From contig JAJRVQ010000197.1 in assembly GCA_024277255.1 (NCBI GenBank), positions 40,991-104,990 of the forward strand: 64,000 bases of DNA, read 5' to 3'. Position 1 is the first letter of the stretch. Every line of letters begins with the position of its first letter. Below the pieces are notes generated by a model. It had not been told where the DNA came from and did not search any database. It saw only the letters and a list, made by a program, of their open reading frames with translations. The DNA is from Acidobacteriota bacterium (lineage in GTDB: Bacteria; Acidobacteriota; Thermoanaerobaculia; Multivoradales; SZUA-115). Of the stretch, positions 1 to 64,000 are shown one piece after another. The position numbers were made by a program, and so were the translations under genes.

Positions 1-143
1 CCATCGAGACTGGCGAAGAGGTAGACCCCCCGTTCGGGATCCTTGGCCAACAGGCCAAGATCATCCGTTCTCCGTTCAGCGGATCGTGGCCCGTGTGCCA
101 CAGCCGGCAGAGTCGCTCCGATCGTCTGCAGCATCGGCTTCAC
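1..143 (-). CDS. hypothetical protein, N-terminal fragment (continues past window start)
   Basis: Minus-strand frame is open from GTG 143..141 (ATG 134..132) to position 1 (KPMLQTIGATLPAVAHGPRSAERRTDDLGLLAKDPERGVYLFASLD...). It is absent from the ORF track because there is no stop in the window. No family recognised. Confidence 0.3.
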   Translation of the reverse strand, partial: MKPMLQTIGATLPAVAHGPRSAERRTDDLGLLAKDPERGVYLFASLD

Positions 144-215
144 ATCCTCGTCTTCAGCGTTTGCCTCAACCGGAGATGGATTGGGCAACAGAACTCATGG
201 CCAAACCTCGGCCGG

Positions 216-245
216 ATTCTGGACCGATCTAGTCCTAATTGTCAA
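216..245 (-). promoter_or_regulatory. candidate sigma70-type promoter TTGACA-N18-CAGAAT
   Basis: Minus strand has TTGACA (245..240) and CAGAAT (221..216), about 75 nt upstream of the truncated ORF at 1..143 and just downstream of the selenoprotein stop. Confidence 0.3.
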
Positions 246-267
246 CCTGGCCCCCACACGCGATCCC

Positions 268-1017
268 TCACCCTTTTCGGGGAGGGGTTTCTGGCTCGAA
301 ACGGCTGAGGGCGGGAACTTCCCGGCTCTCGGCAAGGTGCAGGAGAACTCGCAAGATGGCTCTCTGTAACGCAGGATTGTCCGCCTCCCCTAAGGGAAAA
401 CCCAATCGATACGGAACGGACAGGGCGCGGGGAGGGCGCACCTTGCGGGTGACTTCTTCAAGCAGGGTCACCGAGGAGGTGACGATACCCTGCGACTCCA
501 GCTCAGCCGCGACCAGACCGACCGTCTGGTGACAAACCGGTCACACAGGAATCAGCAGGGCGAGATCGACCTGATCGGCCAGCAGTTCCTTGGCCACCGC
601 CGGTGCGGTGTGCTTGCTGAGCCGCCCCGGCGCGGTGATCGATCCCATGAGCGAGACGTGCCGCGGCGCCACCTCACCGATCTCCCCCGCCGCCGCCATT
701 TCATGCAGGCGGTCCAAGGGCATTCCCATGTTGCGGTCCGCTTCGATGCCGGAATGGTCGAAGGCCTCGGAGCGATGGAACTCCTCCAGCTGCTGAACCG
801 GCGCATCCTTGGCGATGAGCCGGTAGGAGAAGTCTCCGCCTTTGACCTCCTGATCGAAGGGCTCATCTCCCGGCGCCACCAAGCCGGCGGAAGAGACCAG
901 CGCCACTCGACACTGGGAAACCGGTTTGGAGAGAGCTGCCGCGGGCACCGGGTCGATACGACGCCAGCGATAGGCCTTGATGAAGGCACGGTATTTGAGT
1001 CCCAGTCTCCAACTCAT
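268..1017 (-). CDS. GrdB/PrdB-family (glycine/sarcosine/betaine/D-proline reductase B-like) selenoprotein, UxxC motif, in-frame TGA at 543..541
   Basis: Track ORFs 541..1017 and 268..471 are in the same frame (1017 and 471 are both divisible by 3), and the 69 nt between them is open. Read-through gives ...DLALLIPV-U-PVCHQTVGLVAAELESQGIVTSSVTLLEEV..., about 249 aa. SD GGAGAG lies 8 nt upstream of ATG 1017. A SECIS-like hairpin follows the TGA. Confidence 0.7.
512..530 (-). promoter_or_regulatory. putative bacterial SECIS hairpin
   Basis: mRNA reads UGA-CCGGUUUGUC-ACCAGAC-GGUCG-GUCUGGU. This is a 7-bp perfect stem starting 10 nt after the UGA, with a G-rich GGUCG apical loop. Confidence 0.6.
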
Positions 1018-1053
1018 CGCAGACTCTCTCCTCGGCGGTGGTCCAGCCCGCTG

Positions 1054-2946
1054 CTAGCGCAGCGGCTTGGCCTCGCCGCCTTCGGTCAGCACCCACCAGC
1101 GGTCGGTGGCCAGGGGGGCGAAACTCTGGCTCTCACCGTTGGGCCAGATCACTTCGATGGCCTCCACCGTGGTGGCCTTGCCCAGCCCGAAGTGAATCTC
1201 GGGCGCGTGGGTCGAAAAGTAGCTCAACCCGGAGAGCAGACGGCGTTCCTGGGTGCGACCGCCGGCCGTAAGGAGCACGCGGGCGCCAATGGCATCTCGA
1301 TTGCTCGTCGTGCCCACCAAACGCACCCCAAGCCAATGGCCGCCGGCAGCGCCCTCGTTGTGCAGCAACAAGCCTTGCCCGTCACCGCTCTTCTCTCCTT
1401 CGGTTCCGACCTTCTCTCCGTTGTTGGTCACCAGCAGGTCGAGACGGCCGTCGAAATCGTAGTCGGCGACGGCGAGACCGCGGTGAATTCTCTTGCCCAG
1501 CGCATGAATGCCGGAGGAGACCGACACGTCCTGGAAACGCCCCTCTCCCTGGTTCTCGAAGAGAAGGTTGTCCTGCGCGTTGTCGCCGCCCACCGAGTTG
1601 AGATGGCCGTTGGCGAGGAAGAGATCGAGGTCGCCGTCGTTGTCCAGATCGGCGAAGGCCGTCCCCCAGCCGACGCGGGGCCAGGCTAGCGAAAGCAAAG
1701 CCGGGGAACGGAAATCGCTGGTAAACAGCGCATTGCGCACCTTGCCGTCATTGCTCGACTCGTTGGAGATCAAGCGATAGAAGATGGGCGCCTCGCCGGC
1801 GAAGTTGGTAACGAAGAGGTCCATCAGACCGTCGTCGTCGTAGTCGCCGTAGGCCAGACCCATGGTGCCGTCCGTACTACTCAAGCCGCTGGGGCCCGAG
1901 TCTTCCTTGAAGGTGCCATTGCCCAGGTTGAGATAGAAGCTGTTGGGGTCGGTGTCATTGCCGACGAACAGGTCCGGCCAGCCGTCGTCGTTAAAATCGT
2001 TGAACAAGACCTGCATGCTCTTGTTGCGGTAGGCATCGCGGCCGAAAGACTGGGCGGTGACATCCTCGAAGGTTCCGTCTCCCCGGTTGCGCAGGAGGGT
2101 GTTGGGCAGCCCCGGGAAGGACATCGGGAAACGAACATTCGACGCCTGCTCTTGCCCTTTCAACAAATCGACGTAGCCGGCTAGGTAGAGATCGAGGTCA
2201 CCATCGCGATCGTAGTCACCCCAGGTGGCTCCGCCGTACCAGAAGTTCTCGTCCCGCTCGCCGAGCGGCAGAGCCTTGCTGGTGACGTTCTCGAAGTGAC
2301 CGTTGCCTTGGTTGCGATAGAGAACCGCGCTTCCGAAGTTGGTGATCAACAGATCGGTCCAACCGTCGTTGTCGTAGTCGGCCGCGGCCACCGCCATGCC
2401 TTCGCCCAGATCGCCAACTCCCACCTCCTCGGTGACGTCGGTGAAGGTACCTTCGTCGTTACGGAAGAGAGCGTTGGGCGTATCACCTTCCCCCGCGCCG
2501 TTGACGAAGTAGAGATCCCAATCCAGGTCGCCGTCATAGTCAATCCACGCCACCCCCGAGCCATTCATGCGAATCAAGTGGCGACGGGCAAAGCCCACGG
2601 GATCGGCAAACTCGGAAGGCAGGATCTTTTCGTTGGTGGCCAGCCCGGCAACCGCCCTCTGTTGCGACTGTTGCGTCGGTAGGGCGCACCACCTGGAGCG
2701 CTGGCCAAAATGGACGAAACCGATCTTCGCCTCGGACCAGCGGTCGACGAAGCGTATGCCGGCGGAGGCTTGCTCAGCGCTCGGCGCGCTCCTCTCAACC
2801 TCCCCTGCCGCCGGCGCCTCCGCGGAAGAGGTCGCGGCCAGGCCGGGAGTGGCGGCTACGAGTAGAACCGCCACGAGGGCGGCAAAAAGGTGGAGTAACT
2901 TCGAGCACGAGGAATGCTCGGCGGTGGAAGAATCTAGATGCATCAT
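1054..2946 (-). CDS. secreted FG-GAP/VCBS repeat protein with C-terminal ASPIC/UnbV domain (CRTAC1 family)
   Basis: Repeated DxDxDGxxD / FG..GAP-like motifs (DYDGDLDWDLYFVNG, DYDNDGWTDLLITNFG, DYDRDGDLDLYLAGY, DFNDDGWPDLFVGND, DYDDDGLMDLFVTNF, DLDNDGDLDLFLANG, DYDFDGRLDLLVTNN). C-terminal RDAIGARV...YFSTHAPEIHFGLG...IEVIWPNG. Start trimmed to ATGATG at 2946/2943, ahead of a signal-like LLHLFAALVAVLLVAATPGLA. Confidence 0.85.
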   Translation of the reverse strand: MMHLDSSTAEHSSCSKLLHLFAALVAVLLVAATPGLAATSSAEAPAAGEVERSAPSAEQASAGIRFVDRWSEAKIGFVHFGQRSRWCALPTQQSQQRAVAGLATNEKILPSEFADPVGFARRHLIRMNGSGVAWIDYDGDLDWDLYFVNGAGEGDTPNALFRNDEGTFTDVTEEVGVGDLGEGMAVAAADYDNDGWTDLLITNFGSAVLYRNQGNGHFENVTSKALPLGERDENFWYGGATWGDYDRDGDLDLYLAGYVDLLKGQEQASNVRFPMSFPGLPNTLLRNRGDGTFEDVTAQSFGRDAYRNKSMQVLFNDFNDDGWPDLFVGNDTDPNSFYLNLGNGTFKEDSGPSGLSSTDGTMGLAYGDYDDDGLMDLFVTNFAGEAPIFYRLISNESSNDGKVRNALFTSDFRSPALLSLAWPRVGWGTAFADLDNDGDLDLFLANGHLNSVGGDNAQDNLLFENQGEGRFQDVSVSSGIHALGKRIHRGLAVADYDFDGRLDLLVTNNGEKVGTEGEKSGDGQGLLLHNEGAAGGHWLGVRLVGTTSNRDAIGARVLLTAGGRTQERRLLSGLSYFSTHAPEIHFGLGKATTVEAIEVIWPNGESQSFAPLATDRWWVLTEGGEAKPLR

Positions 2947-3173
2947 GCGAGTGCTCCCAATCATCGGCCAATCATCGACCGTGGACGGCCCCAACCCGCC
3001 GCCGGCGGAAGGTTTCGGGACCTCGACGGCTCGAACGGCAGAGGGCTCTTGCCTGACGGTAGGAGAACCCTTCCGCCCCCTGAACACTATGACAGGAGTC
3101 ATACTCCTGGGAAGCTCTCGGCGCAACAAACCCGCGCCACCCAGCAGCGCGGGAAACTGGCCGCGAGCCGAGA

Positions 3174-3197
3174 CCGGGACGCGCCATCGCGTCCCGG
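3174..3197 (-). terminator. GC-rich hairpin downstream of giant gene
   Basis: CCGGGACGCG-CCAT-CGCGTCCCGG, a perfect 10-bp stem 24 nt after the stop at 3221. There is no clear U-tract. Confidence 0.4.
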
Positions 3198-3220
3198 TCG
3201 GCCCGCGGGCTACGGCGGAT

Positions 3221-6200
3221 CTACTTGCAGATGAAGCCGCGTACTGCGGTGCAAGACAGGTCGTTCCACGATCGGGCGACAAACTGGCCGCCAACGAACG
3301 AGGACCTGGCGAACTCCACGCAGTTCTCCGTGGTTCCACCACTCGGCTGCAAGTCTCCCCAGTTCTCGTAGCCAACCGGAGTGCCATCCATCCAGATCCA
3401 ATTCCCTTCCAACCCCGCATCGCTCAGCCCGATCCAGCTGCCCGGGATGGCCACTGCATCGTCGATCGCAGCGTCCTCGGCGGCATTGAGGATCTTGGTC
3501 AGGTCGAGCCCCTGTGCCAGGCAAGCGGAACGGGCGACCTCCCACTCCACCGCGGTGGCACAGAACTGGTAATCCTGACCGCCGGTGGTGATCGCAACGC
3601 AATTGCAGACATCGCCATCGTCGATCAGACCGTTCTGATCGTTGTCGGAGCCGTCGCAAATCTCCGTCCCGACCTCGCCGAGTTCCCCGGCCTCCACGTC
3701 GCCCGCTTCGAGCGCCATCTCCAGGTCACCGGTGACCACCAGGTCGAGGATACAGGCGTCGAGTAACTCTGGATCGACGATCCCCGCCTCGACACATTGG
3801 CTCTGCGCCCAGGCTACGAGATCGGGATCGAAGTCGGCCCAGCTGACTTCGTTGATGGGGTAGAACTCACCTTCCGGTGGAGCGAAATCCAGCGGGCCTT
3901 GGCCCACGTCATAGTCGAAGAGCGACTCGGCCGGATCGCGGATGATCCAGCCCGCCGGATCGTCGTAGGCAAGGCAGCGGGTCGTCGCGCAATCGTAGAG
4001 TTCGGCGAAGGTGGGGGGCGAAGTGAGCTGCGTGCCGTCGCGCAGTTGGAAGTCATTACTCGGATCGCCATCGAAGTTGCCGAGTACTCCTTCCAGCCTG
4101 CCTGCCAGGTCGGAATCGGGGTGGATCCGCACGCTCATCCAGCTGCCAGCCACTTTGACCCGCACATAGGAGCCCGAGTTGGGCCAGGTCACGGTGTAGG
4201 TTGAGCCTGCGCGTGTGATGACCCCACCGTTGGGCAGGGTGTAGCTCTCGCCATCGGCGAGGGGCACCGCGATGCCCGCCACCATCAGCTCATCGCCGCT
4301 GCCCGGGGGATCGACGTAGAAACCAACCCGGTCGCCGGCCACCCGCATCGCTGCCGCTGTGGTCAAGGAGACTCGGTTGTCGTTCCCGGCCTGACGGGTC
4401 TGGACCTCGAACTCGGTCACCGGGTCGCGGGTCAAGACAACTTCTCCCTTCGCCTGGAAGTCGAACTTCACACCATCGAAGTCTTCGCAGTGAGGATCTC
4501 CCCAACAATCGCCTCCGGTATCGCCGCATTCGAGGCGGAGGGTCACTTCACGGCGGTCCAGGTTGGAGAAGATCTCGATGGGGTACTCCGTGACGCCTCC
4601 GACAGTGCACTCACTACTCAAAGTAACCACCTGATCGCCGTCAATCGGAATGAAACCACCTGGGGGCGATAGCGAGTAGGGCACGTCCACCGACGGCTGG
4701 TAGCCCCACGGTAGCTCAGCGGGGGTTCGATTAGTAATCGTTACTTCGCCGATGAGGGTGACTGGCGGATCGACTACCGAGCCCTTCAGTACCACCACGT
4801 CGGGCTCGACAGAAAAATTCTCGCAACCGACCAAGACGGGATAGGTGTACACCCCACTATCCCCCTCAATCGACAGATTCAACTCAACCCAGAAAGCTGG
4901 GATCGTATCCCCCGCGGTACAATCCACAGTCAACTCGTGTGAGACAGATTCACCAGCTCCGAGGTCGACCGACCCGCTCGGTTGCACGGTCAGCCAAGAG
5001 GGTCCCGTGTCATTGGACAACGTATAGGTCTTGGGCGAGCTACTCACATTCATGGCTTGCACATCGAGCGTGATCGCCGAGCCGATCGGACCCACGAGTT
5101 CAGGTTCCAATGGTGTAATCAGTACCGGTGGTGCTTGCTTGACCTTCAACGGCTGAGCCGTAGACACAATCGGAAAGGCAGACGGGAAGGTGAGATCAAC
5201 AGCCCTAAACTCCCAATCGCCCTCATCGCCAGCAACCGGTACGAAAGTCAGAAGATCCGCCGGAGACAATTGCACGAACTCTGGATCATCGATTCTTCGG
5301 CCCCAGATCTCCAAGCCAGAACTGGGACGGAACCAGTCTTGGAACCAGCTATATTGCCGCTCGCTACGGATCAATGTCACAGGAGAGTATGGAATCTGGC
5401 CATCGATCCACACGGGATCCTCCGAGATCGTGAGTGTCGGTACAAGAGTGTTGACCCGATTGGTGGCAATATTGATTGGATCGGCCTCAAAACTAGTCGC
5501 CGGGCCGCTCTCCCAACCAAACAGCTCGATCAGAGCCTCCACGGATTCTCCAGGTTCAATGGCCTTGAAGGGGAAGAAATCCCATACCAGTGCGTCGCTG
5601 TAACTCGGACTGACGTAGTCTGGATCTGCGGGTCCCAAGAACACTCCAGATGGAAACAAGGCGTGGCTATCGACCGCGATCTGGGTTGCCGCGAAGAAAA
5701 AGTCCATGAACACCAAGAAGTCAAACTTTCCTAGTGGGTCAGCCGGAACTGGCCCAGGATAAAGACTTGCCTTGACGCCCAGTTCAATGAAGGCTCGCGC
5801 CTCGAGGTCCATGTTGGCTGCCTGCAACCCATCGATGTAAGGCGTGGCAGCCGATCCGGTTACCTGCGGATCATCGATTCCGTTGGGAAACTGGAAGCCA
5901 TCCACTTCGTTCCAATCCAAACCTCCGAACAGTTTCGTCGAGTACTCGAATTCAGGTGTGCCAAGTTCGGCGGTGGTACTTGCCTGGCCGAAATCGACCG
6001 TCACTTCCAATCCGGGTTTGAGGTAGGCATAGAAATGGAAGGTTGCCACGGCATAGAGCGGAATAGGAAAGAGGTAGACCCGCGGCAGGACTTCCTGACT
6101 ACATTCGAGTTGCGTCTGCAATCGAAATTCCGGCACAGCCAGATTCATCAGTGCGTCGAATGCGATTGCCAATAGAACCATCTTCCCCCCATCCATCTCG

Positions 6201-8401
6201 ATCTTGAAGGTGCTCGAAGGAGTGAAACTGGGATTGATTGTGAATTGGCACGGATTGTCGGCTTTGGCAGCAGTCGGCGTACCGGGAGCACCTACGGTGA
6301 CTGCTGAGCCGTCCCATGTGCCGAATCCAGCGTTCGCGTAGACGGTAGCAAGCCGTTCCAGAGCGGTGGAATCGAGATCGATATTCAGGCGTTGATAAAC
6401 CCTCCCAAAGGGTGGCACCGTGCCATGAAGGACCAAGGTTTCGGCCAAGATATCCACGCTGGCGATAAGAATAGAGCCAGCGGTACCAAAAGCGACCAAG
6501 TCTCCCACAGCTAGAGCCTCAGTAGCCGGCCCACGCTCGACAGTTAACTGAAGGTAATCGCCCGCAGCCAGAGGATTGACACTCATATCGAGCAACAACG
6601 AGGAATCAAGATCGATGAGCGCCGGATTCACCACCGCTCCCACCGCCACGGAGGCAGCGCCGGGCACGTGAGGCTCGGCACCGTCGGCCGCGACCATCAG
6701 CACGGCAAAGCAATCGTCACACAGCACGGTGGCCAGCCCGTTGGCGTCGACGCTGACCCGGTCGGGGTTACTCGATGTCCAGGCCAAGGTGGTGCCGGCG
6801 GGCACTGGCGCGGGGTTGCCCGCCGCGTCGAACCAGGTTGCCTGAAGCTGTACGACGTCTCCGACGTTGAGCAGCATGGCGGGCGACGGACCGACTTCGA
6901 GGTGGGGCATCGGGTCGACCGACGGCGGTGGTGGCGGAGGAGGATCGACGGTGCCCTGATAGGTCACCTCCAATTCGGGGTTGCCCAGCACTGCTTCGCG
7001 GCTGTTCCAGAAAGTCTGCCCGGTCCCCGCGTCCGCCAGCGCGAAAGTGAGTCTTCCGTCGGCGAGGGCGGCGGAGGCGACGGTGGCAGTCACGTCCAGC
7101 TCCACGATCTCGGTGGGCGCGGTCGCCGGCAGGCTGCCCACCACCATTCCGATCGCCGGCTGGTTGCTCCAAGTGATGAGGCTCTCGTCCCAGACCACAT
7201 TGAGCGGCTGCGTCACCGCCACCTCGGTGGCGACGTAGGTGACGGAGTTCGAGGTCAAACGCAAAACGGCGCTTTCGACCGTACCTGGATCGACCTCGAA
7301 GGCGAGGTAGCTCGCATACTGGCCGGTGCGCGCTCGCAGGACCGCGTTGGTGCCGTAATTCGTGGTCGGGCGAAGGCTGTAGACGTAGGCGTCGGCTGTC
7401 GGCGCGAAGAGTTGAGGCGTTCCCGTACCACCGCCGCCGCCACCACCACCACCACCGCCGCCGCCACCACCACCGCCGCCGCCACCACCACCGCCACCCG
7501 CCGGCGGGGTCAACACCGAGACCGGTCCGGCCCAGGCGCTTGGACCGCCAACGCCCAGGGCACGAATGCGGTAGAGGTACTCGGTGCTCTCGGTGAGGCC
7601 GGTGTCGGAATAGCTTTCGGTCCCCGGAATGAGGTTGGCGATGTTCTGGAAGATGCCGGTATTGTCGTCACTGCGTTCGAGTTCAAAGCCCGTTTCGTCA
7701 ATCGTCGAGGCGTCCCAAGTAACCTGGACCTCGCTGGAGGAGAGGGCACTGGCCGCCAGATTGGCAGGAGGATCAAGAACCGGGGGCGGATTGGTCCCGC
7801 CGCTCACCGCGAAATAGACGCCGGTGAACTTGATGCCCTGGTTGCGACCCGCCTGATAGCGGCCGTGCAACTCGACCCGATAGTAGGGGTAGCCGGAGGC
7901 GATTTCGGTCTCCACCAGGGCCGTTTGCCCCCAGATGCCGGTACCGCTGACGGTACTCGCCCAGGGTTGCCAGAGGTCGGTCCACGGCCCCAGAGGCCCG
8001 TTGCCGCCGGCGATGGTCACCGTCCCCTGTTCGAGGAAGAGCGCCACCACCCAGGTTTGAAAGTGCAAGGTTCGTAGCGCCGGATTGGCGGTGACGACGG
8101 TGCGCAGGTAGCCGTCTTCGCCCGAATGATCCTGGCCGTCGCCAGCGCCGAAGGCGAAGCGCGCGCCGGTTCCGGTCGCGCTGTCGGGCGTCGGGTTCGA
8201 CGCCTTGCGACTCGTGCCCCAGACGTTTTGTGGTTGGCTCCAGCCGTCCAGGCCAGCCGTCGTCGGGTCGGCGGACGACCGGAACCAGGGGTTGCCGATC
8301 AGGTTGTCGCCGGCCAGCGACGGCGCCACGGCGGCACCCGCGGATGCGACGACAGCAAAGATGAGAATGAGTAAGGTCACAAGGGTTCGGTGGCGAAGCA
8401 T
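3221..8401 (-). CDS. giant secreted multidomain protein: jelly-roll/CBM-like, FN3, poly-Gly, DNRLRE/CBM96-like, Big_2, unknown core, Ig-like, VWD, Cys-rich motif, C-type lectin
   Basis: ATG at 8401 with AAGGAG 8 nt upstream, then signal peptide MLRHRTLVTLLILIFAVVASAGAAVA. FN3 (PPANLAASALSSSEVQVTWD...YLYRIRALG). 24 x Gly. DNRLRE-like (PTADAYVYSLRPTTNYGTNAVLRAR...ASYLAFEV). Big_2 (VQLQATWFDAAGNP...WTSSNPDRVSVDANGLATV). VWD (CWGDPHCEDFDGVKFDFQAKGEVVL). CDGSDNDQNGLIDDGDVC. CTLD (WIGLSD..GNWIWMDG..YENW..ENCV..WNDLSC..FICK-stop). Confidence 0.9.
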   Translation of the reverse strand: MLRHRTLVTLLILIFAVVASAGAAVAPSLAGDNLIGNPWFRSSADPTTAGLDGWSQPQNVWGTSRKASNPTPDSATGTGARFAFGAGDGQDHSGEDGYLRTVVTANPALRTLHFQTWVVALFLEQGTVTIAGGNGPLGPWTDLWQPWASTVSGTGIWGQTALVETEIASGYPYYRVELHGRYQAGRNQGIKFTGVYFAVSGGTNPPPVLDPPANLAASALSSSEVQVTWDASTIDETGFELERSDDNTGIFQNIANLIPGTESYSDTGLTESTEYLYRIRALGVGGPSAWAGPVSVLTPPAGGGGGGGGGGGGGGGGGGGGGGGGTGTPQLFAPTADAYVYSLRPTTNYGTNAVLRARTGQYASYLAFEVDPGTVESAVLRLTSNSVTYVATEVAVTQPLNVVWDESLITWSNQPAIGMVVGSLPATAPTEIVELDVTATVASAALADGRLTFALADAGTGQTFWNSREAVLGNPELEVTYQGTVDPPPPPPPSVDPMPHLEVGPSPAMLLNVGDVVQLQATWFDAAGNPAPVPAGTTLAWTSSNPDRVSVDANGLATVLCDDCFAVLMVAADGAEPHVPGAASVAVGAVVNPALIDLDSSLLLDMSVNPLAAGDYLQLTVERGPATEALAVGDLVAFGTAGSILIASVDILAETLVLHGTVPPFGRVYQRLNIDLDSTALERLATVYANAGFGTWDGSAVTVGAPGTPTAAKADNPCQFTINPSFTPSSTFKIEMDGGKMVLLAIAFDALMNLAVPEFRLQTQLECSQEVLPRVYLFPIPLYAVATFHFYAYLKPGLEVTVDFGQASTTAELGTPEFEYSTKLFGGLDWNEVDGFQFPNGIDDPQVTGSAATPYIDGLQAANMDLEARAFIELGVKASLYPGPVPADPLGKFDFLVFMDFFFAATQIAVDSHALFPSGVFLGPADPDYVSPSYSDALVWDFFPFKAIEPGESVEALIELFGWESGPATSFEADPINIATNRVNTLVPTLTISEDPVWIDGQIPYSPVTLIRSERQYSWFQDWFRPSSGLEIWGRRIDDPEFVQLSPADLLTFVPVAGDEGDWEFRAVDLTFPSAFPIVSTAQPLKVKQAPPVLITPLEPELVGPIGSAITLDVQAMNVSSSPKTYTLSNDTGPSWLTVQPSGSVDLGAGESVSHELTVDCTAGDTIPAFWVELNLSIEGDSGVYTYPVLVGCENFSVEPDVVVLKGSVVDPPVTLIGEVTITNRTPAELPWGYQPSVDVPYSLSPPGGFIPIDGDQVVTLSSECTVGGVTEYPIEIFSNLDRREVTLRLECGDTGGDCWGDPHCEDFDGVKFDFQAKGEVVLTRDPVTEFEVQTRQAGNDNRVSLTTAAAMRVAGDRVGFYVDPPGSGDELMVAGIAVPLADGESYTLPNGGVITRAGSTYTVTWPNSGSYVRVKVAGSWMSVRIHPDSDLAGRLEGVLGNFDGDPSNDFQLRDGTQLTSPPTFAELYDCATTRCLAYDDPAGWIIRDPAESLFDYDVGQGPLDFAPPEGEFYPINEVSWADFDPDLVAWAQSQCVEAGIVDPELLDACILDLVVTGDLEMALEAGDVEAGELGEVGTEICDGSDNDQNGLIDDGDVCNCVAITTGGQDYQFCATAVEWEVARSACLAQGLDLTKILNAAEDAAIDDAVAIPGSWIGLSDAGLEGNWIWMDGTPVGYENWGDLQPSGGTTENCVEFARSSFVGGQFVARSWNDLSCTAVRGFICK
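7427..7498 (-). repeat. (GGY)24 homocodon tract encoding 24 consecutive glycines
   Basis: Plus strand reads acc acc gcc gcc gcc acc x5 gcc x3 acc x3 gcc x3 acc x3 gcc acc, with internal 9/18-nt periodicity. It sits in frame in the giant gene between the FN3 and DNRLRE-like regions. Confidence 0.95.
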
Positions 8402-8584
8402 GGCGTTGTTCTCCTTCAGTCTCGCGGCACGGTCCCCCACGCCGAGATCGGCGCGCCGCCCGCTCAACCGACCCGGAGTAGGCCGCGGCGATTTTTTGCG
8501 CACGGGATGAAAAAAACCTCTCTTCGCCATCCACACCGATCGACGGAAGGCAGGCGGGGGTGTGAGAAGATTCCTCGGGGGGAG

Positions 8585-9205
8585 ATGAGTCGCAGGGTGC
8601 ATGCGCCACCGATGAACAACTTCATTCACCGTCGGCTCGGCCGACTCCTGGCGGGTGACCGCGCTGCGGCGGCCTGGCTCTACGACGAGTTCGCGCCCGG
8701 CCTCTATCACCGGCTGACGCTGCGCTACCGCCACGTGGCCGGCGTCGAGCCCGTCGACTTGCTGCACGACGCCTTCGTCTTTTTCCTACGGCCGAACAAC
8801 CGCGCCCTGCGCGAGTTCCTGCATCGGACCCCGCCCGCCGAGTGTTCATCCGCCGCTCTCGAGAAGCGTCTGTGGGACCTTGCCTGCGGCCTGGCGACAA
8901 ACCGAAGACGCTCGGCCTGGAGCCGCCGAGCGGTGCCCATGGCCGAAATTCGAGAGACCACCGAGGAGAGCAACGCCGAGCGCGGCACGATCGCCCGCGA
9001 CTCGCTCAAGAAACTCGACCGCTGCATCGAGGCGGAGACGCAGGAAGGCTACCTCTACTACCAGATGCGCTACGTGGACGGACTCAAACCGCGCCAAATC
9101 GCCGCTGCCACCGGCCAACCCGTGGGCGAGGTCTACCGTCTGAGAAGCGCGCTCGACCGAGCCTTGCGACGATGCGCCGAGCGTCTCGGGCTGTCCACGC
9201 CATGA
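8585..9205 (+). CDS. ECF-type RNA polymerase sigma-70 family factor
   Basis: Region-2-like DLLHDAFVFF and region-4 HTH (LYYQMRYVDGLKPRQIAAATGQPVGEVYRLRSALDRALRRCAERL). The start is ambiguous between ATG 8585 (GGGGGGAG abuts it) and ATG 8612. The stop overlaps the next gene (ATGA at 9202). Confidence 0.75.
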   Translation: MSRRVHAPPMNNFIHRRLGRLLAGDRAAAAWLYDEFAPGLYHRLTLRYRHVAGVEPVDLLHDAFVFFLRPNNRALREFLHRTPPAECSSAALEKRLWDLACGLATNRRRSAWSRRAVPMAEIRETTEESNAERGTIARDSLKKLDRCIEAETQEGYLYYQMRYVDGLKPRQIAAATGQPVGEVYRLRSALDRALRRCAERLGLSTP

Positions 9206-11982
9206 GGTGGTCGATCGGCGTATTGGCGCTCGGCGTCGTCCTCGCTGGCACCGGGGGCTGCCGGAGCGAGAGCCGGCGTGTGCCCTTCCCCATCGTCGTG
9301 CGCGGCCATCAGGATCTTGCGCTGGAGGCCGGAGACGGAGAGGTCACCACGGCGATTCCCCTCTTCGTAGGCTCCGGCGCAACCGCCGGCTTGTGCCTCG
9401 AAGTCCCGCCGACGGTCAATACCAGCTCATGGCTCGCCAGCCTCGACCTGGCGGGCAAACCTCTGGGGCCGGCGGCACCGCCAGCGGCGCGGATCGCGAC
9501 CACGGTCTGCTTCGAGGCCACCCTGCCCGAGGAGCCGCCGCCGGCCGAGACCATGGAGCTGTGCGGCTACCTCAAAGAGGGTGCCAGCGGGCAGAGGCGC
9601 CGCCTGCCCTGCCGGCGCGTGCGCCTGGTCGACCGCTTGGCCTGGGACGATCTGCGCCGCCGGCTCGGCATTGTACTCAGCGAGCAGGCGGCCTCCTCGA
9701 TGGAAGAACTGGCGGTGGCGCTCGATCGGCTGGCCGGCGAGGCGCGCACCGCCTCCCTGCCTCAGCTGGCGGTGCAGATCGACCTGATCACGGTGCACTT
9801 TCTCTCCGTAACCGGCCATCTGCGCGCCGCCGCCGACCGACTCGACGCCCTTCCGGCCTGGCTGGATCAGGGCCCAGCGAGCGATAGTGCCGCCCAGGCG
9901 GCCTACCTGCGAGCGCAGATCGCCCTGCTGGACGAGCGCCGCGCCGACGCCTGGCGCGCCCTCGACACCGCCGACCGGCTCTACCTGCGAACCGCCAACC
10001 CGCAGCGCTTCACCGTCGCCATGCAGCGCGCGGCACTACTCTCGGACGCAGGAGCCGGCCACGAAGCGGTCACCCACCTACGGCGACGACTGCGCCAGTG
10101 TGACGACGCGCAGTGCGATTGGGCACTGCTGGCGGCGGCCCGATTGCAGATGGCGCGGCTCGTCTTGTACGACCCGTTTCGCACCCACGACGAGGTGGAG
10201 GAAGCGCGCCGAAAACTGGCCGATCTTTCCTCGACGACACCTCCAACACGCCGCCTGCCGGCACTGATCGTCGACGCCGCCCTGCAACTGGAACTGGGGG
10301 AAGATCCGGCGGCGACCTTGGCCGCGGCGCGGGCCATGCTGCCGGCCTCCGCCGCAGCGCCGGACCACGACAGCAACCAGGGCTGGATCGTCTGGCTGGA
10401 GGCCAAGGCGGCGCTGGCGCGCGGCGACGGCGATGCGGCGCTCACCGCCTGCCGGCCGCTGGCCGCGAGTGGCGATCGCTCGATGGCTCCCTGGGCTTGG
10501 AGTTGCATCGCCCGCGCTCAGCACGCACGGGGCGAGCTGCGCGCCGCCGACCTGGCTTTCGGCAAGGCGCTCGCCCACCATGAACACACTTCCAGCGCCA
10601 GTCTCGGCCTGTCCCTGGCCTCAGGACTCGGCCCGCAAGCCGACGATGTCGCTCGGGCGGCGCGGGTGGCGGTCGAGCTCGACCAGCCCGAGCGCGCTTG
10701 GCGCTTGCTGGTACGACTCGACCAGCGCTCGTCCCACGAGGGGCGGCGGCGGCGCTGCCGGGAATCGGCGCGCTCACCCGCGGACATGGCGCGCTGGAAG
10801 GAGACCGACAACCAGATCCAGACGGCGCTCGCCGAGCTCAGCGATCTCGCCATGCCCGCTTCGTTGGCGCGCGAGGCCGACACCGAGCCGGTGCGCGACG
10901 CCCTCCAGGAGCGGCTGCAAGAGCTCTGGCGCACCTGGCCCGGCTGCGATGATTCACCGCAACCGATCGCCGACGGCGCCGACTTGCGCGCCTTCGCGCT
11001 CGATGACGAGGTCATCCTGCTCGCGCGACACGACGGCCGGATCACCACGGTCCGCCGCACGCCGCTCGATCGAAGGGCGCTCACCCGGCTGACCCAGCAG
11101 CTTTCGCTCGCTCTCGCCAACCATGATCTCGACGACGAAGAGTGGCGCCGGCGATTGGAGCCGATCGCCGCGGCACTGCTGCCGCCGGAGCTCAACGCTG
11201 CCAGCCCGACCATTGTTTACGCGCTCCACGGTGCACTCCAGGCCATCCCGCTAGCCGCCCTCCCCTTGCCCGCCGGTGCCGGCAAAGCGTGGTTCGGCGA
11301 TCTGGCGACCGTCGCCGTGCAGCCCGCCGGTGCGCAGAGTTCAGAGGCAGACCAGGGCGCCGAGGCCGCACCGCCCCTGTTCGTCGTCGACCCGCTCGGC
11401 GACCTGCCCCACGCCGGCCGTTCCATCGCGGCATACCGCCGCGCCTTCCCCGCCGCTCGCATCCTGCAGCGCGACGAGGCCACCCGCCGTGCCCTGCAGG
11501 ATCACCTCGACCAGGCCACCTGGCTGCATCTCGACGCCCACGCGACCTACGAGGCGGCCTTTCCCGAGCTTTCCAGCCTGCTCCTCGCCGACGGACCGCT
11601 CCGTCTGATCGAACTGGCGACGATGGCTGTTCCGCGACGCTTCGCCAACCTCAGCGGCTGCCGGACCGGCACCTGGCACCCCACCGCCGACAGCGGTCGC
11701 TACGGCCTCGGCGGCCTTATGGCTCGTCTCGGAGTGCCCTGGACGGTGGCGACCCGGGCCTCCCTTCCCGACCGGCTGGCCCGCGACTACAACACCGCCT
11801 TCTACGCGGCGATCGCCGGCGAGGCCACGGCGCCCGCGGCCCATCGCCTCGCCCTCGCCCGGTTGCGGCCGCGGTACCCGGCGGCGGCTTGGGGATCGCT
11901 GCTCTTGCTCTACGCACCACCGAGGGGCGAGCGGGGCGACGACGAGATTGAGCGACGAAAAACGCCCTTTGCCAACTCCTGA
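9202..11982 (+). CDS. TPR-like/CHAT domain protein (caspase-like Cys protease fold) with N-terminal signal/lipoprotein-like peptide
   Basis: Track ORF trimmed to ATG 9202 (MRWSIGVLALGVVLAGTGGC). C-terminal CHAT signature: LFVVDPLGDLP...ATWLHLDAHA (His codon 11539..11541) and FANLSGCRTG (Cys codon 11659..11661). The helical Ala/Leu/Arg-rich middle region is TPR-like. Confidence 0.8.
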   Translation: MRWSIGVLALGVVLAGTGGCRSESRRVPFPIVVRGHQDLALEAGDGEVTTAIPLFVGSGATAGLCLEVPPTVNTSSWLASLDLAGKPLGPAAPPAARIATTVCFEATLPEEPPPAETMELCGYLKEGASGQRRRLPCRRVRLVDRLAWDDLRRRLGIVLSEQAASSMEELAVALDRLAGEARTASLPQLAVQIDLITVHFLSVTGHLRAAADRLDALPAWLDQGPASDSAAQAAYLRAQIALLDERRADAWRALDTADRLYLRTANPQRFTVAMQRAALLSDAGAGHEAVTHLRRRLRQCDDAQCDWALLAAARLQMARLVLYDPFRTHDEVEEARRKLADLSSTTPPTRRLPALIVDAALQLELGEDPAATLAAARAMLPASAAAPDHDSNQGWIVWLEAKAALARGDGDAALTACRPLAASGDRSMAPWAWSCIARAQHARGELRAADLAFGKALAHHEHTSSASLGLSLASGLGPQADDVARAARVAVELDQPERAWRLLVRLDQRSSHEGRRRRCRESARSPADMARWKETDNQIQTALAELSDLAMPASLAREADTEPVRDALQERLQELWRTWPGCDDSPQPIADGADLRAFALDDEVILLARHDGRITTVRRTPLDRRALTRLTQQLSLALANHDLDDEEWRRRLEPIAAALLPPELNAASPTIVYALHGALQAIPLAALPLPAGAGKAWFGDLATVAVQPAGAQSSEADQGAEAAPPLFVVDPLGDLPHAGRSIAAYRRAFPAARILQRDEATRRALQDHLDQATWLHLDAHATYEAAFPELSSLLLADGPLRLIELATMAVPRRFANLSGCRTGTWHPTADSGRYGLGGLMARLGVPWTVATRASLPDRLARDYNTAFYAAIAGEATAPAAHRLALARLRPRYPAAAWGSLLLLYAPPRGERGDDEIERRKTPFANS

Positions 11983-11998
11983 TCGATTGAGGACCGTG

Positions 11999-12898
11999 AT
12001 GAGCGACCAACCCAGCGACCCGCGCAACGACCTACAGGCTGACCTACAGGGTGATCTACAGGGTGATCTTCGGGGCGACGACGAACTCGACCCCATGCTA
12101 TGTCAGATGGCGCTCGCCGACCGCGCCACCGGTCGCCGCATCGAGGGTGCGGAGGATACCGCCGACGATCGCCTTCTCGATGGCTTTCGCCACGGGACGC
12201 TGGCCGCGGACCCGCGCCGCAAGCTCGTCGGGCGGCTGCGCCGTGAGCCCGCTTTGCGCCGCAGGCTGGCGACGCGCGCCGGAGTCGCCCCGGCACCGCC
12301 CCCGGAGGTTCGCGCCCGTATCCTGGCCAAGATCGCACCGGCCAAACCGTCGCCGCGGCGGCGAGCTTGGCTGGCTCTCGCCACCGCGCTGGTCGTCGCC
12401 CTCGGCGTGACCCTCCTTCTCCCACCGAGCGATCTACCGCCGGAAGTCGCCTACAGCGTCGAGGTGCGCGGGATCGCCACCAGTCGCGACCCGTCAAGTG
12501 AGCCGGCCCTGGCCGAGGCCTTCGCCGGCACCACGGTGCGCATCGTGGCCCGCCCCGAGCTAACCCCAGCCACACCGCTGGAACTCGGTCTCTACCGCCT
12601 CGATCCCGGCCGTCTGGCGCGCGTCGCCGAGGCCGCTATCGCCATCGAGCGGCACGGCGGCGCGGTCACGCTGTCGGCCAAGGCTGGCGACCTGATCGCC
12701 GGCGAGCCCGGAGTCCACACCCTCTACCTGGCGGTGGCCCGCCCCGACGATCTGCCGGACAGCATGGCGACGAAAGCCGGTGAAAGACCCGAGGATCGTC
12801 TGGCCGGCGGCGGCCGGCGACGGGTCTACTCGATCACCGTCCGCTTGCTGCCCGAACCTACCGAAGACTCTCCTTACGACGGAGGAACCATGCCATGA
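11999..12898 (+). CDS. single-pass membrane protein, anti-sigma-factor-like topology
   Basis: ATG 11999 is preceded by GAGGA. About 95-aa N-terminal region (LLDGFRHGTLAADPRRKLVGRLRREPALRRRL), TM helix AWLALATALVVALGVTLLL, then about 180-aa outer domain. No HxxxCxxC zinc motif. Sits 17 nt after the CHAT stop and overlaps the next gene by ATGA. Confidence 0.55.
   Translation: MSDQPSDPRNDLQADLQGDLQGDLRGDDELDPMLCQMALADRATGRRIEGAEDTADDRLLDGFRHGTLAADPRRKLVGRLRREPALRRRLATRAGVAPAPPPEVRARILAKIAPAKPSPRRRAWLALATALVVALGVTLLLPPSDLPPEVAYSVEVRGIATSRDPSSEPALAEAFAGTTVRIVARPELTPATPLELGLYRLDPGRLARVAEAAIAIERHGGAVTLSAKAGDLIAGEPGVHTLYLAVARPDDLPDSMATKAGERPEDRLAGGGRRRVYSITVRLLPEPTEDSPYDGGTMP
12029..12076 (+). repeat. 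12-bp coding tandem repeat x4 (DLQA-DLQG-DLQG-DLRG)
   Basis: gacctacaggct / gacctacagggt / gatctacagggt / gatcttcggggc, read directly. Confidence 0.9.
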
Positions 12899-14484
12899 CC
12901 CGGATCCCATCGCCACGCTCCATCCTCTCTACCGCCTTGCTGACCATCGCCGCCACTCTCTGGGCGGCCCCGCTCCTCTCCTCCGAGGTGCATTGGTTGC
13001 GTACCGGCGCGACCTGCGCCGAGCCGGCGCCGAGCGAGAACACCATGGTGCTGGCCTGCGGCGCGGCGGGTCGCTTCTACCTCACCACCGATTCGAACCC
13101 ACCCGCCGTGGCCTGCGCCGCCGAGGCCGCCGGCACCGAGATGGCCGCCTTCTACGCACGATCGAACGTCGGCCCGGTGGGCATCTGTTTCTACCGCGAC
13201 GGCGGACCGTGGGTGGCGGTGGCCGACGTTCGCGGCCAGCGCAGCAAGAACGTCGGTTTTACCGTCTTGCAAAGCGCCGACGGCCTCCTCGATGTGGCGC
13301 TGCTCGACCTCGCCGCGGTCCACGACCGGATGCCGCAGAGAGTCGGCATGCCCAGTGACGCCCACCTGCTGACCGTCCTCTGCGACCTGGCCCAGAGCCT
13401 CGAAGGTGGAGTCGACGAGCCGCCGATCGCTCTCGTTCTACCCTTCGGTCGTTACCTTGAGGCGATGCCGGATTGCGACCTCGACGAAGCCTCTCTCACC
13501 TGCCAGATCGACCGTCTGCTGGCCCACCTGCACAACGCCCACGGCATCCTCGCCATCGCCGCCGCCGGCGATCACCGGGCTACGACCTTTCCCGCCGCGG
13601 CACCCCATGCGCTGGCGGTGGCCTCGATCGATCAAGGCCGCTTTCTCGTCTCGGGCGTGGCCGAGCCCTCGTGGGAATCGCCGCAACAAGCGACCGCGGT
13701 GATGACGGGACTCGGCGTCATGCTCGATCTCAATCGGGCCAATGGGCTGTGGGCTCCTCCCTCCGGATCACCCGTCGCCGCCGGGCTGTTCGCCGGCTGG
13801 CTCGCCGGCACCATCGCCGGCGGCGAGTGGCAGCCGCCGGAGCCCTTTCCTTTCGCCGCGTCGTGGGCGCCCTGGCCGGCGGCCGAGGGCTTCGTCCTCA
13901 CCCTCGACAACGCTCCACTCGCCGGCTCCGCCTTCGCCGGCGCCGACCTTCTCGTGCGCCGCGCTCTCGGCCTCGTGGAGACTGGAGAGCCCCCCCCGCT
14001 GTCCACCCCGGAAACCGTGCTCGTACGTACCGAAACGCCGATCACCCTGCCCGACCACACCCTGCCGTCCATCGTCGCATCACTCAACGACGAGTGGCCG
14101 CCGCTGCCCGATGTGCTGCCGTGTGTACCTTGCGCCAGCGTCAGGCCCCCATCGCCTCCCCCGGCGAATCCGGGAGATCCCGCCACGCCCAGCAGCGACA
14201 CGCTGGTCATCGACCTCTCCCTTTCGGGTTCGATCGGAGGGTTTTACGAGTTGACCGAACTTGCGTTACGAATCGGTGAGACCGTCTACCAACTCGATGG
14301 CGGCGATGACATCGCCCTGCTCTCCGCTTTGAGCGAAGGCACCGCGACCGCCATCGCCATCGCCGGCATCGACTTGGCGAGCCTCACCGCCAACGGCGAG
14401 TCCGCGGGGCTGGTCTTCCTCCTGACCTACAGCGGAACTCCCTTCTGGCATGGGACTCCGCTGTCGATCAGGACGGATGGTTAG
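12895..14484 (+). CDS. secreted protein with degenerate subtilase (S8)-like motifs
   Basis: Signal peptide MTRIPSPRSILSTALLTIAATLWAAPLLS. GILAIAAAGDHRATTFPAAAPHALAVASID resembles the S8 AAGN...PA...V.AV block. APPSGSPVAAGLFAGWLAG resembles GTSMAAPHVAG. Candidate Asp (VALLDLAA) and His (SDAHLL). Family assignment is by eye only. Confidence 0.5.
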   Translation: MTRIPSPRSILSTALLTIAATLWAAPLLSSEVHWLRTGATCAEPAPSENTMVLACGAAGRFYLTTDSNPPAVACAAEAAGTEMAAFYARSNVGPVGICFYRDGGPWVAVADVRGQRSKNVGFTVLQSADGLLDVALLDLAAVHDRMPQRVGMPSDAHLLTVLCDLAQSLEGGVDEPPIALVLPFGRYLEAMPDCDLDEASLTCQIDRLLAHLHNAHGILAIAAAGDHRATTFPAAAPHALAVASIDQGRFLVSGVAEPSWESPQQATAVMTGLGVMLDLNRANGLWAPPSGSPVAAGLFAGWLAGTIAGGEWQPPEPFPFAASWAPWPAAEGFVLTLDNAPLAGSAFAGADLLVRRALGLVETGEPPPLSTPETVLVRTETPITLPDHTLPSIVASLNDEWPPLPDVLPCVPCASVRPPSPPPANPGDPATPSSDTLVIDLSLSGSIGGFYELTELALRIGETVYQLDGGDDIALLSALSEGTATAIAIAGIDLASLTANGESAGLVFLLTYSGTPFWHGTPLSIRTDG

Positions 14485-14533
14485 CCTTTCCTTCTCACCG
14501 AATAGTGGCCCCGGGCAGCCTCTCTAGCGCCCT

Positions 14534-15877
14534 TCAATAGGCCGCGGCTCGTGCCCGGGTGCGCCCCGTGCGCCGAAGTTCCTCGGCCATCGACTCGATT
14601 TCCCGCAGGTCCTGCACCATTTCATTCCAGCCATACCACAGGGCATAGTCGGGGTTGGCGTGGAAGGTGCCCTGGAAGGCTCGCATGCGGTGCTTGAGAT
14701 GCATGGTGAAGAGGCGGTTCTCGATCGGGGTCGGCGAATCGTGGAAGGTCAGTAGATCGGGGAAGGCGTAGGCGTAGCTTTCCGGCTTCTCCAAGACGCC
14801 GTCGCGATAGAGCGCGGCGATGACCCGGATCGCCTTTGCCAGCAGACGATCGATCTCCTGGATCATCTGATCACCTTTCTCCAGCTCCGCGCGTGCGAAG
14901 TTGTCAGAGTGACATTCGCTGCAAACTCCGAGCATCTTCGTGCGCTCACGGTCGAAGTCGTGCTTGGTGAGGCGGGCAAGGTCCGCCTCCTGAACCACAT
15001 CTAGCCTTGCCGTCGGGTTGCCCTCGGGGTCGAGCACGCCGAGAGCCTGAAGGATCGTCACTCGGTCGGCCCACCACTCTTCGTCTTCGCCCGGATAGGG
15101 CGCTAACCCATCGGTACGCACGGCGAGGAAGCCCCAGGCGGTTCTCACCTCGTGGTCGCCTTCGACCATGTGGCAGGTCTGACAGGTCGGAGCAGAGGCG
15201 TTTTCCGGAAGGATCCCCTTCTGCTTCAGGTCGTAACGCGCCCCATGCTTGGAGGTCGAGTACATCTCCCATTGCGGATGATCGAACCCCATGTGGCAGC
15301 TCATGCAGGCCTGAGGCTGGCTGGCCTCCGCCACCGAAAAGCCATGCCGCGTATGGCAGGCGTCGCAGGAAGCGAAACCGAAGCCCGAGCCGTTTTTCTT
15401 GAGTTCGGCGATCTCCTCGTCGCTCTTCAAGCCGAGCTTGTGACAGCCTCCGCAGCCCTTCATGCCGTCGATCAACGCCGACGGCTTCCAGTGCGTGGTC
15501 GGCATCGCCTTCATGACCGCCCAGGCCTTGGCGTGCTTGCCTCTCGTGAACTGAGCCAAGCGCTCCTCGTGGCACGAGCCACACCGGTCGGCGGTCACCG
15601 TCACCAGATTGGCGACGTCGAATTCATTGACGTGGTCACCCAGGTGGCAACCGGTACAGCCAACGTCGTTGGCTCGATGGGCGCTGGTGTCCCAGTCTTC
15701 TACGATCCCGGGAGTGATCCCCCTATGACAGTCGATGCACTGCCGGCTGGCAGCGACGGATTCGGACCTTGCCTCGCCGTCACCCGTCTGCGTGCAAGCG
15801 CTCAGGGGCAGAACAATAATCGCGAACAAGAGAAAACATGGATGGCAAAAGCGCTGGGAGCACTCGAAAAAACTCAC
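14534..15877 (-). CDS. octaheme c-type cytochrome, hydroxylamine oxidoreductase (HAO) family, lipoprotein
   Basis: Eight CxxCH motifs (CIDCH, CTGCH, CGSCH, CGGCH, CDACH, CMSCH, CQTCH, CSECH). HAO-like block CDACHTRHGFSVAEASQPQACMSCHMGFDHPQWEMYSTSKHG. GTG start with AAGGAG 7 nt upstream. Lipobox LPLSAC. Confidence 0.85.
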   Translation of the reverse strand: MSFFECSQRFCHPCFLLFAIIVLPLSACTQTGDGEARSESVAASRQCIDCHRGITPGIVEDWDTSAHRANDVGCTGCHLGDHVNEFDVANLVTVTADRCGSCHEERLAQFTRGKHAKAWAVMKAMPTTHWKPSALIDGMKGCGGCHKLGLKSDEEIAELKKNGSGFGFASCDACHTRHGFSVAEASQPQACMSCHMGFDHPQWEMYSTSKHGARYDLKQKGILPENASAPTCQTCHMVEGDHEVRTAWGFLAVRTDGLAPYPGEDEEWWADRVTILQALGVLDPEGNPTARLDVVQEADLARLTKHDFDRERTKMLGVCSECHSDNFARAELEKGDQMIQEIDRLLAKAIRVIAALYRDGVLEKPESYAYAFPDLLTFHDSPTPIENRLFTMHLKHRMRAFQGTFHANPDYALWYGWNEMVQDLREIESMAEELRRTGRTRARAAAY

Positions 15878-16139
15878 GACTCAGCTCCTTGGTCGATGAA
15901 AACAAACACCTGTAGATATAGTCAGTATAGCAGCCCGTGGTGAAAGTCGTCCGTCGGCGAGAGTGAGGTTCGTCGAGGATTTTCCAACGCAGAGTCCCGG
16001 CCAGAGAGCCGCTCGGTGCCAGGGTAAGTTTCACCACGGGCCGATAGGCGACCGTCGAGATTCTAGCCATGACCGCCATCACGTGCGCCTCGGTCTGCGC
16101 CACCAAGATCCCTGGCTTCCCGAAATAGGGTGAGGCCTC

Positions 16140-16484
16140 CTACCTTTTCGACCCGCCGTCCCCCGGCGTGTAGAGCGGTACCGGAAAGTTGCTCACCGAG
16201 CCTCCCTCTTCCTTGTGGGGGACGATCCGCGCCGTTCCTTCGCGCTGCACTTCGTCGACCCGCACCACGGCATGCATCGGCACATAGAATCGCGCGACCC
16301 CCTCGAATTCGCTCTTCAAGCTCTCTTCCGAGGGGTCGATCACCACCTGCGAGCGCTCGCCGAAGAGTAACCCCGCCACCTCGATGAAGCCAAAGAGACC
16401 ACCTTGGGAGACCTCACGGGCATAGACCTCGTAGGTGTTTCCTTGGTTGAGGAAGATCACTCGATAAATCCGTTTTTCGCTCAT
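16140..16484 (-). CDS. DUF1820 family protein
   Basis: IYRVIFLNQGNTYEVYAREVSQGGLFGFIEV, typical of the small DUF1820 family. Recognised from memory. Confidence 0.7.
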   Translation of the reverse strand: MSEKRIYRVIFLNQGNTYEVYAREVSQGGLFGFIEVAGLLFGERSQVVIDPSEESLKSEFEGVARFYVPMHAVVRVDEVQREGTARIVPHKEEGGSVSNFPVPLYTPGDGGSKR

Positions 16485-16496
16485 CTCTGGCCCATT

Positions 16497-17516
16497 CTAC
16501 TCACCCAGCTGGTGACTGGAAGCGGTGGAAGTCTGTGGAGGCAGTCCCTCGAAGGCTGCCGCGGAGCCTACCTCCACCTGCCGGCACAGCCACCCAAGAG
16601 CCTGATCTTCCAGCCCCGCCGGGGCTTCGACGCCCAATCGAAGATTGGCCGGAAAGGCCACGTCGCCACCTTTTTCGATCCAGGCCACACTCAGCGAGTG
16701 TTCCTTGCCCTCCAAGACGGGGCGCAGGGTCCGCGCCGGCACCATCGGATCTTTCTCGGCCGCCACCAGCAGCGCGGGAACGGTGATCGATCCGAGGTGT
16801 GGAGCGACACTAGCTCTACGATAGTAGTCTGCGGCGCCGGCGAAGCCCCACCGCGGCGCTACCACCCGACCGTCCCACTCGCGCAAAGTTCTGATCTTGG
16901 CCGCTTGAGCCACCGGTAGCACCACCTCTTGCCGCTTCGCCACCGCCGAGTAGATCTCCAACAGGTTGGACAAGACGTAGCGCCGGTAGGGCCACAACCG
17001 CGGGCTATCGATCACCTGGTTGCAGAGTTCCAGATCGAGCGGCGAACAGATCGCCGCCACCGCCCGCAGCCTCGGATCAGGCGATCCTACATCGGCGCCC
17101 GAAGCGTAGCGCAGCACCAGGTGACCGCCCAGCGAGTATCCCAACAAGAAAACCGAGTCGTAGCGCATCAGCTCCGGCGCCTTGAGGACGCTATCGAGAT
17201 CGCGGCTGAGACCGGCGTGGTAATAGTCCTCACCACGGCGATCACACCCTCGCTGGTTGATGCGCAGGCAGGAAACGCCAGCGCGCGCCGCGGCTCTGGC
17301 CGCCCGTTGCGAATAGACGGCTTCGGCACAGCCGCCGATTCCGTGGACAACCACCAGCAGCGCCGCGGAATCGGCCTCGTGGCGCAGCCGGCCGGTAAGG
17401 CGAACCATGCCCAGCTGCGGGTCCTCCACATCGAGGAGCCAGCCCTGCGAATCCGGCGGTGGATCACACTGCCTCCACCGCGGAGCCAGCGTCCAGAAGT
17501 GACCGGAAATCGACAT
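16497..17516 (-). CDS. alpha/beta-fold hydrolase (YheT/ABHD1-3-like)
   Basis: VVVHGIGG...INQRGC...YHAG, nucleophile elbow LLGYSLGGH, and C-terminal TVPALLVAAEKDPMVP. Start is ATG 17516 (alternative 17543). Confidence 0.8.
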   Translation of the reverse strand: MSISGHFWTLAPRWRQCDPPPDSQGWLLDVEDPQLGMVRLTGRLRHEADSAALLVVVHGIGGCAEAVYSQRAARAAARAGVSCLRINQRGCDRRGEDYYHAGLSRDLDSVLKAPELMRYDSVFLLGYSLGGHLVLRYASGADVGSPDPRLRAVAAICSPLDLELCNQVIDSPRLWPYRRYVLSNLLEIYSAVAKRQEVVLPVAQAAKIRTLREWDGRVVAPRWGFAGAADYYRRASVAPHLGSITVPALLVAAEKDPMVPARTLRPVLEGKEHSLSVAWIEKGGDVAFPANLRLGVEAPAGLEDQALGWLCRQVEVGSAAAFEGLPPQTSTASSHQLGE

Positions 17517-17617
17517 AGCGCAATCATACCGCTGCCCGATCAACCATTTTCACCGGCGAACGCGCACCACTTCCTGAAGTGCAGAAGGATTGCTCTCGTT
17601 GCTGAGGGCTACTCCCG

Positions 17618-18676
17618 CTACCTATGGTGTAGCCCACTGGCCAGTTCGCCGTGCAACCGGCCGGGCAATCCAGGCCCCTCGAAGATCAGCCCGGTGTAGA
17701 GCTGGACGGCGGCGCAGCCGGCATCCAGCAACTCCTCGACCTGCTCGGAGGTGGAGATCCCTCCCACGCCGATCACCGGTATGCGACCGCGAGCGGCCTC
17801 GAGAGCGGTGACGATACTCCAGCGCGCCAGCGGCCACAGCGGCCGGCCGGAGAGGCCGCCGCTCTCACCAGGATCGCGGCGCAAGCCGGACTCCCCGACC
17901 TGCGCGGCGAGGGGCCGAGTCACGGTCGAGTTGGTGGCGATCACCCCTTGGATCCCAAGGGTAGCGGCGAGATCGACCGCCTCGGCCAGCGCTTCGGCCG
18001 CCAGGTCCGGCGACAGCTTGAGGAAAACGGGCGTGTCCCGCGCCGACGACGACACCGCCGGCAGCAACCGCTCAAGAGCCGACCTCTCCTGCAAGTCGCG
18101 CAGACCCGGGGTGTTCGGGGAGGAGACGTTGACGGTGAAATAGTCCGCCAGCCCTACCAGCCGTTCGATGGAGGTCACATAGTCCTCCACCGCCTCTCCC
18201 GGCGGCGTCACCTTGCTCTTGCCCACGTTGACTCCGACCGGTACCTTGGGCCACTTGCCCGCCCTCTTCAACCGGCTGAGCCGCGCGGCGAGAGCGGCGC
18301 TTCCCCGGTTGTTGAAACCCATCCGATTGATCAGCGCCCGATCCTTGGCCAGACGGAAGAGGCGCGGTTTCGGGTTGCCCGGCTGCGCATGAGCGGTCAC
18401 CGTCCCGACTTCGATGAAACCGAAGCCCAACGCCTCCCAGACCGGTATCGCCACGCCGTCTTTGTCGAGACCGGCCGCCAGACCCACCGGACCGGCGAAC
18501 GGCAAGCCGGCGACCTCGCTCGCCAGCTCCGGTGGAGGCGCATCGGCCCCCAACGAGGCCACCAGCGCCGTCAGTTCGGGAGCCAGGGAGAGCGCCGCAA
18601 AGAGGCGGTTGTGCGCCGTCTCCGCACTCAGGCTGAAGAGCAGCGGTTTGAGCAGTCGGTAGCTCGTCCTCAACAC
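17618..18676 (-). CDS. pyrD: dihydroorotate dehydrogenase (quinone), class 2
   Basis: N-terminal LLKPLLFSLSAETAHN, GFIEVGTVT, INRMGFNNRG, GVNVGKSK, NVSSPNTPGLRDLQ, IIGVGGI. Confidence 0.9.
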   Translation of the reverse strand: MLRTSYRLLKPLLFSLSAETAHNRLFAALSLAPELTALVASLGADAPPPELASEVAGLPFAGPVGLAAGLDKDGVAIPVWEALGFGFIEVGTVTAHAQPGNPKPRLFRLAKDRALINRMGFNNRGSAALAARLSRLKRAGKWPKVPVGVNVGKSKVTPPGEAVEDYVTSIERLVGLADYFTVNVSSPNTPGLRDLQERSALERLLPAVSSSARDTPVFLKLSPDLAAEALAEAVDLAATLGIQGVIATNSTVTRPLAAQVGESGLRRDPGESGGLSGRPLWPLARWSIVTALEAARGRIPVIGVGGISTSEQVEELLDAGCAAVQLYTGLIFEGPGLPGRLHGELASGLHHR

Positions 18677-18704
18677 CGCCGCAGTTTATGTCACCCCGAA
18701 TCCA

Positions 18705-20054
18705 TTAGGAGGGTTTCTCATAGCGATAGGTCGGATCGTGTCTGGCCCGCCGCAAGTAGGCTGCAATGCCCTCGATCGTGGAGGCGGTCAAGCTCCGCGA
18801 AAAGGCCGCCTTTTGAAAGATCAGCAACGCCGCCACCGCCTCGCGGTGCACATCCTGCGCGTGAAAGATGGGGAGCATCTGCTGCGCCAGTTCGATGACT
18901 TCGGCGTTGCGACCGTGATCGAGGTAGAGCAGAGCAAGATCCAACGAAACGAGGGCTGCATCGTAGCCCACCTCATTGGCCAGGAATCCCTCACGCGCGG
19001 AGACGAAGGAGCTCTCCGCATCGGCGAATCGCTCCTCGGCCGCCGCCAGCTTGCCCTCCACCCAGCGCAGCCTGAGCTGGGTCCAGAAATCGGGATACTC
19101 GCGGTAGTCGGACCGCGAGAGATCGAGCTGCTTGCGGGCCTCGGCGCTACGCCCACGGTCGAGTAGGGTGCAGATCAGGTTGTGACGGGCGCAAAGCAGC
19201 AAGCGGGTGTCCCGCCGCGGATCGATCAGACTCACCGCCCGCCGCAACACCGGAATCGCCTCTTGAGCCGAGCAGGCTTCGCGCAGGCCATAGGCTTTCT
19301 TGACCAGGGCTCTGCCTTCGAGATGCAACTCGCCGGTCTCTCGGTAAATCGTGATGACCTCGTCCAGGAGGTACTGCGCCTCGTCGAAACGTCGCTGGTC
19401 ACGCCGCAACGAGGCCTGCAACGACAGCACCTGTGCCATCACCAGGGGATCTCCCGCCCCCAACTCGAGTGAGCGCCGGGCGCGGTCGATCGCCTCCTCG
19501 GCCTCGCGCAAGTCGGAAGCCATGCGCAGTCCGTTGGCGAAATAGGCGTGGCCGAGCGCTCTCACGTCTTCGAGAAACGAGGCGCCGTACTTCCATGTAT
19601 CCAGCCGGCCGACCAACTCGATCGCCAGGCGAGCCAGCAGCTGAGCCACGACGGGATCCTCGAAAGCGGCCCTTCGGCTCTCGTTGATCAGCAGGTCGCA
19701 GACACCCCAGGTCTGGTACCGGGACTCCTCCTCGAGCAGCCGTATCTGCTCCTCCTCCCCCACCACGGAGGCCAACTCCTCCACCAGCGCCGGCGCCTCC
19801 CGGCGTTCGCGTTGCAGGTCGACGCAGCGCCGAGGCAACAAGTCCAAGGCACTATCAAAAGCCGCCGAGTATTCGACCCGGGCCAACTCGGCGGCAGCGG
19901 ACAGAGCCCCCTCGGACTGCTCCGTCCACTGACGCCGACACTGGGGACAGACCTCAACCAGATGGCGCAGAAGAACCCGCACCACCTCCCATGGGCTGAT
20001 CTCTCCGCGCATCGCGCGGCGAAGTAATCCCCAATCCAAATGGCTATCCGGCAT
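18705..20054 (-). CDS. hypothetical TPR-like protein with N-terminal CxxC motif
   Basis: AAAGGAG is 6 nt upstream of ATG 20054. N-terminus ...LLRHLVEVCPQCRRQW. The remainder is helical-repeat-like (AxxYxxxG, RFDEAQYLLDEVITIY...). Confidence 0.65.
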   Translation of the reverse strand: MPDSHLDWGLLRRAMRGEISPWEVVRVLLRHLVEVCPQCRRQWTEQSEGALSAAAELARVEYSAAFDSALDLLPRRCVDLQRERREAPALVEELASVVGEEEQIRLLEEESRYQTWGVCDLLINESRRAAFEDPVVAQLLARLAIELVGRLDTWKYGASFLEDVRALGHAYFANGLRMASDLREAEEAIDRARRSLELGAGDPLVMAQVLSLQASLRRDQRRFDEAQYLLDEVITIYRETGELHLEGRALVKKAYGLREACSAQEAIPVLRRAVSLIDPRRDTRLLLCARHNLICTLLDRGRSAEARKQLDLSRSDYREYPDFWTQLRLRWVEGKLAAAEERFADAESSFVSAREGFLANEVGYDAALVSLDLALLYLDHGRNAEVIELAQQMLPIFHAQDVHREAVAALLIFQKAAFSRSLTASTIEGIAAYLRRARHDPTYRYEKPS

Positions 20055-20104
20055 GATTCGCTCCTTTCAGCCTTCCTTGACCTTTGAAGATCTACCTCTC
20101 TACC

Positions 20105-20116
20105 GGTAACGTTACC
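20105..20116. promoter_or_regulatory. perfect 12-bp palindrome GGTAACGTTACC upstream of TPR gene
   Basis: Read directly. Lies 51-62 nt upstream of ATG 20054 on the minus strand. Function unknown. Confidence 0.25.
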
Positions 20117-20144
20117 TGAAAAGGAGACTTTGTGACGTAGATAG

Positions 20145-20182
20145 AGAAAAAAGATCTCGATACAGTGTCTGTATCGAGATCT
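20145..20182 (-). terminator. rho-independent terminator
   Basis: Minus strand reads AGATCTCGATACAG-ACA-CTGTATCGAGATCT (14-bp perfect stem) followed by TTTTTTCTC, 10 nt after the stop of the small repeat-protein gene. Confidence 0.8.
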
Positions 20183-20191
20183 CAATCGAGG

Positions 20192-20530
20192 TCAGTGATT
20201 GCCGTCCGGATCCATCCCGGAGCCAGCTTCAACCGGGGTTCCGTCCGGATCCATGCCGGATCCCGCCTCGACCGAAGCGCCGTCCGGGTCCATCCCGGAA
20301 CCGGCTTCGACCGGTTGCCCATCCGGATCCATACCGGAGCCGGCCTTGGTCCATCCACTCACCCGACTCAACCAGCTAAGCCAAATAAAATGAGAGACTT
20401 CCATCACCCGCACAAAAGTTGACTCCGACTTCTCCACGGTCGACTGGGCGGTCGCGGAGAGCGGCACCAAGAGCGCCGCGAGAGCAAACCAGAGGACGAC
20501 CACGAGAACGAATCGTTGCTTTCTGACCAT
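20192..20530 (-). CDS. small secreted protein with 4 tandem 13-aa repeats (AGSGMDPDGxxVE)
   Basis: ATG 20530 with GGAGG 5 nt upstream. Signal peptide MVRKQRFVLVVVLWFALAALLVPLSATA. Trp-rich segment HFIWLSWLSRVSGW. Then KAGSGMDPDGQPVE AGSGMDPDGASVE AGSGMDPDGTPVE AGSGMDPDGNH-stop. Confidence 0.7.
   Translation of the reverse strand: MVRKQRFVLVVVLWFALAALLVPLSATAQSTVEKSESTFVRVMEVSHFIWLSWLSRVSGWTKAGSGMDPDGQPVEAGSGMDPDGASVEAGSGMDPDGTPVEAGSGMDPDGNH
20201..20347 (-). repeat. 39-bp tandem repeat, about 3.8 copies (coding)
   Basis: Units 20201..20239, 20240..20278, 20279..20317 and a partial 20318..20347, sharing ccgtccggatccat[c/g]ccgga. Confidence 0.9.
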
Positions 20531-20665
20531 CGAATCCTCCTTGCAGGCGGATCCCAGGCCGACCCTCATGGTCAGACCGTCCCGCCCACCAAGGAAGGTG
20601 CGCCAAGGCTCAATAGCCAGGACAGAAATAGAGAAGAAATTATCTCTAAAGACGATTTTCCGTCA

Positions 20666-21757
20666 TCAGAGACTGATCTTCTGCCCTCGGTTGAGTAGAC
20701 CAAATCCGCGCTCGGCGATCTCGCGGCGGGCCGCGGACTCGGTGAGCAGCGCCGGGTTGGAGTGGTTGAGGTGGGTGAAAAAGACCTCGACGCGATGCGA
20801 GGAAACCTCTTCGGCGAGGAGGTCCATCGTCTCGGTGATCAACGGGTGGCCGATCGAACTCACGTCACGGCCGGGCAACTCGTCCAAGGAGAAAAAAGTA
20901 CCGTCCGCCACCAGGACATCGACCTGCTCCTCGGCCAAGAGTTCCAGCAAGGGCCGCGGCCAGGCCCGCCAGGAGTCGGTATCCGGCACATAGAGCAGTG
21001 TCCGCCGCGGCCCGCTCAGCAAGTAGGCGACGGTGTCGGAAAATTCGTCTCGATGAGGCACCGCAATCGGTGTAAAGGACACTGCGCCCCCCAAGTCGAC
21101 CGGCTGGCCCGGAAGCGTCTCATGGAGTTTCAACTCGCCCTTGTCCACCAGCTGACTCCACGGCCCGTTGTGGCGCAAGAAGGCGGCCATCCTCGGCGTG
21201 CAGTAGCCGGTGACGCCTGAGGCGTGCATCACCTCGAAGCCAAAATGGGCCAGCCCGAGGTAATGGCCCATGTGCGCGTGGGTCAGGAGGATACCGTCGA
21301 GCGGGGTGCGATCCACTCGCCCCACGGACGGCTCATCGGCCTGCCACCGGAAAGGCCGCAACAGGTGGAGTTGCTCTTCCACATCCGGCGTCGCATCGAT
21401 CAGGTAGACCGCCGGGGCGCCCCCGTCCGGCGCCGGGATCACCACTCCCAGAGCTGTGACCAGGCGGCGCTGGCGTGGATCCCGCCGCGCCAGCTCGCAA
21501 CGCTCACAGCTACAGCCGGCGTGGGGCAACCCGCCATCTTGCACACTGCCCAAGGCAATGACGGTCGGGCCGTCCAGTGGCACCTCGGACAGCACCTCGG
21601 ATAAAGAGAACTGATCAGGATGGGGATCGTGGAGCGGCGAGACTTCCGCCGGCTGCGACGAAACTCGATCACCGGCAGCGCAGCTCGCCAGGAGCAGCAG
21701 GATCGGCGGCAGGACAAGCCACAAGAACCACTTGGAAAAAGTCATAGTAGCGATCAT
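20666..21757 (-). CDS. exported MBL-fold metallo-hydrolase, PhnP/PqqB-like
   Basis: Lipobox LLLLASC. N-terminal Cys cluster GSVQDGGLPHAGCSCERCELARRDPRQRR, as in PhnP/PqqB. LLTHAHMGHYLGL metal motif. Confidence 0.75.
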   Translation of the reverse strand: MIATMTFSKWFLWLVLPPILLLLASCAAGDRVSSQPAEVSPLHDPHPDQFSLSEVLSEVPLDGPTVIALGSVQDGGLPHAGCSCERCELARRDPRQRRLVTALGVVIPAPDGGAPAVYLIDATPDVEEQLHLLRPFRWQADEPSVGRVDRTPLDGILLTHAHMGHYLGLAHFGFEVMHASGVTGYCTPRMAAFLRHNGPWSQLVDKGELKLHETLPGQPVDLGGAVSFTPIAVPHRDEFSDTVAYLLSGPRRTLLYVPDTDSWRAWPRPLLELLAEEQVDVLVADGTFFSLDELPGRDVSSIGHPLITETMDLLAEEVSSHRVEVFFTHLNHSNPALLTESAARREIAERGFGLLNRGQKISL

Positions 21758-21842
21758 AGCGCCGCCGGGATGCCGGCCAGACCCAGCGCACCCGCCCTAC
21801 GAGCCCTGGTAGAGTGCGCCTCCTCGATCTCCGGAGAACCCG

Positions 21843-24176
21843 ATGACTACGAATTCCCCCGCCAGGTGGGCTCAAGCCACTCTTGTGGTGCTGCTTGCGC
21901 TCCTCCCCGCCGCCGGCGCCCCGGCTGACCAAGACGGCCATCACGACCATGCCCCTGACGCCGAGCACCTCCTCGGCTTCAGCGCCGAGAACTCCCTGCG
22001 CCAGCGCCAGCTCGAAGCTCGCTTCGCCGCCCAACTCGAAGCCGGTAATCTCAGCCGCTGGATGGGTCGGTTGAGCGCCCGGCCGCACCACGTCGGCTCC
22101 AGCCAGGGTGGGCGCAACGTAGAGTTCATGGCCCGGCAGTTCGCCTACTGGGGGTTTGAAACCGAGATCGAGGAATTCGAAGTCCTCTTCCCGACCCCCA
22201 TTCTGCGCACCCTGAAACTGCTCGAACCGGTTTCTTTCACCGCTGAGCTGAGCGAAGGACCGATCCGCGGCGACTCGACTTCGACCGTCACCCAGGAACG
22301 GCTGCCTCCCTTCAACGCCTACTCGATCGACGGCGACGTCACCGGCGAGTTGGTCTACGTCAACTACGGCGTGCCCGCCGATTACGAAATACTGGCCCGC
22401 CGTGGGGTCGAAGTCGAGGGCAAGATCGTCATCGCCCGCTACGGTGGTTCATGGCGCGGCATCAAACCCAAGGTGGCGGCACAGCACGGCGCCATCGGAT
22501 GCATTCTCTATTCCGATCCGCGCGACGATGGCTACTGGCAAGGAGACACCTACCCTGTCGGCCCCTACCGGCCGGCGCAAGGGGCGCAGAGCGGCTCCGT
22601 CGCCGACATGCCTCTCTTCCCCGGCGACCCGCTCACCCCGTTCGTCGGCGCCAAGCCCGGCGTCGAGCGGCTGGCCCGCCAAGAGGCGTCCACCTTGACC
22701 AAGATCCCGGTCCTTCCCATCTCCTACGCCGACGCACGGCCGCTGATGGAGCAGCTGGGCGGCCCTGTCGCACCAGCGGCGTGGCGCGGCGGCTTGCCAC
22801 TGACCTATCACCTTGGACCCGGGCCGGCCAAAGTTCATCTGACGGTCGCTTTCGATTGGCGGCTGGTGACGGCGAAGAACGTCATCGCCCGCCTGCGAGG
22901 TGCGCAACGGCCGGACGAGTGGATCGTGCGCGGCAACCATCACGACGCCTGGACCTTCGGCGCCAAGGATCCGGTCAGCGGGCTGGTGGCGATGCTCGAA
23001 GAGGCGCGAGCCGTGGGCAACTTGACCAAAACCGGCTGGCGCCCGCGACGCACCATCGTCTACGCCGCCTGGGACGCCGAGGAACCGGGACTGCTCGGCT
23101 CGACCGAGTGGGTCGAGGAACACGCCACGGAACTTGGCGCCAAGGTCGCCGTCTACGTCAACAGCGACTCCAACGGCCGTGGTTTTCTCGCCGTCGGCGG
23201 CTCGCACAGCCTTGAGGCCTTCATCAACCAGGTGGCTCGCGATGTCGAAGACCCGCAGAAGCAGATCCCGGTGATCGAGCGGGCGCGAGCCGCACGCATC
23301 CTCCACGGCTCCGCCGCCGAACGCGAGGCGGCACGCCAGCGGCTCGACTTGGCGATCGGTGCCCTGGGTTCCGGTTCCGACTATTCACCCTTCCTGCAGC
23401 ACCTGGGAATCGCCAGCTTGAATCTGGGTTTTCGCGGCGAGAGCGGCGGCGGCATCTATCACTCGGTCTACGACTCGTTCGATCACTACCAGCGGTTCGG
23501 CGACCCGGGCTTCGCCTACGGTGTGACCCTGGCACAGACGGCCGGCCGCGCCGTCCTGCGGCTGGCGCAAGCCGAGGTGCTGCCCTTCGAGTTCACCGCT
23601 TTCGCGCGCTCGGTTTCCACCTACGTCGACGAACTGCGCACCCTGCTCGACACCACCCGCGAGGACTACGCGGAACTCAACCGCAAGCTCGACGAGGGGG
23701 TTTTCGAGGCCGCTTCCGACCCGACCGAGACCTTCGTCGCGCCGCGGCGCAAGGGCAGCGTACCGGAACTCGACCTGGCACCTCTCGACACCGCCGTTGA
23801 ACGGCTGAGCGCCAGCGCCGAGCGCTACCTGCCGCTCCTCGGGGAGGTCGCCACCCGCCCTCTATCCGCCGCCACGCGCAATCGAGTCAACCGCCAGGTC
23901 GCCGCCAGCGAACGAGCGCTCACCCGCCAGGAGGGGCTGCCCGGACGGCCCTGGTATCGCCACCACATCTACGCTCCCGGCTTCTACACCGGGTACGGCG
24001 TCAAGACGATTCCCGGCGTGCGTGAGGCCATCGAGCAGGGCGACTGGTCCTTGGCGGCGGCTCAGATTCCGCTCGCCGCCGCGGTGCTGCAGCGCTACGC
24101 CGACCGCATCGACCGCGCCGCTGACCTGCTGGCCAGCGAGATCCCGGACCCGGCGGCGGTAAAGAGCCCAGACTAG
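21843..24176 (+). CDS. M28 family peptidase, glutamate carboxypeptidase II / transferrin-receptor-like (PA + M28 + dimerisation domains)
   Basis: Signal peptide. GKIVIARYGGSWRGIKPKVAAQHGAIGCILYSDPRDDGY (PA domain, GCPII-like). NHHDAW, WDAEEPGLLGSTEWVEEH, SGSDYSPFLQHLGI. C-terminal helical domain. Confidence 0.85.
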   Translation: MTTNSPARWAQATLVVLLALLPAAGAPADQDGHHDHAPDAEHLLGFSAENSLRQRQLEARFAAQLEAGNLSRWMGRLSARPHHVGSSQGGRNVEFMARQFAYWGFETEIEEFEVLFPTPILRTLKLLEPVSFTAELSEGPIRGDSTSTVTQERLPPFNAYSIDGDVTGELVYVNYGVPADYEILARRGVEVEGKIVIARYGGSWRGIKPKVAAQHGAIGCILYSDPRDDGYWQGDTYPVGPYRPAQGAQSGSVADMPLFPGDPLTPFVGAKPGVERLARQEASTLTKIPVLPISYADARPLMEQLGGPVAPAAWRGGLPLTYHLGPGPAKVHLTVAFDWRLVTAKNVIARLRGAQRPDEWIVRGNHHDAWTFGAKDPVSGLVAMLEEARAVGNLTKTGWRPRRTIVYAAWDAEEPGLLGSTEWVEEHATELGAKVAVYVNSDSNGRGFLAVGGSHSLEAFINQVARDVEDPQKQIPVIERARAARILHGSAAEREAARQRLDLAIGALGSGSDYSPFLQHLGIASLNLGFRGESGGGIYHSVYDSFDHYQRFGDPGFAYGVTLAQTAGRAVLRLAQAEVLPFEFTAFARSVSTYVDELRTLLDTTREDYAELNRKLDEGVFEAASDPTETFVAPRRKGSVPELDLAPLDTAVERLSASAERYLPLLGEVATRPLSAATRNRVNRQVAASERALTRQEGLPGRPWYRHHIYAPGFYTGYGVKTIPGVREAIEQGDWSLAAAQIPLAAAVLQRYADRIDRAADLLASEIPDPAAVKSPD

Positions 24177-26116
24177 TGCTCACCGTCCGCGACCTCACCC
24201 TCTCCTACGGCGGCGACCCTCTGCTCGCGGCTGTGCGCTGCCGGATTGCGGCCGGCGAGCGCATCGCCCTGGTCGGCCGCAACGGCAGCGGCAAATCGAC
24301 CCTTCTCAAGCTGCTCGCCGGCGAGATCGAGCCGGACGGCGGAGAGATCGTGACCGGCGCCACCACGCGGATCGCCCGACTACCGCAGGAGGTGCCGCAG
24401 TCCATCGCCGGCGACCTCTTCGACGTCGTGGCCTCCGGCCTGTCGCAACTCAGCGAACTGCTCAGCGAGTACCACCGGTTGAGCCAAACCCTGGAGGAGC
24501 CGCGTAGCCTCGCCCGCCTGCAAGAGGTGCAGGCGGCCATCGATGCGGTGGGAGGGTGGGATCAAGAGCGACGGGTCGAACGGGTGATGTCGCGGCTCGA
24601 TCTGCCGCAGACGGGCCGCTTCGAGACCCTCTCGGGCGGGCTGAAACGACGAGTGCTACTGGCCCGCGCACTGGTCGCCCAGCCCGACCTGCTTCTCCTC
24701 GACGAACCGACCAACCACCTGGACGTCGCGGCGATCGAGTGGCTCGAGCAACTGCTCCTAACCTTGCCCGGCACCTTGGTCTTCGTCACTCACGACCGCG
24801 CTTTCCTACGCCGGCTGGCCACTCGCATCTTCGAGCTCGATCGCGGCCGGTTGACCGACTGGCCGGGCGATTACCCGCGCTACCTCGAACGCAAACACCA
24901 TCAATTGACCGTACAGAAAGCGCAAGAGGCACGATTCGACAAGAAACTGGCGCAGGAGGAAAGCTGGGTCCGGCAGGGAATCAAGGCACGTCGCACGCGC
25001 AACGAGGGGCGCGTGCGGGCGCTCGAACGGCTGCGCGAGCAGCGCCGCCAGCGCAGAGAGGTGACCGGCAAGGCCAAGATGAGGGTCGAGGCCGGCGAGC
25101 GTTCCGGCAAGATCGTGATCGAAACCGAGGAACTCTGTTTCAGCTATCCTAACCAAACCACCGGCGAGGCGCCCCAACCCTCTCAGCCCACGCCGGTGTA
25201 TCTCGTCGAGGGGTTTTCGACCACCATTCAACGCGGCGACAAGATCGGCATCCTGGGACCCAACGGTTCCGGCAAGACCACCCTGCTCAAGCTGCTGCTC
25301 GGCGAGCTATCACCCACGGCGGGGAAGATTCAGCGCGGCCGCCGGCTGGAAGTCGCCTATTTCGATCAGCACCGCGAACAGCTGGACGAGGAGCTGTCCG
25401 TCGCCGACAACGTCGCCGAGGGCAACGACACGGTGACGGTCCAAGGGCAGCAGCGCCACGTCATCAGCTATCTCCAGGACTTCCTTTTCCCCCCCGAGCA
25501 GACCCGCAGCCCGGTGGCGACGCTCTCGGGAGGGGAAAGAAACCGGCTGTTGCTCGCCCGCCTCTTCACCCGATCCTTCAACTTCTTGGTGATGGACGAA
25601 CCGACCAACGATCTCGACATCGAGACTCTCGAGCTGCTGGAGTCCCTGCTCGTCGAGTTCGAGGGCACCCTGCTTCTGGTCAGCCATGACCGTGCCTTTC
25701 TGGACAACGTCGTCACCAGCACTCTGGTCATGGAGGGAGAGGGCCGAGTAGGCGAATATGCCGGCGGTTACAGCGACTGGCTGGAACAACGGCCGAGCCC
25801 ACCGCCTCCCCCTTCCGAGACTTCGACCACGGCCAAGACCGCCAAGAAGGGGAACCGTGGAGCCAAGACCGCCGAGGTCGCCAAGAAACGCAAGCTGGGC
25901 TATCGCGAGAAGCTCGACCTGGAAGCCTTGCCCGGCCGGATCGAAGAACTCGAAGAGGAACGCGCCGCCCTCCATACCTCCTTCGCCGACCCGGACTTCT
26001 TCCAGCGCGAGGGCGCCGACGCCGCGGTCCGTGCCCACCGCCGTCTGGCCAAACTCGAAAGCGAACTTGAAGCCGCCTACACCCGCTGGGAAGAACTCGA
26101 CTCGCGCAGCAGCTGA
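24176..26116 (+). CDS. ABC-F family ATPase (Uup-like)
   Basis: Two ABC cassettes (GRNGSGKST, GPNGSGKTT; LSGGLKRR, LSGGERNR; LLLLDEPTNHLD, FLVMDEPTNDLD) and a basic coiled-coil C-terminus. The GTG start overlaps the upstream TAG by 1 nt. Confidence 0.9.
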   Translation: MLTVRDLTLSYGGDPLLAAVRCRIAAGERIALVGRNGSGKSTLLKLLAGEIEPDGGEIVTGATTRIARLPQEVPQSIAGDLFDVVASGLSQLSELLSEYHRLSQTLEEPRSLARLQEVQAAIDAVGGWDQERRVERVMSRLDLPQTGRFETLSGGLKRRVLLARALVAQPDLLLLDEPTNHLDVAAIEWLEQLLLTLPGTLVFVTHDRAFLRRLATRIFELDRGRLTDWPGDYPRYLERKHHQLTVQKAQEARFDKKLAQEESWVRQGIKARRTRNEGRVRALERLREQRRQRREVTGKAKMRVEAGERSGKIVIETEELCFSYPNQTTGEAPQPSQPTPVYLVEGFSTTIQRGDKIGILGPNGSGKTTLLKLLLGELSPTAGKIQRGRRLEVAYFDQHREQLDEELSVADNVAEGNDTVTVQGQQRHVISYLQDFLFPPEQTRSPVATLSGGERNRLLLARLFTRSFNFLVMDEPTNDLDIETLELLESLLVEFEGTLLLVSHDRAFLDNVVTSTLVMEGEGRVGEYAGGYSDWLEQRPSPPPPPSETSTTAKTAKKGNRGAKTAEVAKKRKLGYREKLDLEALPGRIEELEEERAALHTSFADPDFFQREGADAAVRAHRRLAKLESELEAAYTRWEELDSRSS

Positions 26117-26230
26117 CGGCCACTCACTAGCCTTCTTTCGTCGTTGTCCGCCTACTTCCCATGCTTGGTGGGAGTGGTAGCATTTCGGAAAATCAGCCCT
26201 GATCACCCAACTTTCAAGTGGAGGATCGGC

Positions 26231-26548
26231 ATGCGGCGTTTTCTGCTGTTATTGCTTCTTTTTCTGGCGCTGACTCTGCTCGCGTTCTTCTGTATCCGCC
26301 ATCATGCTCCGGCCATCGAGGCCGACTTGCAGGTCCGATCGACGGCCGCGCTCTCGGCAGCCGCCATCACCGGCGCGAGAGCGACCGTCGACGGGCGGGA
26401 TGTTCTTCTCGAAGGCACGGTCGCCAGCGAAGAGCTGAAAAAACAGGCCGAAAAGGAGATCCGGGCCATCGAAGGAACCGCTCAGATCACCAACCGGCTG
26501 CGGATCGGCGCCGGCAGCGTAACCGGCGGATCGAGTTCCGCCTCGTGA
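26231..26548 (+). CDS. BON domain membrane-anchored protein
   Basis: GGAGGA is 6 nt before ATG 26231. TM MRRFLLLLLLFLALTLLAFF. BON-like VDGRDVLLEGTVASEELKKQAEKEIRAIEGTAQITNRL. Confidence 0.7.
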   Translation: MRRFLLLLLLFLALTLLAFFCIRHHAPAIEADLQVRSTAALSAAAITGARATVDGRDVLLEGTVASEELKKQAEKEIRAIEGTAQITNRLRIGAGSVTGGSSSAS

Positions 26549-26561
26549 GGGAGAACTGACT

Positions 26562-27845
26562 ATGGCTTACCTTGTTCTTCAGATCCTATTGTGTCTCTTC
26601 CTTGCCGCTCTTCTGGGGGGCATCATCGGTTGGCTGTGGAAATCGATCTTCTGCAAGCGGCTGATCGACGAAGCCGAGAGCCGCGCCGCCCTCCTGCACG
26701 GCGACCTCGAACGGGCCAACGCAACCCTCGGCGCCACCAGGCAGGAGTTGGCGACAACCCAAGACCATCTCAGCGCCGCGCAAAGCTCGCTCGACGAGCG
26801 CGACGCGGAGCTGGCGAGCCGCAACGGCTTCATTGCACAGCTCGAATCCAAGCTCGGCGAGCAGGAGGCCAGCCACCGAGAGGCGACCGCCGCCGCGGCC
26901 GCCGCCCTGGCCGCGGCGCAGAAAGAGTTGCAAGAGCTGACGGCGCGCCACGACCAGCTGCAAACCGAGAGTGCCGGCGAGGCCGAAACGCTGCGTGCTC
27001 AGCTCACCGCGGCTGAATCCGGATTCAAGGACTCTCTGGCCACCGCCGAGAAGCAACACGCGGAGGCTCTGGCCGCCGCCGAGACCGGCCACCGGGAAGC
27101 TCTAGCTGCCTGCCGGAGCCAGCTGGAAGGGCGAGGCGTTGAACTCAACACGGCCAACTCCAGGGTCGCCGACCTCGAAGCCCAGCTCGACGCCATCCGG
27201 ACGAGTCGCCAGGAAAGCGAGCAGAGATGGCGAGATCAACTCGCGGCAGCCGAACAGGCAGGCGCTGACGCGACAGCCCGGGCGTCGGCAAGCGACGGTC
27301 GAATCCAGGCCCTGGTCGCCGATCTCGATAGCCGCGATCAGAAGCTCGTCGGCTACGAGCAGCAGCTCGGCCAGTTGGAGAGCGCTCGGGCGAGAATCAC
27401 TCAGCTGGAAGGCCAACTGGCCGGCCACGCCGAGTCCGAAGCCGGCTGGCGCGACCGGCTGCACCGCTGCCAAACGATGAACCAAGAGAAAGAGGATCGC
27501 ATCGCGGAACTCGAAGAGAGGTTGGCGGCCCCGGTTCCGACACCGGTACCGGCTCCGGCACGGTTCGTCATGCCCACCGCCGCTGAAGCTGCCGCGGCCG
27601 CCGAGCGCGGCGAGCGGCCGGACGAGATCGACGACCTCAAGATGATCTACGGCGTCGGGCCGGTTCTAGAAGAGATGCTCCACGGCCTGGGCATCTTCAC
27701 CTTCCGCCAGGTCGCCCACTGGACCCAGGAAGACATCGAATGGGTCGAATCCAAACTAGATGCCTTCAACGGCCGCATCGAAAGAGACAACTGGAGAGCC
27801 GGCGCCCGCAAGGAACACCGCGAGAAGTACGGCGAGGAAGCATAG
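26562..27845 (+). CDS. membrane-anchored coiled-coil protein with C-terminal helix-hairpin-helix-like domain
   Basis: GGGAG SD. N-terminal TM. About 300 aa of Ala/Glu/Gln-rich coiled coil. C-terminus DDLKMIYGVGPVLEEMLHGLGIFTFRQVAHWTQEDIEWVESKLDAFNGRIERDNW. Confidence 0.7.
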   Translation: MAYLVLQILLCLFLAALLGGIIGWLWKSIFCKRLIDEAESRAALLHGDLERANATLGATRQELATTQDHLSAAQSSLDERDAELASRNGFIAQLESKLGEQEASHREATAAAAAALAAAQKELQELTARHDQLQTESAGEAETLRAQLTAAESGFKDSLATAEKQHAEALAAAETGHREALAACRSQLEGRGVELNTANSRVADLEAQLDAIRTSRQESEQRWRDQLAAAEQAGADATARASASDGRIQALVADLDSRDQKLVGYEQQLGQLESARARITQLEGQLAGHAESEAGWRDRLHRCQTMNQEKEDRIAELEERLAAPVPTPVPAPARFVMPTAAEAAAAAERGERPDEIDDLKMIYGVGPVLEEMLHGLGIFTFRQVAHWTQEDIEWVESKLDAFNGRIERDNWRAGARKEHREKYGEEA

Positions 27846-27851
27846 ACGGTC

Positions 27852-27885
27852 CTATTTCGGGGGGCTCGGTAGCCCCCCGAAATAG
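27852..27885. terminator. bidirectional hairpin between convergent genes
   Basis: CTATTTCGGGGGGCT-CGGT-AGCCCCCCGAAATAG, a perfect 15-bp stem between stops at 27845 (+) and 27894 (-). Confidence 0.65.
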
Positions 27886-27893
27886 CCACCGTG

Positions 27894-30677
27894 CTAGCGG
27901 CGTCTGCGGTTGGCGCCGAAGGTGATCACCATCTCCACCCTCCGCCCGTCGCGCTCGACCACCGCGGTCACCTTCTGCCCCGGCTTGGCCTGGCGCAGGA
28001 TGTAGACGAAATCGTAGATATCGCCGATCTCCTTGCTGGCCAGTTCGACCAGCAGATCGCCGCGCTGCAAGCCGGCTTGTTCCGCCGGACTTCCGGGACG
28101 TACACCGTTGAGCAGGACGCCTTTCACCCCTTCCCCGGCTCCCGCATAGTCGGGAATCGTTCCCAGCGAGGCACCGTAGGTGCGGGTATCGCCACGCGGC
28201 GGAGGTGCGGCGGAGGCCTTGTAGGTCAGCGGATCGCCGCGCTGTGCCAATTCGGCCGCCACGCTGGCCGCCAGCCAGGCGGTGCGCGCACCACCGGCGG
28301 CGTTGATCAGGTCGGAGTCGTCCGAGGGCTTGTGATACTGGTCATGAACGCCGGTAAACAGGTGCAACACCGGAACTCCCGCGGCGTAGAAGGGCGTTTG
28401 ATCCGAAGCGCCGTAGCCGTCGCCGCTGAGCTGGCAGTCGACGCCCAACTCCACGCACAGCGACGGCACCATGGCGTCCCACTCTTCGGCCGACTCACTG
28501 CCGAGAATGGACAGATGGTTGCCGCGCATGCGACCGACCATATCCATGTTGATCATCGCCAACAGCTTGTCGGGATCGAGACCGGCGAGAGGATGGCGGG
28601 TCAGATAGGTCGAGCCGAGCAAACCCGATTCCTCGCCCGAGAAGGCGACGAAGTAGAGATCGCGCTCCAAGCTCTCACGCTTGGCCACCAGCTGTCGCGC
28701 CGCTTCGAGCAGCGCCGAGGTGCCCGATGCGTTGTCGTCGGCACCGTTGTGCGGCTCGTTGCTGTCCGGGGCCAGAGAGTTGGGACCGCCGAGGCCCAGG
28801 TGATCGTAGTGCGCGCCGATGACCACCGCGCCTCGCTGCTCCTCGTTGTTGGCTGCCAAACGGCCGACGACGTTGAAGGCCTTCTCCCGGCGGGCGATCA
28901 GTTCCACGCTCAATTTCACCTGTTTGCCGCCGTCGAACAACGAGGCTCCCGCCTCACGGGTCAGGGTGACGACCGGCAAGCCGGCATCACCTCCGAGATC
29001 GACCACCAGCTTCGGAAGAGGGACCTCCTCGGGCATCTCCTCGCCTTCCGCCACGACGGGTAGGTCGACCATGATCACGCCGGCAGCACCGTTCTCGCGA
29101 GCGGTGAAGGCCTTGAGGCGCAGATCGCTCAGGCTGCGCTGGACGGCGTCATCGTCGAACGGAGGACCGTCCGGAGTAAAGCGCCGTACCAGAGCGATCT
29201 TGCCCTTGACGTCGATACCGGCGTAGTCGTCGACCCCGTGTTCCTGCGAGGTGATGCCGTAGCCGACCGGGACCACTTCGCCGGCCACCTGGCCGGAAGC
29301 GGAGAAGGCCGCCGGTAGCCATTGATCGGCCGGGACCGCGGTGTCGTCGATCACCACGGAACTCGTCTCACCCACGTCGATCGCCGCCACCACCTCGAAA
29401 GGCTGCCGGTAGCCACCGTCGGCCCCGGCCGGTTCGAGCCCGATCTCGGCAAAGCGCTGGGCCAGCCAGGCGCCGGCCACCTCGATACCCTGGGTACCGA
29501 TGCCGCGCCCTTGACGAGCGTCGTCGGCCAGCCAGGTGACATCGGCCAGGAAGCGGTCCGCCGCCGTCTCCTCATGCTCGCCCTCGCCGTTGACCCCATC
29601 TCCATCAACCCAACGAGCCAAGAAGAGGTTGGTGTCGCGCGGCGCGGCGTTGTTTCGGTTCGAGCTGAAGGAGAGCCACTTGCCGTCCGGCGAGAAGACT
29701 GGAAACCCGTCAAATTCCGGGCTGTGCGTAATCTGCTCCAACCCGGTCCCATCGGTATTGATCGCCCAGATATCGAACTCTCGGCCGTGCGGATCGCCGT
29801 AGTTGCTCGAGAAGATGATGCGCTCGCCGGAAGGAAAGAAATAGGGCGCGAAGGAAGCGGCGTCGAGATAGGTCACCTGCCGCGCATCCGTACCGTCGGC
29901 ATCGGCGACCCACAATTCGAGCTTGCTCGGGCGAACCAAGTTCTGCGCCAGCAGGCGGCGGAAATCCTCCTGCTCCTCGCCCTTGTGCGGCCGCGAGGCC
30001 CGCCAGACGATGCGCGAGCAATCGGATGAGAAGAAAGCGCCGCCGTCGTAGCCCGGAGCATCGGTGAGCCGGCGGACGTTGCTGCCATCGCTGTCCATAC
30101 GGTAGAGATCAAGGTCACCGTCGCGAGTCGAAGTGAAGATGATCGAGCCGTCGAGCGGACAGACGGTCGCCTCCGCATCGTAGAAATCGTTGTCGGTCAG
30201 GGCCTTGAGGTCGGAACCATCCGGCAAGGCGGTGTAGATCTCAAACTCCTTGTAGAGCGGCCACACGTAGCCCTGCGAGTGATCCGGCGTCGGCGGACAA
30301 CCGGCCGCCGCCTCGTGGGTGGAGGAGTAGATGATGCGATCGGCCCGTGGATAGGTGAAGTAGGCACAGGTCGTTCGACCCTGGCCGGTAGAAATCAGCT
30401 GCGCCTCGCCGGGATCCGAAAGTGGAAGGCGGAAGATCTGATCGCACCCATAGGGTGGTCGCGTCGTCTGGAAGATCAGCTCCGTGCCGTCGGGTGACCA
30501 ATAGGCTTCGGCATTCTCGCCGCCGAAGGTGAGCTGGCGCAGTTGCCCCAAGTGAACTTCCTCGGCGCTGGCGAGCGTCGAGCTGTTCTCATCGCCCTGC
30601 GCCGGCAGCGCCGCGCAGACCCACAAGAACGCTACGGCAACCAAAAGGAAACGACTCTGCTCGAAACGGTGCATCAT
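27894..30677 (-). CDS. secreted fusion protein: TolB-like PD40 beta-propeller + PA + M28 peptidase + C-terminal PDZ
   Basis: Start at ATGATG 30677, then a signal peptide. PD40-like repeats (AYWSPDGTELIF, PVFSPDGKWLSFSSNR). M28 (GAHYDHLG..., NGADDNASG, VAFSGEESGLLGS, DQYHKPSD). PDZ (GVLLNGVRPGSPAEQAGLQRGDLLVELA). Confidence 0.85.
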   Translation of the reverse strand: MMHRFEQSRFLLVAVAFLWVCAALPAQGDENSSTLASAEEVHLGQLRQLTFGGENAEAYWSPDGTELIFQTTRPPYGCDQIFRLPLSDPGEAQLISTGQGRTTCAYFTYPRADRIIYSSTHEAAAGCPPTPDHSQGYVWPLYKEFEIYTALPDGSDLKALTDNDFYDAEATVCPLDGSIIFTSTRDGDLDLYRMDSDGSNVRRLTDAPGYDGGAFFSSDCSRIVWRASRPHKGEEQEDFRRLLAQNLVRPSKLELWVADADGTDARQVTYLDAASFAPYFFPSGERIIFSSNYGDPHGREFDIWAINTDGTGLEQITHSPEFDGFPVFSPDGKWLSFSSNRNNAAPRDTNLFLARWVDGDGVNGEGEHEETAADRFLADVTWLADDARQGRGIGTQGIEVAGAWLAQRFAEIGLEPAGADGGYRQPFEVVAAIDVGETSSVVIDDTAVPADQWLPAAFSASGQVAGEVVPVGYGITSQEHGVDDYAGIDVKGKIALVRRFTPDGPPFDDDAVQRSLSDLRLKAFTARENGAAGVIMVDLPVVAEGEEMPEEVPLPKLVVDLGGDAGLPVVTLTREAGASLFDGGKQVKLSVELIARREKAFNVVGRLAANNEEQRGAVVIGAHYDHLGLGGPNSLAPDSNEPHNGADDNASGTSALLEAARQLVAKRESLERDLYFVAFSGEESGLLGSTYLTRHPLAGLDPDKLLAMINMDMVGRMRGNHLSILGSESAEEWDAMVPSLCVELGVDCQLSGDGYGASDQTPFYAAGVPVLHLFTGVHDQYHKPSDDSDLINAAGGARTAWLAASVAAELAQRGDPLTYKASAAPPPRGDTRTYGASLGTIPDYAGAGEGVKGVLLNGVRPGSPAEQAGLQRGDLLVELASKEIGDIYDFVYILRQAKPGQKVTAVVERDGRRVEMVITFGANRRRR

Positions 30678-30709
30678 GGTAGTAGCCCCCGAACTAGGTT
30701 CATGAAAAA

Positions 30710-31723
30710 TCAAGCTCCGGCTTCGGCGATGAACTGGGCGAAGTCGGCGAGACGGGAAGAATAGCCCCATTCGTTGTCGTACCAGGAAAGGACTTTGGCT
30801 ACCCGATCACCGAGGACCATCGTGCTTTCGGTGTCGACGATCGAGGAGTGGGGATCTCCGAGGATGTCACTGGACACCAACGCCTCACCGGTGACCCTTA
30901 GGATGCCTTTGAGCGGCGCCTTGCCGGCCGCCTCTTCGAGTGCAGCATTGACCGACTCGACGGTGACATCGGATTGCAGGTTGGCCACGATGTCGGTAAT
31001 CGAACCGTCCGGAACCGGCACACGCAGGGCGAGGCCGTCCATCTTGCCGGCCAACTCCGGGAGGACAACTCCGGCGGCTTGCGCGGCACCGGTGGTGGTC
31101 GGCACAATCGACATCGCCGCCGCCCGACCGCGCCGGCGCTTGCGGGTCGGCCGATCGGTCAAAGACTGGCTGGAGGTGTAGGAGTGAACGGTGGTGATCA
31201 TCAAGTGATCGACCCCGAAGGCCTCGTGCAGTACCTTGGCCACCGGCGCCAGACAGTTGGTCGTACAGGAGGCCATCGACACCACCCTATGCTTGGCCGG
31301 GTCGTAGGTGTCGCCGTTGACTCCCAGAACGAACATGCCGTCAGCATCCGGCGACGGTGCCGAGATGATCACCCGCTTGGCGCCTCCCGCCAGGTGCAAC
31401 GCCGCTCGCTCGCGGGCGCGGAAGGCTCCGGTGCTCTCGATGACGATGTCCGTACCCAACTCGCCCCAGGGCAGCTCGGAGGGATCTTTCTCGCCGAAGA
31501 ACGGAATCTCCCGATCCCCCACGTTCAACTTCGAGCCGTTGGCGGTGACCTTCTTGGCGTACCAGCCGTGCACCGAGTCGTACTTCAGCAGGTAGGCCAG
31601 ATCGTCGAGCGAGGCGAGATCGTTGACCGCGACCACGCGCACACCGGGCCGCTCCAGCAAGTTCTTGAAGACACACCGGCCGATGCGCCCGAAACCGTTG
31701 ATGCCAATGCGGATATCCGCCAT
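30710..31723 (-). CDS. gap: type I glyceraldehyde-3-phosphate dehydrogenase
   Basis: IGINGFGRIGR, SCTTNCLAP, WYDNEWGYS. AAGGAG SD. Confidence 0.92.
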   Translation of the reverse strand: MADIRIGINGFGRIGRCVFKNLLERPGVRVVAVNDLASLDDLAYLLKYDSVHGWYAKKVTANGSKLNVGDREIPFFGEKDPSELPWGELGTDIVIESTGAFRARERAALHLAGGAKRVIISAPSPDADGMFVLGVNGDTYDPAKHRVVSMASCTTNCLAPVAKVLHEAFGVDHLMITTVHSYTSSQSLTDRPTRKRRRGRAAAMSIVPTTTGAAQAAGVVLPELAGKMDGLALRVPVPDGSITDIVANLQSDVTVESVNAALEEAAGKAPLKGILRVTGEALVSSDILGDPHSSIVDTESTMVLGDRVAKVLSWYDNEWGYSSRLADFAQFIAEAGA

Positions 31724-31810
31724 AGGAAGCTCCTTGAGAGAATCTTAGAAAGGATCGAAGTTAGAGTCGGTGGCCGGATCGAGGTCTCCCCTCCTAGCTA
31801 GCCCCGCGCC

Positions 31811-31839
31811 ATCATCCGTTGCCCGGCCAAGCCTGTCAA
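31811..31839 (-). promoter_or_regulatory. candidate sigma70 promoter TTGACA-N17-GATGAT for gap
   Basis: Minus strand TTGACA (31839..31834) and GATGAT (31816..31811), about 88 nt upstream of the gap ATG. Confidence 0.35.
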
Positions 31840-31846
31840 CGGCTGT

Positions 31847-32440
31847 CTAGGGAGGGTCCGCAAGATCCAGCCGCTTGATGTCTTCCAGCTCTTTGGTGAG
31901 TTGGCGGATCCGGCGCGAACTCTCGGTCAACCTCTTGGCCAGAAGGCGCAATTCCACATCGCGAGCTTCGATCTGGCGATGCAACGTCGCGGTCAGCCCG
32001 TCCGTTTCGGTGGCTGCGGAGTTGGCCATCTCGAGATTGGCCCGCAGCCGGGAAGTCTCAAGCTCGAGCTCCTCCGCTCGTCGCTGCTCCTGCGCCAGGC
32101 GCTGCTGCAAGCGGTGCGCTTGGTCGACCCAGCCGACCAGCGTCTCGGCGCGCAGGCTGTAGCTACTCTGCGGGTACTCGCGGATCAATTGCACGAACAA
32201 CTCGCGGGCCTTGGCCAGATCGTAGCCCGGATTACGACGAATGGCGTAGGAGAAGGCCAGCCGATAGAGCACTCGATCGCGATGGCGCAGCGGTTTATCG
32301 CCGCCCAGCTGCAACGCATACTCCTGCGCCGCCTTGCCGTAGGCTCCCATCTCAAAATAGCGATCGCCCGGCGTTACCATCGACAGGCAAGAGTTCAAGA
32401 CGAGAGTCGAGGCGAGCAACCCCCAAGGCAGTCTCTTCAT
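31847..32440 (-). CDS. lipoprotein with TPR-like (BamD/YbgF-type) N-domain and coiled-coil tail
   Basis: GAGGA SD. Lipobox VLNSC. GDRYFEMGAYGKAAQEY...LIREYPQSSY. Then a heptad-rich C-terminus. Confidence 0.65.
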   Translation of the reverse strand: MKRLPWGLLASTLVLNSCLSMVTPGDRYFEMGAYGKAAQEYALQLGGDKPLRHRDRVLYRLAFSYAIRRNPGYDLAKARELFVQLIREYPQSSYSLRAETLVGWVDQAHRLQQRLAQEQRRAEELELETSRLRANLEMANSAATETDGLTATLHRQIEARDVELRLLAKRLTESSRRIRQLTKELEDIKRLDLADPP

Positions 32441-32460
32441 CAACGTCGATTCCTCAAGTC

Positions 32461-34080
32461 TTACAGCGCCGCCCGCCGGGCGCCTCGTTCGCTGGAGCCG
32501 GCAAGCCGGCGAACGGCCGGAGCGGGGCCGGGAATCAACAGATGGAAACAACTGCCGCCGCCGCTACGGTCGGTGACCCAAAGGGCGCCGCCGTGTGCCT
32601 CGACGATCTCGCCACAGATCGCCAGCCCGAGGCCGACGCCGCCGCGACCGATACGCGCGGTGTTGCTGGCCTGGTGGAACTTTTCGAAGATCGCCTCTTT
32701 CTCACCCTCGGGAACTCCGGGCCCTTCATCTTCGATGGTGATGTAGACAAATCCCCGCGTGCGCGCCGCCGAGCGCACCCGACCGCGGAGTTTCGCCGGC
32801 AGCGACGAAGGCAGCTCGGCCGCCGACTCGATGCTAGCCACCACTCGGCCACCACGGGGAGAGAACTTGACCGCGTTCTCGATCAGATTCTCCAGCACCT
32901 GGATGGTGCGATCCCGATCGCAAGCCGCGATGATGGTCAGTTGTTCTCCCGAAGGTCCCAGTTCCAGGGTCACCTCTTTCTCGCCGGCACGCCGGGTGAC
33001 CGAGGAGATCACGAAGCGCAGCAACTCCACCACATCCTCCGCTTTGAAGTCGAAGGTCATGCCACCGGCCTCGAGGCTGGAGAGATCGAGCAGGTTCGAG
33101 AGCATCGACGACAACCGCCGCCCACCGTCCAGGTTCAGCTCGATCAAGCGGCGCTGCTTGGGGTTGAGAAGACCGGGAATCTCGTCGGCCAGCAACTGAT
33201 TGGTTTCCTGCATGGTCACCAGAGGGCTTCTCAACTCATGGGACACGTGGGCGACAAAGTCCTTTTTCATCTGATCCAGCTGGTCCAGCTTCTCGACCAT
33301 GCGGTTGAAAGAGCTGGCCAGGTGGGTGAACTCATCCTGCCGCGATTCGTCGAAACGGAAATCGAAATGGCCCGAGGCGATCTCCCGCGTACCCTTGGCC
33401 AGCCGCTTGAGGGGAACGTCGATCGACCGCACGGTGAGGAACACTACCAACAAGGAGAGGGCCAGAGCCGAACCGATTCCCCAGCGCGACAGCTCGGTCA
33501 CCCGTTGACTCGAAGTCCGCGCCGCTACAAGTTGCTGGCGCATCGATTCATCGATCGCGTCGGCCAGCGCCAGACACTTCGTTTCAAGCGCGCCGATTCC
33601 GGTCGGCAAGACCAGGGCAGGATCGACCTCGCCGGCGGTTGCCGCGTCGACCGCCACTCCGTACCACGCCGGGTCGTAGCGCAACCGTGCCCAATCCCGG
33701 CGAATAGCGCCGAGCAGTGCCCGCTCACTCCGATAGTCGACCACCGGTGCCTCGCCACTGCCCTCCTCCAAGGTGCTGTCCACCAAGGCTTCGAGTTCAT
33801 CGAGGTACTGCTCAAAGTCCTTGGCGTGCTTGTCGGTACGCTGAAGATAGACAGTCGGGTCCGAGACGACGCCGACCCGGCCGCGGAAGAAGTCGTAGCC
33901 ATCCAGTGAGCGCAACTGGTTGAGCACCAGTCGCGACGCGGTCAGCTGCTTGACCGACAGCCCCTTGTTGCTGCGCACCAGCGTGCGGAAGAGCGACAGC
34001 TGATACAGCAGCACTCCGGCCAGCAGAACGAGGAGCAGCGCCGAACCGCCGGCGACCTTGCTGACGACACGCACGGACAA
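32461..34080 (-). CDS. sensor histidine kinase (2 TM, extracytoplasmic sensor, HAMP, HisKA, HATPase_c)
   Basis: H-box FVAHVSHELRSPL, N-box ENLIENAVKFSP, G-boxes DEGPGVP and GGVGLGLAI. TTG/GTG start is uncertain. Confidence 0.85.
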   Translation of the reverse strand: MSVRVVSKVAGGSALLLVLLAGVLLYQLSLFRTLVRSNKGLSVKQLTASRLVLNQLRSLDGYDFFRGRVGVVSDPTVYLQRTDKHAKDFEQYLDELEALVDSTLEEGSGEAPVVDYRSERALLGAIRRDWARLRYDPAWYGVAVDAATAGEVDPALVLPTGIGALETKCLALADAIDESMRQQLVAARTSSQRVTELSRWGIGSALALSLLVVFLTVRSIDVPLKRLAKGTREIASGHFDFRFDESRQDEFTHLASSFNRMVEKLDQLDQMKKDFVAHVSHELRSPLVTMQETNQLLADEIPGLLNPKQRRLIELNLDGGRRLSSMLSNLLDLSSLEAGGMTFDFKAEDVVELLRFVISSVTRRAGEKEVTLELGPSGEQLTIIAACDRDRTIQVLENLIENAVKFSPRGGRVVASIESAAELPSSLPAKLRGRVRSAARTRGFVYITIEDEGPGVPEGEKEAIFEKFHQASNTARIGRGGVGLGLAICGEIVEAHGGALWVTDRSGGGSCFHLLIPGPAPAVRRLAGSSERGARRAAL

Positions 34081-34104
34081 GCTACCCGACGTTGCCGGCG
34101 GGCC

Positions 34105-35499
34105 TCACGAAACCGCACGCACGCCGTACGCCTTGAGTTTGTTGCGGATCGTCTTGGCGTCGAGGCCCAACTGACGGGCGGCCTCCGCCTTGTTGTTGCC
34201 GACCTGCTGCAGCGTCTCCAAGAGGAGGATCTTCTCGGCCTCCGCCGCGCTCACTCCGGCGGGCAGCACGATGCTGGTACGAGCCGCACCGTCCGGCCGC
34301 CGCACGTAGGGAGGCAGGTGCACCGCCTCCAGCCAGCCACGCCGCGCCAGGATCACTCCGCGCTCGATGACGTTGCGCAGCTCACGGACGTTGCCCGGCC
34401 AAGGATAGCTCTCCAGCAGCGCCGCGGCCTCCCGACTGGCTCCTTCCACTTCAGCCCCGTGCTTGGTGTTGAAGATGTCGACGAAGTGGCGCATCAGAAG
34501 TTCGACGTCTCCCTCGCGCTGGCGCAAGGGCGGCATGTGGATGGTGAAGACATTGAGCCGGTAGAAGAGGTCGCGCCGCAGCACTCCGCTGCGCACCGCC
34601 TCCTCCGGCGAGCGGTTGGTCGCCGCCATCACCCGCACATCAAAGGGGATCTCGCGACGACCGCCGAGCCGGCGCACCGATCCCTCTTCGAGAATGCGCA
34701 GCAACTTGGGCTGCAACTGCGCCGGCATCTCGCCGATCTCATCGAGGAACAGCGTGCCTTTGTCCGCCTGCTCGAAGCAACCGGGCCGCGAACTCAAGGC
34801 GCCGGTAAACGAGCCCCTCTCGTGACCGAAGATCTCGCTCTCGATCAACCCCTCGGGAATCGCCGCGCTGTTGACGGCGATGAAGGGACCCGAGGAGCGA
34901 CCGCCCAGCGAATGGATGGCCTGGGCCACGACCTCTTTGCCGGTGCCGCTCTCCCCGGTGATGATCACCGACGCCTCGTTGGTGGCCAGGGTGCGCACCA
35001 ACTTGAAGACGGCGCGCATCGGTTTGCTCAGGCCGATGATCGGCCCCAGCCCACCTCCCTGCTTGAGCTTGGAGCTGAGCTGCGCCATCTCGCCGCGCTG
35101 CGCCGCTACCTGGCGCAGAGCCCACAGGGTCGACTTGAGCTTCGAGTAGTCGATCGGCTTGGTAAGGAAATCCTGCGCCCCTTCCTTCATCGCTTCCACC
35201 GCCGTGTCGATGCTGCCGTAGGCGGTCATCAACAGGACGGGACGGTCGGGATTGCCCGCCTTCAGACACCGCAGCAGATCGAGCCCCCCCAACTCGGGTA
35301 AGACGACATCGGAGAGCACGACGTCGGGGTCGAGCTTCTCCGCCAGACGGTTCGCCTCCTCACCTGTCGCCGCCAGCGCTACGTCGAAGCCCCACTTCTG
35401 GAGGCGCATTTCGAGCACTTCGCGGATGGCGGCTTCGTCATCGACGACCAGGATTGTGGGGCTGGCCCCTGTCGAACGCAAGCCTCCAGATATCGACAT
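34105..35499 (-). CDS. sigma54-dependent response regulator (NtrC/Fis family bEBP)
   Basis: Receiver ILVVDDE...DVVLSD. AAA+ GESGTGKE, GAFTGA-like GSFTGA, ESELFGHE-like ESEIFGHERG, LFLDEIGEM. C-terminal Fis HTH NKAEAARQLGLDAKTIRNKL. Start is ATG 35499 (alternatives up to 35622). Confidence 0.85.
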   Translation of the reverse strand: MSISGGLRSTGASPTILVVDDEAAIREVLEMRLQKWGFDVALAATGEEANRLAEKLDPDVVLSDVVLPELGGLDLLRCLKAGNPDRPVLLMTAYGSIDTAVEAMKEGAQDFLTKPIDYSKLKSTLWALRQVAAQRGEMAQLSSKLKQGGGLGPIIGLSKPMRAVFKLVRTLATNEASVIITGESGTGKEVVAQAIHSLGGRSSGPFIAVNSAAIPEGLIESEIFGHERGSFTGALSSRPGCFEQADKGTLFLDEIGEMPAQLQPKLLRILEEGSVRRLGGRREIPFDVRVMAATNRSPEEAVRSGVLRRDLFYRLNVFTIHMPPLRQREGDVELLMRHFVDIFNTKHGAEVEGASREAAALLESYPWPGNVRELRNVIERGVILARRGWLEAVHLPPYVRRPDGAARTSIVLPAGVSAAEAEKILLLETLQQVGNNKAEAARQLGLDAKTIRNKLKAYGVRAVS

Positions 35500-35639
35500 T
35501 TGAATTACTCTAGCAGTGTCACGCAAGGGGGCGCAAAGGCTGTCCCGCAACGGTCTGTGAGACGATTCGCGCGGTGGCTGATCTCGCCTCATCATGGCCT
35601 CGTGGTCATCTCTTGCGGACAACTCTCACCGGACAACAC

Positions 35640-36776
35640 TCAATTGATGTCGAGTCGCGAGTCAGCCGCCGGACGGCCCAGCTTTCGAGCCGAGCAAGCG
35701 CCGGGGCGCACCGGGACGGGGCGCAACAGAGCTGCCAAGCGCCGCATCAGCTCTCCGCTGTCCAGCCGGCTCAACAGCATCACACCCAGCCCTTCCTGGC
35801 CGCTGGAGATTTTGTCTCGGGCGCCGCCGCTGTAGGGCGTTGCACCACTGTTGAGGCCACTATCGAGCGCCACCTCTTCACACAGGACACGCTGCCCCGG
35901 CGGGCCGACGAGGAGCAGATGGTCCTTCCCGCGCTGGCCCCAGCCGCCGGCCTCCGGCTCACCGCGTTCGATTTCGAAGACGCAATCGGACCACGCCAAG
36001 CGCAGCCACTGCTGGTAGGCCGGACGTAGAGTGTGACCGCAATCACCGGGCTGCAGGACCCCAGCCTCGGTCATCGAGGCGAGCAACTCTGCGGCGGCCC
36101 GCCGGTCCCTAGGCTGCAACAACGCGGCAACCTCGGACTTCGACAGCGCCGAGTCGAGCGACTTGCCCCGGTCTTTCCACAGCGCCACCACCAACTCGTA
36201 GAGCTGCGGCATCATGCAGATCATCTCCATCTCAGCCGGCAGATCGGGACTCGACAGGTGGCGCACCAAGCTGGCTACGATGTCATCGAGCCGCACCGGT
36301 TCACCGACGAAAGCGGTGTCACCGTCGCTGAAGCTGAACACCAGATGGTCGCCGCAAAGGAAGAACTCGCGAATCGTCGGCAGTTGCCCAGCTTCGCAGA
36401 TGCCGAAGCGCAGGCGGGCTTGGGGCCGTTCCAAAATGGCCAGTGAACGCTCCAGCCCTCCGCCGGCTTGCACCGCCGAACGACCACCGCCGCGCCGCCG
36501 GCAGATCAGATCTCCCGCGCCGAACAGCGAAGCCGCGGCGCGGGTGCGTTGTGCCCGCGACGTTCGACCGGCCTCCTGGCGTAGGAATGCGAAGGGCGAC
36601 TCGTCGCTCGGGTTGATGTAGCCGTTGTTGCTCAGCCATTCCAGGCCGGCTCGCGGCAGGATTCTCGGCTCCATTTCTATCGGATCCGACTGCATCGGAT
36701 CCGGGCCGGTCCTACGTTCAGCCAACGAGAGCGCCTTTACAACTGCGGGAGCGGTGCGAGGTGTCCAAGGGATCAT
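35640..36776 (-). CDS. hypothetical protein (no recognisable domain)
   Basis: Long open frame co-directional with the ntrC-like gene. Preferred start is ATG 36776 (AAAGGAA 4-5 nt upstream). The track ORF extends to GTG 36905, which has no SD. Confidence 0.55.
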   Translation of the reverse strand: MIPWTPRTAPAVVKALSLAERRTGPDPMQSDPIEMEPRILPRAGLEWLSNNGYINPSDESPFAFLRQEAGRTSRAQRTRAAASLFGAGDLICRRRGGGRSAVQAGGGLERSLAILERPQARLRFGICEAGQLPTIREFFLCGDHLVFSFSDGDTAFVGEPVRLDDIVASLVRHLSSPDLPAEMEMICMMPQLYELVVALWKDRGKSLDSALSKSEVAALLQPRDRRAAAELLASMTEAGVLQPGDCGHTLRPAYQQWLRLAWSDCVFEIERGEPEAGGWGQRGKDHLLLVGPPGQRVLCEEVALDSGLNSGATPYSGGARDKISSGQEGLGVMLLSRLDSGELMRRLAALLRPVPVRPGACSARKLGRPAADSRLDIN

Positions 36777-36964
36777 CGGTTTCCTTTCTGACCGCGGCCC
36801 GAGAATCGAGCCACCTGTGCCGAATGCCAGATCATCAACAGGAGATTCCATGGGATGGCGCAGAGCGACCAGCGACCCGAGAAAACGACGTGATTGTAGA
36901 TGCACTGAGGGTCTCAGGGCACTGGGATTCTCCGCATCTCATAGACAGACTCCCGATCACTAGG

Positions 36965-36979
36965 GCAAGGTGCGTACCA
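36965..36979 (-). promoter_or_regulatory. sigma54 (-24/-12) promoter TGGTACG-N4-TTGC
   Basis: Minus strand 5'-TTGGTACGCACCTTGCC-3' against consensus YTGGCACG-N4-TTGCW. GG/GC spacing is exact, with one mismatch in the -24 box. It sits upstream of the orphan/ntrC/HK operon. Confidence 0.5.
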
Positions 36980-37065
36980 AGAGCGGCTCAAAGAGTTATC
37001 TCAATGAATCTTCGAGTGTTAGCGCCATCTCCCCATCCAGCTGGCACCGAACCCGCGGCGGCGAA

Positions 37066-37082
37066 GCGGGAAATATTCCCGC
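37066..37082. promoter_or_regulatory. inverted repeat GCGGGAA-ATA-TTCCCGC (candidate bEBP UAS or operator)
   Basis: Perfect 7-bp arms, about 90-115 nt upstream of the sigma54 promoter at 36965..36979. Confidence 0.25.
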
Positions 37083-37124
37083 CCGCGGGTCCCCGCCTTG
37101 GCGCCGCTGAGGGGTTCCGGCGAC

Positions 37125-37152
37125 TTGACGCGGCGTCAACTCCGGATAGAGT
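37125..37152 (+). promoter_or_regulatory. candidate sigma70 promoter TTGACG-N16-TAGAGT giving a leaderless macA-like transcript
   Basis: TTGACG 37125..37130 lies within the palindrome TTGACGCGGCGTCAA (37125..37139). TAGAGT is at 37147..37152, then CCCCCC and ATG 37159. There is no SD. Confidence 0.4.
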
Positions 37153-37158
37153 CCCCCC

Positions 37159-38367
37159 ATGCGCCGCTGGATGATCCGCTTGTTGATCCTCATCGCCCTC
37201 CTCGCCGCCTTCTGGGCGCTGCGAGTTACCGTCTTCCAGGCCAAGCCGGTGGTGGTCACCGTGACAAGGCTGGACCGAGGCCCGGTGGAGGCGACGGTGA
37301 CCAACTCGCGAGCCGGCACTCTACGTAGCCGGCGCCGGGCGAAGCTCTCTCCGGAGATCGGCGGACGGGTCCGGCTCCTGCCCCGCCGCGAGGGCGAGCG
37401 GGTGGCGGCGGGAGAGGTGGTTCTCGCCCTCGACGACGAGGTCTATCAAGCCCGCTTGACCCTGGCCCAACGCGATCTGCAGGCGGCGCAAGCCGAAGAG
37501 GAACGTGCCTGTCTGGCGGCCCAGCGCGCGGCGCGCGAGTACCAGCGGCTGCGCACGCTCAGCCAATCCGGAATCATCTCCGAAGACCTGCTCGATCAAG
37601 CCCAGAGCCAGGCCGAGACTTCAGCCGCGGCCTGCCGTGCCTCCGGCGCCGGCAGCGCTCGCGCCGAAGCCGCCGTGGAGCTGGCCCGCTCCGAGCTATC
37701 CAAGACCGTCTTGCGCGCGCCGTTCGACGCGATTGTCGCCGATCTCTCGATCGAGGTCGGCGAGTGGACCACTCCCTCCCCCCCGGCCCTACCGGTGCCG
37801 GCGGTGATCGATCTCATCGACCCCGGCGCCATTTATCTAAGCGCACCGATGGACGAGGTCGACTCGGCGCACCTTCGTTCCGGTCTGCCGGCGCGGATCA
37901 CCGTCGACTCCCACCGCGGCCGTTCCTTTGCCGGAAGGGTGAAACGGGTGGCACCCTACGTTCTCGACATCGAGCAACAGAACCGAACGGTGGAGATCGA
38001 AGTCGAATTCGACGACTCCCAAGTTGCCGCGACCTTGCTGCCGGGAACCTCGGCGGACGTCGAGGTCATTCTCGAAGTGCACCACGAGGCTCTGCGCCTG
38101 CCGACCTCGGTGCTACTCGAAGGCGATCGCGTTCTGGTGATCGAGGAGGGCAAGCTGGTCGAACGCCAACTCTCGCTGGGCCTCTCCAATTGGGACTTCA
38201 CCGAAGTGCTCAGCGGAGCCGAGGCCGGCGATGAAGTGGTCGATTCTCTCGATCGACCGGAGGTCAACGCCGGTGTCAAAGTGATCGTCGAAGGCGAGGG
38301 TACGACGGCGACAGACTTGGCGCCGGCTAGCTCGTCACCAGCAGACGCGACAGCCGACCCGCCGTGA
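37159..38367 (+). CDS. efflux transporter periplasmic adaptor (HlyD/MacA family)
   Basis: N-terminal TM. Barrel-sandwich/coiled-coil pattern (AQRDLQAAQAEEERACLAAQRAAREYQRL...). RAPFDAIVADL. ATGA-type 4-nt overlap with the next gene. Confidence 0.85.
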   Translation: MRRWMIRLLILIALLAAFWALRVTVFQAKPVVVTVTRLDRGPVEATVTNSRAGTLRSRRRAKLSPEIGGRVRLLPRREGERVAAGEVVLALDDEVYQARLTLAQRDLQAAQAEEERACLAAQRAAREYQRLRTLSQSGIISEDLLDQAQSQAETSAAACRASGAGSARAEAAVELARSELSKTVLRAPFDAIVADLSIEVGEWTTPSPPALPVPAVIDLIDPGAIYLSAPMDEVDSAHLRSGLPARITVDSHRGRSFAGRVKRVAPYVLDIEQQNRTVEIEVEFDDSQVAATLLPGTSADVEVILEVHHEALRLPTSVLLEGDRVLVIEEGKLVERQLSLGLSNWDFTEVLSGAEAGDEVVDSLDRPEVNAGVKVIVEGEGTTATDLAPASSSPADATADPP

Positions 38368-39152
38368 TCCGCATGCAAGGGGTCTCCCGCACCTTCGAGG
38401 TCGGCGGTCGTCCGGTCCGCGCCCTGGACGATGTGAACCTGCACATCCGGCACGGCGACTACATCGCCATCATGGGGCCTTCCGGCTCCGGCAAGTCGAC
38501 TCTGCTCAATCTGATCGGCTGCCTCGATCGACCGACGCGCGGCAGCTACCATCTGGACGGCCGCCAAGTGGCCAGCCTCGACGAAGCGGAATTGACCCGG
38601 GTCAGACGCCACATGATCGGCTTCGTCTTTCAATTCTTCCACCTGATCAACCGACTTACGGCAGCTGGCAACGTCGAGTTGCCGATGATCTTCGCCGGCA
38701 TTGCACGATCCGAGCGCCGGCGACGGGTAGCAGAGGCGCTGGCTCAGGTCGGTCTGAGTGACCGCGCCGACCACCGGCCACAACAACTCTCCGGCGGCGA
38801 ACGGCAGCGGGTGGCCTTGGCCCGTGCCACGGTGATGGGACCGCGCATCTTGCTGGCCGACGAGCCGACCGGCAACCTCGACCAGAAGTCGGGACAGCAG
38901 ATTCTGGAGCTGATCGAGAAATTGAACGAGGACGGCCTGACCCTGGTGGTGGTCACCCACGATCCGAACGTGGCCCGGCGGGCGAACCGTATTCTGGTTC
39001 TGATCGATGGCAAGGTCGCGCAGGAGGTTCCGGGCGAGGAGATCGCCGAGGTGGTGGCCACCCTTCTGGCGGCCGCTCCGGCTGAGTCCGCCGAGCCGCC
39101 CGCCGATTCGGTCGCGGATTCGGCCACCAACTCAGCCACGGCGCCGGAATGA
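38364..39152 (+). CDS. ABC transporter ATP-binding protein (MacB/LolD type)
   Basis: GPSGSGKST, LSGGERQRVALARA, ILLADEPTGNLD, VVVTHD. Confidence 0.9.
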   Translation: MIRMQGVSRTFEVGGRPVRALDDVNLHIRHGDYIAIMGPSGSGKSTLLNLIGCLDRPTRGSYHLDGRQVASLDEAELTRVRRHMIGFVFQFFHLINRLTAAGNVELPMIFAGIARSERRRRVAEALAQVGLSDRADHRPQQLSGGERQRVALARATVMGPRILLADEPTGNLDQKSGQQILELIEKLNEDGLTLVVVTHDPNVARRANRILVLIDGKVAQEVPGEEIAEVVATLLAAAPAESAEPPADSVADSATNSATAPE

Positions 39153-40351
39153 GCCTCGCCGACGCCCTCCTCTACGCCCTGCGCGCCTTGGCCGGCAGCC
39201 GCCTGCGCACCGGCCTCAGCCTACTCGGAGTGGCCATCGGCGTCGCCGCGGTGATCATCTTGACGGCCTTGGGAGAAGGCGCTCGGCGCTATGTCGTCGG
39301 ACAGTTCAGCAACTTGGGAACCAATCTGGTGGTGGTGATTCCGGGCCACACCGAAACGACCGGCGTGGTCCCCGGAGTGACCGGCACACCCAACGACCTG
39401 ACGCTGGCCGATGCCGAGGCGATTGGCCAGCAGGTGCGTCAGGTACTCCACGTGGCCCCCATCTCCATGGCTACCGAAACGGTCGCCTTCGGTGAGCGCC
39501 GGCGGCAAATCGCCGTCATTGGAACCACTCGCAGCTATCTCGACGTACGGGATTTGGCCGTCCGCAAGGGCAAGTTCTTGGCCGCGGGGGAAGCCGATCG
39601 GGGATCCGCGCAGGTCGTTCTCGGCGATACCGTGGCCCGGGAGCTGTTCGGTGCCAGCAACCCGATTGGCGCCGTCGTCCGGGTCGGCAGCTGGCGCATG
39701 CGCGTCGTCGGGATCATGAAGCCCACCGGAACTCAGTTGGGCATCAACCTCGACGAGATCGTCTTGGTACCGGTGGCGACGGCCTTGCGCATGTTCAACA
39801 AAAGTTCGCTCTTTCGCGTCCTGGTCCGCCTCAAGGGCTACGCGGACCTCGATCGCGGGAGTAAGGCGGTGCGCCAACTGTTGATCGAACGCCACGGCGA
39901 GGAGGACTTCTCCGTCCTCTCGGAAGAGGCACTGGCCAGTACCTTCTCGGCGATTCTCACCGCACTCACTCTCGCCCTGGCCGCCATCGCCGCCGTCTCC
40001 CTCTCGGTGGCGGGGTTGGGAGTGATGAATGTGATGCTGGTCTCGGTTTCTGAACGGACCAGTGAAATCGGCCTGATGCGCTCGATCGGCGTGGCCCGCC
40101 GACAGGTCTTGCAGGTCTTCCTCATCGAGGCGATCATGCTCTCCGCTCTCGGCGGACTGGTCGGTCTGGCGGTCGGCTTGGCCGGGGTGCGACTCTTGCT
40201 TCACCTCTTCCCCGCCTTTCCAGCCTCATCGCCGGTATGGGCGATCACGGCAGCGCTGGCAGTTTCGCTGGCGGTCGGCGGCATCTTCGGCTTCCTACCC
40301 GCCCGCCGCGCCGCCGAACTCGATCCCATTGTCGCCCTGGGCCGGAGGTAG
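39149..40351 (+). CDS. ABC transporter permease (MacB_PCD + FtsX domains)
   Basis: N-terminal TM, a periplasmic domain of about 220 aa, and C-terminal FtsX-like 3-TM with ERTSEIGLMRSIGVARRQV. Confidence 0.85.
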   Translation: MSLADALLYALRALAGSRLRTGLSLLGVAIGVAAVIILTALGEGARRYVVGQFSNLGTNLVVVIPGHTETTGVVPGVTGTPNDLTLADAEAIGQQVRQVLHVAPISMATETVAFGERRRQIAVIGTTRSYLDVRDLAVRKGKFLAAGEADRGSAQVVLGDTVARELFGASNPIGAVVRVGSWRMRVVGIMKPTGTQLGINLDEIVLVPVATALRMFNKSSLFRVLVRLKGYADLDRGSKAVRQLLIERHGEEDFSVLSEEALASTFSAILTALTLALAAIAAVSLSVAGLGVMNVMLVSVSERTSEIGLMRSIGVARRQVLQVFLIEAIMLSALGGLVGLAVGLAGVRLLLHLFPAFPASSPVWAITAALAVSLAVGGIFGFLPARRAAELDPIVALGRR

Positions 40352-40355
40352 CCCG

Positions 40356-41552
40356 GTGCGCGACCTCCTCACCCTCACCGCCGGTGCTCTGGCCAGCCAT
40401 CGCCTACGCTCGCTACTCTCGATGCTCGGCATCGCTGTCGGCATCGCCTCGGTGGTGCTGCTCACCTCGATCGGCGAGGGTACCCGCGTCTACCTGGTCA
40501 GTCAGTTCAGCCAGTTCGGCACCAACCTGCTGCAGATCAACCCAGGCAAAGCCAAGACCGTCGGCATTCCCGGAGCTCTCGGCGGAACCACCCACAAACT
40601 GACCATCGACGATGCCGAAGCGATCGCGCGCCTGCCCGGCGTCGAGGATGCCATGCCCACCGCCTACGGCACCGCCCGCGTCGAAGCGCAGGGGCGAGCG
40701 CGTAGCGTGATCGTCTACGGCGTCACGCCGGCGATGGCCAACGTCTGGAAGTGGGGGGTACGCCGGGGTCGTTTCTGGCCGGCGGGGGATCCGCGACGCA
40801 GCTCACCACACACGGTGCTCGGCCCCACCGTGCTGCGCGAGTTGTTCGGCGAGGAAAACCCGCTCGGTCGCTTCGTGCGCATCGGTGGAGCGCGCTTCCG
40901 GGTCACCGGCATCATGCAGGCCAAAGGTCGCATGCTCGGCCTCGATATCGATGATTCCGTCTTCATCCCCGTCGCCTCGGCGATGCGGCTGTTCAACACC
41001 GACGAGTTGACCGAGTTGCACATCCTCTACACCCACGCCCAACTGGCCCAGCGGGTCGAGGATACGGTCAGAGCGCTGATGATCGAGCGCCACGGGGGCA
41101 ACGAGGACTTCACCCTGATCTCTCAGCAGGCGATGCTCGATGTCTTCGGCAACATCATGAACATCATCACCATGTCGGTGGGCGCCATCGCCGCCATCTC
41201 ACTGCTCGTCGGCGCGGTGGGAATCCTCACCATGATGTGGATTGCGGTCGGCGAGCGAACCGAAGAGATCGGCCTGCTGCGTTCGATCGGTGCCAGCCGG
41301 GAGCAGGTGCAATGGATCTTCCTGGTCGAGGCGGCACTGCTGGCGACTCTCGGCGGCCTCGCCGGTGTCGCCGGAGGGCTCGGCTTGTGTGCCCTCTTGC
41401 GCAGTCTGGTCGCCGGGTTGCCCATCCACACTCCGGCCCGCTTCGTCGTCGCCGCCGTCGGCGTCAGTCTGGCGACCGGCCTTCTGGCCGGGGTCTGGCC
41501 GGCGCGGCGAGCCGCCCACCTCGACCCGATCGAGGCGCTACGCGCGGAATAG
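40356..41552 (+). CDS. ABC transporter permease (MacB_PCD + FtsX domains), paralog
   Basis: GTG 40356 with GGAGG 7 nt upstream. ERTEEIGLLRSIGASREQV. Same architecture as the preceding gene. Confidence 0.85.
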   Translation: MRDLLTLTAGALASHRLRSLLSMLGIAVGIASVVLLTSIGEGTRVYLVSQFSQFGTNLLQINPGKAKTVGIPGALGGTTHKLTIDDAEAIARLPGVEDAMPTAYGTARVEAQGRARSVIVYGVTPAMANVWKWGVRRGRFWPAGDPRRSSPHTVLGPTVLRELFGEENPLGRFVRIGGARFRVTGIMQAKGRMLGLDIDDSVFIPVASAMRLFNTDELTELHILYTHAQLAQRVEDTVRALMIERHGGNEDFTLISQQAMLDVFGNIMNIITMSVGAIAAISLLVGAVGILTMMWIAVGERTEEIGLLRSIGASREQVQWIFLVEAALLATLGGLAGVAGGLGLCALLRSLVAGLPIHTPARFVVAAVGVSLATGLLAGVWPARRAAHLDPIEALRAE

Positions 41553-41630
41553 GCGAGGCGAGAGGTGAACGGTGTATCCTCCCCCACCAACCCCGGTCGA
41601 CTGAACTCGACCCGCGATATTCGACCCAGA

Positions 41631-42002
41631 ATGCAACGAGAGCCCATCTCCGTCTTCGGCCGTCTCGCAGGAGCGGTCCGCTACTCGCTCGCCGGCCTCA
41701 AGGCGGCACTGCGCCACGAAGCGGCCTTCCGCCAAGAAGTCGCACTGGCCGTAGTCGCCGTGCCCCTCGCCATCTGGCTCGGCGACGGCGGTGCCGAGCG
41801 GGCTCTGCTGGTCGGCAGCTGGTGGCTGGTGCTGATCGTCGAGGTCCTCAACTCGGCGATCGAGGCGGTGGTCGACCGCGTCGGCACCGAGCGCCACGAG
41901 CTGGCCGGCCGGGCCAAAGACCTTGGCTCGGCGGCGGTCTTTCTCTCCATCCTCCTGGCCTTGACGACCTGGGGACTGATTCTCTTCGCCAAGGGACGCT
42001 AA
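41631..42002 (+). CDS. dgkA: diacylglycerol kinase
   Basis: AAFRQEVALAVVAVPLA, EVLNSAIEAVVDRVGTERHELAGRAKDLGSAAV. Alignment by eye with E. coli DgkA favours ATG 41631. Confidence 0.85.
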   Translation: MQREPISVFGRLAGAVRYSLAGLKAALRHEAAFRQEVALAVVAVPLAIWLGDGGAERALLVGSWWLVLIVEVLNSAIEAVVDRVGTERHELAGRAKDLGSAAVFLSILLALTTWGLILFAKGR

Positions 42003-42334
42003 CCCTTCGGCTTGTCGACCCCCGCCGTCTCCTCGGCCGGGTCCTCGACCGTCTCCTCCGCCGGCTCCTCCACCTTGCCCCGGGTGTCGGACCAGGAGCT
42101 AGCATCCCCGGTCTCGAAATCGGTGCGGCTCTCATCACCGCGAGCCGAGTCCCAACCCCGCGTATCGCCCGCTTCGAAGTCGCCGTTGTCCTCACTCGAA
42201 CCCCTAGGTGTCGTCGATGAGCTGTGGGCGGAGACCTCATCCGCGGGCGTGTCGGCCGGCTCCTCCGCTGGACCACAGGCGAGCAGCACCGCGCCAAGGC
42301 CACAAACCAGAATCCAAGTACCCATCTGTCGCAT
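41999..42334 (-). CDS. small acidic lipoprotein
   Basis: GGAGG is 7 nt before ATG 42334. Lipobox LLAC. Asp/Glu-rich with repeated GDxxxW(D/S)xxRG and PAEET motifs. Confidence 0.6.
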   Translation of the reverse strand: MRQMGTWILVCGLGAVLLACGPAEEPADTPADEVSAHSSSTTPRGSSEDNGDFEAGDTRGWDSARGDESRTDFETGDASSWSDTRGKVEEPAEETVEDPAEETAGVDKPKG

Positions 42335-42450
42335 TCGTCTTCCTCCCGGGGTCCGTCCCTGAATCTGCGAACCGGCAGCCTAACCCAACCGCTCCCCATC
42401 GGCCAAACTCAGCGAACGGAGTCACACTTCTTCCCGATCGCGGAAATGAG

Positions 42451-42462
42451 GTACAATTGTAC
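42451..42462. promoter_or_regulatory. perfect palindrome GTACAATTGTAC, candidate TA operator
   Basis: Located 5 nt upstream of the PIN gene ATG (42468). Confidence 0.45.
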
Positions 42463-42467
42463 AAGTC

Positions 42468-42872
42468 ATGGCACCGCGAATCGTAGTCGATACTTCCGTC
42501 ATCATCGCTACTGTGACTCACGAGTCACAGCGACCGGCCTTGATCCAACTGACGGAAGGGGCAGAACTCTACGCTCCAACCTCGCTCGAGGCAGAGGTAG
42601 GCAACGCCTTCTCTGCAATGTTCCGGCGCCAGCGGATCACCCTAAGAGCAGCCAGGATGGCAGTATCCGCGTTCCACAAGATCGCCCTACGCCTCACCCC
42701 TCTGGATCTCGAACATGCTCTTGACCTCAGCAAACAACTTGGAATCTACGCCTACGACGCCTACTTCATCTCGTGTGCGCTCCAAGCCTCCGCACCTTTG
42801 CTGACCCTGGATGGCCGGCAACGCGCAGCGGCCAAGAAAGTCGGAGCCAGAACCTTGGAGTTGAACCCATGA
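42468..42872 (+). CDS. vapC: PIN-domain toxin (VapC family)
   Basis: Acidic residues in PIN positions: VVDTSVII (D8), LEAEV, AYDAYFI, LLTLD. Confidence 0.8.
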   Translation: MAPRIVVDTSVIIATVTHESQRPALIQLTEGAELYAPTSLEAEVGNAFSAMFRRQRITLRAARMAVSAFHKIALRLTPLDLEHALDLSKQLGIYAYDAYFISCALQASAPLLTLDGRQRAAAKKVGARTLELNP

Positions 42873-43087
42873 CCGTCTACACATTCTCAGAAGCTCGACA
42901 AAAGCTAGCGGCTGTTCTGGAAGAAGCCAAACGTGTCGGAGGAGTTCGCATCAAGCGGAGAGACGGCAGCGAGTTCCAGATCTCGCCGTCAAAACCGCTG
43001 CGCTCCGCGCTCGACGTCGAGGGCATTCCCCTGGACCTGACAACGGCGGAGATCATCGACGCAGTAAGAGAAGTTCGCGAACGCTGA
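42869..43087 (+). CDS. Phd/YefM-type antitoxin
   Basis: ATGA overlap with the vapC stop. MTVYTFSEARQKLAAVLEEAKRVGGVRIKRRDGSEFQISP is a typical Phd/YefM N-domain. Confidence 0.7.
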   Translation: MTVYTFSEARQKLAAVLEEAKRVGGVRIKRRDGSEFQISPSKPLRSALDVEGIPLDLTTAEIIDAVREVRER

Positions 43088-43112
43088 GCCTTGCCCGCCT
43101 ACTCTCGGGGGA

Positions 43113-43137
43113 GAGTCCGGCCGATAAGGCCGGACTC
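43113..43137. terminator. hairpin between convergent genes
   Basis: GAGTCCGGCC-GATAA-GGCCGGACTC, a 10-bp perfect stem between stops at 43087 (+) and 43152 (-). Confidence 0.55.
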
Positions 43138-43151
43138 CGTACCCCGACTCG

Positions 43152-44726
43152 CTAGTGAACGCCTGACATCAGCTTTCTCACCGGCTTGATCAGTAACGCC
43201 ATGAGGATGGCCGCGACCAGGGAGGTGACGAAGACGGCGCCGAAGAGTTGCGGCATGGCGAACTGGTCGAAAACGCCCGCGACCCTCCCTCCGATGGAGT
43301 TGCCGACGGCCGCCGCCATGAACCAGACGCCCATCATTTGCCCGGTGATTCGGGCCGGCGCCAACTTGGTCATGGTGCTCAGACCCACGGGGCTGAGACA
43401 GAGTTCGCCGATGGTGTGCAGGAGATAGACGCTCAGCAACCAGCCGATGGTGACGCGATTGTTGTCCGGCCCCGAGAGCATCGCAGCGAAGGCCATCACC
43501 AAGAAACCGATCCCCAGGAAGAAAAGGCCAATCGAGAACTTCGTTGGACTCGACGGCTCCTTCTTCTTCTTGGCCAGCTTGATCCACAGGCCGGCAAAGA
43601 CCGGAGCCAGGATGACGATGAAAATGGCATTCGCCGACTGCCACCAGGTAGACGGGAAGGAAAAGCCGAAGATCTGGTTGGCGGTATTGCGGTCGGCGAA
43701 CAGCGTCAGCGTCGTGCCGGCCTGCTCGAAACCCGACCAGAAGAGTGCCGCGGCAAAGAAGAAGATAGGGATGGTGTACAGCCGCCGTCGCTCTTTGTCG
43801 CTCCACCCCTTCTGCAAGAACAGATAGATGAAGTAGGCAAAAGGCAGCGCGAGTACCGCCCAATTGAGCACCTTCACCAGGAGCGGCTCATGAGTGACTC
43901 CGCTCACGCTCTCCACCCCCACGGCACCGTTGGAGCCGGCGAGAGTATCCCAGTTGAACATCACACCACCGCCGATGACGACGACCGACACCCCCACGAT
44001 GATCCACAAGAAGAGCTTGTTCTTGGTGAAGGTCGCGTCGTCGCCCCGCCCAGCCGGTACCAGCCCCGCCTGTCCGAGACGAGGGCCGGTCAGGGCGTAC
44101 TGGACCAATCCGAGAGCCATGCCGACGGCGGCAGCGCCGAAGCCGAAGTGCCAGCTATTTGTTGGGTTGATTCCCCAGCCATCGAGCCAACCCTTGAACA
44201 TTGCGCTCTGCGCCAAGAAGCCGCAGGTGAGCGGTGCCAAGAAAGCGCCGAGGTTGATCCCCATATAGAAAATCGAGAACCCGGCATCGCGGCGCACATC
44301 CTCCTCTTTGTACAGCTGCCCGACCATCGTGCTGATATTGGGCTTCAGCAGGCCGGTACCGACGACGATCAGGAAGAGTCCGAGGTAGAAGGTCAAGATG
44401 CCATGGAACATCAAACTGATGTGGCCCAGCATGATGACGAATCCGCCGATGAAGACGGCGCGGCGCTGGCCGATGATCCGGTCGGCGATCCAGCCGCCCG
44501 GCACCGCCGTCATGTAGACCATGGCGGTGTAGAGGCCGTAGATGGGACCCGCCTTGCCGGTGGACCAACCCAGCCCTCCTTCCAGTGCCGGCTTGGTCAT
44601 GAAGAGCATGAGGAGGGCGCGCATTCCGTAGTAACTGAAGCGCTCCCACATCTCGGTAAAGAAGAGGGTCGAAAGCCCTCGTGGATGGCCGAACCACTGT
44701 TTTCCGTCGACGCCTGGGGCGCTCAT
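43152..44726 (-). CDS. POT/PTR2 family di-/tripeptide:proton symporter
   Basis: GHPRGLSTLFFTEMWERFSYYGMRALL, GGWIADRIIGQRR. Trimmed to ATG 44726 (GGGAGG upstream). The 90-aa extension in the track ORF has no counterpart in the family. Confidence 0.88.
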   Translation of the reverse strand: MSAPGVDGKQWFGHPRGLSTLFFTEMWERFSYYGMRALLMLFMTKPALEGGLGWSTGKAGPIYGLYTAMVYMTAVPGGWIADRIIGQRRAVFIGGFVIMLGHISLMFHGILTFYLGLFLIVVGTGLLKPNISTMVGQLYKEEDVRRDAGFSIFYMGINLGAFLAPLTCGFLAQSAMFKGWLDGWGINPTNSWHFGFGAAAVGMALGLVQYALTGPRLGQAGLVPAGRGDDATFTKNKLFLWIIVGVSVVVIGGGVMFNWDTLAGSNGAVGVESVSGVTHEPLLVKVLNWAVLALPFAYFIYLFLQKGWSDKERRRLYTIPIFFFAAALFWSGFEQAGTTLTLFADRNTANQIFGFSFPSTWWQSANAIFIVILAPVFAGLWIKLAKKKKEPSSPTKFSIGLFFLGIGFLVMAFAAMLSGPDNNRVTIGWLLSVYLLHTIGELCLSPVGLSTMTKLAPARITGQMMGVWFMAAAVGNSIGGRVAGVFDQFAMPQLFGAVFVTSLVAAILMALLIKPVRKLMSGVH

Positions 44727-44994
44727 CGCGTGCTTTGCCTCCCTCGCATGCCGGGCAAAGCCCGGGTGGTGTACGGTCACGGCCAGGCCCTCTGAAGGCG
44801 CTCGCCAAGAAGCTACAGACGGACCGCTACCTGCAAGCCCGCTGCCGACCTCTCTGACGACCCCTCCGAGCCGGAGCCTCGACGCTAAACCTGATGGCAA
44901 TCTTCTAGTACCGGCGTAGGATAGGGGATCGGCCGTTGGCCTGCAAGGCTGACCACACTCAAGTCGCCCGGTGTCCTCCTGCGAGGGCACCACT

Positions 44995-45019
44995 GCCTCC
45001 CCCTAGCGCCTCCCCCTAG
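44995..45019. repeat. 13-bp direct repeat x2 (GCCTCCCCCTAG[C/A])
   Basis: Units at 44995..45006 and 45008..45019 are identical 12-mers, in the spacer between tRNA-Pro and the POT gene. Confidence 0.8.
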
Positions 45020-45073
45020 AGGTCCTGCCGACTGGGCCAGCGCGCCGCCGTCAGCGGGTTAGGTCGAGGGAAA

Positions 45074-45150
45074 TGGTCGGGGCGAGAGGATTCGAACCTC
45101 CGGCCTCACGGACCCGAACCGTGCGCTCTACCAGGCTGAGCTACGCCCCG
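45074..45150 (-). tRNA. tRNA-Pro (anticodon CGG), CCA encoded
   Basis: 77 nt, folded by hand. Acceptor CGGGGCG/CGCCCCG, D-arm GCTC-AGCCTGGTA-GAGC, anticodon arm CACGG-TTCGGGT-CCGTG, variable AGGCC, T-arm GGAGG-TTCGAAT-CCTCT, A-CCA. Confidence 0.93.
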
Positions 45151-45225
45151 ACGGGAAACTGCACGCCAGCGGAGAGAGTCATGGCTGAAGCCTCAATTCG
45201 GGCCCGCCTCGGCGCGCGATGGGGG

Positions 45226-45254
45226 AGGATACCTGTCCAGCCGAGTGCGGTCAA
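45226..45254 (-). promoter_or_regulatory. candidate promoter TTGACC-N17-TATCCT for tRNA-Pro
   Basis: Minus strand TTGACC (45254..45249) and TATCCT (45231..45226), about 75 nt upstream of the mature tRNA 5' end. Confidence 0.4.
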
Positions 45255-45391
45255 TCCCCGTCTTCAGGCTGGGATAGAATGGCAGCTCACCAACACGAAG
45301 GCCATCCAATCGGGAGCGTCTCGCTTGTCCTTCTCATCGACCAGAAACACTCCGGCCTCATAGAGTCCAATGACCACCGCAAGCAAGGCCG

Positions 45392-47572
45392 ATGAGCCTT
45401 TGCGGCGGCGGGGGAACTGAAACCGTGGCTACTGCTGCTTTTCACCTTGAAGTCGGCCAGGACCGCCTGGCTACTCTCACCTTCGACCTGCCGGGCAAAA
45501 AGGTCAACATCTTCAACCAAGCGGTGCTCGAAGAACTGGCCGCTCTGATTCCACAATTGGCCCAGCGGCGCGACATCGGCTGCCTCATCCTGTTGTCGGG
45601 TAAACCCGGTTGTTTCATCGCCGGTGCCGACGTCGAGGCCATCGCCGGAGTAACCGACCCCAACGAGGCTCTGGAGGGGATCCGCGGCGGACAGGAGCTG
45701 TTCTCAGCTTGGCAAGAACTCCCCTTCCCGACCGTCGCCGCCGTCGACGGCCTCTGCCTTGGCGGCGGGGTCGAGATCGCCCTGGCCTCCAGCTTCCGCC
45801 TGGTCAGCGACGGCTCCGCCAGCCGCTTCGGCCTGCCCGAGGTCAAGCTCGGCATCGTTCCGGCCTGGGGCGGCTGCACCCGCCTGCCGCGGCTCGTCGG
45901 CCTTCCCGGCGCGCTCGACATGCTGCTGACCGGGAAAAACGTCTACCCCAGGAAGGCGTTGAAGCTCGGCCTGGTCGACGGTCTGATTCCCCAGTCGGCC
46001 TTTCTGCACCAGGTCCGCGAGTTCGCCGGCGCCCACGTCGATTCCAAGAAGCGGCCCGCCGATCGCGCGGACTTCAAAGAGCTGCTGCTGGAGAAGAACC
46101 CGCTCGGCCGTAAGCTGGTCTTCGACCAGGCGCGCAAGAAGACGCTCGAGATGAGCGGCGGCCACTACCCGGCTCCGCTGCGCATCATCGAAGTGGTCCG
46201 CGTCGGTATCGACGACGGCATGAAGGCCGGATTCGAGGCCGAACAACGCGCCGCCTCCGAGCTGGTCGTCGGCGCCGTCAGCAAGAATCTCATTCACGTC
46301 TTCCAGCTGATGGAAGGGGTCAAGAAGACGGAGAATCGGCCGGCGGGGACTCCACGCTCGGTGAGCCGCGCCGCGGTACTCGGCGCCGGCGTGATGGGCG
46401 GCGGCATCGCGCAGCTCATCGCCGACAAGATGGGAATTCCGGTTCGGGTCAAGGACATCGGCGCCGAAGCGCTGGCCAGCGGCATGAGCCACGCCTCCGG
46501 CCTCTTCGCCAAGCGGGTCAAGAAGCGCCGCCTGCGGCCCGACCAGGCCGCCCGCAAGATGGCGCTGATTCAGCCCACTCTGACCTACGATGGATTCGAA
46601 CGCTGCGACCTGCTGATCGAAGCCATCATCGAGAAATTGGGCATCAAGCAGAAGGTTTTCGCCGAGGTCGAGAGCAAGATGGCGGAGGGCGCCGTGCTGG
46701 CCTCCAACACGTCGTCGCTTTCGATCGACGCCATCGGGGCCGAAACCTCGAATCGGGGCCAGGTCGTCGGCATGCACTTCTTCAACCCGGCCGACAAGAT
46801 GCCGCTGGTCGAGGTGATCGCCGGCGAGAAGTCCGACCCCGACGCCGTGCGCACGATCTACGACCTGGCGCTCAAGCTCGGCAAGACGCCGGTCCTCGTC
46901 CGCGACGCTCCCGGTTTCCTGGTCAATCGGCTGCTGATGTTCTACAGCTCCGAGGCTCTCTGGCTGCTCGATGAAGGGTACGCGATCGAAGATGTCGATC
47001 GCGCCATGAAGGACTGGGGGATGCCGCTGGGACCACTGGCGCTGACCGACGATGTCGGCATCGATGTCGCGGTCAAGGTGGCCCACATCCTCAGCGAGGC
47101 CTTCGGCGATCGGCTGCCCACACCCGAGTGGCTCGACAAGGCCAGTGAACCAGGGCGGTTGGGGAGCAAGACCGGCTCAGGCTTCTACCGCTACGACGGT
47201 CGCAAGCGGCTCGATCCCGACCGTCAGATCTACCGCATCCTGGGCTTGACGCCGCGCGTTCAAGACCCCGATCCGGCACAGATCGCCGAGCGGCTGGTGC
47301 TGCCGATGGTCAACGAAGCGGCGCGCTGCCTCAGCGAGGGCGTGGTGCGGGATCCGGGTAGCCTCGACCTCGCCATGATCATGGGGACCGGCTTCCCGCC
47401 CTTCCGCGGCGGCCTCTGCCGCTGGGCCGACGCACAGGGGCTGAGCCCGATCGTCGACCTGCTCGAAGAGTTCGCGGAATCGATCAGCCCGCGCTTCATG
47501 CCCAGCGACAGCCTGCGGGCAGCGGCCCAGAGCGGCGGTTTCTACCGCCACAGGTGGTCAGGAGGAAAGTAG
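45392..47572 (+). CDS. fatty-acid oxidation multifunctional protein (enoyl-CoA hydratase / 3-hydroxyacyl-CoA dehydrogenase), FadJ/FadB-like
   Basis: Crotonase part (FIAGADV, GGGVEIALA, GLPEVKLGIVPAWGG). HAD part (VLGAGVMGGGIA Rossmann, NTSSLSI, GMHFFNP). Start is ATG 45392 or GTG 45425. Confidence 0.88.
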   Translation: MSLCGGGGTETVATAAFHLEVGQDRLATLTFDLPGKKVNIFNQAVLEELAALIPQLAQRRDIGCLILLSGKPGCFIAGADVEAIAGVTDPNEALEGIRGGQELFSAWQELPFPTVAAVDGLCLGGGVEIALASSFRLVSDGSASRFGLPEVKLGIVPAWGGCTRLPRLVGLPGALDMLLTGKNVYPRKALKLGLVDGLIPQSAFLHQVREFAGAHVDSKKRPADRADFKELLLEKNPLGRKLVFDQARKKTLEMSGGHYPAPLRIIEVVRVGIDDGMKAGFEAEQRAASELVVGAVSKNLIHVFQLMEGVKKTENRPAGTPRSVSRAAVLGAGVMGGGIAQLIADKMGIPVRVKDIGAEALASGMSHASGLFAKRVKKRRLRPDQAARKMALIQPTLTYDGFERCDLLIEAIIEKLGIKQKVFAEVESKMAEGAVLASNTSSLSIDAIGAETSNRGQVVGMHFFNPADKMPLVEVIAGEKSDPDAVRTIYDLALKLGKTPVLVRDAPGFLVNRLLMFYSSEALWLLDEGYAIEDVDRAMKDWGMPLGPLALTDDVGIDVAVKVAHILSEAFGDRLPTPEWLDKASEPGRLGSKTGSGFYRYDGRKRLDPDRQIYRILGLTPRVQDPDPAQIAERLVLPMVNEAARCLSEGVVRDPGSLDLAMIMGTGFPPFRGGLCRWADAQGLSPIVDLLEEFAESISPRFMPSDSLRAAAQSGGFYRHRWSGGK

Positions 47573-47640
47573 GCGGCACGGCTCTTGCTACTCAAGACGC
47601 CTGCAACCTCGCAGCGCCCGCAAACCAAGGAGATCGACGA

Positions 47641-48771
47641 ATGAACAGCCAACTCCGACTGCCTACCCGCCTGAGCACAGCAGCGTTCCTATGCTTCCTG
47701 CCGCTCGTGACCGCCCTGCCCTCCGCGGCGCAGGACCCATCCGCCCAGCCTGAGGCGCAAGAGCAGGCAGTTCCGTTCACCGGCGAGGTGGACGTCACCG
47801 AGGTTCTCCTCGACGTCCTGGTTACCGACAAGCAGGGCAACGTCGTCGTCGGACTCGCGGCGGACGACTTCGTGGTCCAGGAAGACGGCGAGCCGGTGGT
47901 CCTTTCGGACCTCGTCTTCTACAGCAACCGCAAGTTGCTCGATCCCGCCGCCACCGGGGGCAGGATCGACACCACCACCCAACGCCGTTACTTCATCCTC
48001 TTTTTCCAGGAGCAGCAACGCAACGACTCTACCGGCGCACAGCTGCTGAAGCGGCAAATGCAGGCGGCTCGTGACGCACGGCAGTGGGTGAAAAAGCAGA
48101 CCTTGCTCGACGACTGGATCGCCGTGGTCAGCTATGACAACCGCCTGGTCATGCACAGCGATTTCACCAATGACAAAGCCGCCTTGACGCGAGCGATCGA
48201 CTCGGCGGTCACCGGCAAAGACCCCGGCACACAATGGCCTTCGCGAGCTCCGAAAACCGGTGAGATCTCGCTCCTCTACTACCTGCCGAAGGGCAACGCA
48301 CTGCGCGACGAGTCCGAGACCATCTACGACGCTCTGCAGACCCTGGCCCGCTCCGCCGGCAACACCGTCGGGCGCAAGAACCTGGTGATGTTCGCCACCG
48401 GCTTCGGCGAGATCAACGAACTCGGCCTCTACCGGCCCGACAAGCGCTACTTCCTACCGACCGTGCAGGCGCTCAACGACAACAACGTGGCCGCCTACAC
48501 CGTCGAGATGGCCCCCGCCAGCATCGAATACCAACTGGCCAACGGCCTCAACCAGCTGGCGGACGAGACCGGCGGGCGTTATCAGTTCAACTTCACCCGC
48601 TTCTTGACCCCGCTCAAGGAGATCTCCAGCGAGAACAGCGGCTACTACTTGTTGAGCTATCGCTCCAGCCACCCGCGAGGCGAGAGCGGCTTTCAGCGCG
48701 TCAAGGTTGACGCCCGCAACCCGGAGTTCCAAGTCCGCGCCCGCGAAGGCTACAGCTACGGCAACCCATAA
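47641..48771 (+). CDS. VWFA-related domain protein (TIGR03436-like, Acidobacterial type)
   Basis: AGGAG SD and a signal peptide. VDVTEVLLDVLVTDKQGNVVVGLAADDFVVQEDGEPVVL is typical of that family's N-domain, followed by a VWA-like fold. Confidence 0.75.
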   Translation: MNSQLRLPTRLSTAAFLCFLPLVTALPSAAQDPSAQPEAQEQAVPFTGEVDVTEVLLDVLVTDKQGNVVVGLAADDFVVQEDGEPVVLSDLVFYSNRKLLDPAATGGRIDTTTQRRYFILFFQEQQRNDSTGAQLLKRQMQAARDARQWVKKQTLLDDWIAVVSYDNRLVMHSDFTNDKAALTRAIDSAVTGKDPGTQWPSRAPKTGEISLLYYLPKGNALRDESETIYDALQTLARSAGNTVGRKNLVMFATGFGEINELGLYRPDKRYFLPTVQALNDNNVAAYTVEMAPASIEYQLANGLNQLADETGGRYQFNFTRFLTPLKEISSENSGYYLLSYRSSHPRGESGFQRVKVDARNPEFQVRAREGYSYGNP

Positions 48772-48867
48772 CCTCCAACGCTGCCAAGTCTCTTCGAGTA
48801 GAACCTTGAGCCAAGGACAGCGAGCCCAGCAAGGCGAGCCGGGCCGAAGGCCCTGAGCTTTGGGGGA

Positions 48868-48899
48868 GAGCCGACAAGAACCACGCTTCTTGTCGGCTC
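48868..48899. terminator. hairpin between convergent genes
   Basis: GAGCCGACAAGAA-CCACGC-TTCTTGTCGGCTC, a 13-bp perfect stem. It is flanked by smaller hairpins GGGCC-GAA-GGCCC (48841..48853) and TCGGGGG-N11-CCCCCGA (48898..48922). Confidence 0.55.
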
Positions 48900-48928
48900 G
48901 GGGGACTGAAGAAGCCCCCCGAAAAAGG

Positions 48929-49699
48929 TCACACGACCCGAACCATGAGAACCGTCACGTTGTCCAGACCACCGCGACTATTGGCCTCTTGCACCAGTAG
49001 GCGGCAGATCTTGTCGAGTGATCGGTGCTCGGTGACCAACCCCTGGATCTCGGAGTCTCTGAGCATCGTGGTCAGGCCGTCGGAACACAAGAGGTAGAGA
49101 TCGCCGGGTTCGACGTCGATCTCTTGTAGGTCGACATCGATCTCCGCGTCGCCGCCGAGCGCGCGGGTGACGACGTTCTTCAGCGGGTGAGTGCGGGCCT
49201 GATCCTCGGAGAGAAATCCGGCGAGCACCTGCTCGTTGACCCAGGTGTGATCCTGGGTCAGACACTCGAGAACACCCTCGCGCAGACGGTAGACGCGGCT
49301 ATCTCCGACATGCGCCACCGCCGCGGTGTCGCGGCTGAGCAGGAAGCTGGCGACCGTCGTGCCCATGCCGTGCAGAGAAACGTCGCGCTGGATCGCTGTG
49401 AGGACGCTGTTGTGAGCCAACCGGATGGCGCTCTTGAGCGCATTGGAATGGTGCTGGAAGTTCGCCTCGTAGGCGAACGGCCATGTCTGATCCTGATCGA
49501 GAGCTCGATCGACGAACTCGCGGATCGACTCGACGGCGATGCGCGAGGCGATCTCGCCGTGGCTGTGACCACCCATGCCGTCGGCGACCACGAACAGCTG
49601 CCGCTGTGCGTCGATCTCGAAGCAATCCTCGTTGTGAATGCGGATCATCCCGACATCGGAAAGTCCACATGCCTTGACCTGGAGCATCAGTTCGAACAA
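48929..49699 (-). CDS. PP2C-family Ser/Thr protein phosphatase
   Basis: NEDCF, VADGMGGH, LLCSDGL, GGLDNVTVLMV. Confidence 0.88.
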   Translation of the reverse strand: MFELMLQVKACGLSDVGMIRIHNEDCFEIDAQRQLFVVADGMGGHSHGEIASRIAVESIREFVDRALDQDQTWPFAYEANFQHHSNALKSAIRLAHNSVLTAIQRDVSLHGMGTTVASFLLSRDTAAVAHVGDSRVYRLREGVLECLTQDHTWVNEQVLAGFLSEDQARTHPLKNVVTRALGGDAEIDVDLQEIDVEPGDLYLLCSDGLTTMLRDSEIQGLVTEHRSLDKICRLLVQEANSRGGLDNVTVLMVRVV

Positions 49700-50335
49700 T
49701 TACCCGAAGAAACCACTACGGCCCTTCTCGGAAGACTTGCGCAGTGAGCGAAGCCATTCCTCGACCTCGGGGTCACTCCCACCCCACTTCAAGGCCTCAT
49801 TGAAATAGTGTTCCGCGCGCTCAATCCTACCTGCTGACTCGAGGATTCGCCCAGCCAACTTCAGATAATCGGCGTTCATCGGCTCCAACTCGCAAGCGCG
49901 CACGACCGCATCCGGGGCGCGCGAGCGCCACTTGCGATCCTGACTGGCGGCCAGCGCCAGGTGGTGCCAGGCGCGTGCGCTCATCGGCTGAGCCTTGCAG
50001 GCGCGATCGAAATTGTCCGCAGCTTGGCTGAAGTTGCGATCTTTGTACGACTTGCTCCCGCGCTGCATGTAGACCCGCGCCAACTGGCCCGGATCGCTCT
50101 GCTGAGCCGTCGTCGGCCGCGAAATCTCTAGATCGTGAGCCCGCCGCGAAGTCGGATTGTCCAGGATGTTGAAGGCCTGAGTAATCTCCTGGAACTCGAT
50201 CTCCGCCCGCTCCTTTTCCTCGCCCTGAAAGCGGTCGGGGTGACGGGTGCGCACCAATTCGCGAAACCGCGCCCGCAGCTGTTCCCGGGTTGCGTTCTGC
50301 TGCACAGCCAGAACGTTGTAGAAATTCTTCACCAT
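49700..50335 (-). CDS. J-domain (DnaJ-like) protein with TPR-like C-terminus
   Basis: NFYNVLAVQQNATREQLRARFRELVRTRHPDRF (HPD motif), then TPR-like helices. The stop abuts the PP2C ATG. Confidence 0.8.
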   Translation of the reverse strand: MVKNFYNVLAVQQNATREQLRARFRELVRTRHPDRFQGEEKERAEIEFQEITQAFNILDNPTSRRAHDLEISRPTTAQQSDPGQLARVYMQRGSKSYKDRNFSQAADNFDRACKAQPMSARAWHHLALAASQDRKWRSRAPDAVVRACELEPMNADYLKLAGRILESAGRIERAEHYFNEALKWGGSDPEVEEWLRSLRKSSEKGRSGFFG

Positions 50336-50398
50336 GATTGACTCGTAGCAGCCCCGACAGACTCTCGGGGTTGCGCACTTTAGCAGATCGTCGCCATC

Positions 50399-51442
50399 CT
50401 ATCGAGATTTCACCAGGTACAGCCGCCCGGCTCTGGTACGTACAGCGTCAGGAATGTTGCGATTTCGGCTCAAGTTGCGTAGATCGCGCAATCCCAAGCG
50501 ACCCACCAAGCGCACCGATACGCCGACCGGGGTACGCGGGTTGCTGACCAGTGCCTGTACCACCGCGGTCTTGCTGACCCACTCCCGGCGGCGCCCTATC
50601 TCTTGGAGTACGTCATCGCAGACGCTACGGTTGCGGGCGATCTGCTCGGCCTCCTCATCGCCGATTCGATTGTTGAGCAGGGTCGCCACCGCGACCGTCG
50701 GGTTTGAATCGCGAATCAGAATCGAGCGCAGCGTCCGCGAAGCACCCTGGGTGAGGCGGCGGCGAATCGGTACCGTCAGCAGGCGGATCTGCCCTTCGCT
50801 CAAGCCGGTGACATCGTCCACATCCCCCTTGGTGGCCACCTTCTTGACCTCGGCGATCGCAGCCACAACCTCTTCATCGCTGACCTTTCGTCCATCGCCG
50901 CTATCCTCCCTTTCGCCATCTACCGGCTCAACGGCAGCCGCCTCCTTGGGGCGTAAGAGATGCTGCCGGTACTCACCGATACGGCGACGAACCGAGCTGT
51001 CTAGATGCGCGTTGCTTTCCAGAGCATCGAGAATGTCAGGGGACTCGACGATCGCGTCCTGGCGCAGGATCAGAATCTCCTGGCCCGCCACCGGCAAACG
51101 TGGCGCCATGGCGCGCAGCAGGTGATGAGGCATGTCCCGGCGACGCAGGAGCGCCTCGACGACCGTCGGGTGCTGCGCATCGCTGGCGAAGAAGGTGAGC
51201 TGCTCCTCCTCGGCCTCGGTGGCCACGAAGTCGGCCACGACCTCGGGCTCCGTGGCACGCAGGGCAGCGGCGGCACGGCCGGCGATCTCGGGATCGGTTT
51301 CGCGCGCCAACCCGACCTGGAGCGGGATCAACTCACTGGGCGGCAGAGGCAAATAGCCCCGTGCGGCGAGCAGCCTCAGTTCACGATTGGAGCTTTCGAG
51401 TACCCGCCGAGACAGAGCGTTTGGCTCAGCCACCGCCATCAA
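50399..51442 (-). CDS. hypothetical helical-repeat protein (LRV/HEAT-like, NPRTP motifs)
   Basis: VVQALVSNPRTPVGVSVRLVGRL...NRNIPDAVRTRAGRL. The C-terminal motif is shared with the product of 52519..53325. ATGA overlap with the rodZ stop. Confidence 0.6.
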   Translation of the reverse strand: MMAVAEPNALSRRVLESSNRELRLLAARGYLPLPPSELIPLQVGLARETDPEIAGRAAAALRATEPEVVADFVATEAEEEQLTFFASDAQHPTVVEALLRRRDMPHHLLRAMAPRLPVAGQEILILRQDAIVESPDILDALESNAHLDSSVRRRIGEYRQHLLRPKEAAAVEPVDGEREDSGDGRKVSDEEVVAAIAEVKKVATKGDVDDVTGLSEGQIRLLTVPIRRRLTQGASRTLRSILIRDSNPTVAVATLLNNRIGDEEAEQIARNRSVCDDVLQEIGRRREWVSKTAVVQALVSNPRTPVGVSVRLVGRLGLRDLRNLSRNRNIPDAVRTRAGRLYLVKSR

Positions 51443-52386
51443 GAGGGCCCGGTCAGTGCCTCCACGGTCTCGAGGTCGATGCGTGCCCGCGCCACCTGCC
51501 CCGATCCGCGGCCCAGAGAGTAGGGGTTTCCGTTGACGTACACTTCCACCGCCCCGGCATCACCGAGCTTCATCACCACCAGCCGCTCGGCGGCGATCTG
51601 AACCGACTCCCCTTCGACCCGCAACTCTTCGATTCGGCGCTGGTTGTCGACCTGAATCTCGACCCAGCAGTTGCGAGTGAAGTCGAGTGTTACGCGAATC
51701 GGTAAGCCGGAGGGGTTGGCGGCAGTCGCCCTCTCGGCTGGCCGACCGCCGAGTCGCGAACTCACCGCCGGCACGCCGCTGCTGCCACTCGCCGTGGCCG
51801 CGGGGTCAACGCCCGTCATCTCGCCGGTGGACTGGCCCGCCGCCGCGGAGTTCTGCGTCGCCGGCGTCAAGGCGGCCGAACTCGACGACGGCGCGGGATC
51901 CGCCGGACCGTCGAGTCGGTTGTCGCGCTGGCGTGAAGCGGCGCGAAACGAGAAGGCGTAGACCGCCAACAGTGCGATCGCCACCGCCAAGACCACCAAG
52001 AAGCTGTAGAGCCAACTGCTGTTCTTGCCCGAATTGTTGCCACCTGTCGCATTCTTCCCGGTGGTCTCGTCCTCTTCAGGTCCGAGGGCCTGCAGAGCGC
52101 TCTGGTAGAGGGTCACCGCCTCATCCGGATCCACGCCGATGAACTTGGCATACTCGCGCAGGAAACCCTGGGCGAAGATCGGCGCCGGCAGGCAGTCGAA
52201 CTGATCTCGCTCAAAGGCGTCGAGGTAGCGGCGGCTGATCTTCGTCACCGAGGCGATATCGGCCAGCTCGATCTGCCGCATCTCCCGCTGCCGGCGCAGC
52301 CAGGAACCGAAAGAAACCGGTTCATCATCGCCTTGCTGCCAAGGACGAGGTTTTGGGCTGGGCTTAGTACGTGGAGCCGAGGTCAT
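51439..52386 (-). CDS. rodZ: RodZ-like cytoskeleton protein (HTH + TM + DUF4115)
   Basis: FGSWLRRQREMRQIELADIASVTKISRRYLDAFERDQFDCLPAPIFAQGFLREYAKFIG, TM WLYSFLVVLAVAIALLAVYAF, and a C-terminal beta domain (WVEIQVDN...VVMKLGDAGAVEVYVNG). Confidence 0.82.
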   Translation of the reverse strand: MTSAPRTKPSPKPRPWQQGDDEPVSFGSWLRRQREMRQIELADIASVTKISRRYLDAFERDQFDCLPAPIFAQGFLREYAKFIGVDPDEAVTLYQSALQALGPEEDETTGKNATGGNNSGKNSSWLYSFLVVLAVAIALLAVYAFSFRAASRQRDNRLDGPADPAPSSSSAALTPATQNSAAAGQSTGEMTGVDPAATASGSSGVPAVSSRLGGRPAERATAANPSGLPIRVTLDFTRNCWVEIQVDNQRRIEELRVEGESVQIAAERLVVMKLGDAGAVEVYVNGNPYSLGRGSGQVARARIDLETVEALTGPS

Positions 52387-52518
52387 ACACTAAATAGTGT
52401 TGGAGCGCCTGATCAAGAAAGGCAGAAATGACGCCAGGTCAACAAGTTGACTGTTCTAGACATTCTCTCACAAGCGGCAAACAGCTCCAAACGGCACCGA
52501 CCGAGGGTAGTGGCGCGC

Positions 52519-53325
52519 TCAGCCACCGAGTAGAACGCGGGCACGCTGGCGGACCGCAGTGGCCAGATTGGCGGAGGCGGCGATCGTTTTTTGGTCGCCT
52601 TTCTTGAGCAAAGGTAGGAGGCGCAGGGTCACCGGAACCGGGGTTCTCGGGTTCTTGGCGATGGCTTGCCTGACGGCGTAGCGCACCCCCCACCTTCGGT
52701 TACCGGCCACCAGTTCCAGCACCTGCGGCAGGGTCGAAACAGAGGTGATCATCGGCATCAGAGTGGCCTCGGTCAACCTCGGGTTTTCCAGCAACGCGAC
52801 GATCACCGGACGGTTGGGATCGCGGCGCAACTGAACCAGAGCCGTTGGACTGGCCCGGCGGGCGAGGGTCACCCGTTCCCCCACCGCCAGACTGGGGAGC
52901 CGCTCGACCAAGTAACGCTGCGCCGAGCGGCGGATCACCGGTTTGATTCTGGTGTCCAGCCCGACTTCCATCAGGTCGCGCCAGAAGAGGCCCGGAATCA
53001 GCTTGAGGGCCAGCGCCGGAGGCAGCTTCGGGTGACGGGCGAGGGCACGGCGAAGATCGTAGACCCGCAGCAACCTATCGTGGCCGACCAGCCAGCGCAG
53101 CACCTCTTCGCCGGCAAAGGGGTTTCTCAGCAGCTGCCTGGCTTGCGGCGCCGAGACCTCATCGCCCAACTCGCCGATCAGGGCAATGAGGGTGGCGGCA
53201 TCCGCCTCGCGGAGGCGACGCAAGAGGCCGTCGCTCGCCGCTGGCGAATCCGACGAACTCCCCGCCGGGGGAGTTTGCGGCGGGGTCTCCGGTGCGTGGT
53301 CAGAGGAAATGGGTCGATCCGGCAC
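52519..53325 (-). CDS. hypothetical helical-repeat protein (LRV/HEAT-like), paralogous to 50399..51442
   Basis: LLENPRLTEATL, AIAKNPRTPVPVTLRLLPLL...ATAVRQRARVL. GTG start is uncertain. Confidence 0.55.
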   Translation of the reverse strand: MPDRPISSDHAPETPPQTPPAGSSSDSPAASDGLLRRLREADAATLIALIGELGDEVSAPQARQLLRNPFAGEEVLRWLVGHDRLLRVYDLRRALARHPKLPPALALKLIPGLFWRDLMEVGLDTRIKPVIRRSAQRYLVERLPSLAVGERVTLARRASPTALVQLRRDPNRPVIVALLENPRLTEATLMPMITSVSTLPQVLELVAGNRRWGVRYAVRQAIAKNPRTPVPVTLRLLPLLKKGDQKTIAASANLATAVRQRARVLLGG

Positions 53326-53361
53326 CCGATCAGTCTATCGATCTGCTATCTTTCCTGGCTC

Positions 53362-55455
53362 ATGGCAATATCCAGGCAGTTACGAGAAGCAATCGGCAAG
53401 GGCAAGTCCGACACCATCGAAGACGCTTGGCTCGAGCGGCTCGAAGAGAACCCGCGCGACCTCGAGTTCTTTACCGGCATCGCCCGCTCCTTGGTCGGCT
53501 CGAACCAGAACGAGCGCGCACAGACGCTGCTCCAGACTCTCGATGAAGAGCTGATCGGCAAAGATCTATGGCAAGAACGGCTGGCGATGCTGCGGCGGGC
53601 AGGCGCCATCCTCGAGCCCAAGGCGGAAACCTTGCACGCCACCATCCTGGAGACCCTAGGCAAGCTCTATGCCGAACGCTCCCACCTCGAGGGCATCACC
53701 GAAGTCGTCGGCCTGCACCGAGCGCCGGGAGATACCGCCAAGACTTGGGACAAAGTCGATCGTCTTGAGCAACTGATGGCCTTCGATGTCGGCGCGGTGG
53801 TGCGCATGGAGGGCAAGGGGGCCGGCCGGGTCACCGATGTCAACTTCGCGCTGCAAAGCTTCAAGGTGGATTTCGAGCGTCACAAGGGGCTGACCGTGGG
53901 CTTCCGGGCAGCCTCGAAGATGCTTGAGGCTCTGCCGCCCGAGCACCTCCAGCGGCGCAAGCTCGAGTCCCCCGACGAGCTCCTGGCGCTGGTCAAGAGC
54001 GACCCCCCGGAACTTCTGCGTCTGGTCATGGAAAGCCACGGCAAGCCGATGGCTGCCGGGGACGTCCGGCGGGTGCTCAGCGGCATCGTCAGCGAATCGG
54101 GTTGGACCTCTTGGTGGGCCGCGGCGCGCAAGCACCCACAGGTGATCGGCGGTAGCGGCGGCAAGAAGAAATACTCGTGGGCGGCGAGTAGTGAAGATGC
54201 CGCCCAGAGCGTTTGGCGCTCGTTTGAAAAGGCCGAGCCCCATCAGCAGCTCGACCTGCTGCGCAAGTCCGGTGACCGCGATCCACAGCTCGCCGATCGC
54301 ATGGCGCTGGCCCTGTCGCAAGTCGGCGCGCGGGCGGCATCCAGCAATCCTGCTCTGGCCCTCGAGATTCGTTTCAGCTTGAATAGGCTGAACCGGGAGC
54401 CGGGCGACGAGAATCCCGAAAGCTGGTCGGCGGAAAAGCTCCTCGCCGCTTCCGCCTCGCCCGCGGTGTTGATCGTCGGCGTCAAAGACCGCCAGCTGCG
54501 CGAGCGGGCTTGGCGCTCGCTGGCCGATCGCGCAGACTGGGTCGAACTCTACAGTGAGGGACTCAAGCGGGAAACCGACGCGCGCAACCTCAACTTGCTA
54601 GCCGACGCATTGACCGCCGAGGATAGTGAAGCGCTCGGACGGTTCGCCGACAGCACGGTAACGCAACCGCACAAGAATCCCGCTGCCTTCACCTGGCTGA
54701 CCGAGCGCGCCGCCAGCAATGACGCACTGCTGGCGCGAAACCCTCTGCGCTGGATCCAGCAGCTGCTGATTTCGCTCTCACGAGACGAGCTGTCGCCCTA
54801 TCGGACGCGACTGCTGGCCCAACTCGAGTCGAGAGGCGCCTTGCCACGCGCCATGGCTCTGCTCAGTCCGCGACAGGCCGTCCAGGCCAAGGAAGCACTC
54901 GAGCGAGCCCCGGCCTTGGAGTCGTATCAGCGCTCCGACCTGGTCGCCGGCCTTGAACTGCGCTTCCCTTCGTTGCGCGGCGAGGTCGAACCGCTCTACG
55001 CGTTGAGCGATTCGATCGACGAGAAGCGTGCCGAACTCAAGAAGCTGGTCGAGATCGAGATTCCGGCCAACCGCAAGGCCATCGAAGAGGCACGGGCGAT
55101 GGGCGACTTGCGGGAGAACTTCGAATACAAATCGGCTCGGGCTCGCCACGAGTATCTGAACGCTCGCGCCCACGAACTCAACGGTCAGCTGGAGCGCTCC
55201 CGCCCCCTCAACCTGGCCACGGTCGACACCTCACAGGTGCGCGTCGGCACTCGCCTCGACCTCGAAACCGCCGGCGGCGAGAGCCGGGTGGTGAGTATCC
55301 TCGGGCCCTGGGAGAGCGATCCCGATGGCGGCATCATCTCCTTCGAGAGCGAAGCGGCACGGGGGCTACTGGGCAAAAAGGTCGGTGACCAAGCCGACTT
55401 CGCCGGCGAATCCGTCCGCATTACCGCGATCGGTCGTGCCAGCCTCCCTGGCTGA
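53362..55455 (+). CDS. long GreA/GreB-domain protein (540-aa unknown N-region + C-terminal GreA-like domain)
   Basis: Trimmed to ATG 53362. C-terminus EEARAMGDLRENFEYKSARARHEYLNARAHELNGQLERS...VRVGTRLDLE...ILGPWESDPDGGIISFESEAARGLLGKKVGD matches the GreA coiled-coil plus FKBP-like domain pattern. Confidence 0.7.
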   Translation: MAISRQLREAIGKGKSDTIEDAWLERLEENPRDLEFFTGIARSLVGSNQNERAQTLLQTLDEELIGKDLWQERLAMLRRAGAILEPKAETLHATILETLGKLYAERSHLEGITEVVGLHRAPGDTAKTWDKVDRLEQLMAFDVGAVVRMEGKGAGRVTDVNFALQSFKVDFERHKGLTVGFRAASKMLEALPPEHLQRRKLESPDELLALVKSDPPELLRLVMESHGKPMAAGDVRRVLSGIVSESGWTSWWAAARKHPQVIGGSGGKKKYSWAASSEDAAQSVWRSFEKAEPHQQLDLLRKSGDRDPQLADRMALALSQVGARAASSNPALALEIRFSLNRLNREPGDENPESWSAEKLLAASASPAVLIVGVKDRQLRERAWRSLADRADWVELYSEGLKRETDARNLNLLADALTAEDSEALGRFADSTVTQPHKNPAAFTWLTERAASNDALLARNPLRWIQQLLISLSRDELSPYRTRLLAQLESRGALPRAMALLSPRQAVQAKEALERAPALESYQRSDLVAGLELRFPSLRGEVEPLYALSDSIDEKRAELKKLVEIEIPANRKAIEEARAMGDLRENFEYKSARARHEYLNARAHELNGQLERSRPLNLATVDTSQVRVGTRLDLETAGGESRVVSILGPWESDPDGGIISFESEAARGLLGKKVGDQADFAGESVRITAIGRASLPG

Positions 55456-55467
55456 GCCAAGCCTGCT

Positions 55468-56121
55468 CTATTCCAGGGCCTGCAACCCGTAGAGTTCGAC
55501 CACCATCTCGTCGATCCGCACCAGCACGCGATCTCCCAACGTGGTCAACCGTGGGTGGAGGCGCAGCACGGCGCGACCTTCCTCGCTGGAGGCCTCGATG
55601 CGTAGATCGGCGCCGCGTTGCTCGATACCTTGCTGGCGCCAAAGACCGTCGATCAATTCGTAGGTTTGTTCGCCCAGCTGACGCACCTCTGCGATCTCGC
55701 CGGTGGGCGGCGATGGTTGCGGTAGCTTGCCGACGATCAGCGCCGTACGCGGCTGCTGGGCACGCTCGACTTCGGAAGCGAAGAAGTAGACCAAGGCCGC
55801 CAGGCAAGCGACCAGGAAGAAGGTAAAGAACAGCGGCGAGCCCTGGGGAGTTCCACGCAACCGATCCTCCATCCGGTCGAGCCAACCGCGAGACGGCCGT
55901 GGGGCCAGGGAGATTCGCCGTTGGACGGTTCTCGCCATCAGCGGTGGAGGCACCGCTCTTTCCAGCTGCCGCAGGCTACCGACCACCCTGCGCGTGCGAC
56001 GCAGCCGCTCCCGGCAACCGGGGCACTCCCCGAGGTGCTCGACCAAGCGCAGAAGCCTCGGTGCTTCGAGTTCGTCGTCGAGATAGGCCGAGAGATCTTC
56101 GGCGGTAGCGTGCTGGCTCAC
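55468..56121 (-). CDS. anti-sigma factor (zf-HC2 / ZAS type), single TM
   Basis: LSAYLDDELEAPRLLRLVEHLGECPGCRERL (HxxxCxxC). TM LFFTFFLVACLAALVYFF. GTGA overlap with the sigma gene stop. Confidence 0.8.
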   Translation of the reverse strand: MSQHATAEDLSAYLDDELEAPRLLRLVEHLGECPGCRERLRRTRRVVGSLRQLERAVPPPLMARTVQRRISLAPRPSRGWLDRMEDRLRGTPQGSPLFFTFFLVACLAALVYFFASEVERAQQPRTALIVGKLPQPSPPTGEIAEVRQLGEQTYELIDGLWRQQGIEQRGADLRIEASSEEGRAVLRLHPRLTTLGDRVLVRIDEMVVELYGLQALE

Positions 56122-56735
56122 AGGTCTTTCTCCAACAGAGTCATCTCCAACAGGGTCTTCAACCGTTCGCGGCCACGAGAGATTCGCGAACGCACCGTCC
56201 CCACCCGCAACCCCAAGACCTCGGCAATTTCCGCGTAACTCAACCCTTCCAGATCTCGCAAGATCACAGCCTCACGAAAGGTCGGTTTGAGCTGACTCAA
56301 CGCAGCCGCGACCACGCGCTCGGTATCGTGGGCGAGTGTGCGCTCCTCGGGACCTCGGCGGGGATCTTCGAACGCCCGCGAGTCGTCGCGCTGCAACGGC
56401 TTCACCGCCAGCTGCTTGCGACCGAGACGGCTATGACAGTAGTTGAGTGTCACTCGGTAGATCCAGGTCTTGAGCGTCGATCGGCCGGCGAACTTGGTCA
56501 GATGCCGGTAGATGCGCAAGAAAACCTCCTGCGCCAGATCGGCGGCATCCTCCGCGTTACCCGACATGCGCAGAGCAAGGTTGTACACCATCGGCGAGAA
56601 GCGTTGGTAGACCTCCTCGAAGGCCGCCTCGTCGCCATGACGGTGCCGCGTCACCAGGTCGAGGTCGCTGTGTCCGACTTCGCTGTACCCGGTATGACTG
56701 GCCTCACCGTGAATGGCTTCGATCGCTTGCTCCAT
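56118..56735 (-). CDS. ECF RNA polymerase sigma factor
   Basis: Trimmed to ATG 56735. Region 2 AFEEVYQRFSPMVYNLALRMSGNAEDAADLAQEVFLRIY. Region 4 REAVILRDLEGLSYAEIAEVLGLRVGTVRSRISRGRERL. Confidence 0.88.
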   Translation of the reverse strand: MEQAIEAIHGEASHTGYSEVGHSDLDLVTRHRHGDEAAFEEVYQRFSPMVYNLALRMSGNAEDAADLAQEVFLRIYRHLTKFAGRSTLKTWIYRVTLNYCHSRLGRKQLAVKPLQRDDSRAFEDPRRGPEERTLAHDTERVVAAALSQLKPTFREAVILRDLEGLSYAEIAEVLGLRVGTVRSRISRGRERLKTLLEMTLLEKDL

Positions 56736-56781
56736 TGCACCATGGACTCTACAGGCGCAGAGAAAGTTCCCCCGCGGACCC

Positions 56782-58578
56782 TCAGCGCGCCGCCTCAGCC
56801 ACGCGTAGGGTCTCCAACTCCCGCTGCGGCACTCCGTAGTAAGCGAGGAGCCCTTCGACCACCGCCTGCGCCATCTTCTGGCGCTGTGCTCGCGTTTGCA
56901 GCAGGCGCCTGTCCTTCTCGTTGGACAGGTTGCACAGCTCCAGGAGTACTTTGGCCGGCACCGCGTTGTAGCGCAAGACGGCGGGGACATACTGCTGGCG
57001 CCGGCGGATGATCTTCTCGCGGATCGGCTTGTCTTTGTGCACCGCCAGCTTATGCCGGCGGAAGGCCCGTAGCAGGTCATCGGCCAGATCGCGCGACAAC
57101 CCTTCGCTCTGTACCCGGCTGTGGGAGGAGAAACTTACTTTCGGAGCCTCTTTGTACTCCTTGCGCGCAGCATAGACCGGACCCGAGCGGCCGTAGGTTC
57201 CGCCACGCAGCCGAGCGTCCGGTACGTAGACCATGGCGCCACGCAACGACGGGTGCAACGAGTCGGCATGCAGCGACAGGAAGAGCACCTTCTTCGGATC
57301 GACCTTCTTCTTGCGCCGCTGGCGGTAGATGCTGTTGGCCAGGTACCAGCGCAGGTTGGTTCCGATCGCCGCCGTCTCGATCTCGTACGGAGGGGTGGTC
57401 AGTACCCGGTGGCGGCGCGAGAAACTCAGCACGTCGCGGTCTTCGGGCAGGGTTCGATCTCCATCTTGCACCGTGACGATGACATTCGCCGCCGTGTAGG
57501 TCTCGAGTAGGTGGCGCACCCTCACCATCACGTCATAGACGTACAGACTCTCCCAAACCCCGGCGAACGAGGCCCCCGAATCAGCACCTCCGTGGCCGGC
57601 ATCGAGGATCACCGTCACGCCGGAAAGGCCCAAGGCCTGAACTTGATTGCCAAAACGGGCCGACGCAGCCATCGCCGCCTCGTACTCGCTGCGCCGTGGG
57701 TGGCCGGCGGGTAGATGCTCGGGTAGCAGGAGTTCGAACGGGATCTTGACTCGGTAGCCGACCGGAATATCGGTGACGTCCGAGATGCCGCTACGAAGCG
57801 CCACCTCCTTGGCCAGCGCATTGACATCGTCGGCCAGCAAGCGGCCGGTGAAGCGCACCACGACACTCGAGTAGAGGGCCTCACCAGGGCCCAGCCGGTA
57901 GACGGCGTACTCGCCCTTGCGGTCTTTCTGGTAGTCGAGATGATAGCGAGAAGGGGCCGCCGGATCGGTGGCTGAGTGGATCCCTCCCGTGGCCTCGACA
58001 CCCTGGGGCGCAGAGGAGAGATCTGCTGTCTCGAGGGCCGGCGGCGGCAGAACGGCCCGGAAGGCCGGCAGGAGCAATTGTCGCGGCACCACCAGCATCT
58101 GGCCGGCGACCAGTTCCTCCTCGCTTAGCCGGTTGTGGGCGCGGATCGCCGGGAAGTTCTTGCCGCTGCCGGTGAACCACTGGGAGACTCGCCACAGATT
58201 CTCCCGCGCCAGTTCCCCAAAACCCCGAACCGTGTGATGCCAGCCATCCTCCCGCGCCTTATCTTCGGCGAAGAGGGAGCGAGCCACCGAAACCATCAAC
58301 TCCGGCCGGAGCAACCGGTAGGGAACGCGGTATCTCACCCCGGAACGAAGACCGCGGCTGATGCCGCCGTTGGCCTCGGCGATCGCCTCTGAGGCGGAAG
58401 CGTCGCCGCAAAGGCGCCGGCTGAATGCCCACAGCCCTTCCCCCTCCAGGGGCGCGGCTTCGAGGTGGATCTCTTGCCCCTCGTCGAGCGAAACGACCAA
58501 ACCGGGTTCGAGTTCCACCCTCATCGCCGAGCGCGGAGGCGCTACGGCGAGGAGAGCGAAGGCCGCGAGCAACAGCAT
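56782..58578 (-). CDS. N-acetylmuramoyl-L-alanine amidase (Amidase_3) with N-terminal LysM-like regions
   Basis: Signal MLLLAAFALLAVAPP. VILDAGHGGADSGA, FLSLHADS. Trimmed from the track ORF to ATG 58578. Confidence 0.8.
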   Translation of the reverse strand: MLLLAAFALLAVAPPRSAMRVELEPGLVVSLDEGQEIHLEAAPLEGEGLWAFSRRLCGDASASEAIAEANGGISRGLRSGVRYRVPYRLLRPELMVSVARSLFAEDKAREDGWHHTVRGFGELARENLWRVSQWFTGSGKNFPAIRAHNRLSEEELVAGQMLVVPRQLLLPAFRAVLPPPALETADLSSAPQGVEATGGIHSATDPAAPSRYHLDYQKDRKGEYAVYRLGPGEALYSSVVVRFTGRLLADDVNALAKEVALRSGISDVTDIPVGYRVKIPFELLLPEHLPAGHPRRSEYEAAMAASARFGNQVQALGLSGVTVILDAGHGGADSGASFAGVWESLYVYDVMVRVRHLLETYTAANVIVTVQDGDRTLPEDRDVLSFSRRHRVLTTPPYEIETAAIGTNLRWYLANSIYRQRRKKKVDPKKVLFLSLHADSLHPSLRGAMVYVPDARLRGGTYGRSGPVYAARKEYKEAPKVSFSSHSRVQSEGLSRDLADDLLRAFRRHKLAVHKDKPIREKIIRRRQQYVPAVLRYNAVPAKVLLELCNLSNEKDRRLLQTRAQRQKMAQAVVEGLLAYYGVPQRELETLRVAEAAR

Positions 58579-58774
58579 GCCAGAGCGCGAGCGCGATGGC
58601 TGCGCCACTACCGAGCCAATGGAACCTCGGCGCGCCGCGGCCACGCGAAGGCGGCGGTGCCGTTGTAGGCTCCGCCCTCGGAGATCAGCTGTATCCCTTA
58701 TTTTGTACACACTTAGGGCCACTTTCTTAAAGTGTATGGTAAACCCAGCAGCACCCCTGCCGCAACCGTAGCCT

Positions 58775-60103
58775 ATGATCAGGCCGATGGCCTCGCACCT
58801 CTCAGACCCTCGCTTCGACCGACTTCTCCGCCAACCCCATGTGGAGGCTCTCGCCGCGGCGGCCCGTTCCACCGGCGCTGAAGCTCACCTGGTAGGCGGC
58901 GCCCTTCGCGACTGCTGGCTGCGCCTCGCGGTCAAGGATCTCGACGCCGTGGTGGCCGGCCATGGCCTTGAAATCGCTCGGCAGCTCAGCCGCCTGCTGA
59001 GCGCCAAGCTGGTGCGGTTGGGGGGTGAGCGCTTCGCCGCGTTGCGCCTGGTGGGCGCCGACTTCACACTCGACATTTGGGACCGCTTTGGGAACCAACA
59101 AGAGCAGTCCCTTGGCGAAGACCTCGCCCGGCGCGATCTGACGGTCAACGCCATGGCTCTGGATCTCGCCAACGGCCGACTGAGCGACCCTTTCGGCGGC
59201 CGGGAAGATCTCGCCCGACGCCGCCTGCGCGCCGTCACCGACGAGAGCTTCTCCGCCGATCCCTTGCGCGTGCTGCGCCTACCCCGTTTCGCCCTGCAGC
59301 TAGCCGGCTTCGGCCCCGACCACCATACCTTGCAGCTGGCCCGCGACGCGGCACCGGCACTTCACCGCGTCGCCGTCGAGCGCATTCGAGACGAGTTGGG
59401 CAAGATCTTCCGCCTAGCCGGCACGCAGCGGGCGCTCACCCTACTTCACCAACTCGACCTCTACCCCGCGCTGTGGCTGGGTCAAACGGCCACCGGTGAG
59501 GTGCAGGTCGATCAGCCGCGCACCCTCCACCGCGCCACCAGGCCGCTGGAACGCATCCCCGAGGCCGCACGGCGGCTACAAACCCTCGGCCTGGACGAGC
59601 CGACGCAGAGCGAGCTGGCCGCCACCCGCTTGGCTCTATCCTTCCGCGCCCTGGCTCCCGAGGCCAACCCCGCAGCCCAACTCGAAGCCTTCCGCAAGGC
59701 CGGTTACCTGAGCCGAACCGAGGCGGCCAACGTCGCTCCCCTCTTGCACTTACCTCAACCACCGCGGAGTAAGTTGGACCGCCGCACCTTCCTCCACCAG
59801 AGCGCGGAGCACCAGCGCCCGGCCCTCCTCCTCACCGTCGCCGAGGCTCTCGCCACCCCCGAGCGACCGCCGTGGACCGAGCAACCCCTCGCCGATCTGG
59901 TCCGTCTTGCTCGCCAAGAAGGCGACCAACTCGCCCATCCACCCCGACTGCTCGACGGCCACGAGGTCCAGCAGTTGCTGGGAGCCACCGGCAAGCAGAT
60001 CGGCCAGGCGCTGAAAGAGATCGAGCGAGCCTGGGTCGAGGGGCAAGTCACCAGCAAAGCCGAAGCCCGAGCCTGGCTTTTACGAGCCCGTGCCGCCTCA
60101 TAG
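58775..60103 (+). CDS. tRNA nucleotidyltransferase / poly(A) polymerase family protein (CCA-adding-like)
   Basis: HLVGGALRDCWL...DLDAVV, RRDLTVNAMA, DPLRVLRLPRF. Confidence 0.8.
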   Translation: MIRPMASHLSDPRFDRLLRQPHVEALAAAARSTGAEAHLVGGALRDCWLRLAVKDLDAVVAGHGLEIARQLSRLLSAKLVRLGGERFAALRLVGADFTLDIWDRFGNQQEQSLGEDLARRDLTVNAMALDLANGRLSDPFGGREDLARRRLRAVTDESFSADPLRVLRLPRFALQLAGFGPDHHTLQLARDAAPALHRVAVERIRDELGKIFRLAGTQRALTLLHQLDLYPALWLGQTATGEVQVDQPRTLHRATRPLERIPEAARRLQTLGLDEPTQSELAATRLALSFRALAPEANPAAQLEAFRKAGYLSRTEAANVAPLLHLPQPPRSKLDRRTFLHQSAEHQRPALLLTVAEALATPERPPWTEQPLADLVRLARQEGDQLAHPPRLLDGHEVQQLLGATGKQIGQALKEIERAWVEGQVTSKAEARAWLLRARAAS

Positions 60104-60149
60104 AACAACCCACAAGGAACTCTCCACGACTGTGGTGTTGGCTCAGTTT

Positions 60150-60196
60150 GCCGGTGGGTAGCGGGCGGAGGGCTCCCGCGCCGCCCGCAGCCCGGC
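60150..60196 (+). terminator. GC-rich compound hairpin downstream of cca-like gene
   Basis: GCCGG..GCGGGCGG-N12-CCGCCCGC..CCGGC followed by TTGG. There is no strong U-tract. Confidence 0.3.
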
Positions 60197-60384
60197 TTGG
60201 CGGGCGAGGACGGACGTGGGATACCGACCGGGTAGGGTCCCGCCGGCAAGCTGAGCCACGGTCAAGGCTGTCGCCTCACCCGCCCAACGAGGCGGTTGAC
60301 CTAACCGGCGCAGCGCGTCAGCATCACAAGAGCGGAGCGACTGCGCGCAGTCCATCTCAATCCTGACCACGGAGAGAACTTCTG

Positions 60385-61779
<1,395 letters not shown>

Positions 61780-61905
61780 CCGCCTTCTAACAGCCCCCGC
61801 GCGGCTGGTAAACTCTCGGCCTACTTTCTTCTTGATTCACGCCGTGCGTTGCCACCCTAACCACCGGTAACGCACGGCTCATGGGCTTTCCCGAAGGAGC
61901 TGGCG

Positions 61906-62748
61906 ATGCGGTGGCAAGGACGTAGACAAAGCACAAACGTCGAAGATCGTCGGGGCCGCGGCAAGATGGTCACCCGCGGCGTACCGATCGGCTGCGGTGG
62001 CCTGCTGCTGGTTCTCCTCTTCGCTTTTCTGGGTGGTGACCCCGAGCAACTGATGGACGTCATCAGCCAGGGCCAGGGATCCACCGTCCCTGCGCCGGGA
62101 TCGATGGCCGGCGCTCCTCCCAACGACTCGCTGGGCCAGTTTGCCTCCGTCGTCCTGGCCGACACCGAGGATACTTGGAACGCCCTGTTCGAACGCATGG
62201 GGCGGCGCTATCAAGAGCCCAAACTGGTCCTCTTCAGCGGCAACGTCCGCTCCGCCTGCGGCTTCGCCTCCGCCGCCGTTGGCCCCTTCTACTGCCCGGG
62301 CGACAGCCAACTCTACGTCGACCTCACCTTCTTCGATCAGCTCGCCCGACGATTCGGTGCCCCCGGCGACTTCGGCCAGGCCTACGTCATCGCCCACGAA
62401 ATCGGCCATCACATCCAGAACCAACTCGGCACCAGCCAGCAAGTCCAAACCGCCAAGCGCCGGATGTCCAAAACCGACGCCAACGCCCTCTCCGTTCGCC
62501 TCGAACTCCAAGCCGACTGCTACGCCGGAGTCTGGGGCTACTACGCCCAACGCCACGGCCTGATCGAGCCCGGCGACTTCGAAGAGGGCCTCCGAGCCGC
62601 CGCCGCCATCGGCGACGACCAAATGCAACGCCGAGCCACCGGCTACGTCCAACCCGAGTCCTGGACCCACGGCTCCTCGCAAATGCGCGTCCGATGGCTG
62701 CGCGAAGGGTTGCAAAGCGGCGACCCGGATCGCTGTACGACGCTGTAG
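61906..62748 (+). CDS. ypfJ: neutral zinc metallopeptidase (YpfJ family)
   Basis: MRWQGRRQSTNVEDRRG, TM, FYCPGD, HEIGHH, LELQADCYAGVW. AAGGAG SD. Confidence 0.85.
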   Translation: MRWQGRRQSTNVEDRRGRGKMVTRGVPIGCGGLLLVLLFAFLGGDPEQLMDVISQGQGSTVPAPGSMAGAPPNDSLGQFASVVLADTEDTWNALFERMGRRYQEPKLVLFSGNVRSACGFASAAVGPFYCPGDSQLYVDLTFFDQLARRFGAPGDFGQAYVIAHEIGHHIQNQLGTSQQVQTAKRRMSKTDANALSVRLELQADCYAGVWGYYAQRHGLIEPGDFEEGLRAAAAIGDDQMQRRATGYVQPESWTHGSSQMRVRWLREGLQSGDPDRCTTL

Positions 62749-62822
62749 AGGCTCCTCGTCCCCGCGGCGCTCCCCGGTCGCCCGCGTTGGGGCATCGAGC
62801 CCTGCGTATCGGTTCGCTACGG

Positions 62823-62874
62823 GCGGGCGAGAACTCTCTCCCTTCGGTCGTTCAAACAGGCTCGCCCGCTTTTC
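62823..62874 (+). terminator. possible terminator (9-bp stem, large loop, T-tract)
   Basis: GCGGGCGAG-N29-CTCGCCCGC-TTTTCC, 75 nt after the ypfJ stop. Confidence 0.35.
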
Positions 62875-63005
62875 CTCCGCGAGCCGATCCACACACTCCT
62901 TGGGTCTGTGCCCGCGGGCTCAGGGTCGCTTCAGCGGGAACTCGTCGCTGGACGTTTTCTTGAAGCCTAGCCCCTCGCGGGACACAGCCCTTCGCGCCCT
63001 GGCTC

Positions 63006-63035
63006 TTGACGACATATAGCGAAAGCGCATATCCT
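63006..63035 (+). promoter_or_regulatory. candidate sigma70 promoter TTGACG-N18-TATCCT
   Basis: TTGACG 63006..63011 and TATCCT 63030..63035, 50 nt upstream of ATG 63085. The -10 overlaps the palindrome CTCCTAGGAG. Confidence 0.4.
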
Positions 63036-63084
63036 CCTAGGAGTATGAACATCAAGACGCGAACAGCAAGGAGGTGCTCTCGCC

Positions 63085-64000
63085 ATGCCACGAATTTCCT
63101 CTCTCGCCTCTCTCTTCCTCCTCGCCTCTCTGGCCCCCCTCCAGGCGACCCCGGACCTCTGTGCCGTTCGCGGCATCGAGAGCGAGTCGCTCTACGGCGC
63201 CTCCAGGCGGATCGAATGGAGCGACCCACTCAACCAAGCGGCGCTGGAACTGCGACTCAACGGTGAGAGAATCGAGCCCGGCTATGTGGTCCAAGATGAC
63301 GGCGAGTACCTACTGGAGATCTTCGCCAGCGGCCCGAAGCTAGAGCCGTTGGTCTGCCCGCCGATCAGCTTCACCCTCGACACCACCCCGCCACAGTTGC
63401 GCTTTGATCGCCCAGAGTGGCTCCCCGCCGGAGCGGCGCCCAGGCTAGAAGTGACCGAGGCCCATCCAGCGGCCCGCAAGCCGGAGTTCTTCCTCAACGG
63501 CGAGCCCTACGACCCGGCCACGCCACCGCCCCCCGGGGAGTACGAACTGGAAGCGGTGGTCTATGACCAAGCCGGCCACCGCTCTAGCCTAACCACCCCT
63601 TACGAGGTCTACCCGTGGTGCGAGCCCACTTCGTGGGTGCAATACCAGCCGGCCACGGCACGCCTCTCCGCCGCCCACTATTTCCCCTGGTACACGGCCA
63701 CCGCCTCCTGCCCGGCCAACAATCCCTGGTGCAATTGCTTCTGGGGACCCAAGCCGCAGAACCCGCAACCGGCCCGCGGTTTCTACGGCAGCAGCGATCA
63801 GGCCACGGTCAACGCCCAGCTGGCCCAAATGGCGGCCCACGGCATCGATATCGTCTCTCTCGAATGGACCGGCAACGGCTACCAAGAGAGCAATCTGCTG
63901 AACAAGGTGATCCCACGGGTGGGGGCCTACGGGATGAAGTTCGTAGTCTTCTATGACACGGGGGTGCGACTCAGAACGGGGGCAATTGGTGCGCCTATCG
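63085..64000 (+). CDS. secreted protein, N-terminal Ig-like region + GH99-like (endo-alpha-mannosidase-like) glycoside hydrolase start; truncated by window end
   Basis: I translated this by hand, since it is not in the track (no stop before 64000). GGAGG is 11 nt upstream. Signal MPRISSLASLFLLASLAPLQA. HYFPWY...GFYGSSDQATVNAQLAQMAAHGIDIVSLEW resembles the GH99 N-terminal pattern. The frame is open to the last base. Confidence 0.6.
   Translation, partial: MPRISSLASLFLLASLAPLQATPDLCAVRGIESESLYGASRRIEWSDPLNQAALELRLNGERIEPGYVVQDDGEYLLEIFASGPKLEPLVCPPISFTLDTTPPQLRFDRPEWLPAGAAPRLEVTEAHPAARKPEFFLNGEPYDPATPPPPGEYELEAVVYDQAGHRSSLTTPYEVYPWCEPTSWVQYQPATARLSAAHYFPWYTATASCPANNPWCNCFWGPKPQNPQPARGFYGSSDQATVNAQLAQMAAHGIDIVSLEWTGNGYQESNLLNKVIPRVGAYGMKFVVFYDTGVRLRTGAIGAPI

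Follow-up and report, generated by a model that had tools for sequence, protein, structure and literature searches.

The window, the 64-kb stretch of DNA analysed here, carries on its minus strand a frame of 249 codons (1017..268) whose translation is interrupted by a single internal stop, a TGA at 543..541 (Table 1). The list of open reading frames divides this frame into two same-frame pieces, 541..1017 (158 aa) and 268..471 (67 aa, with an internal GTG start). The TGA is codon 159 and lies in the context LLIPV-*-PVCHQTVGLV, so that its reading as selenocysteine (Sec) would generate the motif U159-x-x-C162. The initial annotation had described this split of one frame in two, with no further stop between the pieces and a U-x-x-C motif at the TGA, and had expected automated annotation to truncate the gene. 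The ORF list and the 249-codon translation bear this description out, and the database copy of the protein (P0001) is indeed the 158-aa product. From the sequence evidence presented below, 1017..268 is very probably a single gene coding for a stand-alone PrdB-like selenoprotein of the UxxC type, in which UGA is read as Sec. The gene found upstream on the same strand ends at a TAG (1056..1054) positioned 36 nt before the PrdB-like ATG. Its product has Pfam hits to FG-GAP_3 (160 bits) and UnbV_ASPIC (65 bits), and clustering of the ORFs at 74 homolog loci does not identify it as a conserved neighbour. The edge of the window is 267 nt past the stop codon of the PrdB-like gene, whose context is visible on the upstream side.

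Table 1. Features of the PrdB-like locus (window coordinates).
Feature	Position	Strand	Basis
Probable PrdB-like selenoprotein gene, 249 residues	268..1017	minus	ATG 1017..1015, stop TGA 270..268; frame open except for the internal TGA
UGA, putative selenocysteine codon (U159)	541..543	minus	Alignment with Cys; TGA kept in genome loci
Codon of Cys162, presumed resolving cysteine of U-x-x-C	532..534	minus	Present in all of 73 Sec forms and all of 32 full-length forms
SECIS-like hairpin	512..530	minus	Arms 530..524 and 518..512, loop GGUCG 523..519; MFE fold and family comparison
Tentative lower stem extending the hairpin, starting at the base that follows the UGA	498..540	minus	MFE fold
Putative Shine-Dalgarno-like AGGAG, 10 nt upstream of the ATG	1028..1032	minus	Read from the sequence
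FG-GAP repeat/ASPIC-UnbV protein gene, upstream neighbour	1057..3420	minus	Pfam; context, not a functional partner

Profile searches with the read-through protein led to its assignment to the GrdB/PrdB superfamily. It scores above the gathering cutoff of the PF07355 (GRDB) model, the HMM proposed at the outset for its identification (45.7 bits versus 22), over residues 8-155; the last profile position matched is 344 of 347, just short of Sec. The PrdB model is aligned nearly full length (Table 2), in line with the resemblance to short PrdB/GrdB-like B subunits put forward initially, and the Grd models are matched by their C-terminal halves only, through and past the Sec position. The segment encoded by 268..540, expected to be similar to the C-terminal half of GrdB/PrdB-family proteins, does align with the PrdB, GrdF, GrdH and GrdB models, up to query residues 211-228. 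The window protein reaches neither the PrdB equivalog cutoff nor the cutoffs for glycine/sarcosine/betaine reductase B proteins. Its short PrdB-like architecture together with these failed curated cutoffs places it in the superfamily but outside every characterised group. On its profile matches, the window protein is a GrdB/PrdB superfamily member with a PrdB-like architecture and very probably not a bona fide D-proline reductase subunit.

Table 2. Matches of the read-through protein to NCBIfam models.
Model	Score (bits)	Cutoff (bits)	Query residues	Profile positions
PrdB TIGR04483	124.2	300	27-228	21-217 of 238
GrdF NF040794	52.8	800	12-223	204-418 of 435
GrdH NF040795	45.2	775	20-211	209-402 of 435
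GrdB TIGR01917	43.3	602	8-226	196-417 of 431
Selenoprotein B subfamily TIGR01918	41.4	65.45	12-221	200-412 of 431

A search of 5.8 billion proteins yields 2865 relatives of the window product, of which the top-ranked ones fall in two classes. The first is composed of full-length proteins (245-250 residues) with 50-58% identity, and the second of entries with ~160 residues and ~70% identity that cover the first 62% of the query. Alignment places the end of every one of the ~160-aa entries at ...PV, right before the TGA position. The full-length homologs read VPV-C-PxC-[HN]Q, with a Cys exactly at the TGA position; the residue found there is Cys in 30 of 32 proteins, Arg in one and Gly in one. 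Scanning of one genome per GTDB species retrieves 80 loci in which the tblastn matches span residues ~5 to ~235-248. A motif search locates the codon at the Sec position in 73 of them, where it is TGA in 72 and TGC in one. The alignment of homologs suggested in the initial annotation has thus a clear outcome, Cys in full-length proteins and TGA in genome loci, and the Cys homologs of ~245-250 aa exclude that all homologs end at this position. The loci are found in metagenome-assembled genomes (MAGs) labelled Acidobacteriota (Thermoanaerobaculia, Sulfomarinibacteraceae, Holophagae), Myxococcota, Desulfobacterota, Planctomycetota/Brocadia, Verrucomicrobiales, and others. The nearest genome matches, with 62-68% identity, are labelled Acidobacteriota (Thermoanaerobaculia/Sulfomarinibacteraceae, Holophagae) or unclassified "bacterium".

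The sequence past the TGA has the properties of a coding region. No stop occurs within 55 codons past the TGA in any of 76 sequences, the median distance to the next stop being 85 codons. The mean pairwise differences at codon positions 1/2/3 are 0.30/0.24/0.54 downstream of the TGA, which matches the pattern of the 50 codons that precede it (0.26/0.20/0.56). The TGA could nevertheless be a real terminator or an inactivating mutation, in which case the gene would yield the 158-residue N-terminal part and 268..540 would be a non-coding segment or a separate small ORF. Automated annotation does treat the window gene and many relatives as stopping at the TGA, and gene callers split Sec-form relatives at three loci in a GRDB ORF of 160-183 aa and a fragment of 61-80 aa. 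The Sec machinery is also not visible in the window, which counts for this reading: Pfam scans of its 38 ORFs detect no selA, selB or selD, and ARAGORN finds no tRNA-Sec, the sole window tRNA being a tRNA-Pro. Against it stand the presence of the same TGA in nearly all orthologs of several phyla, the stop-free frame past the TGA with its coding substitution pattern and its alignment to the C-terminal part of the Cys homologs and of the PrdB/GrdB models, and the selected hairpin that follows the TGA (see below). The combination of a conserved TGA with downstream coding constraint is not accounted for by pseudogenisation, sequencing error or genuine termination, and we consider a stop at codon 159 extremely improbable. 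In public databases the window gene and many relatives appear as ~160-residue fragments, and the full-length model of 249 residues corrects the annotation of the window.

The search for the Sec machinery was extended to the relatives of the gene. ARAGORN finds no tRNA-Sec at 84 homolog loci, and no selA, selB, selD or tRNA-Sec lies within 10 kb of any homolog. Scanning of the window for TGA-interrupted frames did not identify a second selenoprotein. The 11 other TGA-interrupted frames of high GC3 are not convincing and correspond to antisense frames or adjacent genes.

Ten nt past the UGA, the mRNA sequence ACCAGAC-GGUCG-GUCUGGU can form a 7-bp stem closed by a 5-nt loop that is found within the MFE fold. 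Alone, the hairpin of the window is unremarkable. Its 91-nt fold has a z-score of -1.5 and, when the peptide is recoded synonymously, 9% of the recodings pair equally well and 19% fold as stably. The hairpin is not significant relative to the recodings because the conserved peptide HQTVGLV dictates much of the stem. The argument for a hairpin beyond chance is provided by the comparison of family sequences, not by the window sequence. In the gap-free alignment A2 of 73 Sec-type sequences, starting at the UGA, 92% of the cells of the upper 7-bp stem are paired. The lower helix, for which 4 bp were tested, is weakly conserved with 70% of paired cells. When the 3' arm is slid by 1-3 columns, pairing of both helices drops from 84% to 25-39%. 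Compensatory changes replace C-G by U-A in 16 sequences and A-U by G-C in 13, and the change of Thr (ACN) to Ala (GCN) is accompanied by the change of the partner base to C.

Since the stem codes for the conserved H-Q-T-V-G-L-V, coding constraint confounds the conservation of pairing. Three sets of data separate selection on the hairpin from this constraint, as judged from sequence comparison. Firstly, 47 of the 73 family hairpins are more stable than 95% of their synonymous recodings, for which codon usage was drawn from the rest of each gene. Secondly, the Gly codon of the stem, whose third base pairs with the A of the Thr codon, is GGT in 45 of 55 cases versus 138 of 987 (14%) elsewhere in the same genes. 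Thirdly, Sec and Cys forms differ at Val166, the residue whose GUN codon provides the G-U of the apical loop: it is found in 70/73 of the former versus 3/32 of the latter. The DNA of three Cys-form genes and one Arg-form gene retains 3-6 of the 7 stem pairs, and with so few Cys-form DNAs the sample behind the DNA-level contrast of Sec and Cys forms is small.

Under the bSECISearch criteria, a bacterial SECIS is a stem-loop that closely follows the UGA and whose apical loop includes a G, ~16-37 nt away from the UGA and close to the beginning of the loop. The position of the hairpin, whose loop begins 17 nt after the UGA, and its GGUCG loop are in agreement with these features. Searches of Rfam, with gathering thresholds for the whole window and by E-value for 200..1100, give the tRNA-Pro and chance matches, none of them to a bacterial SECIS model. 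The hairpin predicted in the initial annotation is thus found at the expected place, 530..512, and is conserved with covariation in the family, which supports that it behaves as a bacterial SECIS.

Sec decoding in bacteria requires the SelB-GTP-Sec-tRNA(Sec) complex. The UGA at 543..541 would be decoded as Sec by this route, with the hairpin 530..512, located 11-29 nt downstream and displaying a G-U in its apical loop, recruiting SelB as a SECIS. Decoding by SelB and Sec-tRNA(Sec) is most probably what happens at this codon, considering the established bacterial mechanism together with the TGA and hairpin evidence, and we infer that the organism inserts Sec.

A PDB sequence search gives no solved structure at E <= 1. 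The AlphaFold2 model of the Cys homolog P0006, which is 55% identical to the window protein, was obtained with a pLDDT of 94 and a pTM of 0.93. Its C-P-x-C lies in a short turn between a strand (154-158) and a helix (164-177), a placement like that of many redox-active CxxC motifs. Foldseek with this model returns nothing at E <= 0.001 and a best PDB TM-score of 0.34, and the fold thus offers no functional lead. In the predicted fold, Sec159 would follow the β-strand and occupy the turn before the α-helix, three residues ahead of Cys162. By analogy with PrdB and GrdB, the Sec159 selenolate would attack the substrate and Cys162 would resolve the adduct, leading to an Se-S bond (selenenylsulfide). 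A dithiol or a flavoprotein disulfide reductase could then re-reduce the Se-S bond and regenerate the enzyme. We infer this redox cycle and its electron donor from the same two systems. Both PrdB and GrdB belong to the classical UxxC selenoproteins (PMC13188914, PMC9312934), and the literature on their catalytic mechanism is summarised in PMC13188914.

PrdB of clostridial D-proline reductase resembles the window protein in its length (238 profile positions versus 249 residues), in the in-frame UGA of its gene, in homology almost end to end, and in the position of UxxC. This raises the question of whether the window gene codes for a genuine D-proline reductase PrdB whose PrdA and accessory Prd partners are encoded elsewhere in the genome. 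The best NCBIfam match is to TIGR04483, nearly full length and with the same size and UxxC position, and many relatives are named "D-proline reductase (dithiol) PrdB" by JGI; the label used by NCBI is [quoted passage not shown]. However, the score of 124 bits is far from the equivalog cutoff of 300, and the partners are missing wherever they were searched for. Pfam scans of the 38 window ORFs reveal no prdA/grdE-type gene (Pfam Gly_reductase), grdA, grdC or grdD. All-versus-all clustering of the ORFs within 6.5 kb at 74 loci yields no neighbour common to several clades, and there is no PrdA/GrdE-type or other grd gene in the recurrent neighbour clusters. The Pfam-annotated flanks of seven relatives' loci are also devoid of PrdA/Grd partners, those of three Sec-form, two Cys-form and one Arg-form relatives carrying unrelated genes. 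Neighbour clusters 3, 4, 11, 12, and others were discarded as Arg/Pro-rich ORFs in alternative frames, typical of high-GC DNA.

The hosts differ as well. PrdB is part of a prdA-linked system of amino-acid-fermenting Clostridia, while the window family, without PrdA or prd genes at the window and examined homolog loci, is found in MAGs labelled Acidobacteriota, Myxococcota, Planctomycetota, and others. To our knowledge these are not groups known for Stickland fermentation, which also counts against the D-proline reductase reading. The low PrdB score, the lack of prd partners and the different hosts indicate that D-proline is probably not the substrate, and a role of the window protein as authentic PrdB is very unlikely. 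The label "D-proline reductase PrdB" carried by some relatives is not supported by their scores and gene context. GrdB, GrdF and GrdH share with the window protein the U-x-x-C and the GRDB domain, but are proteins of ~430 residues whose N-terminal ~190-200 residues have no counterpart in the window protein. The third Cys of the GrdB motif UxxCxxC (PMC13188914) is missing as well, the window protein reading U-P-V-C-H-Q-T.

Proteins of this type have been met in surveys of environmental DNA. A "proline reductase PrdB" (pfam07355, UxxC) was the third most abundant selenoprotein family of the Sargasso Sea, with 42 genes (Zhang, Fomenko & Gladyshev 2005; PMC1088965), and PrdB is among the most abundant selenoprotein families of the GOS dataset, with 235 Sec and 110 Cys forms (Zhang & Gladyshev 2008; PMC2398784). 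These sequences share with the window family the assignment to pfam07355, the UxxC motif, the mixture of Sec and Cys forms, and an origin in environmental bacteria. The two papers file them under proline reductase and discuss neither the lack of PrdA nor the gene neighbourhood. Based on the shared features described, the Sargasso/GOS "PrdB" group is most likely the subfamily to which the window gene belongs. A PrdA-less subfamily is already known to exist and the window gene adds one member to it, nothing qualitatively new. The initial annotation had presented the gene as an orphan UxxC member with no grdA, grdC or prdA adjacent. The orphan status is justified by the Pfam scans of the window and the homolog loci; the gene does not represent a new family, given the PrdB-type UxxC selenoproteins of the surveys. 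The family is widespread in MAGs, with Sec in most of the members examined, and would merit functional study.

In a Myxococcota-dominated set of MAGs, a Sec ortholog is the final gene of a tight same-strand cluster found at ~14 loci. The gene order is ArsS, MTAP, a DedA-like protein, an FAD disulfide oxidoreductase, fused TIGR04282/TIGR04283 glycosyltransferases, and the PrdB-like protein, with ArsM preceding ArsS at some loci. This arsenosugar-type cluster spans 3366 to ~10700 at locus L036, and its products score above the cutoffs of the models for ArsS radical SAM (TIGR04167, 445 bits versus 300), FAD-containing oxidoreductase (NF004991, 722 versus 620), and the glycosyltransferases TIGR04283 (216 versus 182) and TIGR04282 (156 versus 134). 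ArsS is a Cys form in the linked operons and brings no added evidence of Sec use.

From this synteny, at least one branch of the family may take part in the metabolism of organoarsenicals. The hypothesis is that the family acts in organoarsenical, perhaps wider metalloid metabolism, the UxxC selenoprotein and the FAD disulfide reductase carrying out a reduction in arsenosugar biosynthesis. It names the substrate and is compatible with the stand-alone selenoprotein explanation. The placement of the Sec ortholog at the end of the ArsS operon argues for it. However, the window gene has no arsenic-type neighbours in 64 kb, and the genes around most Acidobacteriota relatives vary and are unrelated. 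The linked loci are moreover closely related, so that common ancestry could explain their synteny. We regard the arsenic reading as unlikely. The same low probability applies to the proposal that orphan PrdB-like proteins are not proline reductase subunits but separate stand-alone selenol/thiol reductases, at least one branch of which would be the hitherto unnoticed last enzyme of bacterial arsenosugar-type operons, reducing an organoarsenical intermediate together with the adjacent flavoprotein disulfide reductase. If this were true, the window gene would belong, as a dispersed member, to a family of selenoenzymes that handle metalloids. The literature searched makes no mention of a link between PrdB-like proteins and arsenosugar operons, and the Myxococcota-dominated association provides a concrete, testable hypothesis on function for the PrdB-like selenoproteins.

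Two loci outside the compact cluster point in the same direction. At locus L085, that of a close Sec-form relative, arsR and arsM (286 bits versus a cutoff of 263) are found 4 kb downstream. At the Cys-form locus L084, genes for a radical SAM protein and an ArsM-like methyltransferase lie upstream, and an AhpD-like gene and an FAD oxidoreductase gene (2 kb) lie downstream.

Within a set of MAGs dominated by Myxococcota, a tight, same-strand cluster of arsenosugar type ends with the Sec-containing PrdB-like gene. The gene order is (ArsM), ArsS, MTAP, DedA-like, FAD disulfide oxidoreductase, fused TIGR04282/TIGR04283 glycosyltransferases and PrdB-like. The homolog locus L036 carries such a cluster (see table), which is also present with the PrdB-like gene at L014, L019, L022, L024, L025, L027, L031, L033, L040, L042 and L046, and only in part at L021 and L069. 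No mention of a link between the PrdB-like gene and the arsenosugar-type cluster was found in the literature searched.

Arsenic-type or redox neighbours are found at other loci as well. The PrdB-like gene of L085 is followed, about 4 kb downstream and on the same strand, by genes for an ArsR-family regulator and an arsenite methyltransferase, the latter matching NF008823 with 286 bits (cutoff 263). The L085 homolog is a Sec form and a close relative of the window gene, with 71% identity over the N-terminal part. At L084, which has a Cys form, genes for a radical SAM protein, a DVU_1556/ArsM-like methyltransferase and a PHO4-family transporter precede the PrdB-like gene, which is followed by those for an AhpD/YciW-like protein, an MFS transporter and a FAD-containing disulfide oxidoreductase. 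The top matches of the radical SAM protein are Tes and TrsS, each below cutoff. Going by NCBIfam names, selenoprotein forms exist for several families of this run.

The Pfam GRDB match to the window product covers residues 8-155 (window 553-994). It ends four residues short of Sec, at profile position 344 of 347; the NCBIfam matches run on to residues 211-228. The Pfam model seems to end at Sec, possibly because its seed sequences were truncated at the UGA. If the model does end there, Pfam-based annotation would be blind to the C-terminal third of the protein.

Two homologous proteins have neither Sec nor Cys at the Sec position. P0004 (L081:6001-6735), otherwise full-length, has the Arg codon CGA, one base away from TGA, within an altered motif (PIPV-R-RTCHE); at its locus 6 of the 7 SECIS stem pairs are still intact. 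P0016 has Gly in the homolog alignment. Possible explanations are that Sec was lost recently, that the copy is inactive, or that assembly or base calling went wrong. L047 (CAVWAW010000028) and L048 (CAVWAW010000027), which are contigs of a single MAG, each carry a PrdB-like gene with an identical 57-nt UGA-SECIS segment; the two copies could result from duplication or from assembly redundancy.

Downstream of the selenoprotein gene, the window sequence shows no intrinsic terminator. A sigma-70-like promoter match lies just 3' of its stop codon and presumably serves whatever sits beyond the window start. The CHAT-domain and multi-haem cytochrome ORFs are less than 15 kb from the selenoprotein gene, and no tie between either of them and the selenoprotein was seen. 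The ORF immediately 3' of the FadB-like gene, where a thiolase gene is expected, gives no Pfam match at 1e-5; its frame or start as chosen may be wrong. The very large ORF encodes about 25 glycines in an unbroken run.

Positions of the features discussed, in the window and at homolog loci from other genomes
Feature	Location	Strand	Details
Sigma-70-like promoter match	window 216-245	-	TTGACA, 18 nt, CAGAAT; 10/12 positions
Very large ORF	window 3224-8767	-	1848 aa; fn3, CBM96, VWD and C-terminal C-type lectin domains
CHAT-domain protein ORF	window 8842-11979	+	1046 aa
Multi-haem c-type cytochrome ORF	window 14537-15877	-	Multi-haem_cyto, 103 bits
FadB-like gene	window 45392-47569		enoyl-CoA hydratase / 3-hydroxyacyl-CoA dehydrogenase
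ORF immediately 3' of FadB-like gene	window 47554-48768	+	
Arsenosugar-type cluster with terminal PrdB-like gene	L036:3366-10700		
ArsR-family regulator and arsenite methyltransferase genes	L085:11560-12740		
Gene run around Cys-form PrdB-like homolog	L084:2500-10198

Follow-up and report, generated by a model that had tools for sequence, protein, structure and literature searches.

[quoted passage not shown] We interpret the 1726-aa product, with a probability of roughly 60%, as a Sec-exported glycan-binding adhesin or matrix protein whose D assembly nicks itself at Asp1302-Pro1303 and whose chain ends in the CTLD. Alignment with relatives shows that the C-terminal module is exchangeable within this small bacterial family, which is unstudied: the CTLD is one of several that occupy the place. 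The features are listed in Table 1.

Table 1. Features of the VWD-CTLD gene and its predicted product, in order along the protein
Feature	Amino acids	Positions	Strand	Basis or remark
Whole gene, predicted secreted multidomain protein	1-1726	3221..8401	(-)	stop codon included
Predicted Sec-type signal peptide, MLRHRTLVTLLILIFAVVASAGAAVA	1-26	8324..8401	(-)	judged from translation
N-terminal domain	27-200	7802..8323	(-)	no family assigned
Fibronectin type III domain	210-294	7520..7774	(-)	Pfam fn3, E 4.2e-9
Run of 24 glycines, linker between fn3 and CBM96	302-325	7427..7498	(-)	translation
CBM96 / DNRLRE carbohydrate-binding module	331-480	6962..7411	(-)	Pfam CBM96, E 1.6e-23
Big_2-like Ig domain	499-580	6662..6907	(-)	stretch homologous to P0061, P0081, P0063, P0082
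Family-defining middle module (510 aa)	581-1090	5132..6661	(-)	common to 10 relatives (BLAST)
Two Ig-like (HYDIN/CFAP65/BACON-like) domains	1091-1290	4532..5131	(-)	BLAST to P0061, P0063, P0081
CWGDPHC, candidate self-cleavage site	1299-1305	4487..4507	(-)	GDPH = 4501..4490, aa 1301-1304
VWD domain	1299-1457	4031..4507	(-)	Pfam VWD PF00094
C8-like helical module, completing the D assembly	1458-1575	3677..4030	(-)	Foldseek alignment
MopE-like Cys/Asp-rich motif ICDGSDNDQNGLIDDGDVC, linker ahead of CTLD	1581-1599	3605..3661	(-)	conserved in P0061, P0063, P0001, P0079
Long-form C-type lectin domain	1599-1726	3224..3607	(-)	Pfam Lectin_C and family alignment
Terminator-like hairpin		3131..3153	(-)	10 pairs, 8 G-C, T-rich tail

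The C-terminal D assembly and lectin domain

Translation from ATG 8401 reproduced the length given in the original prediction and placed GDPH and the other motifs it had listed exactly where it had located them. Its two domain assignments withstood profile searching: the Pfam VWD family (PF00094) matched with 45.9 bits against a curated cut-off of 22.9 (E 1e-11, profile positions 3-156 of 156), and Lectin_C (PF00059) matched aa 1618-1726 with 56.4 bits against a cut-off of 22.6 (E 5.8e-15, profile positions 3-106 of 107), both far beyond chance. Within the VWD, GDPHCEDFDG (aa 1301-1310) fits the GDPH-x-x-F-D-G pattern of the family, and GNFDGDPSNDF (aa 1441-1451, 4081..4049 on the reverse strand) is of the GNxDGxxxDDF type; these motif columns are conserved in the homologues.

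AF2 modelled the VWD plus tail at pLDDT above 90 (fragment residues 20-300), and Foldseek matched the VWD model to MUC2, MUC5AC, VWF and FCGBP with probability 1.00 and E-values of 1e-11 to 1e-8. About 300 aligned columns span both the VWD and the C8 of MUC2 D3 and VWF D'D3, and this predicted structure supports the VWD/C8 fold. FCGBP (8rde) is also a PDB sequence match to the VWD (E 1.9e-20), and the identity of the tail to animal domains, over PDB sequence and Foldseek matches, is only about 16-37%. The C8-like module has four cysteines (1471, 1476, 1536 and 1550) instead of eight. No Pfam C8 family matches the 1726-aa protein; among 59 homologues, C8-3_MUC4 matches occur in six and RGM_C matches in 11, and RGM_C also matches the protein's own tail weakly, below the Pfam cut-off (E 0.043 and 0.004).

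Pfam-A gave no TIL match, the canonical VWD cysteine framework is absent, and C1299 and C1305 are the only cysteines within the VWD proper. This VWD is of a cysteine-poor bacterial kind that is common in bacterial secreted proteins; named sources of relatives include Micromonospora, Okeania, Nordella, Aliikangiella and Acidobacteriota, and a metagenome scan yielded 122 VWD relatives. That scan used two search patterns, and because one of them contained GDPH we discarded as circular its count of 80 of 80 with the motif. The label 'metazoan-type', under which the VWD was originally described, is only partly right, and it misleads for a cysteine-poor domain that lacks TIL/E and belongs to a large bacterial assemblage.

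By its residues, the Lectin_C domain is a true long-form CTLD of the Ca2+ type. Searched with phmmer against the PDB, it matched PLA2R, DEC-205, MRC2, CD23, langerin and type II antifreeze protein (E 7e-22 to 1e-8). On the reverse strand, WIGLSD lies at 3436..3419, QPS within 3352..3335, ENCVEF at 3328..3311, WNDLSC at 3268..3251 and FICK at 3235..3224. All six canonical cysteines are present, C1601 and C1614 as the N-terminal hairpin pair and C1627, C1694, C1717 and C1725 in the core, and both the cysteines and WIGL are invariant in the five closest sequences. The alignment is shallow and the AF2 model of this part consequently poor (pLDDT <50), so that support for the CTLD fold comes from sequence only. 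An eight-residue insert ahead of WND, SSFVGGQF, occurs only in this protein.

The substitution of QPS for the EPN/QPD triplet, noted in the original prediction, is borne out by the alignment: in the distant members P0164 and P0167 the triplet reads EPN, with WND also aligned, and in close relatives it reads QPS or QPT. At Ca2+ site 2, Q-P-S, E1692 and W-N-D are present, which keeps four of the five ligand positions, with Ser for Asn/Asp. Since QPS swaps one Ca2+/sugar ligand (N or D to S), sugar binding by the CTLD may be altered or lost. The MopE-like linker that precedes it is a bacterial feature common to CotH/LTD and M23 proteins; its counterpart in P0001 weakly matches Pfam Cu-binding_MopE (0.0065), and MopE motif plus Lectin_C units recur in P0123.

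Self-cleavage at GDPH as a candidate activity

Self-cleavage at GDPH has been studied thoroughly in mucins, FCGBP and RGMs, yet for most of these proteins its purpose has still to become clear (PMC8267560). In FCGBP, every tested VWD that bears GDPH undergoes cleavage, which takes place in the ER at neutral pH and leaves the fragments disulfide-linked; MUC2 and MUC5AC are cleaved as well, and in ITIH3 the anhydride arising from the cleavage esterifies chondroitin sulfate (PMC8267560). In the bacterial MIIA domain, cleavage occurs after the Asp of GDPH upon Ca2+ binding (PMC6506597). By analogy with such domains we consider Asp-Pro self-cleavage by the present VWD plausible, because the VWD and Lectin_C profiles match and GDPH is kept both in relatives that share this tail and in the majority of bacterial VWD homologues. 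The original prediction had made its reading of GDPH depend on such conservation, which was found in all six relatives with the same VWD+CTLD tail, in one of them as GEPH.

Alternatively, the motif may be conserved because it forms a structural turn or part of a Ca2+ site. GDPH would then never be cleaved, and the VWD/C8 region would be an intact spacer, adhesion or oligomerisation module, an alternative that we regard as possible but doubtful. In 59 homologues with a mean identity of about 30%, the four residues (G 95%, D 93%, P 88% and H 97%) are among the top-ranked VWD columns, which argues for more than a turn, although many animal VWDs fold without GDPH, and GDVH and GDTH variants are common in multi-VWD proteins. 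The motif is also commoner in single-VWD proteins (75 of 90, or 83%) than among the domains of multi-VWD proteins (63 of 131, or 48%). MUC2 carries GDPH in only one of its VWDs (PMC8267560), and the only published comment that we found on a bacterial vWD proposes adhesion and leaves cleavage unmentioned (PMC12419801); the uniform cleavage of the tested FCGBP domains weighs on the other side.

The candidate scissile bond, Asp1302-Pro1303, is flanked by Cys1299 and Cys1305. This pair is seen only in this protein: cysteines stand on either side of GDPH in none of the 221 other VWD domains. In our bookkeeping of the 22 cysteines, each of the others has a partner within its own module, which leaves C1299 and C1305 as a pair, and in the AF2 model the two lie on short strands (fragment residues 20-23 and 27-29) that flank the G-D-P turn. 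A Cys1299-Cys1305 disulfide spanning the candidate cut may hold the fragments together here; such a staple cannot be a family feature, because no relative has both cysteines.

A borderline Pfam match to DUF1521 (PF07481) runs across GDPH, with 20.1 bits for the full protein and 23.9 bits for a 449-aa fragment against a cut-off of 23.6. It covers only profile positions of about 30-88 of 169, no single stretch passes alone, and a DUF1521 match occurs in only one of the 59 VWD homologues.

Gene, N-terminal modules and relatives

The mechanical ORF extends over 3221..8767 on the reverse strand, reaching up to GTG 8767. The most likely translation start is ATG 8401, which has AAGGAG upstream, a signal-peptide-like N-terminus downstream and a product of exactly 1726 aa. 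Read from the translation, the N-terminus is a typical predicted Sec signal peptide; it has no lipobox Cys, and no cell anchor is recognisable in the 1726-aa protein. The terminator-like hairpin, about 70 nt past the stop codon, is a consensus match only. Neighbouring genes (GAPDH, DHODH, an ABC-F protein, a sigma-54 activator and MacB/HlyD) form an ordinary bacterial chromosomal context. We dropped the adjoining CHAT-domain gene as a conserved partner: a CHAT gene is also found beside P0061, but BLAST detects no similarity between the two CHAT proteins.

The N-terminal domain has no Pfam match at E<=1 and no BLAST match among 207 relatives. It is missing from the orthologue P0061, which has a shorter glycine run at the same place between modules. 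The fn3 and DNRLRE/CBM96 modules originally named are supported by Pfam and by NCBIfam (DNRLRE_dom, E 2.3e-17). Big_2, named along with them, is not matched by Pfam-A in the protein itself, and weak matches occur in the relatives P0061 (8e-4, in the homologous stretch) and P0063. At the position of the Ig pair, directly ahead of the VWD, relatives have Pfam matches to Ig_CFAP65_4th, HYDIN_VesB_CFA65-like_Ig and BACON_2.

The middle module may carry the protein's main activity, unrelated to adhesion. Its GC3 is only 0.60, and AF2 models it as beta-rich (mean pLDDT 70) with several strands of 15-20 residues. It has no significant Foldseek match in PDB or BFVD and no PDB sequence match, apart from generic FN3/Ig matches to the last 110 residues or so in the PDB and viral structure libraries. 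A likeness to pore-forming toxins, or to the vitellogenin lipid-binding sheets that precede VWD, was considered and not supported by the structure searches.

These results bear on a second alternative, in which the protein is a targeted effector or toxin: the middle module would be the payload (for example, membrane-active), the CTLD would bind a prey or host glycan, and VWD self-cleavage would release or activate the payload. The very long predicted strands would suit this, as would the effector-type partners found N-terminal to VWD in other bacteria, namely an RHS/YD shell (P0015), Peptidase_M91 (P0007, P0010), PLD-like domains (P0079, L005-L008) and RTX; Burroughs and co-authors also put a vWD-containing fusion among predator-prey toxins (PMC12419801). 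We nevertheless consider it unlikely, given that the middle module matches no toxin or pore-former by fold or sequence in PDB or BFVD, that Gly and Pro make up most of its invariant residues, among which nothing looks like a catalytic motif, that there is no evident immunity-like gene and a terminator-like hairpin follows the gene itself, and that the N-terminal modules are carbohydrate-binding (CBM96).

An exhaustive HMMER search found the VWD+CTLD tail to be rare, with six representatives among 1.84 billion. One of them, P0061, from an Acidobacteriota MAG, is a full-length orthologue with 52% identity over 1542 aa and the same module order. The relatives keep a core of the Big_2-like domain, the middle module, the two Ig-like domains and the VWD/C8-like region, and in them this core ends in Lectin_C, Fibrinogen_C (fibrinogen-related) or DUF7402. 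Canonical CTLDs recur in other bacterial architectures, in CotH/LTD, Peptidase_M23 and PLD proteins. The combination of modules had been called unusual for bacteria; that is true of the exact VWD+CTLD pairing, but VWD itself is common, CTLDs recur and P0061 has the same architecture. Although relatives exist, queries of a 5.8-billion-protein index with the CTLD alone and the middle module alone returned nothing, because the word-index prefilter missed relatives that the exhaustive search found. A scan of one genome per species gave no relative of the protein, its sole return being a 44-residue CTLD-like match in a Colwellia MAG, and no identical protein is on record.

It is very improbable that the VWD-CTLD tail was acquired recently by horizontal transfer from an animal, or that chimerism of the contig or eukaryotic contamination explains it: the best solved-structure matches are all animal proteins, as expected because a bacterial canonical CTLD or VWD is absent among the PDB matches listed, while the gene is one continuous ORF amid ordinary bacterial genes, the Acidobacteriota orthologue has the identical module order, identity to animal domains is low, the VWD is cysteine-poor and without TIL, the MopE-like linker is bacterial, and neither the bacterial relatives nor GC3 (0.77-0.78 in the tail, slightly below the 0.81-0.85 of housekeeping genes in the window) give any sign of recent capture.

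Proposed mechanism and comparison with known systems

In the reading that we prefer, that of a self-nicking adhesin or matrix protein, the host would be a Gram-negative bacterium, probably one of the Acidobacteriota to judge by the names of the nearest homologues alone, and the protein would be non-enzymatic, as far as visible. The folded VWD would cut its own chain between Asp1302 and Pro1303, as all tested GDPH-bearing animal VWDs and MIIA/DUF1521 do. Two chains would result. The N-terminal one, of about 1275 aa once the signal peptide has gone, would end in Asp and contain the N-terminal domain, fn3, CBM96, the Big_2-like domain, the middle module and the Ig pair; the other would be a 424-aa VWD-C8-CTLD fragment. 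They would be held together by a shared beta-sheet and here also by the candidate Cys1299-Cys1305 disulfide, comparable to the interfragment disulfides of FCGBP. With the CTLD as its head, the protein would be targeted to or anchored on a glycan, either in the envelope or matrix of its own cell or on a target surface, and a second polysaccharide would be bound by CBM96 and the other N-terminal modules. The nick could allow the joint to be released by force or reduction; alternatively, a transient Asp anhydride could link the N-terminal chain to a hydroxyl or amine nearby. Tentatively, we further suggest an old and widespread cysteine-poor bacterial D assembly in which GD-PH is a working self-cleavage switch beside an interchangeable animal-type lectin head (CTLD, fibrinogen-related or DUF7402). 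It would nick large secreted proteins, either creating a joint that force or redox change can release or grafting the N-terminal part onto the bound glycan through the Asp anhydride.

If this is true, VWD would join SEA (SEAL) and GAIN (MAIN) as the third autoproteolytic extracellular domain of animals to have a working counterpart in bacteria; the counterparts of those two were shown to be functional only recently, and we found no paper that tests VWD. The MIIA/DUF1521 autocleavage domain would also be linked to the VWD fold. A cysteine-poor bacterial VWD could be produced in E. coli, a much easier system for the cleavage chemistry and its consequences, and a natural self-cleaving, anhydride-forming module could serve protein ligation, as the FrpC module already does. 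Swappable CTLD and fibrinogen-related heads on bacterial proteins bear on the origin of 'animal' lectin folds. The presence of CBM96, a family whose founding member is reported to be alginate-specific (PMC9971899), bears on polysaccharide attachment by uncultured Acidobacteriota.

Like the D assemblies of mucins, VWF and FCGBP, the bacterial one has a VWD beta-sandwich followed by a helical module whose structure aligns with C8, GDPH on the first strand and a GNxDGxxxDDF-type motif. It differs from them in occurring as one copy within a bacterial protein, with four cysteines in the C8-like part, no canonical VWD cysteines, no TIL/E and no sign of multimerisation. The possible disulfide across the cut recalls FCGBP, although the cysteine pair is placed differently from the FCGBP interfragment bridge. 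With the repulsive guidance molecules (RGM_C, a partial vWD that self-cleaves at GDPH) it shares GDPH at the start of a VWD-like fold and weak RGM_C matches, stronger in 11 of the 59 homologues; the protein's own matches all fall below the Pfam cut-off, and it lacks a GPI anchor and the neogenin- and BMP-binding parts.

Among bacterial systems, the MIIA/DUF1521 domains of NopE1 (Bradyrhizobium) and VIC_001052 (Vibrio coralliilyticus) likewise contain GDPH, and DUF1521 aligns here at the borderline; they differ in being disordered until Ca2+ binds and in their carrier proteins, of which NopE1/NopE2 are secreted by the type III system and VIC_001052 has its gene in a T3SS cluster, and any kinship with our VWD is tentative. 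[quoted passage not shown] There, too, the bond lies at the N-terminal edge of the processing module, but the SPM acts strictly on a Ca2+ trigger and leaves the cell by type I secretion. Kinship of the VWD to the FrpC module has no support from fold or sequence searches: an SPM structure is absent from the 49 Foldseek PDB matches (E <= 0.001) and from the best 60 of 195 phmmer PDB matches. vWD goes unmentioned in the SPM paper.

The bacterial SEAL and MAIN domains (SEA-like and GAIN-like) are also animal-type self-cleaving domains set, outside the cell, between adhesion or lectin modules and the remainder of a surface protein, and their fragments stay associated after cleavage (PMC10556640; bioRxiv 10.64898/2026.05.12.724683). 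Their folds and chemistry are unrelated, and a membrane or cell-wall anchor follows the cleaving domain where here a lectin does. The myxobacterial prok-SAA-zincin-vWD-Ig fusions of Burroughs et al. (eLife 2025) are bacterial secreted vWD proteins as well, and the authors call their vWD 'the first bacterial example' (PMC12419801); partners and module order are different, and the paper reports no lectin tail and discusses neither GDPH nor cleavage. Finally, the CTLD differs from animal long-form CTLDs (the mannose-receptor family, CD23, langerin and fish type II antifreeze) in its QPS, the eight-residue insert ahead of WND, the preceding MopE-like motif and its bacterial context, and shares with them the Lectin_C match, six cysteines, WIGL, WND and the site-2 Glu.

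Domain content and genomic setting of the giant protein

The mechanical open reading frame of the giant gene covers 3221..8767 on the reverse strand and contains an internal ATG at 8401, with AAGGAG on its 5' side. Starting from this ATG, the product has the 1726 aa of the original prediction and begins with MLRHRTLVTLLILIFAVVASAGAAVA, which by its sequence is a typical Sec signal peptide. Pfam-A profiles identified four domains (see table), two of which, VWD and Lectin_C, scored at approximately twice the curated cut-offs; a DNRLRE domain was also matched in NCBIfam. The VWD and the C-type lectin domain (CTLD) previously proposed for the tail were both significant in this profile search. The GDPH motif, the Cys/Asp-rich motif, WIGLSD, QPS, ENC, WNDLSC and the terminal FICK each lay where they had been placed. 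The domains are correctly and robustly identified.

Features of the giant gene, its product and neighboring genes (positions in window numbering)
Feature	Window position	Strand	Residues (aa)	Remark
Giant gene	8401..3221	-	1-1726	probable start at ATG 8401
fn3			210-294	Pfam-A, E 4e-9
Poly-Gly run	7427-7498			24 consecutive Gly codons, between fn3 and CBM96
CBM96			331-480	Pfam-A, E 1.6e-23
Middle module	5132-6661		581-1090	approximately 510 aa
Ig pair			1091-1290	
DUF1521 borderline match	4370-4546		1286-1345	Pfam; cut-off 23.6 bits
VWD			1299-1457	Pfam-A, 45.9 bits, E 1e-11
GDPH	4501..4490		1301-1304	candidate scissile bond Asp1302-Pro1303
Lectin_C			1618-1726	Pfam-A, 56.4 bits, E 5.8e-15
FG-GAP-repeat / ASPIC-UnbV (CRTAC1-like) protein gene	1054-2964	-		downstream of giant gene; own signal-peptide-like start
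Terminator-like hairpin	3153..3131			between the giant and FG-GAP/ASPIC-UnbV genes
CHAT-domain protein gene	8842-11982	+		adjoins giant gene
M28 peptidase with PA domain	21843-24176	+		large
M28 peptidase with PA domain	27894-30770	-		large
929-aa ORF	52666-55455	+		GreA/GreB domains in last ~150 residues only

Elsewhere in the window the gene content is that of an ordinary bacterial chromosome, with genes for GAPDH, dihydroorotate dehydrogenase, an ABC-F protein, a FadB-like enzyme, a sigma-54 activator and its kinase, MacB/HlyD, GreA, an amidase and a multihaem cytochrome. The listed ORF start of the FG-GAP/ASPIC-UnbV gene, 3420, falls inside the giant gene, and the true start probably lies further downstream; the 929-aa ORF is likewise probably an upstream over-extension of a normal greA gene. 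One of the M28 peptidases carries a transferrin-receptor-like dimerisation domain, the architecture of glutamate carboxypeptidase II and the transferrin receptor, and the second combines PD40 repeats with a PDZ domain. A CHAT gene also adjoins the orthologue of the giant gene in an Acidobacteriota MAG (metagenome locus L003, 6005-8326), in a different orientation. We rejected it as a conserved partner because the two CHAT proteins have no BLAST similarity.

Base composition at third codon positions (GC3) gave no sign that the tail was recently captured from an animal: the value is 0.77 for the VWD with the module that follows it and 0.78 for the CTLD, beside 0.76-0.83 for the N-terminal modules and 0.81-0.85 for housekeeping genes of the window. 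Only the middle module (0.60) and the Ig pair (0.66), together aa 581-1290 (window 4532-6661), are distinctly lower, which could stem from recombination with a relative of lower GC or from the amino-acid composition. Given its ordinary chromosomal surroundings and its orthologues, the gene is bacterial and belongs to a family, rather than being a chimera.

Relatives and the exchange of C-terminal heads

We searched 1.84 billion representative proteins exhaustively with HMMER. Of the 14,261 matches at E<=1e-3, which include animal proteins with several CTLDs or VWDs, 351 reached E<=1e-30, but only six representatives matched the whole span from VWD to CTLD; Pfam confirmed VWD and Lectin_C in all six. 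These are P0061 (1550 aa, tail 62% identical), P0063 (1512 aa, full length), P0001 (643 aa, partial), P0079 (1288 aa, with PLDc_2) and two distant members, P0164 (477 aa) and P0167 (761 aa). P0063 (MEM1182457.1, 'lectin-like protein') and P0001 come from Acidobacteriota MAGs. P0061 (GenBank MCB1057309.1, 'DNRLRE domain-containing protein [Acidobacteriota bacterium]') is 52% identical to the giant protein over 1542 aa and has the same order of modules: fn3, poly-Gly, CBM96, Big_2-like, middle module, Ig pair, VWD and CTLD. On this sequence evidence it is a full-length orthologue. Its Gly run, at the same place, is shorter.

The original prediction described the VWD as metazoan-type and the combination as unusual for bacteria. 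This framing is partly right at best. The rarity of the whole tail bears out the second part for the exact VWD plus CTLD combination, while the VWD itself proved common. Our metagenome scan returned 122 VWD relatives; we retained 80 loci, and every one matched only the VWD and C8-like region. In a Pfam census of 48 of these, 45 had a VWD, and the partners included PLD-like domains, RTX repeats, PPC, SBBP, DUF642, dockerin, Calx-beta, Peptidase_M91, NIDO, LCCL and Laminin_G. Named homologues came from Micromonospora, Okeania, Nordella, a gammaproteobacterium and Acidobacteriota. This spread of sources and partners indicates that VWD commonly occurs as a module in secreted proteins of bacteria. 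In the literature searched, bacterial vWD is commented on only once: a fusion from a myxobacterium is called 'the first bacterial example', and a role in adhesion is suggested (PMC12419801).

Local BLAST found the middle module in at least ten relatives (P0061, P0081, P0063, P0073, P0102, P0082, P0088, P0105, P0111 and P0177), subsets of which also contain the Big_2-like domain that precedes it or the Ig pair that follows it. Neither Pfam nor PDB sequences matched the module, and fold searches gave nothing significant; its model (mean pLDDT 70) is beta-rich, with several strands of 15-20 residues, and it is probably a new domain family. Every relative with this module carries a VWD after the core, and what follows the VWD changes (Pfam): Lectin_C in the giant protein, P0061 and P0063; DUF7402 in P0073 and P0082; Fibrinogen_C in P0088, P0102, P0105, P0111 and P0177. 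The Fibrinogen_C-ended members are paralogous, and in them a second 'animal' lectin fold heads the same bacterial core. P0111 is WP_196138804.1 from the gammaproteobacterium Aliikangiella, so the family reaches beyond Acidobacteriota. N-terminal modules vary too (CBM96, Laminin_G_3, Kazal). The unit of MopE-like motif plus Lectin_C recurs in other clearly bacterial architectures, including P0123 (three LTD, CotH and five CTLDs with MopE motifs), P0200 (Peptidase_M23 and two CTLDs) and P0127 (PLDc_2 and two CTLDs). Judged from these architectures, such changing of C-terminal modules is the pattern expected of a targeting or binding head.

The GDPH motif and probable self-cleavage

We checked whether GDPH is kept in relatives, and the family alignment showed it to be invariant except for GEPH in P0079. 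Across 59 homologues, mostly 25-36% identical to the giant protein, its columns rank among the best conserved of the VWD (G 95%, D 93%, P 88%, H 97%). A VWD profile run over all retrieved proteins found 221 domains; exact GDPH was present in 75 of 90 single-VWD proteins, as against 63 of the 131 domains of multi-VWD proteins, which often have GDVH or GDTH instead. Since the VWD fold can do without GDPH, its retention suggests selection on the motif.

Self-cleavage is the likely reason, by analogy with characterized proteins. In FCGBP all GDPH-bearing VWDs are cleaved, early and at neutral pH, in an Asp-dependent manner, and the fragments are held by a disulfide; MUC2 and MUC5AC are cut at their GDPH, and in ITIH3 chondroitin sulfate is esterified via an anhydride arising from GDPH cleavage (PMC8267560). 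Among bacteria, Ca2+ binding causes the MIIA (DUF1521) domain of VIC_001052 to be cut after the Asp of GDPH, and NopE proteins, with a conserved GDPH motif, are reported to undergo the same Ca2+-dependent auto-cleavage (PMC6506597). DUF1521 gave a borderline match exactly over the GDPH of the giant protein (20.1 bits for the full protein, 23.9 for the fragment), and matched only one of the 59 VWD homologues. We take this as a lead, rather than as an established relationship: MIIA may be related to the N-terminal part of VWD. The same chemistry at an Asp-Pro bond operates in the FrpC self-processing module (PMC7078468; PMC7846742); this module was absent from the 49 Foldseek PDB matches (E <= 0.001) and from the best 60 of 195 phmmer PDB matches. 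Self-cleavage of bacterial SEA-like and GAIN-like domains was demonstrated only recently (PMC10556640; bioRxiv 10.64898/2026.05.12.724683), and the literature searched yielded no cleavage test on a bacterial VWD. We put the probability that the giant protein self-cleaves at Asp1302-Pro1303 at roughly 0.6.

In the PLD-like phosphodiesterase subfamily (loci L005-L009 and P0079, ~1230-1290 aa), which combines PLDc_2 with VWD and, in P0079, a CTLD, the enzyme lies N-terminal of the candidate cleavage site.

The motif of the giant protein, C-W-G-D-P-H-C, has a Cys on both sides, as in none of the other 221 VWD domains; orthologues have Ser/Thr before GDPH and Leu after it. Natural within-module pairing of the 22 cysteines (561/564, 718/767, 1161/1193, 1265/1292, 1471/1476, 1536/1550, 1582/1599, 1601/1614, 1627/1725, 1694/1717) leaves only Cys1299 and Cys1305. 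AlphaFold2 places these two on short strands flanking the G-D-P turn, which makes a disulfide enclosing the scissile bond plausible. With such a bond the two chains would stay covalently linked after cleavage, as in FCGBP; we regard this staple as a tentative proposal, somewhat below an even chance.

The lectin head and the bacterial D assembly

The CTLD is of the long form, with an N-terminal hairpin Cys pair, four core Cys, WIGL, WND and a Glu preceding the second core Cys. Its PDB sequence matches include, among those listed, PLA2R, DEC-205, MRC2, mannose receptor, CD23, langerin and fish type II antifreeze proteins (phmmer, E 7e-22 to 1e-8), and its identity is strongly supported at this level. 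At the EPN/QPD position the giant protein has QPS and close relatives QPS or QPT, whereas the distant P0164 and P0167 have canonical EPN; the module thus appears to derive from a Ca2+/sugar-binding CTLD with one ligand altered. An 8-residue insert ahead of WND, SSFVGGQF, occurs in the giant protein only. On balance, a glycan-binding role of the CTLD is more likely than not.

The best-supported model is that of a secreted, multivalent glycan-binding protein in which a bacterial D assembly probably nicks itself at Asp1302-Pro1303 next to an interchangeable lectin head. We modeled the last 449 aa with AlphaFold2 from the alignment of 59 homologues. Fragment residues 20-300, comprising the VWD and the helical region after it, had pLDDT >90; the CTLD fell below 50 because few aligned sequences reach it. 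Against the PDB, approximately 300 columns aligned to the D assemblies of MUC2, MUC5AC, MUC5B, VWF and FCGBP (Foldseek, E 1e-11 to 1e-8, probability 1.00). Because the match spans both VWD and C8, the modeled tail is more than a bare VWD and includes a C8-like module. The giant protein has no TIL module after the C8-like part, and, in contrast to the mucin and VWF D assemblies, its C8-like module has four Cys only. It is a variation on known kinds of domain, VWD and CTLD, rather than a new kind.

Follow-up and report, generated by a model that had tools for sequence, protein, structure and literature searches.

ECF sigma factors provide one of the principal routes of signalling in bacteria. 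In the CalpL/CalpT/CalpS system, an ECF-type sigma factor is freed when a protease cleaves its binding partner. In the type III-E Craspase, the TPR-CHAT protease Csx29 likewise cuts Csx30, the sigma-binding partner, to free the ECF-type sigma factor RpoE (PMC10028731). Both systems are cytoplasmic and CRISPR-effector-activated, by RNA or cyclic oligoadenylate. An envelope-located, CRISPR-independent TPR-CHAT protein that controls an ECF sigma factor has already been published as the DdvA/DdvS pair of Myxococcus xanthus (PMC11506125). The TPR-CHAT region of DdvA was proposed to be the site-1 protease of the anti-sigma factor, and dependence on RseP was shown after this region had been removed (PMC11506125). 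Since CHAT-dependent autoproteolysis is undemonstrated in DdvA, the precedent is itself a hypothesis. In the actinobacterial group ECF54 (Huang et al., 2015; Casas-Pastor et al., 2021; summarised in PMC8999054), proteins with CHAT and subtilase domains adjoin the sigma factor, and proteolytic control has been proposed from this context; as summarised there, the group is described without an anti-sigma factor and with carboxypeptidase-domain and 4Fe-4S proteins nearby. A further arrangement is found in IutY/ECF243 and ECF52/53, in which the ECF sigma factor is fused to a membrane-spanning regulatory extension; IutY is released via Prc and RseP (PMC8999054).

Here, we describe a four-gene cassette in a 64,000-nucleotide stretch of DNA from an Acidobacteriota bacterium (the window). 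It encodes a predicted ECF-type sigma factor, an exported TPR-like CHAT protein, a predicted single-pass anti-sigma factor and a protein related to subtilisins (S8). A sequence-only reading had drawn a parallel with Craspase and suggested a CRISPR-independent, envelope-located protease cascade that releases the sigma factor. We find that DdvA and ECF54 are the closer precedents; DdvA has a periplasmic TPR-CHAT region fused to an anti-sigma domain and ECF54 has a CHAT and subtilase context. The literature already links CHAT proteases to sigma factors, and the cassette is a new architecture of this link.

Results

Layout and conservation of the cassette

The four co-directional, tightly packed open reading frames and both ATGA overlaps lie where the sequence-only reading had placed them (Table 1); the gap between genes 2 and 3, given there as 17 nt (11982/11999), is in fact 16 nt. 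As SD sequences, GAGGA stands 5 nt upstream of the ATG of gene 3, and GGAGGA 8 nt upstream of the start of gene 4. For gene 1, an internal ATG giving a protein of 197 aa is favoured by the N-termini of the family and by the database gene call.

Table 1. Coordinates of the cassette and its upstream region in the window
Feature	Position	Strand	Basis
Giant secreted adhesin-like gene (fn3, CBM96/DNRLRE, VWD, C-type lectin)	3221..8401	-	Pfam and NCBIfam
ATG at which the signal peptide of the adhesin-like gene starts	8401		
Conserved intergenic element: A-tract, GCCTACTCCG, GC hairpin	8440..8500	-	Upstream of divergent surface-protein gene
Gene 1, predicted ECF-type sigma factor (sigma2 + sigma4)	8585..9205	+	ORF; AF2, Foldseek and profile matches
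Favoured ATG of gene 1	8612		Family N-termini and database gene call
ATGA overlap of genes 1 and 2	9202-9205		ORF inspection
Gene 2, exported helical-repeat (TPR-like) CHAT protein, 926 aa	9202..11982	+	Pfam CHAT
Gene 2 lipobox-like Cys20	9259-9261		
Gene 2 catalytic His780	11539-11541		
Gene 2 catalytic Cys820	11659-11661		
Gene 3, predicted single-pass anti-sigma factor, 299 aa	11999..12898	+	Profile matches, TM segment
Gene 3 putative class-I anti-sigma domain, cytoplasmic, without Zn ligands	about 12164-12283	+	RslA alignment
Gene 3 TM helix	12365-12421	+	TM segment in all homologues
ATGA overlap of genes 3 and 4	12895-12898		ORF inspection
Gene 4, secreted subtilisin (S8)-like protein, 529 aa	12895..14484	+	Family-level matches
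Gene 4 Asp111	13225-13227		
Gene 4 His157, candidate catalytic His	13363-13365		
Gene 4 Asp226, oxyanion position	13570-13572		
Gene 4 Pro293, catalytic-Ser position	13771-13773		

Gene neighbourhoods support the view that the four genes work as one unit, through both conserved order and Rosetta-stone fusions. Scanning genome contigs with the CHAT protein alone gave no matches; the full-length CHAT alignment contained no usable conserved stretch, and the locus search was run with the CHAT-domain alignment. All four genes occur in the same order in 34 of 56 de-duplicated loci, nearly all from Acidobacteriota, and most of the loci without the complete order end at contig edges. The sigma gene lies next to the CHAT gene in 48 of the 56, and searches seeded with either protein gave the same picture. 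Gene 4 is missing from two loci (L034 and L067), and the genes that flank the cassette vary from locus to locus. An isolate genome, that of Acidobacteria bacterium Mor1, has two copies. The arrangement is far beyond chance.

In one clade, comprising 12 loci that have diverged to 69% identity, the sigma factor, a TM segment and the TPR-CHAT region form a single open reading frame; an exhaustive search recovered three fused sigma-CHAT representatives. As this fusion arose once, it counts as one Rosetta-stone event. The fused loci may also use an internal start that yields an additional, separate CHAT protein. In another locus (L028), gene 3 is fused to gene 4. In none of the 56 loci do the anti-sigma domain and the CHAT domain share a protein, and wherever CHAT is fused it is joined to the sigma factor.

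A divergent ECF-type sigma factor

The product of gene 1 falls below all curated Pfam and NCBIfam cut-offs (Sigma70_r4_2, 18.3 versus 25.7 bits; TIGR02937, 15.5 versus 42.9 bits). As gene 3 is also sub-threshold in the curated libraries, profile and structural evidence was needed for both. Among 60 members of the gene 1 family, Sigma70_r4_2 is matched by 26, Sigma70_ECF by 14 and Sigma70_r2 by ten; the family is divergent, with E<1e-4 reached by some members only, and its weak best matches include the Rhodopirellula/Verrucomicrobium-type TIGR02989 and PF07638. The family profile matched sigma factors exclusively in the PDB, ECF sigma factors best. The AF2 model (pLDDT 89.9) gave ECF sigma factors as all of its top Foldseek matches in the PDB at a probability of 1.00 (sigmaE 1or7, AlgU, SigL, SigK and SigW), and targets consisting of sigma4 only were matched with TM values of 0.76-0.84 and rmsd values of 1.7-2.5. 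The modelled protein has the ECF (group 4) layout, a sigma2 and sigma4 fold of ~200 aa without sigma1.1 or sigma3. The model, the Foldseek matches and the PDB profiles support the earlier assignment of gene 1 as an ECF-type sigma factor, which is predicted to be a divergent one. At 90% identity, over 145 clusters of the family are present in the protein collection searched, which draws on public genomes and metagenomes; the family would define an ECF-like sigma lineage that is missed by the current Pfam and NCBIfam thresholds.

An exported CHAT protein with an invariant dyad

Residues 653-888 of the gene 2 product match Pfam CHAT (PF12770) with E=2e-22 and 80 bits against a 24-bit cut-off. The caspase-type His and Cys read from the sequence are intact, with both codons at the positions first given, and the pair is invariant in 36 of 36 homologues. 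In PDB searches, the CHAT family profile matched TPR proteins and designs but not DdvA, Csx29 or separase; phmmer searches of genes 2 and 4 against PDB sequences returned nothing useful.

Several features indicate that this protein is exported, as had been suggested. Its N-terminus resembles a signal sequence with a lipobox, for which we took [LVI][ASTVI][GAS]C at the end of a signal peptide as the criterion. The window copy has a non-canonical T-G-G-C20, compared with L-I-A-G-C, L-A-G-C or L-S-G-C in relatives, and the Cys is present in 30 of 36 homologues. About 11 further Cys residues, beyond that of the active site, are conserved in the exported part of the CHAT proteins, and in alignments the TM segment of the sigma-CHAT fusions coincides with the hydrophobic N-terminus. 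The CHAT domain is thus predicted to be extracytoplasmic, a location from which it would have no direct reach to a cytoplasmic sigma-binding domain.

A membrane anti-sigma factor without zinc ligands

The topology of gene 3, noted earlier as that of an anti-sigma factor without a zinc-binding (ZAS) motif, is upheld by three lines of evidence. Its family profile has M. tuberculosis RslA (3hug_B) as the best, albeit weak, PDB match (E=0.02), and the HxxxCxxC helix of RslA aligns with non-liganding residues (R/L...P..R) across the family, in whose alignment the ZAS ligands are absent. The NCBIfam model NF052375 ('anti-sigma factor') is matched by seven of eight members (best E=1.5e-7, below curated cut-offs) and PRK13920 by four of eight. 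A single TM segment occurs in all 33 homologues, followed in the window copy by a periplasmic domain of ~150 aa. With an N-terminal helical domain and then one TM helix, gene 3 has the class-I layout at weak scores, and is predicted to be a single-pass class-I anti-sigma factor. Homology between the periplasmic domains of gene 3 and the CHAT protein, considered because of a common juxtamembrane VRG motif, was rejected as unproven (hhalign probability 4.6%).

An S8-like protein that has probably lost its activity

The description of gene 4 as a secreted S8-like protein stands at the level of the family; the window copy itself lacks the catalytic Ser and the oxyanion Asn. The family profile matches subtilisins (E=2e-4) and places G-S-S against G-T-S221, hhalign aligned the AAAGN region with subtilisin BPN', and Pfam Peptidase_S8 is matched by four of 12 members; gene 4 itself has no Pfam match. 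The catalytic-Ser column is Ser and the oxyanion column Asn in 23 of 26 homologues each, but the window copy has Pro and Asp at these positions, respectively, and so does not carry the Asp-His-Ser triad and oxyanion Asn of peptidase S8. It is therefore probably catalytically dead. His157 is the better candidate for the catalytic His; the HGW motif that follows the Asp was rejected for this role, as its spacing fits the non-catalytic His39 of subtilisin. The AF2 model, built from eight sequences, is poor (pLDDT 47), so that it leaves the fold unconfirmed and its Foldseek matches are meaningless.

The region upstream of the cassette

The divergent adhesin-like gene had been named as a candidate member of the regulon. 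In partial favour of this, the intergenic element is common to three loci with adhesin neighbours (L001, L004 and L037) and two with SLH-type neighbours (L005 and L019), and may represent a sigma-dependent promoter or operator; against it, the adhesin-like gene is kept only in the closest relatives (L001 and L004), outside the conserved core. The gene thus remains a candidate target of the sigma factor with limited support. Large surface proteins are upstream neighbours in two subclades and not family-wide. An Rfam search of the intergenic region matched no known RNA, and reading the element as a classical ECF -35/-10 pair yielded an unconvincing spacing. The sigma operon itself is seemingly preceded by housekeeping-type -10 boxes, with no obvious autoregulated ECF promoter. 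Elsewhere in the window, the neighbours include a multihaem cytochrome, a hydrolase and DHODH.

Discussion

There is about an even chance that the cassette is a four-component acidobacterial unit for signalling from the envelope to the cytoplasm. In our best reading, which we judge to be as probable as it is not, the periplasmic CHAT protein would drive regulated proteolysis of the anti-sigma factor. The anti-sigma factor would keep the sigma factor at the inner membrane, while the TPR-CHAT protein would sit with its periplasmic domain and the S8-like protein and sense an envelope or protein cue. CHAT would then make the site-1 cut, in the periplasmic part of the anti-sigma factor and, in the fused forms, also in its own juxtamembrane linker. 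Next, an RseP-type housekeeping site-2 protease and cytoplasmic proteases would free the sigma factor, which would turn on targets such as the divergent surface protein. In the window subclade, the S8-like protein would most likely be a non-catalytic partner, that is, a sensor, scaffold or pseudo-substrate. The probable loss of its catalytic Ser makes a protease cascade, as first suggested, doubtful here.

The usual site-1 enzymes for anti-sigma factors are serine proteases, and the roles could be swapped, with the S8-like protein or an unlinked protease of the DegS, Prc or CtpA type making the site-1 cut and TPR-CHAT serving as a sensor or scaffold or processing something else; the window subclade would then depend on another protease. 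As the S8-like motifs of 23 of 26 relatives contain the Asp, His, Asn and Ser, with the triad apparently intact, the subtilase could be the site-1 protease in most of them, and the fusion in L028 ties it physically to the anti-sigma factor. Nevertheless, the window subclade retains gene 4 after losing the Ser and Asn; two loci have no gene 4 at all, and the CHAT dyad is never lost, which points to CHAT as the indispensable enzyme. We regard swapped roles as unlikely. Effectors are often encoded within ECF operons, and genes 1 and 3 might be the only regulators, with CHAT and the S8-like protein as sigma-driven outputs, perhaps for maturation or release of the giant adhesin or of S-layer-type proteins. 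Context alone does not distinguish regulators from targets (Casas-Pastor et al., PMC7826278), and large surface proteins do lie upstream in two subclades. These neighbours are, however, restricted to those subclades, and the CHAT gene separates the sigma gene from the anti-sigma gene and is translationally coupled to the former. Moreover, were CHAT a mere target, the retention of a covalent sigma-TM-CHAT protein throughout a clade would be difficult to explain, and we consider the output role improbable.

An antiviral switch, in which CHAT frees the sigma factor to induce a defence regulon, would follow by analogy with Csx29/Csx30/RpoE (PMC10028731) and DdvA/DdvS (PMC11506125), and the surroundings of one locus (L002) include a TIR-domain gene and AAA_15/21 genes. 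Against this, the four proteins have no PADLOC match, the window has no CRISPR array, its neighbouring genes are the adhesin, cytochrome, hydrolase and DHODH genes listed above, the flanks differ among loci, and the CHAT domain is predicted to be periplasmic; we consider an antiviral role highly improbable. The locus was also correctly described as free of cas genes and CRISPR arrays. Craspase is defined by a Cas7-11 effector, a CRISPR array and cytoplasmic Csx29/Csx30; here, no CRISPR-type tandem array and no PADLOC match turned up, and the CHAT protein carries an export signal. The Craspase parallel is loose, since Craspase is cytoplasmic and RNA-guided, whereas CHAT here is extracytoplasmic; the same separates the cassette from CalpL/CalpT/CalpS.

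With DdvA, the cassette shares a periplasmic TPR-CHAT region with a His-Cys dyad that is linked to an ECF sigma factor, a single-pass anti-sigma factor, the proposed order of CHAT and then RseP, and signalling of its own that is independent of any CRISPR effector. In DdvA, however, a zinc (CHCC) anti-sigma domain and TPR-CHAT form one polypeptide, whereas the cassette encodes the two on separate proteins and its anti-sigma factor lacks zinc ligands; the DdvA-type chain of zinc anti-sigma domain, TM segment and TPR-CHAT was found in none of the 56 loci. CHAT is instead either joined to the sigma factor or a lipoprotein-like protein of its own, a fourth, S8-like gene is present, the phylum is Acidobacteriota and not Myxococcota, no defence island lies nearby, and PDB profile searches detected no sequence similarity of the CHAT protein to DdvA. 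Compared by its summarised description, ECF54 likewise has CHAT and subtilase neighbours of a sigma factor, but it is actinobacterial; the present cassette includes a predicted anti-sigma factor, and no carboxypeptidase domain turned up in it. The fused subclade shares with IutY/ECF243 and ECF52/53 the topology of sigma factor, TM segment and periplasmic domain, and would likewise need proteolytic release. The extension in those groups is an anti-sigma or carbohydrate-binding domain, whereas here it is a caspase-like protease, with a separate anti-sigma factor still encoded.

A more speculative possibility, which we would not favour at present, is that the sigma-TM-TPR-CHAT protein of the sister clade is a self-processing, membrane-tethered sigma factor, combining sensor, protease and transcription factor. 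CHAT autoproteolysis would license intramembrane cleavage and the separate anti-sigma factor would be a second lock; the window would then encode this machine in two parts joined by translational coupling. If so, it would be the first case of a direct link through the membrane between a sigma factor and a caspase-like protease, and also a naturally occurring 'split DdvA', with protease and substrate on two chains.

To our knowledge, the trigger of the site-1 cut of anti-sigma factors is known for few systems. So far, DdvA is the only case for which a periplasmic caspase-like protease has been put forward as such a trigger; there, it is on the same chain as its substrate, and signal and cleavage are unproven. 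Two elements are new here. The predicted protease, anti-sigma factor and sigma factor are separate proteins, which opens cleavage in trans to direct assay, and a sister clade tethers the sigma factor itself to the protease. The cassette extends the association of CHAT proteins with sigma factors to the Acidobacteriota, a poorly studied and environmentally abundant phylum.

Results

Gene layout and distribution of the module

An ORF check of the window recovered the four co-directional genes that the sequence-only reading had placed there: those for a sigma factor (gene 1), a CHAT protein (gene 2), an anti-sigma-like protein (gene 3) and an S8-like protein (gene 4). Both of its ATGA overlaps were confirmed; the close packing before gene 3 also held, with a spacer 1 nt shorter than the 17 nt first given. 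The sigma gene is present, but its start had been set at 8585, and ATG 8612 is favoured by homologues and by a 197-aa database gene call. The window has a G+C content of ∼65%, and the module region is higher at 69–72%. In a number of loci (see the table) a TAnnnT box (TAGGAT, TAAGAT, TAGAAT, TAGACT or TACGCT) lies just 6–12 nt ahead of the sigma start codon; this short distance points to transcripts with no leader or a very short one, made from a housekeeping-type promoter rather than an autoregulated ECF promoter.

Relatives were sought with a CHAT-domain seed, an independent sigma seed and added metagenomic contigs, giving 56 non-redundant loci with the window counted in. The module is strictly co-inherited. 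By six-frame HMM scan, sigma adjoins CHAT in 48 of the 56 loci, and the four-gene order is conserved in 34; incomplete loci mostly lie at contig ends, and true exceptions are few (L022, L043, L061 and L034/L067). L022 carries a family CHAT gene without sigma or anti-sigma and, upstream, a divergent gene that is similar to gene 4 at its ends and finishes in Cys-rich repeats; this arrangement suggests a variant that has degenerated or been rearranged. Nearly all loci are from Acidobacteriota (Thermoanaerobaculia including Ca. Multivoradales, Holophagales and the subdivision-22 isolate Mor1), and a few module-bearing MAGs are labelled Delta- or Gammaproteobacteria. In some genomes the whole module is present as two paralogues (L032 and L062; L047 and L052; L045 and L069), the first pair being from Acidobacteria bacterium Mor1 (CP011806, at 2.37 and 4.41 Mb). 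An exhaustive CHAT-protein profile search of 1.84 billion representatives found 164 relatives at E ≤ 1e-30; the weaker matches (8,057 down to 1e-10 and 37,844 down to 1e-3) are taken to be generic CHAT/TPR proteins, which makes the CHAT protein family a discrete one.

Identities of the four proteins

The window gene 1 protein gave sub-threshold matches only, to sigma region 4 and ECF models, and its family was therefore collected (at least 145 clusters at 90% identity, closely related, the best 120 at E < 1e-63). Among 60 members, library matches were to Sigma70_r4_2 (26), Sigma70_ECF (14) and Sigma70_r2 (10), while profile searches of PDB sequences returned sigma factors only, ECF sigmas best. 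An AF2 model from a 60-sequence alignment (mean pLDDT 89.9) had only ECF sigmas as its best PDB matches (sigmaE/RseA, AlgU/MucA, SigL, SigK, SigW and SigH; probability 1.00), and its sigma4 half can be superposed on structures of sigma4 alone at 1.7–2.5 Å. On these matches gene 1 encodes a real but divergent ECF-type sigma, which bears out the first call.

Gene 2 encodes a CHAT domain (PF12770, E = 2e-22, residues 653–888) preceded by ∼500 residues of helical repeats, and its family profile matches TPR proteins. The His-Cys dyad, whose codons lie where they had been read, is invariant in 36/36 homologues. The N-terminus is a signal peptide with a Cys at its end (T-G-G-C in the window; canonical lipoboxes in close relatives), and the mature part has ∼11 further conserved Cys, which fits a predicted extracytoplasmic location.

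Gene 3 has no Pfam match. The best PDB match of its family profile is M. tuberculosis RslA, the anti-sigma of SigL, in an alignment spanning the HxxxCxxC-carrying helix, where the family has non-liganding residues; 7/8 members match the NCBIfam 'anti-sigma factor' NF052375 (best E = 1.5e-7) and 4/8 match PRK13920. Every homologue has one TM segment, at about residues 90–140, and after it an exported domain of ∼150 residues. The best reading of the protein is thus a zinc-free class-I anti-sigma, in line with the anti-sigma topology lacking a ZAS motif noted earlier. A DLQG repeat in its cytoplasmic N-terminus, encoded by a 12-nt tandem repeat, is an insertion that no aligned homologue shares. 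Both membrane-anchored exported proteins, the CHAT protein and gene 3, have similar juxtamembrane motifs, perhaps a recognition or cleavage site common to the two or a first beta-strand that they share; profile comparison found no significant similarity.

No library searched gave a match for window gene 4. Its family profile matches subtilisins (E = 2e-4; AAAGN pairs with AAAGN155 and G-S-S with G-T-S221), hhalign against subtilisin BPN' aligned the same core, and 4/12 members match Pfam Peptidase_S8; the AF2 model was too weak for use. Among 26 homologues the Asp is invariant, and the His (H157), the oxyanion Asn and the catalytic-position Ser are each kept in 23: the S8 catalytic residues are dispensable. 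In the window and its closest relatives the Asn is replaced by Asp226 and the Ser position is Pro or Ala (P293 in the window), so the window copy is most likely a pseudo-subtilase. The earlier S8-like assignment therefore holds at family level.

Gene fusions and topology

A single ORF spans the sigma and CHAT frames in 12 loci, and the exhaustive search also found three fused representatives. The sigma4 domain is followed without a break by the hydrophobic segment that serves split forms as signal peptide; the lipobox Leu is gone and the Cys retained. All fused loci fall in one clade, within which identity between the CHAT parts has dropped to 69%; the fusion was a single event, since retained. 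In L028, the anti-sigma-like and S8-like proteins are one ORF without the gene 4 signal-peptide part. The fusions thus link sigma to CHAT and anti-sigma to the S8-like protein, and fix the topology: sigma and anti-sigma domain inside, CHAT and S8-like protein outside.

Neighbouring genes

Conservation of flanking genes is limited to close relatives. The giant divergent adhesin gene, proposed earlier as a regulon member, is kept beside the module by just the nearest relatives (L001 and L004); an SLH/GH5-like protein occupies its position in another subclade. Limited support for the regulon idea comes from a non-coding element shared by both neighbour types ∼40–75 nt upstream of their start codons. 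It may be a module-associated promoter or operator, perhaps targeted by the module sigma; no convincing -35/-10 elements could be assigned within it. A multihaem c-type cytochrome (Multi-haem_cyto, DmsE-like) and a large FG-GAP/ASPIC-UnbV repeat protein are not conserved beside the module elsewhere. The window also holds a 39/78-nt tandem repeat and a tRNA gene.

Features of the module, its surroundings and relatives (window positions unless a locus is named)
Feature	Position or loci	Strand	Remarks
Gene 1/gene 2 junction	9202-9205	+	ATGA overlap; sigma-like gene ends 9205
CHAT juxtamembrane motif	9275-9310		P.P.VVRGHQ; residues ∼26-37
CHAT His780 codon	11539-11541	+	catalytic dyad
CHAT Cys820 codon	11659-11661	+	catalytic dyad
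Gene 2 end	11982	+	CHAT gene
Gene 2-gene 3 spacer	16 nt, up to gene 3 start 11999	+	contains GAGGA
DLQG repeat, gene 3	12032-12069
Gene 3 juxtamembrane motif	12422-12470		LP..AY.V.VRG[LI]A; residues ∼142-158
Gene 3/gene 4 junction	12895-12898	+	ATGA overlap; GGAGGA 8 nt upstream
FG-GAP/ASPIC-UnbV protein	1054-3420	-
Giant divergent gene	3221-8401		secreted; fn3, CBM96/DNRLRE, VWD, C-type lectin domains
Conserved intergenic element	8440-8500	-	A-tract, GCCTACTCCG, GC hairpin
Intergenic element in relatives	L001 ∼7150-7200, L004 ∼7210-7260, L037 ∼6270-6330, L005 ∼4080-4130, L019 ∼3280-3330
Multihaem cytochrome	14534-15877	-
Tandem repeat	20201-20346		about 3.7 (39 nt) or 1.9 (78 nt) copies
tRNA gene	45077-45150
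TAnnnT-box loci	L002, L009, L011, L012, L013, L016, L020, L023, L030, fused clade
Sigma-TM-TPR-CHAT fused loci	L005, L006, L012, L018, L019, L021, L024, L025, L033, L036, L041, L071
L002 TIR-domain and AAA_15/AAA_21 genes	2208-4223 and 15337-15915		near module
L022 divergent gene	2634-3881	-
L022 CHAT gene	3991-6774
L028 gene 3-gene 4 fusion	6850-9144

Discussion

We propose that the anti-sigma would sequester the sigma, and that the periplasmic TPR-CHAT protein, together with the anti-sigma outer domain and the S8-like protein, would respond to a cue. The TPR-CHAT protein would make the site-1 cut in the anti-sigma, in the fused clade also cutting its own tether, and a site-2 protease would then release the sigma. 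Alternatively, the subtilase could be the site-1 enzyme where intact, or the two exported proteins could be outputs rather than regulators. We favour CHAT as the active protease of the module because its catalytic centre is the only one never lost. That the cassette is a defence switch has little support: the only hint is the TIR-domain protein (671 aa) and AAA_15/AAA_21 ATPase near the module in L002, whereas PADLOC matches none of the four proteins, the window contains no CRISPR array, as had been noted, and neighbouring genes encode an adhesin, a multihaem cytochrome, a hydrolase and a dihydroorotate dehydrogenase.

The closest characterised system is M. xanthus DdvS/DdvA. DdvA is a single-pass anti-sigma with a periplasmic TPR-CHAT part bearing a His-Cys dyad; self-cleavage is proposed ahead of RseP action, and DdvA-like proteins are reported in Myxococcota and one Comamonas only (PMC11506125). 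In the module, by contrast, the anti-sigma domain and CHAT never share one chain, the anti-sigma has no zinc site and there is a fourth gene; PDB sequence and profile searches detected no similarity to DdvA. ECF54 of Actinobacteria adjoins carboxypeptidase-, subtilase- and CHAT-domain proteins without an anti-sigma, and proteolytic control has been proposed; for the fused clade, sigma/TM fusions of the IutY type offer a precedent in topology (PMC8999054). CHAT goes unmentioned in the main text of the ECF re-classification. The analogy first drawn with Craspase extends only to a protease that frees an ECF sigma, Craspase being cytoplasmic and CRISPR-guided (PMC10028731).

The sequence-only reading was thus confirmed as an observation and supported in part as an interpretation. 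That an ECF sigma can be under the control of an envelope CHAT protease, independently of CRISPR, is already a known concept. What is new is the four-gene architecture, along with the divergent lineage of the sigma, its pseudo-subtilase partner and the sister-clade sigma-TM-CHAT fusions. As Mor1 is an isolate genome, it could offer an experimental host for the module.
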